A stretch of 64,000 bases of DNA. Origin: Lytechinus pictus (lineage: Eukaryota). How positions within the stretch are numbered: position 1 is the stretch's first letter; every line of letters starts with the position of its first letter. The stretch lies in the NCBI RefSeq assembly GCF_037042905.1, contig NC_087250.1, positions 21,454,001 through 21,518,000 of the forward strand. The letters run 5' to 3'. The notes below the pieces were generated by a model, which saw only the letters and a list, made by a program, of their open reading frames with translations, made no database searches and was not told the DNA's origin. The position numbers and the translations under genes were made by a program. Positions 1-64,000 of this stretch are shown here, one piece after another.

Positions 1-138
1 CACAATGTGTAATTATTCGGTCCAAGGCAAATTGGATCGAATAAGAAGAAAAGGTTATAAATATTTTCTTACACTAGAAAAACAACGTACATTTAATTCT
101 ACTGTCCGAAGACTTTTAAACGAAGATGATATTATTAA

Positions 139-721
139 AGGAGAATGAAACTCTTGGAGCAAGTTAGCTTTTGTGAAAGCAGAAAAATCAAAGAATAAGA
201 TCAACAAAACTTTGAGTAAAATAGGACTAGCAATAAAAGAGTTATGAGCATTTGAATGTCGAGATCACTAATGCTATGGAGATCCTCCCATTGGCAATGC
301 GACCAAGATCTGTGATGTCACACACGTACAACTCTCCCATTTGGACACTGAAAATATACCCCAAAACATCTCTTTTTGCTCATTCTAATCATATGACAAA
401 CGATTCATCAATGATATAATGTTGTGAAACCTCTGTACTTGTCATCTCATAAAGAGAACACCTCACCTTGTGATAGACTCTATAAAAGTGAGAATATAAG
501 TGAAATAAGTACTAAAGTAATGAGGGAGTTGTACGTGTGTGATATCACAGATCTTGGTCGCATTGCCGTTGGGAGGATCTACATGGCACTAGTGATCTCA
601 ATATTCGAATGCTCATAACTTTCTTATTATTCATTCAATCTTCCTCAAACTTTCAACAATATGTTTCTTTGATTTTTCTCTTTGATATGGATTCAGCTGG
701 TTTCAAGGGTTTCATTCTCCT
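139..721. mobile_element. Non-autonomous DNA transposon (MITE), Kolobok-like, TTAA TSD
   Basis: TTAA at 135-138 and 722-725; TIR AGGAGAATGAAAC / GTTTCATTCTCCT; ~100-bp imperfect subterminal inverted repeat (about 240-335 vs 522-620). Confidence 0.85.
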
Positions 722-1267
722 TTAAAGACGGAAAGGATTTTTAATAAAACATGACACACGTTAACAGGCAGTTGTATAAAAAACAAAACGTAAACACAAC
801 AGATGAGAATGCAAATATTTTATTTTAAACAAGAGGACATAGATTATCTGAATCTTCCGCCAAGTCATGTGATGGGCTCATCACTGAGCATGAGCGTAAG
901 AAAGTATTGACGGAAATTAATGTGGAAAGATCTTAAAGATCTTATCCTTTCGTAGTTTACATTCAATGGGTTATCATTATTGTGTAGTATTTATTTTGCC
1001 TTTTCAAATGTTCTGGTTCGTTATACATCAATGAGGTTTACGTCGTGTTCTGTTTTTGTCTGCTTGTCTGACCATTCTACTTAGTGTATTCAGATCTTTC
1101 TTGCCACAGCTTGTGTACCAAACCACACAATGAAATATGACGATGCTCTCATTGAGTGAGTGGAATTACTTCAATTTTCTTATCCGTTGCATTGCTTTCT
1201 TGTGAATTGAATTGCTCTAATCTCCCCACTTTAAACAATCGTCAATATGGTACCTAGGTATTTTAAC

Positions 1268-2235
1268 TTATGAACTATTTCAATTCCCTCTTCATTGATT
1301 CTCTTCAATGAGGTGACATTTGACGAAATTGATTAAGATGATAAAATGTGCAGTTACCTTGGGTATAGAAAAACAAAATCGAGAATGAAATTTTGCAAAA
1401 TACTGTTTTCAGCGTTTGTTTTGATTAAATGCACCAAACTCGACTAAAATTTAAGATCTACGTAATCTTAAAAATCTACGTAATCTTAAAAAGCATCAGA
1501 ATCGAAAGGTCTAAAATTGTATGGAAACGCGTTTTACCATCCGGGGACATTGGAAAAAATGAAATATTTCGTGATGTAATACTATTAATTCATACGTCGA
1601 TACTGGAGAACAACGAAAATGGGATTTTATGAATTATTTCGATGTCCTCTTCACTGATACTCTTCAATTAGGTGACCTTTGACGAAATTCATTAAGATGA
1701 TGAAATTGCAGTTACCTTGGATATAGGACGTTTTCAACGTTCGTTGTTATTAAATTCACTTCACCAACATGTAAGTCTACATTAGATAATTAATACAATT
1801 AAGATACTAACAAATGTTGATGATAAACCTTTACAAGGAATATATTGCAATTTAAAGTTTTGTTTTGTTTTGTTTTTCCTTCTTAACTGTGCATTTTGTA
1901 ATATTTGTGGGTCCAGGCTCGATTAGCACTTGTGCTATTTTGTGGTCCCATTTACCATCGTATTTTTATACATGTACATGTGTAACTGATGTGCAATTTG
2001 CTTCTTAACATGTGAATATTGTTGGTAAAGAAATCAAATAAAAATGCATCAAATTCGACTAAAGTCAGAGATCTACGTAATCTTAAAAGACATCAGAATG
2101 GAAAGGTCTAAAATTTTATGGAAATGATTTTTAATAACGGCACAATTCGGGTACATTGGACAAATTTAAATATTTCGAGATGTAACACTATTAGTTCATA
2201 AGTCGATAATGGAGGGCAACAAAAATTTGATATAC
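1268..2235 (+). repeat. Diverged local tandem duplication (~360-bp unit); second copy interrupted by an AT-rich insert
   Basis: 1268-1630 and 1630-2235 share TCTTCAAT-AGGTGAC-TTTGACGAAATT-ATTAAGATGAT and GATCTACGTAATCTTAAAA...CATCAGAAT-GAAAGGTCTAAAATT. Confidence 0.75.
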
Positions 2236-3407
2236 AGGTATGCGTTCCTGGGTTTCATGAGGGCGCTGTTGTACGGTTTTCTCAGGGGGGTGAAACTCCG
2301 CTTCTGCATCCGGTTAGACATGGGGAAATTTTGGAAGGTCAAAAGTGCACACTGCTCCCATTTTTCGCGTACAAGCCTATGGACACCGCAACTTCATGGC
2401 ACACCAGCGAAACGGAGGCGTGGTCAGAATTGGCCTGCGCGCACAGCGTAAAAATATGCAAATAAGTATATTGTCACTAATCAGCATAATGCGCGACGTG
2501 ATTGAATATGAAATGAATTCATAGAGCATGCGATTAATATGGTTGGATAATTGGTTCGTTGGTTGGTAGATTATGTCATTCATTTCCCCGATGTTTTCAT
2601 CTTTCATTGCTTACATATTTTTTTCTTATTATCCGTCGCAATTATTACTACATCAATTAATACAAATTTTTATTTGGAATATAAGCTATTTCCCTGGAAG
2701 ACATGGAATGGAAGCCTGCAAGGGATTCATTGATAGGGCTGAACTAAGGGGTCTGATTGTTCTGTTCATCACTGCATATCATTTATTTTCATTACACATC
2801 ATGAAGATCCATGATTATTTGTATGTTTGTTTGTTTGTTTTTTTTTTTTTTTTTGGGGGGGGGGGGCGGTTAAATGCTTAACTTACCAAAGATATCTGAG
2901 CAAGAGAGCATATCAATCAGAAGGTCATTTTGTCTTTATTTTGAAATTGAAATGAACAATCTGGTGCAAATCTTACAAAGATTTTTTAAAAATCTGAGTT
3001 TGGGATGGGAGCAAAAGACAGCCCAGTACCCCCCCCCCCCCCTGCATGAATTAGCTCTCATCAAGGCTATCTTATAAAGGTCCCTTCCAAACAAAATAAA
3101 ATGTTTGTACCTGCCCGTCCCCAAAATATATCAATCCTCCCCCCCCCCCCTCTCTCTTCCACACACACACACATACCAGCATACCACATGATTGTGCGAG
3201 CAAACAATTATTCTCATGTCATTTCTATTTCTATCCCACTCTTAAATCAAACTCATTTATCTCTTCAGGAAGAATATTTAATTTTGCTGTGCCTGATCAC
3301 AGTATGCCATGTTGCAATGGCTTTTATTGGCTATCTTGCCATGCATGGTATTTTGATACTTTGATACTCTTACCTGTTGTACCGTCTAGTATTATACCTG
3401 ACAAACA

Positions 3408-3535
3408 AAATCAATCAATCAACCAACCAATCAATCAACCAATCAACCACCCAACCAATCAATCAATCAATCAATCAACCAACCAACCAACCACCCAACC
3501 AACCAACCAACCCCAACCAATCAATCAATCAATCA
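3408..3535 (+). repeat. (CAAT/CAAC)n microsatellite
   Basis: Direct tetranucleotide repeats. Confidence 0.95.
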
Positions 3536-3968
3536 GTACCACCATCATATTCCAGACATATAGAAGTATTCTTCATTATCATCACCATCATCTAAATAGT
3601 GCCATTTCATCACAACACAGTTTGGTAGCAATGACATCATCATCACATATATTTCATGCAATATGAATTGGTGGATTAAATAAATCACAAATATCAAAAT
3701 TAGAAAGTATATTTCAAAATAAAATGTTTATTAAGGAATCAATTTTCAAATACGTGATTAAAATATTCCTATCCTTTTTTTCTTGCCAAAGCATCACATA
3801 ATATCAGCAAAATGCATATAATGAATGCAACAGAAATTGCAAGGCTGTTACAAGGGAAGGGATGTAATATTTTTGTAAAATCTAGAGAAAAAAAAATTTG
3901 TATTCACTTTCATGAGTATTGATAAGCCTTATATAGTCAATATAAGGGGGCATCAAGGGTGTCATTAA

Positions 3969-4571
3969 AGGACAAGTCCACCCCAACAAAAAGTTGATTT
4001 GAATAAAAAGAGAAAAATCCAACGAGCATAACACTGAAAATTTCATCAAAATCGGATGTAAAATAAGAAAGTTATGACATTTTAAAGTTTTGCTTCATTT
4101 CACAAAACAGTTATATGCACATCTCGGTCGGTATGCAAATGAGGGAACTGATGACATCACTCACTCACTATTTCTTTTGTATTTTATTATATGAAATATG
4201 AAATATTTTGATTTTCTCGTCATTGTCATGTGAAATGAAGTTTCATTCCTCCCTGAACACGTGGAATTCCATTCTTTTAACATTTTGTGCTTCAGGCAAG
4301 GAGGTCTTAATCGTCAAATTCGTAAAAATTGAAATATTGTATAATTCAAACAATAAAAAACAAAAGAAATAGTGAGTGAGTGACATCATCGACTCTCTCA
4401 TTTGGAAGTAACTGGCTCGTTCATATAAATATTTTGTTAAAAATAAGCGAAACTTTGAAATGTCATAACTTTCTTATTTTACATCCGATTTTGATGAAAT
4501 TTTCAGCATTGTGCTTGTCTGATTTTTACCTATTTATTCAGATCAACATTTTTCTGAGGTGGACTTGACCT
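3969..4571. mobile_element. Kolobok-like MITE, TTAA TSD
   Basis: TTAA at 3965-3968 and 4572-4575; TIR AGGACAAGTCCACC / GGTGGACTTGACCT; long imperfect inverted arms. Degenerate relatives at about 8915-9450 and 29818-29905. Confidence 0.85.
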
Positions 4572-4968
4572 TTAAAGAAAGATTAACGATATACCTCTCT
4601 CTCAAAGTCGGTTACTCAAATATCAAGTCATTTTTAAAGCATTTACTGACAAGAAATAGTATGCTAATCTAATCAAGGGCACTTCACAAAAAAGGGGAGC
4701 ACATTGCCACATTTCTCTAAAGAGTGCCTTTCCAAATCTGCACATCAGTATATCAGTAACAAAATTACTAATTGTCTATTTGTTGTGAAGTGCTGCTAGA
4801 GCTGTGTTCTATTTGCAACATTTTTTTTTCCAGAGCTAATTTAGTTCATAATACGGGATATGGACAATACAGTGTTACAAGAACAACAAGAGATTAAAAC
4901 CGAACAAAATAGTACAACTTTTCACTTCCCCAAAAAATAAATTCAACATCCTAATGTTTAGCACTACA

Positions 4969-5128
4969 GGTCCTTGTTTCATAAAGACTTCAATTATGGT
5001 AAATTTGCCCCGATTGTAACTAGCAACTAACATGGGAACCTCAATGCTGATCTGTTACTTTAATGTTTCCATGGTAATTACCAGAATGGCAAAGTTATAG
5101 TGGTAAGTCTTAATGAAATGGGGTCCAG
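4969..5128. mobile_element. Short PIF/Harbinger-like MITE
   Basis: Ends GGTCCTTGTTTCAT...ATGAAATGGGGTCC; internal sequence resembles the GGGCCCGTTTC...GAAACGGGCCC element at 12529-12694. Confidence 0.55.
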
Positions 5129-5529
5129 AAGTGACAGTGACCTCTTTTAAAATCCTTTGTTCTCTCACCTTTTTTTTATTATGCAAAATTTTCAATGAAA
5201 ATCCATTATTTCCATTCCCAATTTCCAATCCATTATTTGTCTTATGTATGTCTGTAGGCATGTATGTTGATTGTTGAATAACCCAGAGCTCAGTAATAAT
5301 AATAACAATAATAATATAGGTATATTTACCCAGGGTAGCCACTTCAGTTTCGAAAACTGTTCTACCAGCGGGCTCTGCTATTATTATTAAAGACCCATTC
5401 TAAATTTATTATATTACCAGAATACAACCTATCCTTTTCAAACTACTTATGTCATTAAAGTTCTTTCATTACTATAAGTATTACATTTAGATGATTAGAA
5501 CATTAACAGATGTGGAGTTCAAGCAACAA

Positions 5530-7911
5530 TCAATATGTATCAAGTTGACACATTTATTAAAATTGGTTCAATTCTTAAAATGTGTAATTGCGATGAAGAA
5601 CTACTTGTTACAAAACTTGGCCTACATATTTCTGCTCAATCTGCCCTTGTGATACTCAAACAGCCTGCGAAACCTGCATGGTAAACAAAAAGAGAAAATA
5701 ACAAAATAAGCTGCTGATATAAATTATTCTTACTCTTCTAGTCCAGTTTATTAAGAAGTTTTAAACTTTTTATTATTCTTCCACGCAATATTCTTTAGAT
5801 AATGCACATGTAGAATTTTTTTCTACTATAGCCAGATAAAAATCATAGATCAGTATTCATTTATGACTAAATGTGCAAACTCATTCAAATATATATCATA
5901 AGATTACTCTCAATATTTTGTCCTTTTTTATTTGTATACAGAGTAACTGACTTTTAAAGTTATTTATGTATGACTAATATAGATAAAAGATATGGACAAT
6001 AAGTATGCATTGATGATAATGGAAATACTGAATCTAAATAAATATGAACTCTCAATTTAGCTTTACTATATGGGATAACACAATGCAGAAAAAAAAAAGT
6101 TGCTATAGCCCCCCCCCCCCCCCCCCCCAAGGAAATAGGGGCCTTTTCAAACAAAAACAAGCATACCTTGCAAGTTTTCAGTTCAGATATCCTGTTCCTC
6201 ATCAGATTGTAACTCTTGGTGATAAGCAAATGGTAGTTGACTTTGTACTTCTGACTGGGCAGGGACTGCTAAGAACTTGATCCCATTGGATCTGCAATTT
6301 AAAATACACACAATACTTTACAGTTTAGAATTTTAGAAGTGATAAACAAAATTCCTCTTTTTAATTTTTTTTCTTCAAAATTTCCAGCTAGTCATATCCT
6401 AAGCCTATGAATATTCCCAACTAGAAAAAAAGCTGGTCTAGACCCAAAGCTTCCTTCTCTCTATATCATGTTCTACTGAAATAGGCATACCTGGCTGTTT
6501 CCACTGACCATCTTCATTGTTAACAAGAGTCAGTAAATGGTTCAAGCATACATGGCCTACTATAGCGAAGCCTTTTGTCAATCTTCAAGATAATGTATAT
6601 ACACCAAGCCAGCTTTGACAGATGTAGGATAATTATTATTTGTATGGTAATTTGGCTCTCGCTTATTCACCAGTGCGAGACAATTATTTATTTTCTTGCA
6701 CTATAGTATAGACATGTGAATCTCTACGTCTAAGTGATTTCCTCTTTAAGTTTGATTTTGGTTTTAAAAAATGAAAATAAAAAAAGGTTAGCTTGCTCGC
6801 AAGTTTAAACGACCCTTTACCTTTTACCATAAATACGGTCAAGTGAGGACAAATAAAAACAAATTGGATCAGCCCCTTTCTCTGCTTATTCTGATAAAAT
6901 TAAAAATGGGGCACTTTAAATTTTCTCAACCCTTCCAATAAAAATTGCACACTCATGTTAGCCTATACGATAATACAGCAGTTTGAAACCAGTTAAAGAA
7001 ATGTTGGCCCAAACAAAATAAGAATCATTTAACTCCGTTATATTTAGGCTAATCACATAATTTAAGTCCAACGGTCCAGGCAGGGACTAGACTAATAAAG
7101 GGGTTAACTTCAATCTTCGTAGAAAAAGTCAAACCAGACAAATCTAGAATTTCATTTTCAGAAATCTAGATCTAAGTTAAACCTATCTCAGGGCCTTACT
7201 TAGTTACTTTTAGTTTTAGTAAAAAAAAGACCAATGTTTTAATCTATCTCAAATCATTCCATGACCATGTCCATGGCACTTGGCAGTATCTACCAATATC
7301 ATTCCGAATAAAATAGAATTTAGGGGCCGAGCCCTAAGTTAGGCCTTACTTAGTTAGAATGTGAAATAGCGGTGTAAAAAAATCAGTAGGCCCAGGCCTA
7401 ACTTTTAACTTCAAAGTTCATCTCTAACTTTAGCTTGTTTGACACCAAGTCCCAACACCTATACAACGGCAATTTCGCAGCCGGCTGGCACCGGCGGTAC
7501 CGAAGGCTGTATCCCGCTCTGACTATTTGGCTTAGATTTGATGCAGCTTTGCCCGTTACTGAACAAGTCCACATCTACCCCTGATAGTGATAGAACTGAA
7601 ATACAGATTTAATAAGGACACACATGAAGCATTCCAATTAACCAACTTAGCTCTACGAAAAACTGCATTACTTTTTGAGAAAATATGTCAGTAAGAGCTC
7701 AGATTTATTTGGGATCAGGAAATAGAAATGGAAATATGGAAATTGGTTTACGGTACGCAGTACGTAAAGGCCCTGACTGCGACGCCGAACCCCAGCAAAC
7801 ACATTACAATTACAATTGAGATCAAAGCACGAAATTGAACTTAACTTACTTTTATTTGTATAGAATACCATTACTTTGATGTCGATGTTCCCTCAAAGAT
7901 TTTCTGCTCAA
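5530..7911 (-). ncRNA. Putative spliced transcript with no long ORF (lncRNA or small-ORF gene); candidate exons ending at 7850, starting at 7595, ending at 6491, 6291-6167, and 5673-~5530
   Basis: Minus-strand donors GTAAGT (7849-7844), CAG|GTATGC (6490), AAG|GTATGC (6166); polypyrimidine-CAG acceptors before 7595, 6291 and 5673; AATAAA at 5558-5553. Exon 6291-6167 has stops in all three frames. Confidence 0.4.
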
Positions 7912-8124
7912 CTGAATTTCACTCAGAAATCATGATTCCTGACACTAATTCTATAATCAGATAATTAGTCTTGCTATTGTATTTCAAAAAGTTGAATTTC
8001 GCAGAGTCAAAAAGAACGACACTTCGCACAGATATCGTAGGGAATTGTGGGACGGGGACAAATGTTTAATGCATGAGGACATGAATAAAACATTAGCGTT
8101 TTATCCAATCATACAAGTGCATTA

Positions 8125-8215
8125 TGCGTATTTTGACGTCATTACTCATGAATTAAACATTGACCTTCCAAAATCAACCTTCAAATTGGCCAAATGGCAG
8201 CCATGTTTGTTATGT
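8125..8215. promoter_or_regulatory. Possible promoter elements (CRE TGACGTCA; YY1-like AACATGGCTGCC on the minus strand) in a relatively CpG-rich stretch
   Basis: TTTTGACGTCATT near 8130-8142; CAAATGGCAGCCATGTTTG near 8191-8209; just upstream of the putative minus-strand transcript. Confidence 0.3.
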
Positions 8216-10541
8216 ACAAAACCTATGGAAAATCAAAAACGCGCGAAAAGAGTTCCCTCTCTAGCTCCCTTCGGGAGCTTACGTATACGTAAGATCGTAT
8301 CTCTGTGGGTTTTCTACGCGCTATCCTCGACGCGTTCTTCATAACTAGGATCATCCACTAACTAATTCACATGCAGCCGTCAATATTCAGCTAGTGACGC
8401 AAATACAAGTACAGGACGTATACGCTGCTTCTGGCTGCTGGCGTAACTTCACTCCCAAGGAAGCTAGCCAACCAACATGACCAAGATCTTTGAATAGCAG
8501 ACGCAGCGTACGCTAATTGACAACCCTTAGAGCTCGGACATTCAGAGAGGGAATCTGCATAAACGTCGTATAACGTTTTTCAATGGGCAGCTAGTGTCAT
8601 GTGCAAGCGTAAACTTATCTCCATCAGCGGCCTCTTAAAACCTTTAAATGTAAATTGTATTAAACTATCGCCTTCAAAAAACGAAACTTCTCCACTTTTT
8701 TATGTGTATTTCGTAATTAAATACCTAAATTTAGCTAAATAGTTGAGCTTACATAGTTGGCAAGAGAATGAATAAATAAAGATATAAAGCTACCTAGCGG
8801 GTCGTGGTGCCATATATTTAAAAGAACTTCTCTTTCCTGGTACTTTTCACGTGTCACAGGCTAAGATATTTGATGACTAAATGTAATGCCATTATTTTCT
8901 ATGACATCCATATCTAAGGATGGGTCCATCCCAACGAAAAGTTGTTTTGAACAAAGAGGAGAAATTCCAACAAGCCACACTGGATTTTCATCAAAATCGA
9001 TTGTAAAAAGGAGAATTATGACATTTTGCTTAATTTTACAAAACAGTTATATGCACATCCTGGTCGGTATGCAAAAGAGGGGACTGATGACATCACTCTC
9101 TTTTGTATATCATTATATGAAATATTGAATATTCTAATCAGCAGAATATTATAATTTCTCATTTTATCCTCAATGGTATAACTGATGTTCTTCCTCCATT
9201 ATCATGGGGGATTGCAAAAGTTTTAACACATTATCTTTCAATCAAGCTGGTCATTATCAAATCTGTAAAACATGAAATATTGTATGATTGAAAAAATGAA
9301 AAAAACACAATACAATAGTGAGTGGGGACATCATCAACTCTCATTTCCGTGTTGCTGAGTTGTGCATTTAAATCTTTTGTGAAAAATAAGCGAAACTCTA
9401 AGATGTCATAACTTTTTTTTATTTTACATCCGATGTTTATGAAAATTTCGTCTTCCATGAGCGGAAGTGAAGTGATTTGTATATATTGAAGTTACGATAC
9501 GTACACGTAATTCATTGATTTTTTTTTTATTTTACGTCATATATTGAAGTTGCTCCTATATGATATCAATTCTTTTTTTTTCTAAAGATTTCCTTTCAAA
9601 ATCTTTGATCCATTTTCCTAAGGACTTTACCAATAATCTCGAACTATTTTTTATTTTACGTACAACTTTTTCTCGGGGTGAATCGTCCATGTAAACGTTG
9701 TACTGTCTCAGTTTGTAACCGAATGGAGGAAAATGCTATGCCAAATAACTCGCGTCTTCACCACAACTTCACCCCTCTTCCTCATCGTCTCCCCCTCTCT
9801 ATCTTTATTTTCCCTCTTATCCCTTCATCGTTTTATGCCCAGGCCTATTTATTTATTTATCTATCTATCTATTTTCCCTCTCCCTTTCCCAATCATTTTA
9901 CTTTGTATCCCCTCTCTAGGGGCGGATCCAGCCTTCGCCAATAGGGGGGGGGGGCGGAATTATTTTTCAGCCATATTTTCCCCGATCGGCCGCTCGAAGA
10001 TGATTTGTTGTTTGTTTCTTTGAAGGTGGTAGTCCTATAAGTCACTTTTTAGCTTTAGTCTTTAAATCAACATAAATATGTAATGTCACAATCCTTGTTT
10101 TATAATGCGAGCGCGAAGCGCGAGCAAATTTTTTTTTTGAAATTGTATGTAGTTTTTCCTCAAATTTGAACATTCTGAAAAAAAATATGTGCCTGCAATA
10201 ATTACTACGAACGCGAAGCGCGAGCAGAAATGTTTGATACAAGTTTTGAACTGATCGGAAAGGAAGGTCTACCTGTTTAAGACTGCTTGCAGTTTATAGC
10301 CATGAAGAAGTTATATATTTCAACAATCCAATAATGCGAGCGCGAAGCGCGAGCTGAAAAATTTTGACATTTCTACATAAAGAATGGAAAATTTCAATCA
10401 AGTTTTGTAATCATGAACAGGATAGCTATATAACTAAACAATTGATGCGGGCGCGAAGCGCGAGCGGAAAATTATAGTTTTAGACCTAGAACGGGACACT
10501 CTATTCATGTTTTGTAAATCATGAAAAGGATGAGTAAGAGG

Positions 10542-10601
10542 CAGTGGCGTACCTAGGATTTTTCACAGGGGGGGCAAAATTGGCCGCCCAAAAATTTGAC
10601 A

Positions 10602-10653
<52 letters not shown>

Positions 10654-10784
10654 GTCATCAATACAAAATAAAGATTTTCGTACCAGAAAAAATTTGACAA
10701 GCAAAAAAAAAAAAAAAAAAAAAAAGAAAAAAAAAGGGGTCATCAATACAAAATAAAGATTTTCGTACCAGAAAAAATTTGACA

Positions 10785-10832
<48 letters not shown>

Positions 10833-10894
10833 TCTTCAAAATCTCGTCAGGGGGGGCAGAGTGCCCCCCTGCCCCCCCCGTAGGTACGCTAGTG
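10542..10894. mobile_element. hAT-like MITE with 8-bp TSD GTAAGAGG and three internal poly(A) units
   Basis: TSD 10534-10541 and 10895-10902; TIR CAGTGGCGTACCTA / TAGGTACGCTAGTG. Confidence 0.9.
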
Positions 10895-12528
10895 GTAAGA
10901 GGGGATCTTCCTACATTAATAATAAGAGCGCAAAACGCGAGCAGAAAATGTCTGTATACGTCTAAAACTGATCGAAAAGTGCTTTTTAAGGGCTGCTTGC
11001 CCTTAGCCATGAAGACGTTACATATTTCAACAATCAAATAATGCGAGCGCGAAGTGCGATTGGAAAAATTCGAGATTTAGACCTAGAACGGGACACTCTA
11101 TTCATGTTTTGTAAATCGTGAAAGGGATGAGAAAGGGGGGATCTTCCTACATTAATAATTCGAGCAAAAAGGGCGAGCAGAAAATGTTGATAATGTGATC
11201 TGAAACTGGATAACTGAATGAACATGTGCGCGCGTGTTTCAGATTTAGACCTAGAATCTAGGCATTCTAGATACACCCTTTTTCATGAAAATAAAAGCGA
11301 GCACGAAGCGCGAGCTTAAAATATTTGATATTCCGATCTGAAAAAGGGGGTAAATTTCAGCTTTATATTTCAAACACTTTGTAGGAAAATTGTAAAATGG
11401 ATATAAATCGCACTTGATAAAGAGCTGATATTTTTCATTATTATTTTGAGTTTGAGACATAGGACCGTGACATCCTTAGGACATGTTATCACATGAATAT
11501 GATGACTATAAATCTTCCTATTCATCTTGCTAAGCGCGAGATTAAACAAAAGGGACAATTTAATTATCAAATTGATATCTTATTTATTAATGCATAATGA
11601 GGGCGCGGAAACAAATGATATTATGGCCGGAACACTGTACATTTCAAGCACTTTTCTATTATAAATAGGGTGCATCAGTAATCAGTTGATATATTTTTAA
11701 CCATTAATGCGAGCGCAAATCGCGAGCCGAAATTTTTGATAAACTGCCATGAAAAGGGGATTTTAACTGTTTAAGTAGTTTGTTATATAATTAATATTGA
11801 GACAAACATAACCCGCCAATCAAAATGCAAGCATTTTCATTATAATTACTTTGAGTTTTGACATAGGACCGGTACATCCTTAGGACATGTAGGACATGCA
11901 GTGGCAGGACGTGACCCGGAGGAGACAAACAATTGGAGGGGCACAGCATTATTCACAAACAATACAGTGCCCCTTTTTAAGTTAATGGACAGAATTGCAT
12001 TAGACTAAATGAATGTAGATCGACCCTGCAGTGGAGGAATTAGCAGCAGACGAATTGGTTTCAACCCGCATACCGCTCAGGCAGGCAAAACAAATTCACG
12101 ACGAAATTGGCGACGAAATTCACGACGTCGTGAATTTCGTCGTGAATATTCAAATTGACGACGAAATTGACGACGAAATTGGCGACGTCGTGAATTTCGT
12201 CGCCAATTTCGTCGTGAATATTCGCGGTTTGGTCTATTTGCGATGTCCCTTCAGGGCCACCATAGGAAAATGTATGCCAAATAACGTGCGTCTTCACCAC
12301 AACCTCACCCCCTCTCTCTTTATTTCCCCTCTCATCCCTCCACCCTTTCATGTCTAGGCCTATTTGTTTACCTATCTATCTATTTTCCCTCTCCCTTTCC
12401 CAATCATTTTACTTTGTATCTCATCTTTATTGTTCTGTCCTTTGGAGTATATAATAACAAACATATTCCGTAATCTACTGATGAATATATTTGAAATCCA
12501 ACAGTGCAGCCTGAGTTTGAAAGGAGCT

Positions 12529-12694
12529 GGGCCCGTTTCTTCACCCTGTTTACCGGACTTAAACAGTTGTAACTTTATCATTATGACAACTGCCAGTATA
12601 ACATGGCTCTGCGGTCAATCCCAATTAATGTAACCATGGTCATGATGGCCATACTTGAAAAGTTACCATAGTTATGTCTTTACGAAACGGGCCC
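12529..12694. mobile_element. PIF/Harbinger-like MITE (paralogous copies near 14187, 18986 and 25121)
   Basis: TIR GGGCCCGTTTC / GAAACGGGCCC. Confidence 0.7.
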
Positions 12695-12970
12695 CGGATG
12701 TTAGCAACGATGACACCCTAATTGTTATTCCCTCTCTATCTTTCTTTGTCGTTTCTTCCCTTGTGGTATAGTAGCAATTTACAAACTTACTCTGATTTAT
12801 ACTTACTTCTTTATGTATTGGAAATCCAACAGTTCTCGCAGCCTCCTTTGTAATAATGTGCGGCGGGCACAATAGACAACCACGGACCATGAAAACGAAG
12901 CAAACTCACACTAGCATGACTAGGGTGGTTACAAAACCACATAATGTAGTTGAAATTGACCAGTCATTCG

Positions 12971-13174
12971 ACAATATTTATTTTTATCATGTACAATGTA
13001 ACTTATATCTGTTCAAATGTTTGTACATGTATTTATTATTTTGTTCATGATTTATAATTTATTGTTTTATGTTTTTCAATTTTTATGTACGGACTTGCTG
13101 AAAAACAGCCTTGCGGCTGATAGCAGGTTTTTTTTATCCCGTATTTAAATAAATAAAACATACATACATACAAT
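12971..13174 (+). mobile_element. 5'-truncated retroposon 3' end with AATAAA and (ACAT)n tail (also 19428-19631)
   Basis: Flanked by ACAAT; absent from the paralog at 26417 (CATTCGACAATTGATT). Confidence 0.7.
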
Positions 13175-16084
13175 TGATTATTTAAAACGACGCTGCTCCT
13201 CTTCATGTAGCAAAATCTCAGAAGAAAATACTCTACAAACAGGCTACGAAATATAAGATCTCCCTGTTCGATTCTCGAATTAAAGTAAGGCGCGGAGAAA
13301 AATGAGGATTTTTGTTGATAAACTAAATGGTACACACCCGATTTGCTCCTCATTCTATCACGTGACCACATTCACAGTGATCACTCAACCAATCAAAATT
13401 GATTGCAACGTTTTCGTAACCAAATATGGTCGATTCATTTCGCAGATTATTTTATGACACCATGGTAAATAAACGTCCCCTATTATTAAAATCAGGGAAT
13501 ATACATTTTTTTTTTTTAATTTAATTTTTTTTTATAATGGTTACGATAATTGCTTATATATAATATTATTGGTAAATAAACGTCCCCTATTATTAAAATC
13601 AGGGAATATACATTTTTTTTTTAATTTAAATTTTTTTTATAATGGTTACGATAATTGCTTATATATAATATTCTACCTTGTTTTATTTCGTCTTATAGAT
13701 AAATATCAAATACTGTACATGCCTGAATTTATTTTATCTGCATAATTTCATTGTAATTATTTTGATCACATTACTTTGTTCTTCTGTTGAAAATGAAAAC
13801 AATAAATTGAATTGAAAAAAAAAATTGAAAACATGTATCATCCCGTGATGTTAACTAAACATCTAGAATGATAAATGTAATATAAATTATACCCGTTAAC
13901 GCAGGAATAGATTTGCACCCATCTTCCTCTCATCTTATTTTATTCACTCGTCTTCCTGCTCTTCTTTTTTCTCTTTTCTTTTCCTTCTTTTTTTTCTTTC
14001 TTTCCCTTTTTTTTTCTTTTTTTGCTCCGCCAAATAGGGGAGACCCGGGCCCTTCGGGCCCCCGCCTGGATCCGCCTATGCTCTCTATTGCTCTTGTCCT
14101 TCGCGGTATAATAACAAACATATTCCGTAATCTGCTGATGAATATATTTGAAATCCAAGAGTGCAGCCTGAGTTTGGAAGGAGCTGGGGCCCGTTTCTTT
14201 ACCGGACTTAAACAGTTGTAACTTTATCATTATGACAACTGCCAGTATAACATGGCTCTGCAGTCAATCTCAATCAAGGTTACCATGGTCATGATGATGA
14301 CGGCCATAATTGAAAAGTTACCATAATTATGTATTTATGAAACGTGCCTCGGATGTTAGCAACGATGACACCTTAATTTTCATTCCCTCTCTACCCTTCT
14401 TTGTTGTTTCTTCCCTTGTGGTAGAGTAGCAATTTACAAACGTATTCTGATTTATACCTACTTCTTTAAACAAACATCTACAATCATAAATATAATACAA
14501 ATTATACCCGTTAACGCAGGGATGGATTTCCGCCCTAACTTCTTACGATAATGCACACCTTGTTATTATGTTAAAGTAAAAAAAAAAGGGAAAATAAAGT
14601 AGACATATAATTTCAAAGTATTGCAGGCACCCCCTCCCCATCCTTCATAAAAGGAACTATAGCGTACAACTAAATTTGACATGAAACAAGGGTTAAGAGA
14701 AATAACGGCGACACCACGAAAAGTCAATAACAGAGATGAAAAATATTCCTCTTTCCCCCCCCCCCCATCTTGGGGCTTTTTCTTTATTTCCGATTTTTTT
14801 TTTACCATCAGCCAATCAAATGGAATGATGTAAATAGCCTTACACCGATGTCACAGTTGTTTTTGTCATTACAATGCACCATTTCTATCTATAACAAAAT
14901 CAGCCAATGAAATTGAAGGATTTCAGTAGCTTTAAACTGACTTAGCAAATTATTCTGTTATTTTAACAAGGTGCATAAAAGGGGCCACGGAGTGAATAAC
15001 TTTGACAAAAAATAATGTCGGTTTGGATTCGGTTTCGTTGTTCAAATGTTGCTTTAGATTTTCAAACGATAACTAATGTCAAAATAGCAGAAAGAATGAT
15101 AAAAAATATGAAGGTTTGAGGAAAACCCATAAAGATTAAGAAAGTTATTCGAATTTTAAGTTTTGCATTTGTGACGCCATAAACGAACAGCTGCATATAA
15201 CATGAAATACATGAATTTCATTTGTTTTTAATTGTTCCTGATGGCTCATTTTTTGAAATTTCTATTCATGATCGGGTGTGACATGATTTGTCTATTGATA
15301 GATACATGGTACAGTACAAACCGTTTTCAAATTTCAGATGAAAGAGGAGATTCTGAGCTTAAAAATGATAGGTAACTTGTCTATTGTATTATTGATTAAG
15401 TAATGATAAATCATCGATAAATCTCGGTTTCGTTTTTTCTGGGACGCACTGTATATTGACGTTGCTTTACATTATGATGTCAATTCTTTTTTTTTTTTCT
15501 AAAGACTTAACCGAATGAAGGAAAATATGGTGGCCCTGAAGGGACATCGGAAATATAGGCCAAATCGCGAATATTCACGACGAAATTCACGATGTCGTGA
15601 ATTTCGTCGCGAATTATTCACGACGAAATTCACGACGTCGTGAATTTCGTCGCCAATTTCGTCGTGAATTTGTTTTGCTTGCCTGGGCGGTATGCGGGTT
15701 GAAACCAATTCGTCTGCTGCTAATTCCTCCACTGCAGGGTCGATCTACATTCATTTAGTCTAATGCAATTCTGTCCATTAACTTTTCGCCTAACAACCAT
15801 ATGGTCCAATAAACATTTTGTCCAGTCATCACTTCGTCTAATCACCAGTTCGTCTATGACCATTTCGTCCCATAACTAGTTGGTCTAATATCAATTTTAT
15901 TTTCCTTAATTTCGCCCTATTTTTAACAAAAAAGGAGGGAAAAGAGAGGATAAAAAAAAGAAGAGGAGGAAGACGAGTTAAAAAAATAAGATGAGGGGAA
16001 GACATGGAAATAAAAAGAATCTTTCATGTCACTATATAAAAATTTTCGCTCGCGCTTCGCACTCGCATTGCCTGTTAGGTGTTC

Positions 16085-18108
16085 CAGGGGCGGATCCAGC
16101 CTTCACCAATAGGGGGGGGGGGCGGAATTATTTTTCAGCCATATTTTCCCCAACCGGCTGCTCGAAGATGATTTTTGGTTACTGTGAAGGGGTGGTCTTC
16201 TTAGCTTTATTCTTATAAATCAACATGAATATATAATATCATAATCCTTATTTATATAATGTGAGTGCGAAGCGCGAGCTAATTTTTTTTGGAAATCTTA
16301 TGTAATTTTTCCCATAATTTGAACATTCTGGGCAATGTTTGATTTCCTAAAAAAGATGTGTATGCAAATAAATAATTACTACGAACGCGAAGCGCGAGCA
16401 GAAATGAACTGGTGGAATAGGTACCTGTTAAAGACGTTATATATTTTAAAAATCAAATAATGCGAGCGCGATGCGCGAGCTGAATTTTTTTGACATTTTT
16501 ACTTAAAAATGGAAATTCTAAGGACTTTTTGTAACTTAAACAGAATAGGTATATAATAAACAATTGATGCGAGCGCGAAGCGCGAGCTGAAAATTTTTGA
16601 CATTTCTACATAAAGAATGGAAAATTTATTCAATTTTTGTAATCGTGAACAGGAAAGCTATATAACTAAACGATTGATGCGAGTGCGAAGCGCGCGGCGA
16701 GCGGAAGAAAATCGAGATTTAGACCTAAATACGGGACACTCTATTCATGTTTTGTAAATTTGGAAAAGAATGAGTAATTCCTACATTAATGATGCAAGCA
16801 CAAAGTGCGAGCAGAAAATTGTTTATATTGTGATCTGAAACTGGATAATGATTTAAATAGAGAACAAGTTGAATATCTGAATAAACATGCGCGTGCGTGT
16901 TTCATATTTAGACCTAGGATCTAGGCAATCTAAATACATCTTTTATCATGAAAATCAAAGCGAGCGCGAAGCGCGAGCTTAAACTATTTGATATTCCGAT
17001 CTGAAAAAAAGAGTCAATTTCAGCTCTATATTTCAAGCACTTTGTAAGAAAATTGTAAAGTGGATATGGATTGCACAGAGCTGATTTTTTTTTCATTATA
17101 ATTACTTTGAGTTTTGACATAGGACCGGTACATCCTTAGGACATGTAGGACATGCAGTGGCGGACCGTGACCCGGAGGAGACAAAGAATTGGAGGGGCAC
17201 AGCATTATTCACAAACAATACAGTGCCCCTCCAATGCTTTGTCTCCTCCGGGTCACGGTCCGCCACTGAGGACATGTCATCATATGAAAATGATGAATGT
17301 CTTCCTATTCCTCTTGCTAAGCGCGAGATGAAACAAAAGGGACAATTCAATTATTAAATTAATATCTTATTCATTAAGGCCTAATGAGGGCGTGAAGTCT
17401 GATGATATTATGGCCTGAAAACTGGACATTTCAAGCACTTTTGTAATTATAAATAGGATGCATCAGTTAATATATTTTAACAATTAATGCGAGCGCAAAT
17501 TGCGAGCCTAAATCTTTGCATTGTCATGAAAAGGGGATTGTATAATCAATATTGAGACATACGATCAAAATGCGAGCGTGTAGCGCTAGCTGATACGTTT
17601 TGACAATCAGACCTGAAAAGGGATATTTTGAAAACTTTATGGAATACACGAAAATAATAGGTACCTGATAAATCGAAATTTGAAGGCGCGCAGCGCGAGC
17701 GGAAAATGTTAATATTCAGACCATAAAACTGTCATATTTACAGAGCACTTTTTAAAAATCAATTTGTAAATCACGCAAAATAATGAGTTTGATTTTCGAG
17801 ATAAAATATGTTTTGTATATTGACTTCCAAACTTGATATTTAAACTCCATATTGAACAAGATATGAAAATCACCTAACAGGCAATGTGAGCGCGAAGCGC
17901 GAGCGAAAATTTTATATAGTGACATGAAATATTCTTTTTATTTCCATGTCTTCCCCTCATCTTACTTTATTCACTCGTCCCGATCCTCCTCTTCTTTTTT
18001 TCTACTCTCTTTTCCCTCCTTTTTTTTCTTTCTTTCCTTTTTTCCTTTTTTTTGCTCCGCCAATAGGGGGGCGGGCCCCTCGGCCCCCTCCCCCTAGATC
18101 CGCCTATG
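16085..18108. mobile_element. hAT-like element (CAGGGGCGGATCCA...TAGATCCGCCTATG) with GCGAAGC-motif repeats
   Basis: Terminal inverted repeats; same family as 9918-14080. Confidence 0.75.
17155..17268. mobile_element. 114-bp hairpin hAT-like MITE, 8-bp TSD AGGACATG
   Basis: ~46-bp near-perfect TIR CAGTGGCGGACCGTGACCCGGAGGAGACAAAG...; TSD 17147-17154 and 17269-17276; truncated copy at 11899-11973. Confidence 0.9.
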
Positions 18109-20833
18109 CATATGGATAGCAGTGGACATCGTTCTGTCGTTTCAATGATTTTTTTTTCAATTGGTCTAATGCCAACTCGTCTGCTTTCATTTTGTCTACC
18201 ATCAGTTCGTCCACTATCCACATGATCTAACTGCCATTTTGTCTAATAACCAAGTTGGTCCAATTGCCATTTTCCATATGCCATTTGGTCTAATTGAACT
18301 AAGTGTTAATTGGGCGAAATTAAGGAAAATAAAATTGATATTAGCCCAACTAGTTGTGAGACGAAATGGTCATAGACGAACTGGTGATTATAGACGAAGT
18401 GATGACTGGACCAAATGGTTATTGGACCATATGGTTGTTAGGCGAAAAGTTAATGGACAGAATTGCATTAGACTAAATTAATGTAGATCGACCCTGCAGT
18501 GGAGGAATTAGCAGCAGACGAATTGGTTTCAACCCGCATACCGCTCAGGCAAGCAAAACAAATTCACGACGAAATTGGCGACGAAATTCACGACGTCGTG
18601 AATATTCAAATTGACGACGAAATTGACGACGAAATTGGCGACGTCGTGAATTTCGTCGCCAATTTCGTCGTGAATATTCGCGGTTTGGTCTATTTGCGAT
18701 GTCCCTTCAGGGCCACCATAGGAAAATGTATGCCAAATAACGTGCGTCTTCACCACAACCTCACCCCCTCTCTCTTTATTTCCCCTCTCATCCCTCCACC
18801 CTTTCATGTCTAGGCCTATTTGTTTACCTATCTATCTATTTTCCCTCTCCCTTTCCCAATCATTTTACTTTGTATCTCATCTTTATTGTTCTGTCCTTTG
18901 GAGTATATAATAACAAACATATTCCGTAATCTACTGATGAATATATTTGAAATCCAACAGTGCAGCCTGAGTTTGAACAGGAGCTGGGCCCGTTTCTTTA
19001 CCCTGTTTACCGGACTTAAACAGTTATAACTTTATCATTATGACAACTGCCAGTATAACATGGCTCTGCGGTCAATCCCAATTAATGTAACCATGGTCAT
19101 GATGGCCGTAATTGAAAAGTTACCATAGTTGTGTCTTTACGAAACGGGCCCCGGATGTTAGCAACGATGACACCCTAATTGTTATTCCCTCTCTATCTTT
19201 CTTTGTCGTTTCTTCCCTTGTGGTATAGTAGCAATTTACAAACTTACTCTGATTTATACTTACTTCTTTATGTATTGGAAATCCAACAGTTCTCGCAGCC
19301 TCCTTTGTAATAATGTGCGGCGGGCACAATAGACAACCACGGACCATGAAAACGAAGCAAACTCACACTAGCATGACTAGGGTGGTTACAAAATCACATA
19401 ATGTAGTTGAAATTGACCAGTCATTCGACAATATCTATTTTTATCATGTACAATGTAACTTATATCTGTTCAAATGTTTGTACATGTATTTATTATTTTG
19501 TTCATGATTTATAATTTATTGTTTTATGTTTTTCAATTTTTATGTACGGACTTGCTGAAAAACAGCCTTGCGGCTGATAGCAGGTTTTTTTTATCCCGTA
19601 TTTAAATAAATAAAACATACATACATACAATTGGTTATTTAAAACGACGCTGCTCCTCTTCATGTAGCAAAATCTCAGAAGAAAATACTCTACAAACAGG
19701 CTACGAAATATAAGATCTCCCTGTTCGATTCTCGAATTAAAGTAAGGCGCGGAGAAAAATGAGAATTTTTGTTGATAAACTAAATGGTGCACACCCGATT
19801 TGCTCCTCATTCTATCACGTGACCACATTCACAGTGATCACTCAACCAATCAAAATTGATTGCAACGTTTTCGTAACCAAATATGGTCGATTCATTTCGC
19901 AGATTATTTTATGACACCATGGTAAATAAACGTCCCCTATTATTAAAATCAGGGAATATACATGTATCATCCCGTGATGTTAACTAAACATCTAGAATGA
20001 TAAATGTAATATAAATTATACCCGTTAACGCAGGGATAGATTTGCACCCGAACTTTCTACGATAATGCACACCTTGTTAAAGTAAACATAAAGTAAAATA
20101 AAAGTAGACATATAATTTCAAAGTATTTAAGGCACCTCCTCCCCATCCTTCATGAAAGGCGCTATAGTATCCATCTAAATTGTTTCGTTAACATGAAACA
20201 AGGGATAAGAGAAATCACGGCGACACCACGAACTGTCAATGAAAGAGATTTTAAAAAATATCACTCCTTCCCTCCCATTTTGGGGCTTTTTCTTTATTTT
20301 CGATTTTTTGTTTGTTTTGCCCTTACTTTTTCTTTAAAGAAAGGGCATTTTATCCTATTTTGCCCCTCTCCTAAGAAATCTTGGATCAGCCATTGCGTCA
20401 ACCCAGTCCCCACCCCGAACGTGAGAAACCCTTACCCTCAAAATATGATATGTTGGTTGCAAGAACAGTTACAGCTTTCGTTTTTTCCTAATATCTCTGT
20501 GTTCGACAATATAAATTTGACATAATAATCTTTAGCAAACATCAAGTCCCAAATCGCGTACTTTACAGAGTTGGGTAAACTTACTGATTCTAGGATAAAT
20601 ACCAATTTAACCTTAAAGAACTGTTTAAAGTTCGTGAAAATTGTCCAATTTAAGTTTTTATGACAGATAAGGAACAGCCCGGCAAACAGAAAGTGCAATC
20701 TCAGCAGATCAATATCTGTCATTATTTTATTGCCTTGTAGTATTTATGGGGGCATGATATTCTTTTGTGGAAAGGAAAATTTGCAAAATATATGCTGAAG
20801 CATTGTATTTCCATACCTCTTTGTGAATATATA

Positions 20834-22911
20834 CACAACAAAAAAAGTAAGTCCCCCCTAAATCAAATTGCTGTAACTTTTGAACGGAATTATTTTGAGA
20901 TATGATATTTCGTAGGTATTTTTCTACACTCATTAAACAACTCCTGGGGAAAAATGGGATTGATCGGTTGAGTCATGCATGAGTAATTAAAGATTGAATT
21001 AAAAATGAACATTTTTGAAAGTCACAAGAGTCGTTTTTCAGATTGTGCAATTACAAAGTTGGGCAAAAGTTGTTTTTAGGTGAAATTTATGGTGTTAATG
21101 CTGTTTTACTATCCATCATTTAGCCACTCCACACTCAATTTTGATATCGTATGTTTATGGTTGAGTGAGCACAATGTATTGCAGGGGCCGTGGAAGTGGG
21201 GGGGGGGGGCTTCAGCCCCCCACTTTTTTTTCCAAAAGCATGTACAAAAATGTAAAAATGACCATACGATTGTGATTTTTTGCATGGTCAGCCCCCCTAC
21301 TTTTGGCTCAGCACCCTCACTTTGAAAACCGTTCCCCGGCCCCTGTATTGTGACGTATCATCATAGGGGGTTTATGGTAGTATTCTCTACAACTTGTTAG
21401 ATCATGTTAAAATTTGAAAATGTTGGTGGCTCCCCCGATTATAGGCCCCTCCCCCATTTTAAAATTCTGGATCCACCACTGATTTGTCCATAAATTAAAC
21501 TGATCCTGAGAAATTGTTAGGAAAAGAATACATTTATGCAGTATCCATTCCTAAGTTTTCGAATGTGCTCGCTCAACCATGAAAATATTAAAAGTTCGGA
21601 AAGTGTGTGGTGATAGAAATGGTGGATGATAAAAACAACAGCAATTAAAGTCACATTTGAAACCGAATTTGCCCCCAAAATTCACTTTATTACCCATTAA
21701 AATGAGTCTGTGACATTGAAAATACCCCTTTTCCCACTTTGATGCGTGCTCACTCATCCATAAATAAAAAATCGATTTATTTTTTGCACAGAATTCCGCC
21801 CATAGGTTGATAAACATTACTGCCAAATGACATTGCTAAAGACAGCCTTGAAAAAAAGTTCCACCATATTGAATAAGGGGTTACTTATTCTTAAACATAT
21901 GCACCCATAATGTACACAATGTCTATGAGAGAGGAAATCAGAATTTTAACAAATGTGAAATGAGGGTTTGTTTCATGCACGATTTTTGTTACTTCTGCCA
22001 ACAGTTATTTCCTGAAACTTCGCACATGGCATCAGAGTAATACTATCCAAAAGGTGCGCACACCAAAATAACCATTCGATACGGCACAGAGTGGGGCCAA
22101 GGCCTTGAACTTCCTTCTCATTTGCATAATTTTCGAATATCGTGTGCTCACTGGTGCATGATACATCGGGATTTTCATAAAAATCTAATCAAATGAACTA
22201 TGCAAGGAGGTTTGTGACAGATATCCATAGTTACAAATTGTATTTTTTCCAATAACGTAAAAAAGAGCAAATCACATTCCACATGTTCATTCAAGCGTGA
22301 ATGTTTAATTAAACGCCTTTGAATCATTGAAGCATGTTAATTGGTCATGAACATAACGAAAAAGTTGAGAAAAGATCATTTTCAGTTACCAAAATGAAAC
22401 AATACTTGCCTATGATATTTGAAAATCATATTTTTTGTTTTCAATAAATGTTCATTGAACCGTGAAACGATGAACATTGTTGAAGATACTCTTCCCAAAA
22501 ATAACTGTCATCATATTCGATCATTTTTATTGATAGAAATGTGTAAAAAAATCAAATTATAGCAAATTTGGACTTGTGTTTATTCAACCGTGAAATTTAG
22601 CCTAAAAAGTTGTATTGTCTTTTAGAAAGTACCTTTTACAGGCCTTGTGACTATTTTTCATGATGAGAATGTGGAATTCGTTCCAATAAAATGAAATCAA
22701 AGTCGTGATATTTGGCTTGTGACTTTTGAAAAGTGACATTTTTGCCTTCTGACGGTGCTCACTAAAGCATGACGTAAAATACGGACATAACATTTACTCA
22801 GAGGGTAGTTTATAAAATTACCTACACGCTCATGTAAAAATATATTAAAAACTCGCATTGGTTCGGAAATTATTGATGTTTGTTTAAGGGGGGACTTACT
22901 TTTTTTTTGTG
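20834..22911. mobile_element. ~2.1-kb non-autonomous Tc1/mariner-type element, TA TSD
   Basis: TA|CACAACAAAAAAAGTAAGTCCCCCC ... GGGGGACTTACTTTTTTTTTGTG|TA; empty site at about 27645-27670; second copy at 56584-58428. Confidence 0.85.
21182..21345. mobile_element. hAT-like MITE with 5-bp TSD TATTG, nested in the 20834-22911 element
   Basis: TIR CAGGGGCCG / CGGCCCCTG; absent from the copy at about 56910. Confidence 0.8.
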
Positions 22912-22962
22912 TATATATTAAAAAAAAAAAATGATCCCTCAACTTGCCGCTTGAAAATATGT

Positions 22963-23385
22963 GGGGATGTCGTGGCCTAGTGGTTAAGACTCTCGTCTTT
23001 GGTTCGATTCCCAGCCATGGTGTGTTTTCCTTCAACAAGAATGGTTTTCCACATTGTGTTGCACTCAACACGGGTGGGTGTTACATGAAGCTGTTTGCAA
23101 ACAGGTGAAGCTTTTTTACGTGCTAAATAATAATCAATGAACATATCTAATGGTGAATATCAGTTACCACAATGAAGGACCATCACCTGTGCTGAAAGTA
23201 ACTCTTAACTTACGGACAGTCTAGTGAAACGGCCCCCTGGTGAGGTAAATGCGTACCGACAGGAAGTACTTTCCCCCCCAAAAAAAACCTGTGAGCACCG
23301 GAATCGATAGACTAGGTTAGTGGGGAATATAGGAGCGCCATCATCACCTAATGATGTCAATATTTGCGCTACATAAATCCTATAT
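22963..23385 (+). mobile_element. tRNA-derived SINE carrying a Harbinger-like MITE (about 23072-23238); paralog at 27708-29280
   Basis: A-box TGGCCTAGTGG and B-box GGTTCGATTCC; body TTCCACATTGTGTTGCACTCAAC...GTGAGGTAAATG-GTACC; tail GCGCTACATAAATCC. Confidence 0.7.
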
Positions 23386-24026
23386 TTTTATACATTTTGG
23401 GAAAAAATAAGAGGAGGTGCTTGTCTGGAAAAAAATACATTTTGGTCAAAAAAGAAAAAAATACAAAAAAAATGAAATGATGTTATTCATAAAGAAAGTG
23501 GCAAGCAAAATATATAACAATGATTTTGAAAAAATTAATAAACAAATGAAAAAAAACTGTCATGATTTTATAATGGTTAAGAAAGTTCCCCGTCAGAAGA
23601 ATGTGTAATCAGCAGGAATTGAGCAAGATCATGTTTCATGAAGTCTTTTTATAATAACAAAAAAAAAAAAAAAATTCAAAGCAAGTTTACTATCAGCCAA
23701 GCAAATGGAATTATCTAAATAGCCTAACACCGATGTCGCAGTTGTTTTTGTCATTACAATGCACAATTTCTATCTACATGTATACAAAATCAACTAATGA
23801 AATTGAAGGATTTCAGTAGCTTAAAACTAATATAGCAAGTTATTTTGTTATTATAACAAGGTTCATGAAAGGGGCCACTGAGTGAATGACAACTTTGACA
23901 AAAAATAATGTCGGTTGGGATTTGGTTTCGTTGTTTAAATATTACATTAGATCTTCAAACGATAACTAATGTAAAAATAGCAGAAAGAATAATAATAAAA
24001 AATATAAAGGTTTGAGGAAACCCATG

Positions 24027-24333
24027 GGCCCATATTCTGAAGTCAGGTTTAACTTAAACTCAGGTTTAAAGTTGTGGTTTAAGTATGGGAAGCCAAAAGT
24101 ATCATTTTTTTTTAGTTTTACGTTTCTTATGTTTACTGTGCTCTTTCCTGATTCATCGATGGTGAAGACAATAATCTGATATACTTCCTAGACAATTATG
24201 AATGATTTGAGAGCCAAATGAGCTGAGATATGATATCTCTATCGTTAGTGATTTATGTAACAATTGGCTTCCCATACTTAAACCACAACTTTAAACCTGA
24301 GTTTTAGTTAAACCCGACTTCAGAATACGGGCC
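24027..24333. mobile_element. PIF/Harbinger-like MITE, 3-bp TSD ATG
   Basis: ~70-bp TIR GGCCCATATTCTGAAGTC... / ...GACTTCAGAATACGGGCC; empty site at 15121-15140. Confidence 0.85.
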
Positions 24334-25411
24334 ATGAAGATTAAGAAATTTATTTGAATTTCAAGTTTTGCATTGTGACGTCATAAACAAACAGCTGCAT
24401 ATAACATAAACTACATGAATTTCATTTGTTTTTCATTGTTCCTGATGGCTCATTTCTTTTATTTCTATGCATAATCAGGTGTGACATGATTTGTCTAATG
24501 ATAGATACATGGTACAATACAAACCATTTTCAAATTTCAGATGAAAGAGGAGATTTTGAGCTTAACAATGATAGGTCACTTGTCTATTGTATTATTCATT
24601 AAGTAATGATAAATCATCGATAAATCTCGGTTTCGTTTTTTTCTGGGACGAACTGTATATTGACGTTGCTTTACATTATGATGTCAATTCTTTTTTTTTT
24701 CTAAAGACTTCTTTTCAAAATCTTTGATCCATTTTCTTAATGACTTTAACAATAAGCTTGAAGTACTCTACTTTGGATTTACAGAAAGCTTTTTTTCTCG
24801 AGGTGAATTGTCCATTTAAACTTTGTACATGTAACCGAACCTGCCGAATGGAGGAAAATGCTATGCAAAATAACTTGCGTCTTCACCACAACTTCACCCC
24901 TTCTCTCTTTATTTCCCCTCTCACCCCTCCACCCTTTCATGTCTAGACCTATTTATTTACCTTTTATTTATCCATCTATTTCCCTCTTCCTTTCCCAATC
25001 ATTTTACTATGTATCCCATCTTTAATGCTCTGTCCTTTGGAGTAAAATAACAAACATATTCCGTAATCTACTGATGAATATATTTGAAATCCAACAGTGC
25101 AGCCTGAGTTTGAAAGGAGCTGGGCCCGTTTCTTCACCCTGTTTACCGGACTTAAACAGTTGTAACTTTATCATTATGACAACTGCCAGTATAACATGGC
25201 TCTGCGGTCAATCCCAATCAATGTAACCATGGTCATGATGGCCATAATTGAAAAGTTACCATAGTTATGTCTTTACGAAACGGACCCGGATGTTAGCAAC
25301 GATGACACCTTAACTTTCATTCCCTCCCTACCTTTCTTTGTTGTTTCTTCCCTCTTGGTATATAGTAGCATTTTACAAACTTACTCTGATTTATACTTAC
25401 TTCTTTATATA

Positions 25412-26270
25412 CTGTACAAGCTGTAATTTTCGCGGGGGTTTTATTTTCGCGGATTTCGCGAATTGCCGATCGGCCGCGAATTTAACAACACGCGAAAATA
25501 TTGACACACTTGTTAGTCAGTGCCAATGTCCCCAACAGCAAAGCTTTGCTATTGAAAACATACTGTGTAGTGAGAAAATGGTGATATGCACCTCTATATG
25601 TACAAAAAATAAGGCTTAGAAAGTACAGTTAGTGATTCAAAAAGTTAGCTAGAATTTCACTTTTTTTAATTTCTCAACAAAATCAGAGCCTAAGGTATTT
25701 TCTAACATTATTTTATCAATATCTATACACTCATTGTAATATTAAAATGTATTTTCCATGAAATAATTTGATATTATTGTCATCTGATTGACTCTATTAC
25801 ACACGTATGGCAGCTATTTGCATACTCATTAATATTCATAAGTCACATGACCAGAGCTTTTACAGTTGAAGATTCTGTTCACAAAATTCCACATTTTTGC
25901 AGTTTTACCAACTTTTTGAAAAATTAATAGAACAAAACACAAATTCTAAAGATTGCTTAACCCTATAAATTACAGATCAAACTGTGGCATGATGAATTTT
26001 CAGATCTAAAGGTAAAAAAAATGAAATTTAAACCACCTTTTTCCACAGTTTGTAACTGTTTTTACAGGGACATATTTATGTACAAAACACACATCAGCAT
26101 GGGACTTTGAGGAGTAGAGATTTGCACGTGATTAGCACTAGTTTTGCTTCTTTTAAATGCTGTGGAAATGTTTTCTACATCTTCCGATCGCGAATTTAAC
26201 AACCCGCGAAAATGTCGGGACCCCCGCGATTCGCGAAAAATTCTGTACGCGAAAATAACAGCTTCTACAG
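25412..26270. mobile_element. TA-TSD MITE with TTCGCG-rich ends (Tc1/mariner/pogo-like)
   Basis: TA|CTGTACAAGCTGTAATTTTCGCG ... CGCGAAAATAACAGCTTCTACAG|TA; empty site at 12807-12828 and 19264-19285. Confidence 0.85.
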
Positions 26271-28054
26271 TATTGGAAATCCAACAGTTTTCGCAGCCTC
26301 CTTTGTAATAATGTGCGGCGGGCACAATAGACAACCACTGACCATGAAAACGAAGCAAACTCACACTAGGGTAGTTACAAAATCACATAATGTAGTTGAA
26401 ATTGACCAGTCATTCGACAATTGATTATTTAAAACGACGCTGCTCCTCTTCATGTAGCAAAATCTCAGAAGAAAATACTCTACAGGCTACGAAATATAAG
26501 ATCTCCCTGTTCGATTCTCGAATTAAAGTAAGGCGCGGAGAAAAATGAGGATTTTTGTTGATAAACTAAATGGTGCACACCCAATTTGCTCCTCATTCTA
26601 TCATGTGACCTCATTCACAGTGATCACTCAACCAATCAAAATTGATTGCAACGTTTTCGTAACCAAATATGGTCGATTCATTTCGCAGATTATTTTATGA
26701 CACCATGGTAAATAAACGCCCCCTATTATTAAAATCAGGGAATATACATGTATCATCCCGTGATGTTAAACAAACATCTAGAATGATAAATGTAATATAA
26801 ATTATACCCGTTAACGCAGGGATAGATTTGCACCCGAACTTCCTACGATAATCATGATAATGCACACCTTGTTAAAGTAAACAAAAAGTAAAATAAAAGT
26901 AGACATATAATTTCAAAGTATTTAAGGCACCCCTCCCCATCCTTCATGAAAGGAGCTATAGTATCCAACTCAATTGTTTCTTTAACATGAAACAAGGGTT
27001 TAGATAAATCACGGCGACACCACGAACTGTCAATGAAAGAGATTAAAAAATATCACTCTTTCCCTCGATCCCATCTTGGGGATTTTTCTTTATTTTCGAT
27101 TTTTTTTTTTTTTTTTGCCCTTACTTTTTTCTTACAAGAAAGGGCATTTTATCCTATTTTGCCCCTCTCCTAAGAAATCTTGGATCAGCCACTGCGGCAC
27201 ACCCAAACCAACTCCTATCCCCCTCCCCAACCCGAAAGTGAGAAACCCTTACATACCCTCAAAATATGTTGTATTGGTTACAAGAACAATTACAGCTGTC
27301 GTTTTATTCTAATATCTCTGACTTCGACAATATAAATTCAGCAGAATAAGCTTTCATTTGCAAACATCAAGTCACAAATCGCGTGCTTTACAGAGTTGGG
27401 TAAATATACTGATTATTGTATAAATAGCAATACGGTTATAAACTGTTTAAAGTTCGTGAAAATTGTCCCAATTAAGATTTTTTGATGACAGATAAGGAAC
27501 AAGCGGTTAAAAAGAAAATGCAATCTCAGCAGACCAATATCTATCATTTTTTATTGCCTTGTAATATTTTTTGGGGGAATTATTTTCTTTTGACGAAAGG
27601 AAAACTTGCAAAATGTATGGTAAAGCCTGTTATTTCCTTAACTATTTGTGAATAAATAAATGATCCCTCGACTTGCCCCTTGAGAATCTGCATCAATAAA
27701 TATATGTGGGAATGTCGTGGCCTAGTGGTTAAGACTCTCGTCTTTGGATCGATTCCAGCCATCGTGTGCTTTCCTTCAACAAGAATTTTTTTTCCACATT
27801 GTATTGTACTCAACCCGGGTGGGTGTTTCATGAAGTTGTTTGCAAGTAAAGAGCGACTTTAAGTAAAACCGGTGAAGCTTTCTTCCGTGCAAAATAATAA
27901 TCAATGAAGATATCTCATGGTGAATATCACTTACCACAATGAAGAACCACCAACCGTCCTTAAAAAGTAACTATTAACTTACGGACAGTTAAGTGAAACG
28001 GCCCCCTGGTTAGGTAAATGGGTACCGACAGGAAGTACTTCCCCAAAAAAGCTG

Positions 28055-29210
28055 CACTGTAAAAAATGAAGTGCCAACTTAGCACTTGAAGTGCTTATAC
28101 AGTGCATATCAAAAAAAGTTTACACTTTGAAAAAGCTCTGAGAATTAAAAAATATACAACATGAGGGTAATTTTTTCACATATAATCTTGGGTTTGGGTC
28201 TCATCTATCCAATGAAAGTAAAATTTTTGATAGAATATTACACTTGAGTGAGCACTGTCCATTTTTGTAAAGCTCGCAGAAATCAGTTTGCGCAGAAATG
28301 CTTGTTTTCACGCTGTGTCAAGGAGAAAGGGCGAAATCAAACTTACCCTGCGAAACGTTTCTCACACATTTCCCTTGCACTTTTAGTCAATTGAAATAAA
28401 CCGGATAAATTCAAGCATTTTGTAACAATTTCGCCATCCAAATTGAAATTTTAAAACTTAGAGAGCACAACCTTTACCCTTTTTGTGCCAGCTGGATCTG
28501 AGGACATAACTAAATCTGAACAAAGGTTTATATCAGACATCTCCAGCAGTTTTTCACTTAGTTTGTATCATTTAAAGTGGGTTTACATTACATTTTTCAT
28601 TTAATACTTGTTTCTCCACACTTTTCCCAAGCTTGACAATGATTAAACAAAATGAAAATCAAGCCTAAGCCATTTCATGTAAATCACAGTTCAGTGTAAA
28701 GCAAAATATCGTCACGATGGCCTCGGTGTGTGGGGGAGTGGGGTAGGGCGCAATGCACTCTTCGAAGTGTTTTGGGCAAGGAAACAAGGTAAAAAGGTAA
28801 AAGATATCTTCAAATCAGTTTTACTAGCTAAATTCCATGTGTTCTTCATGATTAAGGTCTACTTTTATTCGCATAAATATTTCAAAGTTCTGCGCAAATC
28901 ATTTTTCACTAACTTTTCAAAAGTAAGTGGTGCTCACTCGAGCGGAAATATTTTTCGACAGTTATATCGTCATTTGCTTAAATGGATCTGTACCAATGTG
29001 AAAATGTGGAAAAATCTTCAGAATATTACAAATGTATAATTTTACAGGACTTTTTCTAAGTGTAAACTTTTTTTTGATACGCACTGTATAGTGACTGCAC
29101 TTCGAGTGTTGATTTTCTAGTTTAAATTAGAACTAGAAAATCAGCACTGGTAGTGCAACCATTATAAAAACACTGGAAGTGATAAATTTGCTCTTTATTT
29201 TTTTACAGCG
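28055..29210. mobile_element. CACTA/EnSpm-like MITE, 2-bp TSD TG, inserted in a SINE
   Basis: TG|CACTGTAAAAAA ... TTTTTTACAGCG|TG; empty site at 23285-23300. Confidence 0.75.
28100..29086. mobile_element. Tc1-like MITE, TA TSD, nested in the CACTA-like MITE
   Basis: TIR CAGTGCATATCAAAAAAAGTTTACACTT / AAGTGTAAACTTTTTTTTGATACGCACTG. Confidence 0.85.
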
Positions 29211-29914
29211 TGTGAGCACCGAAATCGATAGACTAGGTTAGCATGGTTAATGTGAATACATGCGCTACATAAATCCTATATTTTATACATTTGGGGGAAA
29301 AATTAAGAGGAGGTGCTTGTCTGGAAAAAAAATGACATTTTGGTTTTAAAAAAAGAAATACAAGAAAAAAATTAAATGATTTTATTCATAAAGAAAGTAG
29401 CAAGCAAAACATATAACAGTGAATTTGAAAAGTAAACAAATTTAAAAAAAAGGCCATGAGTGTATAATGGTTCAAAAATTTCCCCATCAGAAGAATGTGT
29501 AATCGACAGGAATTGAGCAGGATCATGTATCATGAAGTCTTTTTATATTAACAAAAAAAGAAACAATTCAAAATATGTATACTATCAAACAATCAAATGG
29601 AATGATTTAAATAGCTTTACACCATCATAACTTTGAAAGTGTATGGATCTGATTAACAAAACTTGGACATAAGAGTAATCAAGTGTCACTGACAAGTCTT
29701 TGGTGACATGATCAAGGTCAAAATGTCGTTTAATGAGGATATGATTTAAAAAAAAAGAATTTCAGCAAGGGTCCATTTTCATTGTGCAATCCTTCAATGT
29801 GTTTCTGTTTTGCAATGTTAAAGGTCAAGTCCACCCCAGAAAAATGTTGATTTGAATAAATAGGGAAAATTCAAGCTAGCATAATGCTGGAAATTTCATC
29901 AAGATATACATGTA

Positions 29915-30170
29915 GATGCCTTCTCTGCATCCGCAAAATGCATACTAAGGAAGCATGAAGAAGAAGATCCCAGTGAGTGTCAGAGCCAGGCACAGCATAA
30001 TTGCTTCACGCCACTGCTCACAGGAATTGAGGGAAGCTACCAGATGTTCCAGCATTGTAGCAAACTGTGCTCATGTAATGATGTGACCATGAATCAGTCT
30101 TGGGGAGCCTATCTTCTACAGGAGGCTAAAAAGTGCACTCGTGCTGACCAAGTCAAAGGCTTTTGTCAGG
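29915..30170 (-). pseudogene. Degenerate RTE-clade reverse transcriptase fragment
   Basis: Minus strand reads LTKAFDLVS and, after a frameshift, GVKQ...LTLTGIFFFML, matching RTE RT motifs DLTKAFD and GVKQGCVLAPTLF. Confidence 0.6.
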
Positions 30171-30529
30171 ACGAAAAGTCCAATGATTATTATAAAGGAA
30201 GGTAATAAGTTAACAAATTTTCTGAAAAATACGGATTTATCACTTTTTAATAAAAAATAATACTTTTAAGTCCTTTCAATATAAAAATATGGCTGGACAT
30301 AAAAAAAATGATGAGAACTCCCGAAATGGGTCATAGCCCAAACCTTGAATGGTTTCATTCTAAGGTGAGCGGTTAATGCCGAAATATATCAACCATCTGA
30401 CCATCTGAGACCTGACTTGACCACTAAAAGTGGAGAAATTAAAAGAAATGAATCATTCTTACTGAAATACCCTTCCATGAGCTCCTACATATAATAGTAA
30501 CCCTCTTTAGACAGCGTGTACTTTTTGGG

Positions 30530-31225
30530 GAGAGTATCTTCAAGGTTCAAAGTTCAATAGTCTCGGGAAGTAGTTTTTTTTTAATATGGCGTTTAGCGGC
30601 CATCTTTTTTTTAACAGAATGATCCTATATATATTGCAAAATTATTACCAGAAATGGAATCAACATATCAAATAACTCACGAAAAGAGGTATTATTCATG
30701 ATTCTTGGACAAAGGGTTCAAAAGTTTTTTTTCAAAATGGCGTCATCTGGCGGCCATCTTGGATTTGACCTGAATATGACATTATATTGCAAAATAGATA
30801 GCGGAAAGAGATTCTACACACCCCAAAACCCCTAAACAGAGGTATTACTCGTCATTCTGGGGCTAAGAGATCAAAAGTCAATTTTTCAAGATGGCATCTG
30901 GCGGCCATCTTGGATTTGACCTGAAGATGACCTTATATTGCAAACATTATAAAAGAAATCGATTCTACATCCCCCTAAAACTCTAAAAGGAGTCTTTACT
31001 CATCATTTGGGGGCAAGTGGTTCAAAAATTAAGTCTTTAAGATGGCATCTGGCGGCCGTTTTGGATTTATGCAAATTAGCAAAATTGTCCAAACGGCAAC
31101 TTTGGGCAACCAAGCTGAATTTGGTCTAGGACCCCATAGGAACACGTTTCAAGAAAAAATCTTCATCGGAAAGAACATTTCTAGGTTGGTGTATTGAGCC
31201 TATGGGACTGTCAAATCGACTAATA
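30530..31225. repeat. ~152-bp tandem repeat (4 units) with paired ATGGC / GCGGCCATCTT motifs; probably inside a rolling-circle-type element
   Basis: Motif clusters at about 30583, 30735, 30888 and 31039; CCCATAGG / CCTATGGG inverted pair near the end. Confidence 0.65.
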
Positions 31226-31883
31226 CTTATATGAAAACCAAATGAGACAGTTAAGTAAATAATATTTCGATATTTGATTATCTTTGCACTTTCTTTACAA
31301 TCCATCTTGACGAAAGTCTGAATATTCTAATAAAATTGATTAAAGTCATAATTATTATAGTATATTTAAACATAAAGGGGGTATAAGTTTTATGATTGCT
31401 GACGGCATCGCCGTACGCGGTTAATTGGTAGATTTTTTCCAATAAAGTCCACTCAGACCAGCGTTTATTAAGTCTGAAGTTGTCAAACCGGTCGTTAAGC
31501 ACGAGTCACATCGCTCTTACCATAGTAGCAACTACAATTTTGCACACGAAGTGCACGTCTAACGTTCCCGTCGTGGTGGCGAAAACTCCCTACTCAGACG
31601 ATGTACAATCATAATTAGTGATCTCGATATTCAAGTGTGCATAACCTTTTCATTAATTGTCAAGCGTACTAAAACTTTTTTTCCTCCTTTTTTTAAAGAG
31701 CTAACATGCTCTAACAGTCTAATGGTTTCATTCACCTGTAGCGCACTAGGGTTTCTTTTGACTCCTGTGGATTGCGGATGAATTGTTATTATTCTATTAT
31801 CTTATTTAGATTATAAGCAACACGATTCACAACATACCACTCAATTAAGAATTAGAGTAGTTATTATTCCATAGCTATATATA

Positions 31884-32934
31884 CAGCGCGTCCCAAAAAA
31901 AATGTCCCTGTTATATGGGGCTAAATTACTTCAAAAAATAAAAATTATTCTCCATGAAATGTGGTTAACTAGGAAGCTCATCTCATGTTCTAACTTCTAT
32001 AAAAATTTCATTGGTCTCAGATCAGTGGTTTTGAATACACAGTCTATTATGTAAAAGTGGTGCTTTTCAGCCCATTCCAAGTTTGCATGCATGCAGCACT
32101 ACTGTATGTTCTGCACTTTCTAGCATATCAACCCCCTTTGACCATTCTGACCAAGGAATTCCCTTATCTGACCAGGGAAATCTCCATAATCTAACCAGGC
32201 TCATCAAATCACAACTTTGAGCATGTTTAGAAGGGCAAAAACAATATTTGACAGCTCATTTCATGTTTGAAAATGGGAGATGCACAATGATTAAGACAAC
32301 GGGTCATGTTTGTTTCATGCCTAATTCATGCCTAATACTGCATTTTTTTTTGTTTTTATTGGGTTTTTTTAGTTAATAAGCTACTGTGGTCAAGTTAATT
32401 CAATGTACATGTAACTTTAAAAAGAAAAAAAGTCAATTTTTTCTCTGGTAAAGTTCCTTTTTCGCAAAGGGTGTTTAACTTGCGGATTCCCCTTTATTTT
32501 TGAGCTTATTTTACTCATCCATCATTCACATTTTCTTTCAAGTTGGTGCACTGTTTCCCCTTATCAATCATCAAAAAACTTTATTTTTTTTATATTTCTT
32601 GCCCTTCTGAACATGCCCAAGTTTATAATTTGATGAGCCTGGATATGATTAGGGAAATGTCCCTGCTCAGATCCTGGATGTAAAAATGGGGGTTAACATG
32701 CCATAGACAATGCAGATATGCATCAATGCTGCAAACTTGGAATGGGCTAAAATGCACCACTGTTACGTAACAGAGTGTGTATTAAAAACCGCTGAAGCGA
32801 GACCAATGAAATTTTCATAGAAGTTAGATCATGACATAAGCTTTCTACTCATGAACATTTATTTGAGAATACTACCACATTTTAGAATTAATTCAGTCCT
32901 ATGTCACAGGGACATTTTTTTTTGGGACGCGCTG
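31884..32934. mobile_element. Tc1/mariner-like MITE with long imperfect inverted arms, TA TSD
   Basis: TA|CAGCGCGTCCCAAAAAAAATGTCCCTG ... CAGGGACATTTTTTTTTGGGACGCGCTG|TA. Confidence 0.9.
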
Positions 32935-32993
32935 TATATATATATATTTGTGTGTGTGAGGGTGTGTGTATGTATATATATACACACACACAA

Positions 32994-33042
<49 letters not shown>

Positions 33043-33058
33043 CCTATATATATATGTT

Positions 33059-33146
<88 letters not shown>
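32935..33146 (+). repeat. (TA)n/(TG)n compound microsatellite
   Basis: Direct dinucleotide repeats. Confidence 0.95.
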
Positions 33147-33148
<2 letters not shown>

Positions 33149-33194
33149 GTTATACATGTACAACAGCTTTGGCAACTCTTTTTATTTTAAATAT

Positions 33195-33829
33195 TGTAAA
33201 GAAATGAATGAAGAGAACAATGGTTGGCGTAGCTTAAATCAAGGTTCCCCAGAGCTATCTACCCTTTGGAAAAATTGGTGATGCCGAAACCACTAGACCA
33301 CAGAGGTATGATGTAGTCTGCAGGCACAGACCCTCATTGGAACTTTGATCAACAAGTGTGCCTCCACGCAAAGACTAGCACATACAAAACTTGCTGTTCC
33401 AATACAGCAATTCGCGAGAGAGCCTTCAGTACACAAGGCATGAGTAGGCTCCACATTCAGACCCTTAACTCGAGCGAAGGGTTTGCCCAGCAGACTAGGT
33501 ATGATGTACGGTATACGTGTACTGTATCAAAGCAATAGCTTTGATCCAGCTGAGGCATGGCGGCTTGTCATTGTTCAAAACCCACCTTCACCCGACAAAG
33601 GAAATTATAATTGGTAGAGTGTCGAAAATCTGTCTATCTGACGGTCAATCGGATCGGGGTCGCCCTAGCCACTAACCCGTCTCTGTGGTCTAGTGGCTAA
33701 GGCACCGGCGTTCAAAGCTGGGGTCCCGGGTTCGATTCCCGGCAGAGACATTTTTTCGGCATCACCAATTTTTCCAAAGGGTTGATTTAAGCTACGCCTA
33801 CCATTGTTCTCTTCATTCATTTATTTACA
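33195..33829. mobile_element. Non-autonomous DNA transposon with TGT...ACA termini and 4-bp TSD ATAT (Ginger-like), with a tRNA-like gene in its right arm
   Basis: ATAT|TGTAAAGAAATGAATGAAGAGAACAATGG ... CCATTGTTCTCTTCATTCATTTATTTACA|ATAT; arms match over 75-110 bp. Confidence 0.8.
33679..33750 (+). tRNA. tRNA-like gene, 72 nt, anticodon TCA (33712-33714), short variable loop; possible opal suppressor or transposon-borne pseudo-tRNA
   Basis: Acceptor GTCTCTG/CAGAGAC, D stem GTCT/AGGC, anticodon stem CCGGC/GCTGG with loop GTTCAAA, T stem CCGGG/CCCGG with loop TTCGATT, discriminator A, then TTTTTT. Confidence 0.7.
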
Positions 33830-33942
33830 ATATATATATATATATTTATTGCGCAGAGTAGGCCTAGATGTTTTACACATCGTTTCGGCCTCGTAATCAT
33901 TAAAGGGGGAACAAACATGCACGATACGAGGCTGTGATAATT

Positions 33943-34574
33943 GGCAGATGCATAAAAGTAGCAATTGCTGGCAAGCAATTGCTTCAAGCGCAAGTAAACG
34001 ATCATGTTTCAGCAAATTACCGCTTGGTGTCAAACTACCTTGTTTCTTTTTGATAATTCTATATATTTAACATTTAATTTGCACTTATTATTTAAATGTT
34101 ATGAATTATTATGTATGATTTATTATGTTTATTGTCATGTTCCAAATGTAGACTGCATTGTTCATGTTAAATTTTTACAATGTGTTGTATATCATTTTTC
34201 ACGGCATGTAAACAAGAAGAATTTCCAATTATGGACAATAAATAAATACTTATACTTATTAAACATGTACATGTAGGCTACGGTATATCTTGATGTTCTC
34301 TCTTAAACATGATTAAAAAACGTGAACGCCCTGATCAAGCAAAAGCTGAAGCTATCCTGACCGTGCTTGAAAAAAACCCAAGCAAGTGCTTAAACACGCA
34401 AGCGAGATGTTTGATTTTAGCAATAGATTAATCGTCAAGGAGATGCTAGCAGTCAGCGATTTCTTGAACTTACTGGCAAAAGCATATGCTCGCTCATGTT
34501 TATGCATACGAAACAAATCAAAAGCAAGGCAAAAGCCTAGAAAAAGCAATTGCTACTTTTTATGCATCTGACCC
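33943..34574. mobile_element. Harbinger-like MITE with an inserted AT-rich retroposon tail (about 34040-34265)
   Basis: TIR CAGATGCATAAAAGTAGCAATTGC / GCAATTGCTACTTTTTATGCATCTG. Confidence 0.7.
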
Positions 34575-34791
34575 AATGTATCGTAATTTTTTTTTTCTTT
34601 CTTTTGCCTTCAATGCATGTTGTCACGGTTCGGCGTTTCATCATATCGTAATTTCGTTATTGGCCTAACAATGTTTTTTTACGAATTTAGTTGCGTTGTA
34701 GCGTGAGGGCTTTTTGAATGAAATCAAAGGAAAGCTATTTTTCCTTCAATTTATCAGAAGCAAAATGAAACTGCACCCTTCTTACTTCTCG

Positions 34792-35578
34792 TTTTTGTCT
34801 CGCCTGCATAGCAGAGTGAGACTATAGGCGCCGCTTTTCCGACGGCGGCGGCGTCAACACCAAATCTTAACCGAAGGTTAAGTTTTTGAAATGACAACAT
34901 AACTTAGAAAGCATATGGACCTAGTTCATGAAACTTGGCCATAGGGTTGATCAAATATTACTGAACATCCTGCCTGAGTTTCATGTCACATGACCAAGGT
35001 CAGAGGTCATTAAGGGTCAATGATCTTAGACCATGTTGGGGGAATCAACATCAAAATCTTAACCTAAGGTTAAGTTTTGTAAATGTCATCATAACTTGGG
35101 AAATATATACACCTAGTTCATGATACTTAGACATAAGGTTAATCAAGTATCACTGAACATCCTGCACGAGTTACACATCATATGACTAAGGTCAAAGGTC
35201 ATTTAGGGTCAATGAACTTTGGCCGAATTGGGGATATCTGTTGAATTACCATCATAACTTTGAAAGTATATTGGTCTAGTTCATAAAACTTGGACATAAG
35301 AGTAATCAAGAATCACTGAACATCCCGTGCGAGTTTTAGGTCACATGTTCAAGTTCAAAGGTCATGTAAGGTCAATGAACTTTGGCCATGTTGGGGGTAT
35401 TTGTTGAATTACCATCATATCTCTGTAAGTGTATTGGTCTCGTTCATAAAACGTGTACATAAGAGTAACCAAGTATCACTGAACATCTTGTGCAAGTTAT
35501 AGTAGTTTTCAAAGTCAGCACTGCTGCTATATTGAATCGTGTGATGCAGGTGAGACCGCCAGAGGCATTCCACTTGTT
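34792..35578 (+). mobile_element. Non-autonomous Helentron-type (HINE/DINE-like) element with ~163-bp internal tandem repeats, copy 1
   Basis: 5' TTTTTGTCTCGCCTGCAT, 3' inverted ATGCAGGTGAGAC, small hairpin GCCAGAGGC, end ACTTGTT; flanked by T runs. Confidence 0.8.
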
Positions 35579-35818
35579 TAATAACATTCCTTTCTATCTG
35601 GCTGGTTCTTTTGATCCAAAGCTTTACCAGGTTTACCGATGAAAAGGAGAAAGAGTAAGATGAGAGAAGTGGAGAGACAGATACAGATTTGGGGGTGGGG
35701 AAAACACATGGAATATTGAGGGGAAAGCTTAGGCACGAACGATTAGGGTTACATGTCTGTCCTTATTTGTATGGCGTCTGTATAATTATATTTTAATATT
35801 TAAATGACAATAAGCATG

Positions 35819-38199
35819 CATGGGTGTCGATCGGTATTCTTGGTTGGGGGGGATGATTGACACAAATGTTTTTGTGGATGGGGATCTTTCAACATTACCC
35901 CCACTAAAATCACAAGTTAGGACATTTGGGAGTGGTTGATATGCATGGTGTTTTTGCAGTGGTGTACTGTGAGTCACGGCATTGGGGGGGCACCAGCAAA
36001 ATGTTTGAGTCACTTAGTGAGCGCGCGAAGCGCGCTCAGTTGCCAGGTATACTGACCTAATAGGGACATTTTAAGGACAGTGCCATTAAACGGATATGTA
36101 TCTCACTGCTCAAATAATGCGAGCGCGAAGCGCGAGCTGAACATTTTTTATATGCAGACAAAAAAAAGGACATTATAAGCAAATTTTTGTAATCATGATA
36201 CATACCTGTCTCGCTAAACAAACAATGCGAGCGCGAAGCGCAAGCTGAAATTTTTGCAAATATTGACCCCAAACAAGGACATGTTAAGGACTATATTTTA
36301 GGAATCCATTAAGACTATACATATCTCACCATAGTCATCTAATGCGAGTGCAAAGCGCTTGCTGATTTTGCTACATCTAAACACATGAAGCACTTTTTGT
36401 AGTCATTGTAATCATGATAATACGCATCTCACTCATCAAATATTGCGAGCGCGAAGCGCGAGCTGAAAATTTAGGATATTCAGACCTGAAGAGAGACATT
36501 CTAAGGCCTGTTTGTAAGAATTCACTAAGACCATACGATACGTATTTCACTAAACAAATGATGCGAGTGCGAAGCGCGAGCTGAAAATTTTTGATATTCA
36601 GATCAGAAAAAGGGACATTTTAAGGACTGATTTTTAGGAATTCATGAAGAGCAGACATATCTCACCAATCTACTAGTGCGAACGTAAGCATGGACAGGAA
36701 ATGTTTTATACTAACATCTTAAAATGGGGCAATCACTTTAAGTAGTCATAAAAAAGAACCATATGTCACTACATAAAACAATAAGTCGAAGTGCGAGGAA
36801 ATATATTTGGTGTATATTGACTTAAAAACGTTAAACAGACAATGCGAGTACCGGGGACAATGAAGACATCTAGGCCTGAGCAAAATAAAGTTATGAAAAA
36901 ATGTTTCTTATGTATTATAACATAATATTATTATAATATAACATTATAATGAACAATAATTTCTTCATTTCCACTACGTTTCTCTTCCTTTCTCCTCTTC
37001 CCCGTTTTTTTTTTTGCCAGCCGATTGGGGGGGGGGGCACGTGCCCCCATGCCCCCCGTAGTTACGCCACTGTGTTCTTGGAAATTTTTTCATTGTTGCA
37101 GTGTACGGTACTTATATAATTTTTTTGAAAATTCAATTTGTGTTTCAAGTAAGCCTATTCTAAACTCATACGAAAGAAAAAATGACAAAAATTGTCTGGA
37201 CCATGTACAAAGTGATCTGTTTATTGAACATGATGTATACAACTTCTCTCTTAAATCTAACCCGACTGGCAATATCTTTTTTTCTTCTTAATGCATGATG
37301 ATAAAATGCAGATTCGGACAAATTAAGACCAGCACAAATTACAAACTGTGTGGCTTCTCGTGCGCCATCGGGCTTACCGTCATTCCTTAGACGATTTTAA
37401 CCCTGGATTTTAACATGTTTTAAATGCTTTATAAGTGCATGAAACAAAAACAAACATAAAAACAATCAAAACTCAACTGTCATGTTATGATGTTTCTCCA
37501 ACATTTTCTTGAACCATCAGTGTGTAATATCAGCTAATATATGTGTTAAAATGAAATTTACGTACCGCATGAGTGTGCTCATATAGAATGCAAAACTGTC
37601 ATCCCTTTCCAAACTCAAAAGAGATTTCTTTTTGCCAAAATGAGAAAAAATAAATCAAGTTTAGTTATTCAAGTCCATAACAATAACAACAATAACATGA
37701 AAAAAAAAACATCCGATGTTCATATCCGAAGATACGCTTTAGAGAGGAATGAATGATTATTCTTTCTGAAACCATAAATTGATTTCACTTATTAAAACAT
37801 TTTAAAAATATGATCATATTACCACTGGTGGGATGGAACACCCTATCAACAAAAGTTGTTTTTCGTCGGGGTCCTTTTATGTCATGTGTTAAAAAATATC
37901 ATATACATAAACATTTCATTCTTTTTCATTTTGAACCTCCACCCATCTGTTCAAAAGTCCTGGAAAGAATGTTTTTATTTAATAACAATATACACAAATT
38001 GCGAGGGAAAAAAACTGATTGATGGCATACTATAATCATCACTATAATCATCATGATCAAACTTTTCATTTTTTCATCATCATTATTATAAATTTTCTAC
38101 CCTAAATTATTGGGGGGGATGATAATACAGGCCATCCCCCCCACTTGAAATATTGGGGGGGATATATCCCCCCCATCCCCCCCGTGATCGACACCCATG
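35819..38199. mobile_element. hAT-like non-autonomous element, 8-bp TSD TAAGCATG
   Basis: Perfect 14-bp TIR CATGGGTGTCGATC / GATCGACACCCATG; TSD 35811-35818 and 38200-38207. Confidence 0.9.
35957..37072. mobile_element. Nested hAT-like element with GCGAGCGCGAAGCGCGAGC repeats; TSD TGTTTTTG/TGTTCTTG
   Basis: TIR CAGTGGTGTA / TACGCCACTG; 8-bp TSD with one mismatch. Confidence 0.8.
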
Positions 38200-41004
38200 T
38201 AAGCATGCATTCCCAGGTTCGGCAGTAACTTTGTAGCTTATGGAAGTCAATAAAATCGTGTTTTTGCCTGGTAAACCTATTTGGGTTCAACCGAGGGTCT
38301 GGTTCGGATTCTATAAAAGTAGAGACCCTGGAACTTTACTGCTGCATCCAATATGGTATTAAATATAAACACCTGGATGATCATAGCCTGGGAAGCGGGA
38401 TTGATGTTGGATATTTTGTACACCATAAGCAGAACCCCTGGAAATTAGGTTGGTATGTTAAATGTACAGATTTGACACAAATCTTCTTCATTTTTGGACA
38501 GAAAAATGTTTATGTAATTATTATTATTGTTGTAATTTTTAAAGACTAAATTTAGTTCTGTGTTGGAATAAATCTTTCTTTTTTCTTGTCATCTTTTTTC
38601 TTCTGAACAAAATCCCCTGGCATCATGGTCATTTGAAGTGAAACCCTTTTTCTTGGTCTTTTTAACAAACCAGCACCCCTTATTTCTAAACCTTTCCCAG
38701 GGCAGTGTGATCAATCATTCAGTTATTGAAATATGATTGAAATATGATTGAAATATTACAAAAGAGAACAATTACATTTAGCTGGTAGACCAAGCGGCTA
38801 TTCGATCCAGGAACGATTTGCTCAGCCGTACGCATGAATGATCATTCAATACAAAATAATGCAAAGAAAAGGAACGACCCTCGATAAATTTGATGCTGTG
38901 CTCATTTATTATATATATCTTTATTTTTCCACGGCATTTGCCGGCATGCATGCAACCACTAATTTCGGGGAAGGTAAATAGTTAAGAATTATAACTACAA
39001 TAATTCCTTTGATTTGCTCGTATCTGTATAGACAGCCACAATAATTTAGTTACTCATGAAAGATTGAAAAAAAGGAATAAAAGGCAGTAATACTCCCTCC
39101 GAAAGTATCTCAAAGGTGTGTATAAATTGATAGGAAGACAAAGCTTAAAGCATAGCCAGCTTTATCAACCTTTTTGTTTCAAATTAACTTATTATCCATG
39201 ATATTTTTTAAAGTCTCCTGGGATCACGGGGTGTCCTTCCCCATATCTTAAAAATAAAAACTATCATATATCTATTATTTTTTTTTCTTACAGTACCCTA
39301 TGAAATGTTTCCTTCCACTCATAAAAAAGATTGGTCGAAGTAAAAAAAAAAAATTGGTAAATATTTGTCCGATAAATAAAAGCGGTCTATACCAACCAAA
39401 TTCTAATAGATTTAAAACAAGAATAAAGTTGTCAATTTTGGCAATTTCTTTTTGATCGGATACATATAATCGATATAATCTGGGCCAATTCTTTTAAAAT
39501 TGTGATCAATAATTTCATTCTTGAAAGTCTATTGTAACCAAAAGTTGAATAAAACATTGAAAACGAAAAATAAACATCCTCCAGATTGTCCCGGTGTAAA
39601 ATTATAATGGGCCAGTCGTTAGTGTTATATACTCTCTGTTTAACATTAAATTTGCATTGGATTTCAAGGAGCGTATAAAAAGTCATAGTAAGGTACAATA
39701 AAGGCAATCTCAAACTGTTTACAATAATTTTTCTTAATAACCTTCCACAAGTCTGGGTTCCTTTATTGAAAATCCGTAGGGTATATGTATGCAGTAACAC
39801 AATATGTCATAAAACATGTCATAAAATGTCATAAAACAAATACAATACTCCAATACATTTTCAAAGTGAAACAAACACTCCTTAGCAAGTAATATATACA
39901 CACAGACTTAAGGCACCAAAATGAAACGAAAATAGTAAGATTGCGACGTATTTGCTAAGTTTCATACCGCCAGATTTTTGCTTGAATTTTTCTTCTATTT
40001 AAAACATGATGATACTCTGTAATTTCAAACTTATCTCTTCATGTTTATTATTGCTTTTGTTTTTCTTTCGCCAAATATATTTGGTCAAAATCTTAATGAT
40101 ATGTCTTTTGTGGTATATTATTTTATTTGGATCGAAATCACAAAGAGAATTGTTAATAGTTTTAAATAGAATTGCGACCCAAAAAGAGAGTTTTTTAACT
40201 TTGAGAGAAAAATCAGACATGTCGATAGATGATAGTGATGAATTATAATATATTTGGATTGATGTTTTTGTTTTTATCATTCATAATGTTCTATTTTTTG
40301 GCATGCAGGAAGTTGGTCTACATGTCAGAAAGCGTATTATAATATATTCTAAACTCATTTGATAGGATATGAAATCGGTCTAGTTTGGTCTACAATACAC
40401 TTCGTCTATTATTGTATCTATTAGATTGAGTGGGTATTTTCTAACATAATAATTAGAAAATAAACCCGTTGTAAAAAAGGTTATAACAATGAAATATAAT
40501 CGGACCAAGTTATCGCTATCAAGCGACAAGATGAGACAACCCATATGGTAGAAAAGGGCATCCTAGATCCATAAAAGGTAGGGTCCATTTAACCCAATGT
40601 TTAGTGAAAATTATAACAAAGTTTTCGAACTCTCGGGTAAAATGGACCCCTTAAATTTCGTGAATTTAGGATGCTTTTTGCTTAAACGCATTTGGGTATT
40701 TGCGACTGCCCGACCCAAAGCGATAATCTGTTGTGATGGCACAAACCGTGTGGACAAGGGACTTGTACAAACAATAGTGATTGATCCGGTCAATCTCATC
40801 TCTATCGATTTTTTATTCTTGTGATATTTTAAAATAGGAAATTTGTTCTTAGTAAATACAAATGAGCTCAACGATTTTCAAGGCAAGAAATCACGTAACA
40901 CCTGTGTCTGGGGCCACCTGTCTATACTTAAAACCTTCCTACAGTGGCCACTATAAAAACCAGGCATTTTTTCGTCGGTATGTCTATACAAGAACCTGTC
41001 TATA

Positions 41005-41567
41005 AGGGCAAAGAATCTTCACGTGAAAATACTGATAATATTGTACTAAATGTCGTGAAGGAGAAGTTGGGAGTCAATATCGGTATCGGCGACATCGACC
41101 GAAGTCACAGAGTTGGGCCTATCCGTAACATCCAACGTAGTAATGAGAGTGTCCAGGGTTCGTCGTCTGCTGCTAGTGCTGTTACTGACACCTCATCTTT
41201 GAGTTCTTCAGCTTCTTCTTCGACGTCATATGCCAGCAAGTTAACACCGTCACCATCTACCTCGAACAGGGATCGTCTTCATCATAGAGCAAGAATAGTC
41301 AAGCTCACCTCGTATCGTGCTCGCCAAACCATTCTCCTTTCTCGACGGAAGCTGAAAGGTACTGGAGTTTCCATCTCAGAAGATCTAACGGCTGAAAATT
41401 ATGGGATACTCAAAACAGCACGACAGTCGACAAAGGTCACAGCTTCATGGTCGAGTGATGGTCGAATCTTTGTGGCGTTACCGGCTTCAAATGGCAAAAC
41501 TGTCAAGAAACTCGCTAGATCACTAGAGGAAGCGAAGCAACTCTCATCATCTACTAGATCAAAATAG
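41005..41567 (+). pseudogene. CR1/L2-type LINE ORF1, C-terminal part (5'-truncated)
   Basis: ENTDNIVLNVVKEKLGV..DIDRSHRVG..RIVKLTSYRARQTIL..RRKLKGTGVSISEDLT..WSSDGRIFV; typical non-LTR ORF1 motifs. Confidence 0.8.
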
Positions 41568-41671
41568 AGATTTGATATGACAGATGAAATGCAATTAACT
41601 CTGGAAGTTGTTGAATTGAACAGAATATTCCGTATACTTTGATTTTTTTATTTGTTATATATATATTTTTT

Positions 41672-42858
41672 TTTTTGTCTAGCCTGCATAGCAGAGCGAG
41701 ACTATAGGCGCCGCTTTTCCGACGGCGGCGGCGTCAACATCAAATCTTAACCTAAGGTTAAGTTTTTGAAATGACATCATAACTTAAAAAGTAAATGGAC
41801 CTAGTTCATGAAACTTTGACATAAGGTTGATCAAGTACTACTGAACATCCTGCTTGAGTTTCAGGTCACATGACCAAGGTCAAAGGTCATTTAGGGTCAA
41901 TGAACTTAGACCATGTTGGGAAAATTATTTTCAAAATCTTAACCGAAGGTTAAGTTTTTGAAATGACATCATAACTTAGAAAGTATATAGACCTAGTTCA
42001 TGAAACTTAGACATAAGGTTAATCAAGTATTAGTAAACATCCTGGTTGAGTTTCAGGTCACGTGATCAAGGTCAAATGTCATTTAGGGTCAATGAACTTT
42101 GGTCAAGTTGGGGGTATTTGTTGAATTACTATCATAACTTTGAAAATTTATGGATTTAGTTCATGAAACTTGGACATTAGGTTGATCAAGTACCACTGAA
42201 TATCCTGTGCGAGTTTCAGGTCACATGACCATGGTCAATGGTCATTTAAGGTCAATGAACTTTGGCCGTGTTGGGGGTATATGTTAAATTACCATCCTAG
42301 CTCTGAAAGTTTATGGATCTAGTTCATAAAACTTGGACATAAGAGTAATCAAGTATCACTGAACATCCTGTACGAGTTTCAGGTCACATGACCATGGTCA
42401 AAGGTCATTAAAGGTCAATGAACTTTGGCCGTGTTGGGGGTATTTGTTGAATTACCATCCTAACTGTGAAAGTTTATGGATCTATTTCATAAAACTTGGG
42501 ATATAAGAGTAATCAAGCATCACTGAACATCCCCTGTGAGTTTCAGGTCACAAAACCAAGTCAAAGGTCAGTTAAGGTCAATAAACTTAGGCCATGTTGG
42601 GGTAATTGTTGAAGTGCCATCATAACTTTGAAAGTTTATGGATAGAGTGAATGAAATGTGGACATTGGTGTAGTTGACAGTCTTAAGTCTCCGTTCAAAT
42701 GTCATTTATGGTCAATGAACGTGGTATTATGTCATTATATGAATGATGTTTTTGTGAATGATTATTTATATAGTAGTTTATAGTAGTTTTCAAAGTTAGC
42801 ACTGCTGCTATATTAAATTGCGTAATGCAGGCGAGACTGCCAAAGGCGTTCCACTTGT
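41672..42858 (+). mobile_element. Helentron-type element, copy 2 (more repeat units), between LINE ORF1 and ORF2
   Basis: Same termini and internal units as 34792-35578. Confidence 0.8.
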
Positions 42859-42888
42859 TTTTGTATATTTTTCCTTCAGTAATGCCAA

Positions 42889-43390
42889 ATGTCTTCTAAC
42901 TGTAGCTGTGTATTATGTAGCAGGCAATGTAACTTAACTTGTAATGATTGTTTCTTATGTAGGCCTTTAAGAAATGAACAAGAATCTGAAACTAGTTTTG
43001 ATGAAAATTATGGGTACTTTGAAAATTTGATAAATAATATTATACCCCTACGGAATTTGGAAATGCATTGAAATTACATGGTGAGAAAAATCTGATTTTG
43101 GCAAATTTCAATTGCCGTAGTTTAAAGTGTAATTTTGAGACATTCACTAATTGTCTTGATGAAATTGGTCAGAAATTGTCATTTATTGGTACTTGTGAAA
43201 CATGGCTCAATAATGAGGAAGAACATGAATGTATGATTCCAGGTTATACATTTGTAGGCAAACACAGACATAACAAAAGAGGAGGAGGCGTAGGCATGTA
43301 TATAAATGATTATATAAAATATATAAAACGCCCAGACTTGGTCACATTTATTGAAAATATCGAAAGCCTGTTCATTGAAATTCAAAATTT
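42889..43390 (+). pseudogene. LINE ORF2 N-terminus, APE endonuclease domain (frameshifted and truncated)
   Basis: NFNCRSL..FIGTCETWL..IPGYTFVGKHR..RGGGVGMYI..ESLFIEI motifs. Confidence 0.8.
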
Positions 43391-43900
43391 CTTGGTGGAA
43401 GCTGAATGGTGAGGTGAAGCTCTGTCCTGCAGGAAAATCTGTCCTTGAAAGAGGGAATGTAGCTGGAGGTCAGAATCTCTTGATACTGAATGCTGTCCAC
43501 GTACTCTGCAGATCTTTGTTGCACCACCAGATCTGATGTAGCCCCAAGATCTGCAGAGAAGATGGGACCATTTACAGCATTAGGTTTTTAACAGATTCTG
43601 ACCTCCAGCTACATTCTTACCTACCTACAAGGGCAGATTTTCCAGCAGGATGGAGCTCTTTGTCACACGTCAGCTTCCACCAAGAAATTTATTCAGCACA
43701 AGAAGATCAAATGTCTTGAGAATAGGACAGCACAGTCTCCAGACATGACTTTTATTGAGCATGTATGAAGCAGAATGAATGAGAGCACATGGAAACGAAG
43801 CCAAATAATGTGGGGGGAGTTGTGGAACACTCGTGAGGCCATCTTTTATGCCATTCTGATGCCTACATCAACAAACTGGTACGACCCCCTCCCAAGACCA
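43388..43900. pseudogene. Tc1-family transposase fragments, two copies in inverted orientation
   Basis: Plus strand GQIFQQDGALCHTSASTKKF..AQSPDMTFIEHV (DD34E region); 43388-43525 is a diverged reverse complement of about 43546-43690. Confidence 0.75.
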
Positions 43901-44065
43901 AGGCCAAAATAAGGCACAGCAGATACTAAAGTGTTAATTCCCGGTGTTGCAGTTAGTATGATGTTGATGTGATGTCAGAAGCAATGTTTGTTGATTCAGT
44001 CTGAATGATTTGTAAATTGCGACATGACTTTTGTCCAGCTGAAAAAAAAGGCCTACTTGACATTA

Positions 44066-44560
44066 TTCAATTCAATTCAAATAAAACATTTATTTTCTTC
44101 TATTTCATCACATAGTTTTCTTGTAACATACATACATAAATACATAAATCAATTTGTTATGAAAAATATAAATATATACATGTTGGGTTTAAGGAAGAAG
44201 GCGTATACCCTAAAAGCTGAGGCTTGTGGCGGGATACGCCTATAGACATAAATACAATACAATCAACAATACAAAGGAAAGGGCAGAGAAAAGAAGAAAA
44301 GGAAAGGGAACAAGAGAGGGAGACGTGAGCGGGGAGGCGGGCATGAAAATAGAATCCTCAACAAAATATCAGTGGGGGGGGGGGGGGGCAAAATATAAAT
44401 GCCGCAACCACAATTGTCCATGGTTCATCTTATCATGTTTAAAGTCAAAAGGAAACGTAAGATGAGAAATATTTATATATAAAACGACAGAAGCAATTTT
44501 TTTCATTTTATACTTAAAGCTGGTTGTCGATAGAGATTTTTTTATGTAATCCGGAATTTC
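44066..44560 (-). mobile_element. Probable LINE 3' end with AATAAA and (TTGAA)n tail
   Basis: TTCAATTCAATTCAAATAAAACATTTATT on the plus strand at about 44066-44095. Confidence 0.45.
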
Positions 44561-46024
44561 AATTTATGTCACTGTTCTCATTAGCGTAGATTAAATTTAA
44601 TTTCTCTGCTGCCAAATAATATTTTTAAACATTAGAATTAATCTGAAAGATATCACAGATCAGATGATTTTTGGTAAAGTTAGAAAGTGATTACTTCATC
44701 AGCAGTACCTGCGACAAGACTTATGTACATTACAGTAATACGCTAATGGTTTTCTGCGGTTGTAATAGTTTAACTACTTGAGGTATTAATACCTTATTAT
44801 GAAATACCTTACTTCGTTTTGTATATCTTTGCATTTGTTGGTCATTTGCTATTATCAGGGGAAGCGGAATTGCAATAAACTTGTACTAAATCTTTTAAAA
44901 TACACGAACTACCCTTTCTGCATGGTCATTCATTAGGGATATAACTGTTTGGGGATACAATTGCATAAGGCCTATGTGTGTTAACATATATCCATATATC
45001 TCTCTAACTATGCCATCAAAATTAGAAATAACTGCTATCGAATATTTATTTCGGCACCTTCGGAGTTGACGCTGATTAAAGGTACGACCTGGATCTGTTA
45101 AAAAAACACGAACTTTGAGAGATTGTGTAGATGAATCAGGGAGAACACCTGGTTATTTCTTCATCTTTAGCCTGCAACATCATAGCACTGTCATCGAAAT
45201 GTATCTATACCATATTTCATGTCGTAGATGGCGCCCTTAGGTTTTGTGACGGAGATAACACAGAATTACGGGACATAAAATATCCGACAAAATTGTTGTT
45301 TTCTTGCAAAATTTTCAACATGTACTCATATTTACATATATTCATTCAAGAAAAGAACTATCATCGGTATTTCTCAGGCACAGAGCCTAATATAATATTC
45401 ATCCATTCGGAATTTATGAAATTATGATTCAATTTTGATGATATCGTCGGGACATGCGGTTGTATTAGGGGGTTCGGCACATTCAGACAAAACAACAACA
45501 AAAAATCACCGAACAGATTAATTTCTCCAAACTCCGTTAATATACATTGTTAAAGACATTCATGTCAGCATAAATAGAGAAAAGTTAAAGTTAAAATCAC
45601 ATAAATATTTCTTTGATTATCATGATTATTATGATTATCGGGACACAAAAGGAGACACTTAAGTTTGCGAAGTATCACCATCATAATGAGTGACCTGTGC
45701 TTTTGTGCTCCTGGAAAATCTTGGTAAAAACATAGCTTAGCCTTGACATAACCCTCTTACTACGGTTATTGAGTCTTCAATTGAGAAGATTAACAAAAAC
45801 TGACATTTGAACAAAATCAACAGGAGCAGTACTCAACCACGTAGCCAGGATTTCATTTAGGAGGGGGCGGTAAATGCACGCGAAGCATGCCAACAATTAA
45901 AGAGCGCGCGAAGCGCGCTCCCTAGGAGATGGGTGCAGGGAGGGGGAGTTTCCCCCTCCCTTGCGAAGCGCGAAGTTTTCGGTGTTTCATAAATTAAAAT
46001 TAAAATGAGCCGTCTCTCCTGTCT

Positions 46025-48522
46025 CTAGTATTATATATTTGTTAGAAGTATGGATAGACATGATAGAGACGAAGGATTTTCGATTTAAATCTGATACATT
46101 TAAAGGAAATGTTTTTAACAATAAATTTGTACGAATTCAAGGGAAATGCATATTTAACCAAAAGGTATGTGAAAATAATATTTACAGAGTGAAAAAAATT
46201 ATGGATTATGATAGAAACTTAAGGTCATTTTCGTACTTCCAAAGACAGGGTTTAAACATAAATGATTTTCATTTGATAGAGTCAATTTATAAAACTATTC
46301 CAGTCAGCTGGAAACGAAATATGAAAATAGATAGCAAAGAGGCTTCTCTTAGGGAAGGAATATCATTTATATCTGAAAAAGAATTTGTCAATAGATCTAG
46401 AGGAGTTAGTATCCAAAAGGGGGGGGGGGGGGGGTTGGGAGGTAGAACATCACTTTTTGTCTCACCTGCATAGCAGAGTGAGACTATAGGCGCCGCTTTT
46501 CCGACGGCGGCGGCGGCGGCGTCAACACCAAATCTTAACCTTAGGTTAAGTTTTTGAAATGACAGCATAACTTAGAAAGTATATGGACCTAGTTCATGAA
46601 ACTTGGCCATAAGGTTAATCAAGTATTACTGAACATCCTGCCTGAGTTTCATATCACATGACCAAGGTCAAAGGTCATTTAGGGTCAATGAACTTAGACC
46701 ATGTTGGGGGAATCAACATCAAAATCTTAACCTAAGGTTAAGTTTTTGAAATGTCATCATAACTTAGAAAATATATGGACCTAGTTCATGAAACTTATAC
46801 ATAAGGTTAATCAAGTATCACTGAACATCCTGCATGAGTTTCACGTCACATGACCAAGGTCAAAGGTCATTTAGGGTCAATGAACTTTGGCCGAATTGGG
46901 GGTATCTGTTGAATTACCATCATAACTTTGAAAGTTTATGGATCTGATTCATGAAACTTGGACATAATAGTAATCAAGTATTACTGAACATCCTGTGCAA
47001 GTTTCAGGTCACATGATCAAGGTCAAAGGTCATTTAGGGTCAATGAACTTTGGCCAAATTGGGGTATTTGTTGAATTACAGCCATAAATTTGAAAGTGTG
47101 TTGGTCTAGTTCATAAAACTTGGACATAATAGTAATCAAGTATCACTGAACATCCTGTGCGAGTTTCAGGTCACATGATCAAGGTCAAAGGTCATGTAAG
47201 GTCAAAGAACTTTGGCCACGTTGGGGGTATTTGTTGAATTGCCATCATATCTCTATGAGTGTATTGGTCTAGTTCATAAAACGTGGAAATAAGAGTAACC
47301 AAGTATCACTGAACATCTTGTGCGAGTTATAGTAGTTTTCAAAATCAGCACTGCTGCTATATTGAATCGCGTGATGCAGGTGAGACGGCCAGAGGCATTC
47401 CACTTGTTATCTTTTTTTTCTCTCTTATCATTTCATACATCTTGTTAATATTTCATTTTGTAATTGCTGAAACGCATTAGTATTAATTTCAAGTATCTTT
47501 GAAGTTTGATGTACAGGTATAATTTGTATGATTATACTTGTTATGGTTTTATTGTATAATTTATAATCATGTTTCAAATAATATGTACAACTTGCTTATG
47601 GAATGTGAATGTGTATTTTGATTTGAGAGAATTCAATAAAACATCCTTAAAAAATATTTTAAAAAATCGAAAAGAAGTTTTGTATTTTTGCAGATTTCAG
47701 TCGTTTTATTTTTCATTAGTTTGAAATCTTTTTTAATCGATTACAATATTGATTAGAGGAAGAAACATATCGCCATCTATTTTTGGAATGTGAATATGCT
47801 TGTTTGGTTTGGGATAATTGTAAGAAGATGTTTGGTTTTATTTCGACGGGCAATTTAAGCTGGGAGGAAATTCTTGTAGGTGTAGAATTAAATGACGAAG
47901 GAAAGGAACGTTTAGTCAATCATTTTCTAATCTTTGTTAAATTTTTAATCTTCAAAGGGAAGGAAAAGGGTGCACTTATAACCATGGATGAAATTAAAAG
48001 GAAATTTAAAGAAGAAGAATGGGAAGAAAGAAGGCTGGCGCTAGGTAGAGGTAAGATGTCTCTACATTTAAGGAAATGGGAAAATCTGAATTAAAAGAAT
48101 ATATAGGGAGAGTGAGGCAAAGGTATATATACAACGAGAGACAAAACCACACAAAAAATACAAAAATAAATAAATACGGAGAATTGTAGTCCCTTCCATG
48201 TAGAGTATAGGCATAAAAAGGGGAGGGTGCTCCTAACCTAGGGACCGGGGGGGGGGGTTGGGAGGTAGAACAACACTTTTTATCTTTTTTTTTCTCTCTT
48301 ATCATTCATACATCTTGTTAATATTTCATTTTGTAATTGCTGAAACGCATTAGTATTAATTTCTAGTATCTTTGAAGTTTGATGTATAGTTTGTATAATT
48401 ATATTTGTTATGGATTTATTGTATAATTTATAATCATGTTTCAAATAGTTTGTACAACTTGCTTATGGAATGTGAATGTTTATTTTGATTTGAGAGAATA
48501 CAATAAAACATCCTTAAAAAAA
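46025..48522 (+). mobile_element. L1/Tx1-type LINE remnants: post-RT ORF2 piece (46039-46390), C-terminal zinc-knuckle piece (about 47680-48094), duplicated 3' UTR ending in AATAAA and poly(A)
   Basis: NNKFVRIQGK..IPVSWK and ETYRHLFLECEYACLVW..LRKWENLN* motifs; 3' UTR at 46415-47655 and again at 48245-48522. Confidence 0.75.
46454..47408 (+). mobile_element. Helentron-type element, copy 3, inserted into a T run of the LINE 3' UTR
   Basis: Empty site at 48265-48290 (CACTTTTTATC) shows insertion in a T run without a TSD. Confidence 0.85.
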
Positions 48523-48552
48523 ATCGTTTATAAAACAAAAATTGTTTATTAA

Positions 48553-49410
48553 AGAGGGAATTCACCCTTAAAGCGACCTTTCATTGACAAATCATGGGGA
48601 AATCAAGACCAATCTCAGAACGGAGAAGGGTTTAAAGTCTTTCACTCGGGTGTATATGCCTAGGGGTGTTATGTAATAGACGCCGGCATGCCTGGGAGGT
48701 CTAATACAGGAGAGCAATAGTTAGACTAACCAAGCAGAAGAAAAATGTGTTTTCGCTTTTAAACATGTAACTTCACAAAGGTTATTTATTTTGGTTTAGC
48801 AATCAAGAGACCTGCTAAGAGTCTAGGAATTGGGATTGTTGGAAACTAGAACTGCGATAGCCCGAATTAAATAACGATCACGAGTTCGGTCGAATTCGTG
48901 TTGTCCGAACTTTTATCGCATTAGTCCGACGGGCTCTCATGACGGACGGAATATATTATGCAAGTCAATTGGCCTTTTGCAAATTTCGTATTGATTCAAT
49001 TTCCCCATGATTTGACAATATAAGGTCGCTTTGACAGAAATGATAATACACAAATTGTAGGTTTGCCGAAAAATCAATTAAAGATTAAGAAAGTGAATAT
49101 AATTTCAAGTTTTGGATATGTGATTTCATAACCGAGCAGTTGTTTCATATTTTGATTAATATAAAATGCCTAAATTAAAATGTTTTACTTTGTTTGAGAT
49201 GACTTATTTTTGTATTCTCTTTAGGAGCGGATGTGAAATAATCGGACTATTGATGTACTCGTGATACAGTAAAACCTACATTTAAATTTTCTGAGAAAGT
49301 GGCCTTTCGCCGATTATTTTACCATACGATATGAGGATAAACTGCTCGCATTACGTCACAAGTCAAACTGCTACTTTTACAATGAACGCTTTTTCAGGGT
49401 GAACCAAATT
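48553..49410. mobile_element. Kolobok-like MITE with a second TTAA-site element nested at 48572-49030
   Basis: Outer TTAA|AGAGGGAATTCACCCT...AGGGTGAACCAAATT|TTAA; inner TIR AGCGACCTT..CAAATCATGGGGAAAT / ATTTCCCCATGATTTG..AAGGTCGCT. Confidence 0.6.
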
Positions 49411-50189
49411 TTAATAAATGGCTTGTAATTCTTTGGCCGGGTAGTCTATTAAAGGCGCTTGATCACAAAAGTCATGTGTTGTGTCCTTGGTCACGGCACT
49501 TGTGTCCGTGAGCAAGGAATTTAATCAACAATTTTATTCTTCATTCAAACACATGACAATGATAGAGCATTATTTATATATTTATGTGTGCACTTGTTTA
49601 AAAACATCAATGAATTTTATTCAGTAGAATAGAAATGGTTTTGTAGTGTTCTCCTGAATTTCACAGTCATTTGCATAATTAATTACTTCAAATTTATTCA
49701 AAACTACTCTTCAGCCTTGTAGTTTACAGCCGGCCCTAGGCATTTTGTGCGAATTTTTGCGACTGGAACACGAAGGTTAAGATTAATTGCCGATTGAAAT
49801 GGCCTATCAAGATCATCGTTGCATTCGTATTTTATTCAGTAGGCTATCGAGGAACCAATCAGAATTGTTCTTTCATATTAGCGATTAGTTGATAACCTGT
49901 GTGTTACAGGCCCCAATAGTCGAGATCGGAAGAGGGGGTGAATTTGATCTGGTCTTGCCCATTTCAAATAATTATGACCAAAACAGAGTGATATTCATTC
50001 TCAGACACGTTAACCAAACGCTTCAGTGCCTCAACAAAATTAGACTTACAATCGATTATAACTTATAAAGTAAAAGAAAAAAAGCGAAAATGGAACTTGT
50101 TTATTTATAATGTGAATGTGTCCTATGAAGTTATTAATCACTCATTAATAAGCTATCTTGGCCGATTCTTAAAAATGCAGTTTTCACAA

Positions 50190-50372
50190 CTGGGCGTTGT
50201 GGCGTGCGCCTGTAATCCAAGCTATGTGGGGAAGTTACAAATTGATGCAGAGGTTCGAGGTACGAGCCCTGGTCACGTCTTTCGGATGGTGACGTAAAAG
50301 GTCGGTCCCAGACGTAAATAAACATATCTGATTGATACACGTCTGACAAAACTCAAATACACACACACACAA
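50190..50372 (+). mobile_element. Chimeric SINE: 7SL-RNA-derived head, tRNA T-arm remnant, Deu-domain-like segment, (AC)n tail
   Basis: CTGGGCGTTGTGGCGTGCGCCTGTAATCCAAGCTA (7SL 5' end); GAGGTTCGAGGTACGAGCCCTGG; GTCTTTCGGATGGTGACGTAAAAGGTCGGTCCC; flanked by CACAA. Confidence 0.7.
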
Positions 50373-51536
50373 ACGAATTAATGGTAAAAACGGTTTTAAT
50401 CGATTACAATATTGATATTATATAATTAAAAAAAATAATATAATTTATTTATACAAAAATAAACGGAGCCGTGGCCGAGTGGACTAAGGCGCCTAACATC
50501 ACTTTTAAATGCACTGTCAATGATTATAAAGTCATTCATCTTTTTTTTATTTTTTTTTATTATGTTTAAAGGCTTTTCAGTCTTTTTAGACTATTTAATC
50601 TGGGGTGATTCTTTAAAATGCAGCTTTCATAAGAAAGGTAATGGTTGAAGCAAAAGTACTTTGTTATATTAGCAGATTTCTGTCATATTATTTATTTATT
50701 GTTGGTTTGAAATTTTTTTAAATTGATTTCAACATTGATAAAAAATTATAATTACTTTATACAAAAATAAAATAAAACAATTTTATTGTCATAGTTTTAA
50801 GGCGCCTGGCAATACATGGAAAGTCCGGGGTTCGATCCTCGGCGGCGGTACCAATGCCTGTTTTTAATCGATAATGGTCTTTTATCCTGCATTCAAATAA
50901 ATGAACATGCTAAACACACTCTTGGTAACTAGGTGTGCACTTGTAAAAAAATTAATTGATAAAATTAAAATAACAAATAAAACAAGTAACTTTAATAATA
51001 CAAAAATAAAATGAGTCATAACCGAGCGGTCTAAAGGGCTTGACAATACATGGAAAGTCCGGGGTTCGATCTTCGATAATGGTCTTTTATCATGCATTCA
51101 AATAAATGAGAATGGTATACGCATTTTGGTAACTAGGTGTGCACTTGCTAAAAAAATATAAAAGCTCAAATTTGTTTCACTGTCGAAATTGTTACTTCGA
51201 ACAGTCGAATGCATTAAGAAATCTGTTTCGATCCAGACCCCCATGATCGATACCATGGTTTGCTTTCAATCGAAACATGCCGATAACCAATCAAGATCGT
51301 CGTCAAACGCTCAATCTGTTCCTAAGATTTGACTATCAGCCATTTAGATTTGTTCTTTCATTCTTGTGATTTAAATGGGTAGCGACCAACACTGACTCTG
51401 TTCATGTTTTAAGAATGGCTAGTTTACAAAAGGTTTTCCCCACAAACACCAAAAAACACAAAATCCAATACCATACATGAATGGCTGGTCTCAAAATGCA
51501 TATTTTGTTAAATTAGACAAACTGAAGTTGATTTAG

Positions 51537-51735
51537 CATTGTGCTGCACTCAACCCAAGTGAGGTGAAGGGTACTTGGTATGAATTTATTCCTTGAAATG
51601 CGTGTGCGCTGTAATCTTAGTAATTACGGCTGCCAAGCTACAGCTGGGGTAATATCCAAGTCCTTTGGAAGCGCATAGAGACATTCATAATTGTGATGTG
51701 CGCTATACAAGAACTGTTTATTATTATTATTATTA
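51537..51735 (+). mobile_element. SINE 3' part with L2-like tail and (TTA)n
   Basis: GCACTCAACCCAAGTGAGGTGAAGGGTAC..AAGCGCATAGAG..GCGCTATACAAGAACTG(TTA)n. Confidence 0.65.
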
Positions 51736-51875
51736 GCAAATTATTCACTTCCTCTATCTCCCTCTTTCCCCCCTTTTCTCAACATACATCCACGCACAAA
51801 ATCCAACACGATGCAATAATTTTACTTCGGGATGATTTTTTTTTTTTTTTTTTTTTTTGATAAATATATATATTT

Positions 51876-52062
51876 TTTTAAAAACAAGTCCACACCTAGT
51901 TACCAATAATGCATATAGCATTTCCATTTATTTGAAAGCATGATAAAATAGCATTTTAGATTAAATGCCTTGCTCACGGGCATAGGTGCCGCGGCCGGGG
52001 ATTGAACCACGGACTTTCCATGTATAGCCAGGCGCCTTAGACCACTCGGCCACGGCACCTCC
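51876..52062 (-). mobile_element. tRNA-derived SINE, near full length; further partial copies at about 49435-49600, 50465-50495, 50798-50950 and 51015-51155
   Basis: Minus strand GGTGCCGTGGCCGAGTGGTCTAAGGCGCC...GGTTCAATCCCC..GTGAGCAAGGCATTTAATC..GGTAACTAGGTGTG-ACTTG-A tail. Confidence 0.8.
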
Positions 52063-53038
52063 ACTTTTAGTCCTGTTATTGATCATTACAACACGCCCTC
52101 TCGCGCTCAAGATTAATTACTAATGCGTTCAGTAATTTTTACACAATAGCAATACACGAATAAGATTATGAATGTGGTACATCCTACTTCAACCATGAAT
52201 ACCTGAATGAAAAACTCTTTGATACAATTTTGTGAAATTGCTTGTGAAGGCTCTAACTTGTTTCAAACATCACAACACTGATTATTAAAATTGTATGAAA
52301 TGGCCGTCATACGTACGGAATGGTTTATATTAGTTGTTTGACATTGTCACATTGTGTCATATTGCGATTTAAAGATTTATGCGCGCGAATAGTACTGTTA
52401 TATTAAAAGAGCTAAACTCATTATTAATGTTTGTACATTTTCCATATGTCGTGGGTAGGACAGGAAAGAGCAGTCAAAACGCCAAAAGATTGAGTTGTAG
52501 TCGATCTTTTATTTTACAGCCAGATCAAAACGTCATGAAAACGAAACCAAAACGAACAAAAACCCTGCAAAGACATGATAAATACATAGTGCCACAAGGC
52601 AGTCATATTCTGTAATATAGATCTTAGTATTGCATCGATAATAATATATATATGTTTTGTAGTAAGCTTAAGTGTTTCAACAAATATGAAATTTATAATT
52701 TCTCTAAATTCAATTTGTAAATGATATTGAAATATTCAGCTATAGCAATACAAGTTATTCATTACCACCCTCATCTGTATCATCAAATCTGATAATGAAT
52801 AGACTGTATATCTCGAGAACATCGTCACCCCGAATGTGACATGAAAATCCTCTGACTTGTTTCTCAATCGTTACTTCCTTGTTATCCTCTGATAACACTC
52901 GTCATCTTACAAGGCAAGAGCAAAATAAATTTGGAAATAAAATCTAACTTGCAACCCTTACTCTTAACTCTTTAAACCTGAAATATCTCCTAAAAATAAA
53001 GTTAAATGAAATGCATTCTGGAGTTAGGCCTACACGTG

Positions 53039-53092
<54 letters not shown>

Positions 53093-53207
53093 CTCGAAAG
53101 TGTTCAATCAAATCCTCTATTGAATTTGATCGTAATGAAACATGTTCTAAAACCGAATTGTTTTAGACCGCTGAGAATTTCCAAACTACAAAAGCACTTT
53201 TTACATA

Positions 53208-54226
53208 GGGACCTTTCACACGTGAATCTTGAATCATTATTGCATTCATGATTGAAATTCGTCTTTAGAATCATACGACCTTTCACACGTCAATCGAAAA
53301 CTGTAATTTGAATTCCAATACTTTAGACCGGTTTAATAACATATTAAAACTTTATGCATACCAGTTTAACGAAGGTTGCCCCTAACAACCGGAAAGCTTG
53401 CCCGAAGTTTGCCCGAAATAGCGAAAACTAATGTATGCAAAGTGAATTCCATTTATTGAAATACCATTATTAGGTACAGGTTAATGGAATATATCGTTAC
53501 TAGGCCCCGAGGGAAGATACATCCATAAATTTGACATTAGTAAACCGGTCTATTCCGGCCAAACGAATGCGGTATACGTATGTCCTTGGTGACTTGTCAA
53601 TCAAAGCACTGCATCGATTCGATGAGTGCATGACAATTGTATTATCTACGGAAGTGCTTGAAAGGACACGTAAGCTCCGCCCCCGAAAGATGTTTTGGAG
53701 GTCAGACAAGCCTTTTACACCTAAAATTCGTACCGTCATTTTAGTGAAACTTAACTGGAATTCGCATCCGGAGTAGAATTTGAATTCGTGATTGTGATTA
53801 GCGTTTGTGATTCTAGTTTGGTTTCACATATGCTAAAAATTCGCCATTAGCCATAGTTTTCAATGGGATCATCATTCAAATTACGATTTTTTGCCGTGTG
53901 AAAGGGTGGGTTGAGTAAAAAAGATTACTGAGTGAAACGTCTCACATACTTGGCTGCCCAAGTGCATGCCGATCTACATGTTGAATACTTGCACCTGCTC
54001 TAAAAATGTATGCCGTTCAGAGAAACATTAATCGCCCTTTCACACGGTCAAAAAATCAAAATCTTGAATGTAAATGATTCCATTGAAAAATAGGGCTAAT
54101 GACGAATATTTAGCAGGTGTGAAACCAACCTAGAACATGATTAGAATCACGAACGATTATCACAGTCACGATTACAATAGCAATCATCATTATAATGATG
54201 ATTCAAGATTCACGTGTGAAAGGCCC
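53208..54226. mobile_element. PIF/Harbinger-like MITE with internal inverted blocks
   Basis: TIR GGGACCTTTCACACGTGAATCTTGAATCAT / ATGATTCAAGATTCACGTGTGAAAGGCCC. Confidence 0.8.
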
Positions 54227-55489
54227 TAAGTTAATACAAACAAATCTCTGCACCGTATTATCGTTGTTTTGCATACCCCTGTAGCTATCCTTCGAATCTC
54301 TGTAGCTATCCTTCGAATCTAATAATTAACGATCCGGTTTAAAGTGCACTGCAGTCTTATAAAGCAGTAACAAAAATGTAGGTCTGTACGTACAAGCAAG
54401 CATAATTCCAACCCCGACACTGAAAATTTCAACTTACACCACCACAAATATTTTCACGACTCATGAACTACTGGTAACGTGTTAATTGCTATGATTACAT
54501 CGCTATAAAAAATACACCATGTCCTGTAGTTCAAAACCATTATAACTTCAAACATTTGACAAGAAGTATGCATTTTCCAGAATTTTTTTTTTCTTCAGAT
54601 ATGTTATAAAATGTAATTCTCTGCTTTTATGACGAATAATTTTGTATAATTCATATTGAAAATTATATTTTATGAAAATTGAAAAATGAATGTTTATTTG
54701 AATTGAAAATATTAATCATATCCGCTTTTCTGCAATTATCAGACTGTCGGTTAAACTGTTACGTAATCGGTTCAATTTGTATTATGAACTCCACTGAAGT
54801 TTGAAAATGAGAACATTTATATTTATACTAATTTCATAATTATACATAAAATGTATAATCCATGTTACAAGCATATCGTATGCCGATATTTACTTTTTTT
54901 TATTTAACAGGGTAGCCCCATTAGTAGTGACAAGGCTGTTATACTAGGAGGCCCTGCATAACATAAAACACATATACAATACATAAATATACATGAAAAA
55001 ACCATCCAATGGTGATATGAAAGATCAGTACAACATTTTATTTGATGCTACTTGTCAACGAGTAATAATAGAAAACAAATATTTACAACATAATAGTTAT
55101 TGATGAATACAATACATTTTCATCTTTGGTTAAATTAAGATCAACGAAAATGCATGTATAATAAACAAACAGTTCATTTTAAGGCTACTAACAAATAAGT
55201 GTAAGAAGATAAAAGATATTCGGTAGGAGCAAATGGGGTCTAAACTAGTCATATTACTTATTATATTATAATAAGCTGCTTTCAGAAATAATATTAATGA
55301 ATATTATAGTAGCTTTCTCTACAAGATTGTGCAAAAAAACCATAAAGGCATGGAACATAGCAGTTGACTTGACGAGTTCTTGTGTTTTCAGCGTCTAAAT
55401 CCATTCCATGGCGTGGTACTATGAACCTGCTTGCATTAGGATATGATGGCGCATTTAGGATTCAGCTTCACTCTCATTATGCTCATCGC

Positions 55490-55537
55490 TCAATCGATGT
55501 AGGGAATGATGTAGGTTTCGTAATCAATAGAGTCATC
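55490..55537 (-). CDS. Terminal coding exon of the LRR/NLR-like gene (DDSIDYETYIIPYID*)
   Basis: Strong acceptor TTTTGTGTTTCGTTTTAG; phase 0 matches the preceding exon; TGA at 55492-55490; AATAAA at 55042-55037. Confidence 0.65.
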   Translation of the reverse strand, partial: DDSIDYETYIIPYID

Positions 55538-56583
55538 CTAAAACGAAACACAAAACAATATAAATGCCACCGAGATAAACAACATTTATTAGTGATGACA
55601 CATTTTTCAATTTGTATATAATTTTTAACGTAACGGGAACGGAGACTATTTTTTGGGTTGATATACATTGGTTTTGATAATTATACACCCCTTGTTTTTG
55701 TTGCCTAATTCATTTGGTTATAACCCTCGTCCAATTCGGAGCCCACGCCCATAGCCCAGGGAAGCGCAGGTGCTGGGTGCTGAAGCGCCCCAATATCTAT
55801 TTTATTTATTTATTTATTTATTTAATTTATTTATTGATTTAAATACTAATTTATTTATTATCATTATTATTACTTTTCTGGGGGGGGGGGGTGCTGTGTA
55901 TGTTATACACCATAGGCAATTCCCCCTGAAAACCACTTGGTGTGCAAATAAATGTAGAATTAACTTCTTGTAAAATACTTATTTCATCTAAAAAATAGTT
56001 CCCATGACCCTGTCCATTCCCCTTTTTATCAAATTTTCCTACCGTCCCCTATCTCGCTAATTTGTTTAATATATCTTCATTTCGTCTATATCTTTTTATT
56101 CGTCTGCCGGTTATTGCGCTTACAATTCTATTTATATAGTATCATTTTAATCTACAATATGATTATACGATCAGATAAATAATTTTCTTTTGATAAAATG
56201 GAAAAGCGAAATAAAGAATATTGGGAAAATAGGTTAGATGTTTGCTTCCTTTTGTTAATTTCGTTTCGATTTTCAATTTTTATTTTCACGGAACGATAAC
56301 GGGAAAAAATATAAACAAAACGAAACTTTTGTTTTGGTTTTAGCTATTGATTCTTCAATTCTTACTTTATTTTGGTGAAATGAAACTTAACTGGTCTAAA
56401 GGCACAGACACTTGTTCTTGTTTGCATAGTGCAGGGTCTGAAGCAGTTAGGCTAAAATCAATAAGTTCTGTGACCGACTCTACTCTCATTTCACGCAAGA
56501 TTGGGGTCAGTGCTTGCAGACTAATATCTTAATGGTCATTTCTGGGGTTATCCTTACTTTGATCTTGTTTCTAGAAATTGGAA

Positions 56584-58428
56584 ACTTAGTCCCTCCTAAA
56601 TCAAAATGCTGTAATTTTGAATGGAATAATTTTGAGATAGGCCTATAATATTTCGTAGGTGGTTTTCTAGAGTCATAAAGCAACTCTTGGGGAAAATGAA
56701 ATTGATCGGTTGAGTCATGCATGCATGGGTAATCAAAGATTGAATTAAAATTTACATTTTTTTACAGTCACAAGAGTAGTTTATCAGATTATGTAAATGC
56801 AAAGTCGGGCGAATGCTTTTCTGTTGTGGTGAGTTTTACGGTGCTAATGATGTTTCGCTATCCATCATTTAGCCACTCCACACAAAATTTTGATAGCGTC
56901 TGTTCATTGTTGAGCACATTTTTTTGTGACGGATCATTATAGGGTTTTAAAGTAGTATCCTACATAACTTAAAAAATACATGTTAAAATTGAAAAGCGTT
57001 AGTGGCTCCCCTTCCCCAAATTCTCGGCCCCTCCCCATTTTCAAATTCTGAATCCACCACTGATTTGTCCTTAAATTTAACTGATCCTGATAAATTGTTA
57101 GGAAAGGGATGCATTTATGCTACATAAAGAGTATTCATTCCTAAGTTTTCAAGTGTAAAAACTTCAGAAACCGTGTGGTGATACAAATGATGGAAGATAA
57201 AACCAACAGCAAATAATTCACATATGTAACGGAATTTGCCCCTTTGTCTTTTTATATCCCCTAAAATAACTGCGACATTGAAAATGCAATATTTTCCTCT
57301 TTGATTCGTGCTCATCATCCATAAATAAACAAATGGATTTCATTTTTGCACAGAATTCCGCCCACAGGTTGATAAACATTTCTGTCAAATGACATTGATA
57401 AAGACAGCTTTGAAAGAAAGTTCCACCATATTAAATTAGGGGTTACTCATTCTTAAACATTTTCACCCATAGTGTACAAAATGTCTATGACAGAGGAAAC
57501 CAACATTTTAATAAAAGTGAAATGAGGGTTTGTTTCATGGACGGTTTTTGTTACTTTTGCCAATAGTTTTTTCACGAAACTTCGCCCATTGCTTCAGACT
57601 GACACTATCCAAAAAGTGCGCACACTAAAATAATCATTTGATACCTCACAGAGTGGGAACAAGGCCTTGAACTTTTTTCTCCTTTGCATAATTTTCGAAT
57701 ATAGTGTCCTCACTGAAGCATAAGGCACTGGGATTTCATAAAAAAAATCATATCAAAGAACTATGCAAGAAGGTTTGTGACAGATATCCATAGTAAGCAA
57801 TTGCATTTTTCCCAATAAAGTAAAAATAAAGAGCTATTCACATTCCACATGTTCATTCAAGCGGTAATGTTTAATTAGCCTTTGAACATGTTGAATCATT
57901 GAAACATTTAATTTGTCATGAACGTAACAAAAAGAAGTTGATACGATAATTTCATTTCCCAAAATAAAATGTTCTTGCCTATGTAATTTGTTAAAGATAC
58001 TCTTCCAAAAATAATTGTCATCTTGTCATCATATTTGAACTTTTTTATCGATAGAAATGTGTAAAAAATCCAATTATAGGAAATTTTGACTTGTATTTAT
58101 TCAACCGTGAAATTTAGCCAAAAAAAAGTTATACGGTCTTTTAGAAAGTATATTTTTCAAGCCATCTGACGATTTTTCGTGATGAGAATGTAGAATTCGT
58201 TCCAATAAAATGGAATCAGTCATGATATTTGGCTCACGACTTTTAAAAAGTGACAATTTTGCCTCCTGACGGTGCTCACTAAAGCATGGCATAAAGTACG
58301 TACGTAACATTCACTCTGAGGGTAGCTTATAAAATTACCTACACGCTCATGTAAAAATATATCGACCTCTCTCAGTGGTTCGAAAATTATTGATGTTTGT
58401 CTAAGGAGGGACTCACTTTTTGTTGTGT
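56584..58428. mobile_element. Second, diverged copy of the ~2-kb Tc1/mariner-type element, intronic
   Basis: Colinear with 20834-22911; right end GGGACTCACTTTTTGTTGTG|TA; left end clipped. Confidence 0.85.
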
Positions 58429-60627
58429 ATTATTTCAACTCTGCTTTCTTTTCCTATTTTCTTCCCAAAGAGGTAAAAGAATGTCTTTCGTTTTGCAATG
58501 TTGCTCATTTTTTCGCATTTAAAATGTAAACAAAAAAGTTTGGACTGCATTCTTTTCTGTGGTGATTAGTTTTGGTAATTGGTAAGCTAATAAAAATAAG
58601 ACAGGTAGGAAATCGTGCACTCCATGCCCGAAAAAAAAATACGAGTAAGGAATTATCAATGTCTTATATAATATAACAAAATAAATGGCGTAATCCTTGT
58701 AATGATTAAAATCTTTTGATAATTATCTCATTCATCGGGGGTATGTAATTTTCTGAGTAATTTACACAGGAGTGAAAAAGAGAAAGAAAGGATTTTAAAA
58801 AGTATTTTGGCTGACAGTGTCTGAATTTTAAGACGAAAACAACATCACATGTCCTGAAGATACCATAGTTGTTGTTTCTCACTGGAAATGACAATCGATT
58901 GAAAAAAGGATAACGAGTGGTAATATTCTATTTGTTTCATATAATATTGTATTTACATGGTTATATTTAATCGAATGTTTATTTACCGATGGCCTGTTGT
59001 AGTTATTGCCTATAATGTAGATTTTCTACGATCATCACACAATGTATCAATTTACGTTTTTTTATGGGGCATCGTAGGCCGCCACACGCTATAATTTGTG
59101 TGTGTGTGTGTGCGTTTATATTGTTTAAAGTCATCATATGAATTTACATGCTTGACATCGTAGATGGCGAAATAAAAGCCACCGTGAGACAACGATCGTT
59201 ATAACAAAGTAAGCATCACCAATCAAGCATCCTTAAGTTCGCTGTTCGTTACAACATAATTATGCAATTTGCAAGTCATGATTGTGATCGAGTTATGACT
59301 TCCATTTTCCTCCCTCATGTTAATAAGCCTGTTCACGGTTGTAAACTGCGCACGAGCAGAAAAAGGTCATTGGAGACAACCATGAAGGCGGCTTTCAAAT
59401 TCACTGACATAGGCATTTGTGATTTGATGATTATTCATGTATTCCTTTCAAAATATTTATCACATCCAAGCTGAAGAGTAATAAATAGAGCCTTCATAAT
59501 CACTGATATTTGACAGTAGCCTAAACAATAGTCAAATGTGCCAAAGGCAGACAATAAAACAGATTTCCAAACTTTATCCCTGATGTAGGCCTACTATTCT
59601 AGTCACCTGGTCTATACAATGCCTTTTGTTCTTAAAATTTGAATACTCTACCGGTAAAGCTTACGCAACATCTACATTTCAAAATGATAGTGCTTATCCT
59701 AATGAAAAATCACAAAGGTCATTTGAGAAAAGTTGATCATGAGCTAACCGTGAACTGGCTTATTATATAGCGCTTGGTACCTACGACGTTTTAATGGTAT
59801 AGGATCGGTTAAAGGTTAACTCGCATAAAGGGAATAATTATATATGGTGCATTGGACCGACTACGATAAGAAATAGCCAAATTTACGTATTCTGACTTTT
59901 CCCCCTTTCCCTTCCTTCATCTCATTTTCCCCGTTTGACCTTTTCTTACATGAAATATACAGCAAAGTATATGTTAAATCGTGATCACATGTTTCTTCCA
60001 CATTCCCGGCATTTACTGGGTGCTTTTTGTTGTCTTATTTAATAAAATAAAAAAACATGGTTCACTTCTTCATTGTCATTGGAGTATGCTAAGAATTAAG
60101 GGTAAAATTAAATAACGCGTTTTGACTGCTTTCAATTTAATTTATATCACATTTGCGTAAGACGGCAATACATACAACTACAGTGATAAAAGGCATATAA
60201 TACATAAGATCAAACAAAATACCGAGAATACAAATGTGTGGAAACTAACAAAGGCCAACGGCATATCGAAGGCAAATCCCTAACGGTTGCAAACAGAAAA
60301 AACGTGTTTAAAACAGAACCAACCTAGGCAAAGACTAACACACAAAAAAAAAAAAAAAAAAAAAATTATCATAAATTCGTGAATTTTTGAGAAACAATTC
60401 ACGAATTTATCAGAAATTCTATATATTTTCGTTGAAAAGAGTTGAGTGAATTATGAATCAGAGATGAGCTACTACTACACATTAGATTTCAAATTGCATT
60501 AATTTAATATTTCACTGTTGGATTATCTTTCGATTTATCCTGACACGTACATAATTTACCACCAATAATGATACTAGTGTGTCAATTATGTGGTATTGAA
60601 ATGTGTAGAAGCAGAGCAGTGACTTAC

Positions 60628-60721
60628 ATGGGAAACATACACGCGGAGATCGTTGGGTGATTTAGTGTGAAGGCGCTGGAGGTGAGAATCCACCCTACCA
60701 TTCGACATCGTCCCACAGTAC
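60628..60721 (-). CDS. Internal exon of the LRR/NLR-like gene (YCGTMSNGRVDSHLQRLHTKSPNDLRVYVSH)
   Basis: CAG acceptor, GTAAGT donor, 94 nt, open in the phase left by the upstream exon. Confidence 0.8.
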
Positions 60722-61984
60722 CTGAGGCTATATTCATGAAAGAAAGTCATGGGTGCAAGAAATCACAATAATATGGGGAATGCTTATCAAAAAGTATTTG
60801 CGTGTCTTGTAAATATATTTTATTTTTGAGGTGGATATGCTTGTAATACTGGAATGTGTCGTTTGGATTGAATAATTTTTGTTTACTCTTCCCTTCGGAA
60901 ATCAACATTAATACTTTATAATGCAAAAGTGTTTGAAACATTATTCCCTTTGGAGTTAGCGCATTGCAAGATTCCATGAGAGTTTGCAATAACGGATATC
61001 AAGATCATGGTTCTCCAAATATCATTTCAAATTGAAACGCGATTTGTGTGCAAGTGTCATGTATGTTGAACATGCGTTTCGGCGACCACCTCACCCTAAC
61101 AAATGTAATTGTTTGGCCTGCAGTTAACGTGAGATGATTGTGACGAAGTGAATTTACTCAAACGAGTTTAAATGAATACATTTTGAGAATTGTATTGGTC
61201 GACTTGGTGACAAATATAATAAATAAAAATGCAATACTCTTCATCTGTTTAACAAAATGCCATTTTAAAGCATGATGTGCTGATAAATTATGGCTTTGTC
61301 GTTTAATTTGCTAAATGATGGGGGTGGCACTTAGGGCCATTTTCAAAGAAGTTAAAACAGAATTACCGAGAGAGGGAGCTCGATATCCCCGAAGGTGACA
61401 TTCTGATTGTCAGATCACTTTCATAAGATTAATAAATTAATGATATAATAATAACAGTCCATATTCAATATAATAACTTTACCAAAATGGAACTATTTGT
61501 TCTGAGATGTACATTTCAATGTTGTGATAAGACAAACATATTAATCCCTCTTCGTCCAACTCTTTTAAGTAAATCTTAAAGGAAAAATCCGACCTTTTTC
61601 GAAATACTATAATTGTCACGTGTTTGATATTGTTTTAGAAGAGTTTTCAATTTAAGCTTAATAAGTTTGAATCATTTTGATTAACACAAGTACACATTAA
61701 TATTTTATGAAAATGATGCAAATACAATATTGAGAGAAATTGGGGGAAATACACCAACGTATCGAGTATTCAATATTTTGAATTTGGAAATAACAAATAG
61801 TATTAATCTGTTTTTTCAATTGTGGTATTTAATGTTTACACAAATTCTGTAATTGGTTTAATAGTTTAAGAAGCTGAAATGTTAGCCCTGGTTCAAATTA
61901 GTTACAGGGGGATTTCTTGTAATGTTAACGCTTTTGATTGATGTACCTTAATGATAACAAATACTGTTTAAAGCAAGAACCTAC

Positions 61985-62487
61985 CCTACGCCCTTCATCG
62001 TTTTCACATGTCTGCAGCATTCAATGAGATAAACCAAGTCACCCTCGTCTGTACACTTCACCCTGTACAGAGTGAGATACTTCAGGTTCTTGGTATGTTC
62101 CTTGATGAGCAGACCCAGTCCTCTCATTGTCTTGCTTGATACATGACTCTTCTCTAATGGAAGTGAGTACAGAGTGCGAAGGATAATGTGTTTGAGATTT
62201 TGTCCTCCAGTCCGACGAAGACCAGCCATGATAAAGGCTATGTCTCCCTCTGCATCATCGATAGTGATAATAATATATACCAAAGCAGGGAGTGATGAGA
62301 TCAGACCTTCATAGCATTGTGACGTCACTCTCTTAGTTGATAGCTCTGTGATGGATGGTAGCTCAGGAGGAGATGGAGGGAAATTGATAGATGAGTCTGA
62401 GATGGTGAGATGGTTCAGTGAGGTGAAGGATCTCAGACAGGACCACACTCTCGTAGTCATCTCAGGAGACAATTGACATTTGGTCAT
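61985..62487 (-). CDS. Large internal exon encoding degenerate leucine-rich repeats; likely C-terminal region of an NLR-like immune protein. The 5' part of the gene lies beyond the window
   Basis: Acceptor TTTTCATTTTTTCTTCAG at 62488; donor GTAGGT at 61984; LxxLxxLxI patterns (FTSLNHLTIS, LPALVYIII, TKNLKYLTL). The NLR assignment is inferred; no NACHT domain is visible here. Confidence 0.75.
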
Positions 62488-63412
62488 CTGAAGAAAAAAT
62501 GAAAATAAATGTGTGTATATATTGAAAATAATGTAAAATGAATTATAAAATGTTTTTCAAGTGTAATTATCATTCATTATTTAAAGGGTGGATAAATGTT
62601 GCAGGTATTAACAAATTGAGTAGTATATATCGCTAGTTAGTAAAAGAGAATGATGGCTTTATAGATTTAATCTTTAGATATCTCGAAACGTTTTATTTCG
62701 GCGAGAAAAATGTAATGTCCTTATTTCGAGATATGTTCTGCCCGTTCACTCACACAATAAAGATTACTTTATTGAGTTTACATTTTTTGCATTTGAAATT
62801 TCATAAAACATTGCACTAATCTCTTCATATAACTCTTGCTTTAACTTCCAGGAAAAAAAACACACAACACGATTTTTTAAGTCTCTTTTGTGTGATTGGT
62901 AATTTGTTAACAGATGGTCGATGTTTGTTATGTTATTTTAGCAGCTACTTAACGTTTGGTACTGAGCCCTAGTTTAAACCAGCATGACGAAATGATTTTG
63001 AACTATTGCAAATTTTTTTCAGTTTCATTTTACGAGGGAAGCCCCTTCAGTTACGAGAATAATTTGGTGAATCTCCCCCCCCCCCAAAAAAAAAAAAAAA
63101 GAATAAGTAAAACGATAAATAAATAGATAAATAGAATGCATGAAAAAAGGAAATATCGTAAAAGGTATATGTTGATTCCCTGGCACATATCTCGAACGGG
63201 GAAAATAGAACATATTACACTGATTGATCCTGTATATTCCTGTGGTAGTCAAACTGTATTAACAGTTTTAAAAGGGAAGTTGACCTTGACAAAAGTTTAT
63301 TGCAAAAATAGCCAAAAAGATTAAAGAAAAGTATTGGCAGATTTTTTGTTGTTGAAAAATCCATGAAAGAGTAAAAAAATTATTAGAATTTTAATTATTT
63401 GATTTGTGACGT

Positions 63413-64000
63413 CAGGCGCGGATCCAAAGGGGGGGGGCCGAGGGGGCCTTGCCCCCCCCCCCCCCCTTTGGCTAAAAAAAAAGAAGAGAGGGAAAGACAG
63501 AGAAAAAAGAGGGGAAAGAAAAGAAAAAAAAAGGAAGAGGGGGAGAAAGGGAAAAAAAAAAGAGAGAGGAAAAGGGGGGAAAGAAAAGAGGAAAGGAGAG
63601 AGGGAGAGGGGGAAAGGAAAAGGAGAAAAAAAAAGAGAGAGGAAGAAGGAGGAAAGAAGAGAAGAGAGAGAAAGGGGAAAAGAAGAGGGGAAAAGAGAGA
63701 GGAAGAGGGGGAAGGAAGAAGAGGAGAAAAAAGAGAGAGGAAAGGGGGAAAGAAAAGAAGAAAAAGGGAAGAGGGGGGAAGAAAGGGAAGGAAAAGGGGA
63801 AAGAAAGAGAAGGAAAAGGAGAGGGAAAGGAAAAAGAGAAAAAAAGAGAGAGAGGGGAAAGGAAGAGAAGAAAAAGAGAGAGAGGAAAAAGAGGAAAGAA
63901 AAGGAGAAAAAAGAGGGAGAGAAGAAAAGGGAGGGGGAGGGAGAGGGGGAAGAAAAAAGAGGAAGAGGGGAAAGAAAAGGAGAAAAGGGAGAGAGAGGAA
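63413..64000. mobile_element. Left end of a hAT-like MITE (CAGGCGCGGATCCA) with a long polypurine tract, inserted in a TTAA-type MITE starting about 63270
   Basis: Terminus resembles 16085; 63499-64000 contains only A and G. Confidence 0.65.

Follow-up and report, generated by a model that had tools for sequence, protein, structure and literature searches.

The Locus and Its tRNA-Shaped Module

The window, that is, the whole analysed stretch of 64,000 nucleotides of Lytechinus pictus (contig NC_087250.1, positions 21,454,001 to 21,518,000), contains an insertion of a repeat with a unit of 406 bp, which bears a tRNA-shaped module. The features of this insertion are as follows; unit positions are counted along the 406-bp repeat.

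32937..33146, no strand: (TA)n/(TG)n microsatellite at the left junction
33141..33305, minus strand: inverted, 5'-truncated arm ending at 3' end site 2 (unit position ~389, tail included), with the 3' half of the tRNA deleted
33314..33497, no strand: later MITE-like insertion of 184 bp with 8-11 bp terminal inverted repeats and a 9-bp target duplication (empty site in the paralogous copies L006 and L007)
33513..33833, plus strand: forward arm running from unit position 1 to 3' end site 1 at ~340; 19 bp are deleted after the tRNA
33611..33678, plus strand: antisense leader, a decayed reverse complement of the tRNA 3' half and D arm without the anticodon arm (shuffle test)
33679..33750, plus strand: tRNA-shaped module, unit positions 167-238, anticodon TCA (ARAGORN, Rfam, fold)
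33710-33713, plus strand: loop bases 32-35, GTTC, within the tRNA module
33751..33756, plus strand: T6 Pol III terminator, retained in families A and B (sequence)
33791..33796, plus strand: GCTACG motif, ~35 bases before end site 1 (read by eye)
33831..33845, no strand: (TA)n at the right junction

ARAGORN called a single tRNA in the window, at 33679-33750 with the anticodon tca; the Rfam model RF00005 matches it with 57.1 bits (E 1.1e-9), and its fold has z = -3.45. Judging from ARAGORN and Rfam, this tRNA is real. The preliminary description of the locus had read from the letters a cloverleaf with stems of 7/4/5/5 bp including two G-U pairs, and the pair list of the family agrees with it; the intact A and B boxes, the anticodon loop GTTCAAA, the variable loop of 4 nt and the T6 run were likewise found in the sequence as described. 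The resemblance of the D and T arms to tRNA-Glu also held on comparison with the host tRNA-Glu genes (19-20/21 identical positions in the variable loop and T arm).

The module shares its UCA anticodon with tRNA-Sec, which has a long variable arm and an extended acceptor/T branch. In comparison with tRNA-Sec and opal suppressors, the module is 72 nt long and has a 4-nt variable loop, G32 and a mosaic body of Glu and Arg parts; moreover, its anticodon differs among subfamilies, which sets it apart from tRNA-Sec and from both natural and engineered opal suppressor tRNAs. The earlier statement that it is not tRNA-Sec was correct: the variable loop is short, and the host tRNA-Sec was found at two other loci (76.9 bits), the only ones among 53 scored candidates that passed the RF01852 cut-off. 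These two matches (L426 and L427, on C2 and C25) have equal scores and possibly represent a duplicated or unplaced haplotype copy. G32 is rare in tRNAs, and position 32 is a pyrimidine in the commonest sequence of each host isotype compared. A tandem cluster of tRNA-Lys with degenerate copies having a TTA (ochre) anticodon was noticed at L147 and overlapping loci (C4, 9.70-9.74 Mb; 8 ARAGORN calls over overlapping loci).

Other parts of the window contain three to four copies of a block with ~6.4-6.8 kb spacing, 91-98% identical in parts (12000-27100), and frames that by eye resemble fragments of LINE ORF1, AP endonuclease and C-terminal domains (40932-41567, 43038-43412 and 47753-48094). A 191-aa open frame on the minus strand (61981-62556) has, by eye, the look of leucine-rich repeats and is probably an exon of a host gene.

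The 406-bp Repeat and the Structure of Its Insertions

The window belongs to an 812-Mb genome. Exact patterns gave 2,009 matches for the T arm, 2,025 for the anticodon arm with the GTTCAAA loop and 2,269 for the 3' flank, and the anticodon-arm pattern with any loop gave 2,052 matches, the loop differing in 10 of the 100 first listed. The 406-bp unit, of which the tRNA forms one module, has about 2,000 copies, both in head-to-tail arrays (~49 consecutive units in 20 kb, and at least 49) and in dispersed insertions.

The insertions were surveyed at 59 loci chosen by the 3' flank, with one insertion counted twice. Their free 3' ends fall within unit positions 335-350 or 385-400 in 89 of 107 cases, which gives two fixed 3' ends ~50 bp apart, and 81 of these 89 ends run into simple repeats. 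The 5' ends are scattered over unit positions 1-377 with a mild cluster at 169-179 (7/107), and many copies extend past the tRNA into the preceding unit. Both orientations occur at 30 of the 59 loci and a single orientation at the other 29. A Tc1/mariner-like transposase frame (by eye) adjoins one insertion (L003, 1940-3020).

The carrier had been taken for a DNA transposon in the preliminary description, and this part of it did not stand. The inverted repeats of the window copy (33188-33242 and 33782-33836; 55 nt, 95%), the feature that speaks for a non-autonomous transposon with terminal inverted repeats bearing a tRNA, were found in this copy alone and are produced by the 5'-truncated inverted arm of the tandem unit. 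Fixed terminal inverted repeats are absent: each locus has its own arm length, the two ends do not coincide in unit position, nearly half of the loci have one orientation only, and the arrays reach the lengths given above, so that a transposon or MITE of this class was rejected and is, in our opinion, extremely improbable as the carrier. The sole element with terminal inverted repeats found here is the 184-bp insert, which holds no tRNA and is missing from the paralogous copies. The window insertion recurs together with its right flank at L006 and L007, 70 and 320 kb away, which means that the region is segmentally duplicated. Having a single whole tRNA, the window copy could not itself make a circle of the kind considered below.

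Two classes of tRNA-bearing retroelements were also tried as the carrier. A tRNA-derived SINE was rejected on account of the 5' ends, which, apart from the small cluster, are not at the tRNA head, and a TRIM of the Helenus type on account of the insertion maps, in which tandem and inverted units are joined to (TA)n. Helenus, Ajax and Cassandra TRIMs (PMC10886601) and tRNA-derived SINEs are similar to the unit as non-autonomous retroelements with a captured Pol III small-RNA gene, and Cassandra is described as being transcribed from one gene copy to the next, as is proposed here. In contrast to these TRIMs, neither an LTR-PBS-PPT layout nor a short target duplication is seen in the insertion maps; in contrast to TRIMs and SINEs, the tRNA is internal and not a 5' head, and its cloverleaf is kept by compensatory change. 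According to the same source, most Helenus elements keep mainly the boxes (PMC10886601).

A Probable Penelope-Like Carrier

Penelope-like elements (PLEs) insert as partial tandems with an inverted truncated copy and a tail, preferring (TA)n (PMC8557442), and the tail marks two start sites of reverse transcription (PMC11167929). The unit shows the features of a non-autonomous PLE, namely partial tandems with an inverted 5'-truncated copy, two 3' ends with a tail between them and microsatellite targets, and for these reasons it matches PLE architecture. Very probably, the carrier is a non-autonomous Penelope-dependent element. Judging by this architecture, which is seen directly in the insertions, the repeat was likely inserted by the proteins of a Penelope-like (Neptune-type) retrotransposon. 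The tandems, inverted copy, two 3' ends and (TA)n targets are shared with Neptune, Naiad and derivatives such as MRC1; the unit differs from them in having no ORF, in carrying a tRNA and in its tail of ~50 bp, theirs being 30-40 (PMC8557442, PMC11167929).

PLEs with a C-terminal GIY-YIG domain are plentiful in the genome (142 matches), and A units sit in (TA)n beside several of them. No autonomous partner with an alignable shared end was found in 50 loci taken around these 142 matches. The GCTACG motif is exact in 3 of 9 distinct hammerhead-bearing PLE ends, another 2 having it with a single mismatch, and a 5-bp stem with a 29-nt loop around end site 1 is common to the unit and one PLE family (both by eye). 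Several C-terminal GIY-YIG families (L235, L244, L248, L119, L138 and others) combine open reading frames of 900-1,026 aa with hammerheads close to the 3' end, and different families of this type nest in the same (TA)n tracts.

The unit is also similar to animal non-LTR retrozymes, described by Cervera and de la Pena in 2020 (PMC7229834) and by Li, Clavereau and Pollet (bioRxiv 10.64898/2026.07.22.740005), which are non-coding tandem units of a few hundred bp, occur as monomers to large multimers, are linked to PLEs and have strongly folded RNA, which RtcB circularises in vitro (same sources). The defining feature of retrozymes is a type I hammerhead carried by every unit, whereas here an intact tRNA module with an antisense leader stands instead. 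Neither the Rfam scan nor a core pattern applied to both strands of A, A0 and B revealed a hammerhead in the unit; as a control, PLE loci were scanned with a stricter pattern, and 4 of the 6 gave clear hammerheads. A hammerhead-like stem after the tRNA was rejected because its core is non-canonical, and the retrozyme class itself was rejected as the required hammerhead was not found.

Subfamilies and Conservation of the Module

The divergence from consensus is 2.8% in the young family A, 1.4% in the arrays and, in the two older subfamilies, 11.4% in A0 and 8.1% in B. The anticodon of B is TCA with G37 in 11/11 copies, and A36 is present in 22/24. A0 has the anticodon TCT, with T36 in 7 of 8 readable copies and 5 of 6 distinct loci; its copies were chosen by a flank marker, and 3 of 11 were unreadable. 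TCA may have arisen twice, or TCT may be a reversion. No further family was found among 13 matches to a variant pattern, and metagenome and viral contigs contained nothing that matched a D-arm pattern.

Comparison of the stems of A and B revealed 8 substitutions, none of which breaks a pair; in 3 pairs both partners have changed (simulated P 0.001). The two families are identical at 62/72 positions of the tRNA, 94/159 (59%) of the upstream part and 73/103 of the downstream part. Positions 32-35 (GUUC) are identical in A, A0 and B, and positions 36 and 37 differ. Among dispersed A copies, which are not independent of each other, 83 differences were counted in 4674 nt of tRNA versus 201 in 7431 and 282 in 10255 nt of the flanks. 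The anticodon, with 5 differences in 191 against ~2.7% in the flanks, is kept no better than they are. The only loop variants common to all units of one insertion are U33A and A36U, both of which spare positions 32 and 35; U33A, found in one four-unit insertion, creates a perfect GAUC palindrome. Of the full-length sampled copies, 27/53 are fully intact and have the terminator. The 2,025 exact loop matches support TCA as the consensus, and the stems of A and B support compensatory pairing.

Ancestry and the Question of a UGA Suppressor

The ancestry of the module is mosaic, with a Glu-like D loop, variable loop and T arm and an Arg-like acceptor. A single tRNA-Arg(CCT) parent was considered and rejected: the acceptor of B fits it (7/7 and 6/8), but the variable loop and T arm match tRNA-Glu as given above. 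Totals for the candidate parents tie at 48-53/72, host tRNA-Gly being outside the comparison; because of this tie and the mosaic matches, parent-to-element statistics were set aside. The host tRNA-Glu genes were collected with a looser pattern, the stricter first one having given no match.

One of the two functions suggested in the preliminary description was a mobile UGA-suppressor-like tRNA. The mobility is supported, and the suppressor part is weakened by the TCT of A0, the U33A insertion, the anticodon rate of 5/191 and incomplete identity sets. According to this explanation, terminated Pol III transcripts would mature, be charged and read UGA for a partner element or the host; charging with Trp or Gly would be most plausible, to judge from G1-C72, A73 and C35. 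It is favoured by TCA in the young family and B, by the intact terminated copies and by folding, in which the cloverleaf forms when the leader is short. Against it, A0 spread with TCT, G32 is present, and the module does not complete the identity set of any of Arg, Glu, Trp and Gly: an on-paper comparison with a review (PMC9976931) shows the absence of A20 and base 36 for Arg, C34 for Trp and C36 for Gly; for Gly in higher eukaryotes, the review notes a lack of data. A conserved in-frame TGA was not seen by eye in the PLE frames viewed, which are a partial survey, and roughly a thousand intact genes, compared with tens per host isoacceptor, would be harmful if active. A working suppressor is decidedly improbable, and the UGA-reading anticodon is probably a by-product. 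Two related candidates were rejected: a partner PLE with a conserved in-frame TGA, since the two related copies with TGA have it at different, though neighbouring, codons, and a SECIS, seen by eye only in B and not kept in A.

RNA Folding and the Antisense Leader

The RNA of the unit folds as a rod (z = -5.7), and 60 of the predicted rod pairs are common to A and B, which have 132 and 124, respectively; the 7 compensatory pairs of the rod are not above column-shuffled controls (mean 7.5). The 68-base stretch just before the tRNA can be aligned with the reverse complement of the latter, except that it has no anticodon arm, and the alignment scores of 55.0 and 55.4 (A and B) exceed the maxima of 48.4 and 48.5 in 1000 shuffles. 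Mismatches between the leader and the tRNA favour G-U on the plus strand 12 to 3. With at least 15-30 leader bases, the cloverleaf is lost in the predicted fold and only the anticodon hairpin remains. The leader was also considered as a primer-binding site and rejected in this role, because it mirrors the genomic T run and not a CCA end.

In the minimum-energy fold of a transcript running from the tRNA of unit n to that of unit n+1, the 5' half of the former joins the 3' half of the latter (hybrid acceptor P 0.99-1.00), although the hybrid acceptor also forms with a shuffled leader, so this probability does not discriminate; it disappears once the leader reaches 20 nt or the trailer is long. 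A pre-tRNA with a bulge-helix-bulge is favoured over two separate cloverleaves by 18.7 kcal/mol in A and B, compared with -2.5 +/- 2.2 and -7.8 +/- 1.8 kcal/mol for the same balance after the leader was shuffled 40 times. In these calculations, the leader would move the balance by >20 kcal/mol towards the bulge-helix-bulge form. In A and B, the strand-swapped conformer is less stable than the minimum by 7.8 and 11.5 kcal/mol, respectively, the swap probability is 0.02-0.06, and P(32:35') is 0.00.

Proposed Circularisation by tRNA Splicing

We suggest, with a probability of about 0.4, that the tRNA module serves both as a promoter and as a tRNA-splicing substrate, through which a read-through transcript would give a unit-length RNA circle. 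Pol III would start at the tRNA of unit n, occasionally pass its T6 and stop after the tRNA of unit n+1. The antisense leader is predicted by folding to tie the inner tRNA halves into the rod, which leaves the 5' half of n and the 3' half of n+1 to make up one tRNA body. The anticodon arms would then exchange strands to form a bulge-helix-bulge in which GUUC pairs with GUUC, bases 36-38 are the bulges, and G32-C35' acts as the proximal pair, the reverse of the usual anticodon-intron pair. TSEN would cut at 37/38, and RtcB would close the 406-nt 'intron' into a circle. Finally, reverse transcription of the RNA into (TA)n would begin at the two fixed sites and produce the tandem and inverted copies. 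In this scheme U34 and C35 are fixed by the helix and position 36 is free, hence TCA would be a by-product. The element may tentatively be regarded as a ribozyme-free counterpart of retrozymes, excised and circularised by TSEN and RtcB as a tRNA 'intron' with the UGA-reading tRNA as waste; that these enzymes replace the ribozyme is a possibility somewhat short of even.

The model would account for the kept cloverleaf, the fixed positions 32-35 and free 36-37, the leader sparing the anticodon arm, the missing hammerhead and the arrays. TSEN catalytic-domain matches were found at two loci of the host genome, and recognition of the tRNA body has been described for TSEN (PMC10485636). The module resembles substrates of TSEN/RtcB splicing and the sources of tricRNAs (PMC6614914, PMC10485636) in its predicted 37/38 cuts, 3-nt bulges, 4-bp helix and strong proximal pair, and differs from them in that an entire mobile unit, built up from a tandem pair of tRNA genes, is the predicted 'intron', and in having the proximal pair in reverse (G-C). 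In tRNA splicing, both the bulge of 3 nt and the spacing of 6 nt are invariant, a swap of the proximal pair from C-G to G-C has little effect, its strength outweighing its identity, and an overly strong helix lowers splicing (PMC6614914). The geometry of a TSEN substrate (a tRNA body, a distance of 6 nt between base 32 and the cut, a 3-nt bulge and a strong proximal pair) can be built in the model and is not the minimum-energy fold.

Private variants are shared within insertions much more often (39 in 11,391 nt) than between them (2 in 54,016), a pattern that fits a circle or a uniform multimer alike; the 41 recurrent within-insertion differences fit multimer templates equally well, and linkage across the predicted junction is confounded by distance. 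Several points speak against the model, among them the results given above on the energy and low probability of the swapped conformer, on the hybrid acceptor, on the rod pairs and on the search for a PLE partner. Pol III must pass T6, plus T5 in A. Both middle pairs of the modelled helix would be U-U, and circles are inhibited in flies when positions 2 and 3 are fully unpaired (PMC6614914). Only three lineages carry the argument, and G32 may have been left behind when G31 of tRNA-Glu slipped in register.

Two other explanations dispense with splicing. The captured tRNA may be a passenger from which a PLE-dependent repeat gains only the A and B boxes for Pol III, or open chromatin, as with Helenus or Cassandra among LTR elements, the templates being linear multimers and the cloverleaf surviving because the families are young. 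The intact boxes and T6, the precedents of Helenus (PMC10886601) and high-scoring tRNA-derived repeats (PMC8450103), and the mild 5'-end cluster agree with this, as does the finding that hammerhead cleavage is unnecessary for insertion in vitro (PMC11167929), so that processing may be dispensable. However, the acceptor and anticodon stems of A and B have changed only by pair-keeping substitutions beside upstream flanks that are 59% identical, the other 5' ends are scattered with many copies running past the tRNA, and the antisense leader and G32 are left unexplained. The second function suggested in the preliminary description, a tRNA-shaped Pol III promoter or insulator only, does not account for the compensatory acceptor-stem pairs or the leader. 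We consider this passenger role somewhat unlikely.

Alternatively, RNase P and RNase Z could cut multimeric transcripts at the cloverleaf in the manner of mascRNA, giving defined RNAs in place of hammerhead cleavage. This would explain the kept acceptor and T stems, the indifference to the anticodon and the missing hammerhead, but the cloverleaf is predicted to be lost in a long RNA with 15-30 leader bases, excision of the tRNA would strip it from the template while copies run through it, and G32 is again unexplained, which makes such processing rather improbable.

Conclusions

In the literature, Repbase and supplementary repeat catalogues being outside the scope of the search, we found neither a tRNA-bearing PLE derivative nor a mobile element that tRNA splicing turns into a circle. 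Whether or not the splicing model holds, the presence of some thousand UCA genes that are intact and terminated (27/53 of ~2,000) raises the question of how stop-codon read-through is avoided in this organism. If the model is true, thousands of 'suppressor' and 'Sec' tRNA calls in this genome would be annotation noise, and the unit would offer a natural design for circular-RNA expression. A selfish element would then have swapped its ribozyme for the tRNA-splicing pathway of the host, a circular-RNA route that the literature searched did not describe for any mobile element.

What the first reader, a model, noticed from the sequence alone, without database searches (positions are those of the whole stretch)
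50190..50372. Candidate 7SL-derived (Alu-like) chimeric SINE in a non-mammalian genome
Seen: the head (A)CTGGGCGTTGTGGCGTGCGCCTGTAATCCAAGCTA matches, by my hand alignment, 28 of the first 36 nt of the human 7SL 5' end as I recall it (GCCGGGCGCGGTGGCGCGTGCCTGTAGTCCCAGCTA). After it come a tRNA variable-loop/T-arm remnant (GAGGTTCGAGGTACGAGCCCTGG), a segment resembling the Deu domain of DeuSINEs (TCTTTCGGATG..GACGTAAAA..GGTCCC), and an (AC)n tail. It is flanked by CACAA, and a diverged empty-site-like sequence lies at about 50611-50646. Established: 7SL-derived SINEs are rare, known mainly from Euarchontoglires (Alu/B1) and hagfish. Inference: this may be an independent origin of a 7SL-headed SINE by fusion with a tRNA-DeuSINE in an echinoderm.
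Basis: partly seen in the sequence, partly recalled or inferred. Interest (0 to 1): 0.85.

Follow-up and report, generated by a model that had tools for sequence, protein, structure and literature searches.

The report
Sea-urchin SINE with 7SL RNA head
This is one copy of a young, roughly 1,500-copy jumping element in a sea urchin whose first 47 bases match the animal's own signal-recognition-particle (7SL) RNA, as in human Alu, and whose tail resembles that of an intact autonomous retrotransposon that likely copies it; such 7SL-headed elements appear to be described so far only in a few vertebrates.

Summary
Confirmed. Window 50189-50372 is one copy of a dispersed SINE family, about 1,500-1,700 copies (estimate), median 97% identity, with short target-site duplications and 5'-truncated copies, in a sea urchin (bindin E 1.5e-67). 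Its first 47 nt match the host's own 7SL genes at 40-41 of 47 positions; differences lie only in one loop or one compensated pair. Nothing else derives from 7SL, unlike Alu, B1, Urop and the hagfish element, which keep both 7SL ends. Next come a tRNA-like B-box segment, the first ~36 nt of the Deu domain, a stem-loop tail and (AC)n. New here: the tail has the same fold as, and compensatory changes relative to, the 3' ends of RNase H-bearing I-group LINEs; one family has an intact 1,239-aa ORF2 and abuts SINE copies. The head equals the 46-nt domain reported as minimal for Alu retrotransposition; SRP9/14 binding and Pol III transcription are inferred, not shown. The paper searches found no report outside vertebrates; Repbase and Dfam were not checkable. 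This scan noted the same family six times before, at other copies in this genome.

The parts
50185..50189 (+). Left copy of 5-bp target-site duplication (overlaps element nt 1)
   Evidence: Sequence; family-wide TSD excess over shuffled pairs
50189..50235 (+). 7SL-derived head = 5' Alu domain (closing helix nt 1-3/45-47, helix 4-9/18-23, U-turn, helix 28-30/42-44, loop-loop triplets 13-15/33-35); carries the predicted A box
   Evidence: Rfam SRP hit; 40-41 of 47 identical to host 7SL genes; structural hallmarks per PMC12265939 passages; A-box position per PMC7245038
50236..50273 (+). tRNA-like 3' half with B box; a 7-nt unit is single or doubled across copies; B box damaged at 50262 in this copy
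50274..50309 (+). First ~36 nt of the Deu/Nin central domain; many 5'-truncated copies begin at its start
   Evidence: truncation points
50309..50358 (+). LINE-related 3' tail: two-part stem-loop 50309-50345 plus A-rich spacer
   Evidence: Fold z -5.1 for copy L010, z -2.9 for this copy; homology and same fold as I-group LINE 3' ends
50359..50371 (+). (AC)n terminal repeat
   Evidence: Sequence; shared by copies
50368..50372 (+). Right copy of target-site duplication
   Evidence: Sequence
50577..50632 (+). Diverged local duplicate of the upstream flank without the SINE (approximate empty site; not part of the element)
   Evidence: 39 of 56 columns

Best explanation
The stretch is one copy of a sea-urchin SINE family built from the 5' Alu domain of the host's own 7SL RNA, a tRNA-like B-box segment, a short piece of the Deu domain and a stem-loop tail shared with RNase H-bearing I-group LINEs, which likely copy it by target-primed reverse transcription of a predicted Pol III transcript. 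Shown: composition, copy number, TSDs, 5' truncations, tail homology, an intact candidate partner LINE. Inferred: Pol III uses the 7SL A box with the tRNA-type B box; the LINE's ORF2 protein recognises the 3' stem-loop; the family arose when reverse transcriptase switched from a tRNA-DeuSINE RNA to the 5' end of 7SL RNA, as proposed for 5S-headed DeuSINEs; the head folds into the SRP9/14-binding domain and likely docks the RNA at ribosomes making ORF2p, as modelled for Alu (about 60% for this last step).
For: Copy number: exact head motif 981 (control 0, includes 7 genes), exact Deu motif 1,133 (control 1), tail 1,457 with up to 2 mismatches (control 31); capture-recapture 135 in about 66 Mb, scaling to about 1,650. 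43 of 55 copies chosen by body or tail carry the head, median 97% identity; 40 of 40 chosen by head reach the tail. TSD of 5 bp or more in 35 of 77 solo copies vs 9.8% of shuffled pairs; 10 bp or more in 13 of 77 vs 0.6% (17 of 94 tandem or AC-flanked copies dropped). Head: all 6 differences from the closest 7SL paralog (L037) lie in the 11-nt loop; against the other six genes the two extra differences are one compensated pair; the commonest head indel (17 of 43) is in the same loop. No other 7SL part is present (score 13 vs shuffled mean 15.4). Tail: same dot-bracket fold in SINE, LINE A and LINE B, with A-U to G-C and A-U to U-A swaps. LINE B copy L378: ORF1 364 aa, ORF2 1,239 aa with endonuclease, RT and RNase H; 6 copies are 95.6-99.6% identical, about the SINE's age. 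SINE copies abut LINE tails at L316, L315, L238 and L349. PMC11760393 (part 1 and passages): a 46-nt 5' Alu domain binds SRP9/14 and supports retrotransposition.
Against: No expression, binding or mobilisation data were obtained. The tail match to the LINEs is short (about 55 nt); LINE A, the closer match (scores 47-61.5 vs shuffled maxima 34-51.5), is old and its examined copies are broken, while intact LINE B matches weakly by sequence (34-35.5 vs shuffled maxima 29.5-37) and is linked mainly by fold and adjacency. The LINEs end in (AAC)n, the SINE in (AC)n. No tRNA-headed parent with this tail was found. Substitution rates in copies do not differ between head stems and the rest (2.8-5.6% vs 2.8-4.1%), as expected for dead copies but giving no extra support. 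The whole-element MFE does not show the Alu fold (z -0.5).
Confidence: 0.8

Rival explanations
1. Promoter-only head: the 7SL piece was kept just because it supplies an A box and a start site; SRP9/14 binding plays no part, and LINE recognition rests on the 3' stem-loop alone.
For: The A box lies inside the head (PMC7245038). The tail is a LINE-type recognition stem-loop. Head-less copies exist, many starting at nt 85-88, though truncation during copying explains them too.
Against: The head ends at the edge of the 5' Alu domain, far beyond the A box. Differences from host 7SL avoid the stems, U-turn and loop-loop triplets: 6 of 6 in 11 of 47 positions (hand arithmetic about 4e-5). Older, more diverged copies also carry the head.
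Confidence: 0.35
2. The B-box segment came from the 7SL locus itself: a read-through 7SL transcript lost its middle and terminator, joining nt 1-47 to the B box that lies downstream of the gene, and then fused to a Deu-tail module.
For: 6 of 7 host 7SL genes have a B box at +316 to +340, past the terminator. The SINE segment aligns to that flank with scores 36-39 for four genes.
Against: tRNA-SINE heads from the same genome score as well (39-41); the other three genes score 12-29; tRNA-head-then-Deu is the usual order; the closest paralog L037 lacks the downstream B box.
Confidence: 0.2
3. Already catalogued: the family is in Repbase or Dfam, perhaps filed as a tRNA SINE such as a relative of SINE2-3_SP.
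For: Older subfamilies suggest age; run indexes hold the element under two organism labels; SINE2-3_SP is a known urchin DeuSINE (PMC3747384 table) whose sequence I could not see.
Against: PMC10886601 (2024, passages) and PMC13023118 (2026, part 1 and passages) list 7SL SINEs only from mammals and hagfish. This genome has a separate tRNA-headed full-Deu SINE (L132) that fits the listed description of SINE2-3_SP better.
Confidence: 0.15
4. Artefact: human Alu contamination, a one-off 7SL pseudogene chimera, or chance likeness of a tRNA-SINE head.
For: One urchin tRNA-SINE head shares about 10 nt with the 7SL start (by eye).
Against: Head is identical to host 7SL over nt 4-30; over a thousand dispersed copies with TSDs, some inside host repeats.
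Confidence: 0.02

Closest known systems
SINE1-1_EBu (Ebu1-1), hagfish (Kojima 2020, PMC7245038)
   Same: Independent 7SL-headed chimeric SINE outside mammals; young; similar copy number (2,363 full-length); non-L1 partner; microsatellite tail.
   Different: Keeps both 7SL ends (its nt 1-96 and 97-140) and the 7SL B box, has an RTE bipartite tail and ~17-bp TSDs. The urchin element keeps only nt 1-47, takes its B box from elsewhere, has a Deu piece, an I-group-type tail and short variable TSDs.
Alu, B1, Tu and shrew-mole Urop (PMC13023118)
   Same: 5' Alu domain with A box, U-turn triad and loop-loop triplets.
   Different: All carry the ~183-nt central deletion with 5' and 3' 7SL parts, poly(A) tails and L1 mobilisation; none of these holds here.
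5S-headed DeuSINEs (AmnSINE1, SINE3, OS-SINE1)
   Same: Same build: a non-tRNA Pol III RNA 5' end fused to a partial tRNA head followed by Deu, attributed to template switching (PMC4824008 part 3; PMC4758252 passages).
   Different: Head is 7SL rather than 5S; only ~36 nt of Deu; listed partners are CR1-group (PMC3747384 table), not I-group.
Sea-urchin DeuSINE SINE2-3_SP
   Same: Deu domain, same taxon.
   Different: Listed as tRNA-headed with a CR1 partner (PMC3747384 table); sequence not seen. L132 is a candidate counterpart in this genome and is a different element.
Nimb-partnered mollusc Meta/V SINEs (PMC11481361, PMC4758252)
   Same: I-group partner; (CA)n or (CAAA)n ends.
   Different: tRNA heads; no Deu-Nimb pairing among the partnerships in the passages read.

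Membership tests
SINE (SINEBase definition) | Short (<1 kb), interspersed, at least 100 copies | tested here: met
   184 nt; 981-1,457 motif matches on many contigs
SINE (SINEBase definition) | At least 60% identity to tRNA, 5S or 7SL over at least 60 nt | tested here: not met
   7SL match covers 47 nt only; the tRNA-like part adds ~38 nt from another source. Formal length rule from PMC3531059 passage
SINE (SINEBase definition) | Retroposition marks: TSDs, 5' truncation, simple-repeat tail | tested here: met
SINE (SINEBase definition) | Pol III transcription | not tested
   A- and B-box-like motifs present; no read evidence obtained
SINE1 (7SL-headed SINE, Repbase sense) | 5' head derived from 7SL RNA | tested here: met
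SINE1 (7SL-headed SINE, Repbase sense) | Uniform chimeric structure across copies, not a 7SL retrocopy | tested here: met
   40 of 40 heads joined to the tail, one of 12 matches (L137) was a bare 7SL fragment and one (L144) a head cut off by other sequence
Alu/B1/Urop/Ebu1-1 type | Both 5' and 3' 7SL parts around a central deletion | tested here: not met
   No match beyond nt 47
Alu/B1/Urop/Ebu1-1 type | 5' Alu-domain fold: U-turn triad, loop-loop pseudoknot, closing helices | tested here: met
   By sequence only: triad in 35 of 43 copies, pseudoknot pairs 37 of 43, helices 28-38 of 43; hallmarks
Alu/B1/Urop/Ebu1-1 type | SRP9/14 binding | not testable with these tools
   Needs a binding assay; the SRP9 gene search was uninformative
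Alu/B1/Urop | Poly(A) tail and L1 mobilisation | tested here: not met
   (AC)n end and I-group-like stem-loop
DeuSINE superfamily | Deu/Nin central domain (70-330 bp in described families) | tested here: inconclusive
   Only the first ~36 nt are present, shorter than the 70-bp minimum in PMC4824008 part 3
Partner LINE: I group | APE endonuclease + RT + RNase H in ORF2 | tested here: met
   Pfam on L378 ORF2
Partner LINE: Nimb clade | RT phylogeny places it in Nimb | not tested
   No reference sequences in session; the Nimb label is recalled from the C-terminal zinc-knuckle motif

The most novel reading that the evidence does not exclude
A fourth independent origin of 7SL-headed SINEs and the first outside vertebrates, in which evolution kept exactly the 46-47-nt SRP9/14-binding domain that experiments found minimal for Alu, bolted onto a tRNA/Deu body and moved by an I-group LINE: ribosome docking through SRP9/14 would then be a general, partner-independent SINE strategy and the 'universal 183-nt deletion' unnecessary.
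Probability: 0.55. Interest if true: 0.82.

Novelty: new variant of a known kind. Interest (0 to 1): 0.72.

Why it matters
A 2026 paper (PMC13023118) calls independent 7SL-derived SINEs extremely rare, lists them only in supraprimates, hagfish and one shrew mole, and stresses that all share one central deletion. This family breaks both the taxonomic limit and the structural rule. Because the head stops at the edge of the domain reported as minimal for Alu mobility (PMC11760393), while LINE recognition sits in a separate 3' stem-loop, it separates promoter, ribosome-docking and RT-recognition functions that overlap in Alu. With an intact candidate partner LINE in the same genome, the question of why 7SL heads help SINEs becomes directly testable.

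Tried and rejected
(1) I first suspected from memory that the central piece was the Meta domain; the printed alignments showed it is Deu. (2) Insertion bias next to a CTCF-like motif: a pattern drawn after seeing the data hit 14 of 89 sites vs 0.5% background, and a GACTAC pattern 9 of 89. In 40 freshly fetched sites both scored 0 of 40. Rejected as a general target preference. (3) Search for a tRNA-headed parent: the first 30 Deu-motif loci, 11 more without an exact head, 30 tail loci, 30 older-tail loci and 16 tail-only loci gave only family copies, truncated or degraded; a classical Deu spacing pattern gave 2 hits. (4) Searching the LINE with the SINE's exact tail failed; it was found through weak profile hits. 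(5) L149/L167/L174 looked like a LINE end but are duplicated sequence. (6) Whole-element MFE folding was uninformative. (7) SRP9 family search rang nowhere, controls included. (8) Pfam on 5 window ORFs gave nothing useful. (9) Alignment A2 was out of register in the loop and one row was mis-cut; not used for pair counts. (10) Tandem frequency is sample-dependent: 17 of 94 set aside but 1 of 40 multi-piece. No read data were laid, so expression and the second organism remain unverified. (12) Nishihara 2006 was not held; SINEBase supplements and one supplement file each of PMC4824008 and PMC4758252 could not be read; these may hold the SINE2-3_SP sequence.

Full report
Observation. Rfam finds Metazoa_SRP at 50189-50246 (29.5 bits, E 2.6e-5). 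The genome (812 Mb, 368 contigs) carries a bindin gene (E 1.5e-67), so the host is a sea urchin.

It is a family. A DNA search gave 1,756 first-look candidates; 40 were scored and gave 47 matches at 90-100% identity. Exact motifs gave 981 heads (control 0), 1,133 Deu starts (control 1) and 1,457 tails with up to two mismatches (control 31). Capture-recapture gave 135 copies in about 66 Mb, which scales to about 1,650; the Deu count corrected for misses gives about 1,475. Of 55 distinct copies chosen by body or tail, 43 carry the head (identity 69-99%, median 97%). All 40 copies chosen by head reach the tail. Older, more diverged copies with the same head exist. Target-site duplications are short and variable: 5 bp or more in 35 of 77 solo copies vs 9.8% of shuffled pairs, 10 bp or more in 13 of 77 vs 0.6% (17 of 94 tandem or AC-flanked copies set aside). 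Two copies (L051, L065) sit in the 163-bp repeat whose intact units lie in this window, with 5-6-bp duplications. 5'-truncated copies are common. The window copy was multiplied by segmental duplication, and its 'empty site' is only an approximate local duplicate.

The head. The genome has 7 full-length 7SL genes. The first 47 nt match them at 40-41 positions. Against the closest paralog (L037) all 6 differences are in the 11-nt loop; against the other six genes the two further differences form one compensated pair that L037 shares with the SINE. The commonest head indel (17 of 43 copies) is in the same loop. The U-turn triad and loop-loop triplets that PMC12265939 (passages) names for SRP9/14 binding are kept in 35 and 37 of 43 copies. 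Nothing past nt 47 matches 7SL (score 13 vs shuffled mean 15.4). Per-copy substitution rates do not differ between stems and the rest, and the whole-element MFE does not recover this fold, so the structural case rests on homology. PMC11760393 (part 1 of 8 and passages) reports a 46-nt 5' Alu domain that binds SRP9/14 and supports retrotransposition.

The middle. Nt 48-85 carry a B box (damaged in this copy). The segment aligns as well to tRNA-SINE heads of this genome (scores 39-41) as to the 3' flank of four 7SL genes (36-39), since 6 of 7 of these genes have a downstream B box. Its source is undecided; a tRNA-SINE is more parsimonious. Nt 86-121 match the start of the Deu domain printed in PMC7245038 Fig. 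S4 and the tRNA-headed DeuSINE L132. No tRNA-headed parent with this tail was found.

The tail and partner. Nt 121-157 fold into a two-part stem-loop (z -5.1 for L010, -2.9 here). Weak profile hits led to a second 3' end (97 and 234 pattern matches, controls 0) with the same fold and compensatory swaps. Followed upstream, it ends a LINE with RNase H and a zinc knuckle (LINE A). A protein search showed related families. LINE B has the same terminal fold, six copies 95.6-99.6% identical, and a copy with ORF1 (364 aa) and an open 1,239-aa ORF2 holding endonuclease, RT and RNase H domains. SINE copies follow LINE tails at L316, L315 and L238, and a LINE B tail fragment follows a SINE at L349, consistent with template jumps by one enzyme. 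Against this: the sequence match to LINE B is at shuffle level, the LINE A copies examined are broken, and the terminal repeats differ. The clade is I group by domains; 'Nimb' is recalled, not tested.

Mechanism. Most likely Pol III transcribes the element from a 7SL A box and a tRNA-type B box; the 5' domain binds SRP9/14 and docks at ribosomes; ORF2p of an I-group LINE binds the 3' stem-loop and copies the RNA into the genome. The family likely arose by template switching onto the 7SL 5' end, as PMC4824008 (parts 2-3 of 6) proposes for 5S-headed DeuSINEs. Composition, copy number, retroposition marks and tail homology are shown. Transcription, binding, docking and origin are inferred.

Comparison and novelty. 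PMC7245038 (parts 1-3 of 4, supplement passages), PMC10886601 (passages) and PMC13023118 (part 1 of 5 and passages) list 7SL SINEs only in supraprimates, hagfish and a shrew mole, all with both 7SL ends. Searches listed no echinoderm or invertebrate case (listings seen; one search showed 30 of 1,217). Other papers seen as passages: PMC4758252, PMC3747384, PMC3531059, PMC5804259, PMC11481361. Repbase, Dfam, SINEBase supplements and Nishihara 2006 could not be seen. The element qualifies as a 7SL-headed SINE but not as an Alu-type member, misses SINEBase's 60-nt rule, and carries only part of Deu. The scan noted this family six times at other copies in this genome; these AI notes are not independent support, and none surfaced for a partner-LINE query.

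A post hoc insertion bias near CTCF-like motifs (14 of 89) failed an independent test (0 of 40) and is rejected.

Verdict: real; new variant of a known kind; interest 0.72.

Noticed in passing
L031-L036, +316 to +340 from the 7SL start: 6 of 7 host 7SL genes have a canonical B box just downstream of the terminator, followed by a second T run, with no tRNA gene called. It recalls the downstream B box of yeast U6 (recalled); one paper search showed no such report in its listing.
   Followed up: partly
L191, L192 (G000:C10:7.91-7.92 Mb): All three 7SL genes of the C10 cluster have a diverged (80-89%) copy of this SINE about 33 bp upstream, one with two; likely one insertion duplicated with the gene.
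   Followed up: partly
element nt 85-88; L105, L106, L108, L149, L175, L181, L182, L185: 5' truncations cluster at the start of the Deu piece, the 5' edge of a small hairpin; an RT stall or a tRNA-like processing site are untested explanations.
   Followed up: no
L002, L003 (G000:C6:21.34 and 21.08 Mb): The window copy and both flanks are repeated twice nearby: one insertion multiplied by segmental duplication.
   Followed up: partly
L039-L044: SINE dimers or monomers with identical flanks on five contigs, apparently carried inside another mobile repeat.
   Followed up: no
L196-L225: A short LINE A tail fragment rides inside another repeat family and accounts for most of 97 tail matches.
   Followed up: partly
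one search hits, e.g. L316, L333, L336: Several families of RNase H-bearing LINEs have open ORF2 frames of 1,240-1,310 aa in multiple equal-scoring copies, suggesting recent activity.
   Followed up: partly
L116/L138: A variant copy with the 7SL-length loop and a different, more tRNA-like B-box segment; possibly a separate subfamily.
   Followed up: no
L132: tRNA-headed SINE with a long Deu domain, a candidate counterpart of SINE2-3_SP.
   Followed up: partly
window 50463-50500, 50800-50900, 51020-51075; 33679-33750: Fragments of another tRNA-headed repeat beside the element, and an ARAGORN tRNA-SeC call at 33679-33750.
   Followed up: no
L226 and L114 flanks: A motif resembling a hammerhead ribozyme core (recalled) near LINE A and SINE copies; Rfam showed no such hit in L226.
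   Followed up: partly
window 40932-41567, 43038-43412, 46009-46473, 47753-48094: ORF remnants that look like LINE ORF1, endonuclease and C-terminal pieces by eye; no Pfam support.
   Followed up: partly
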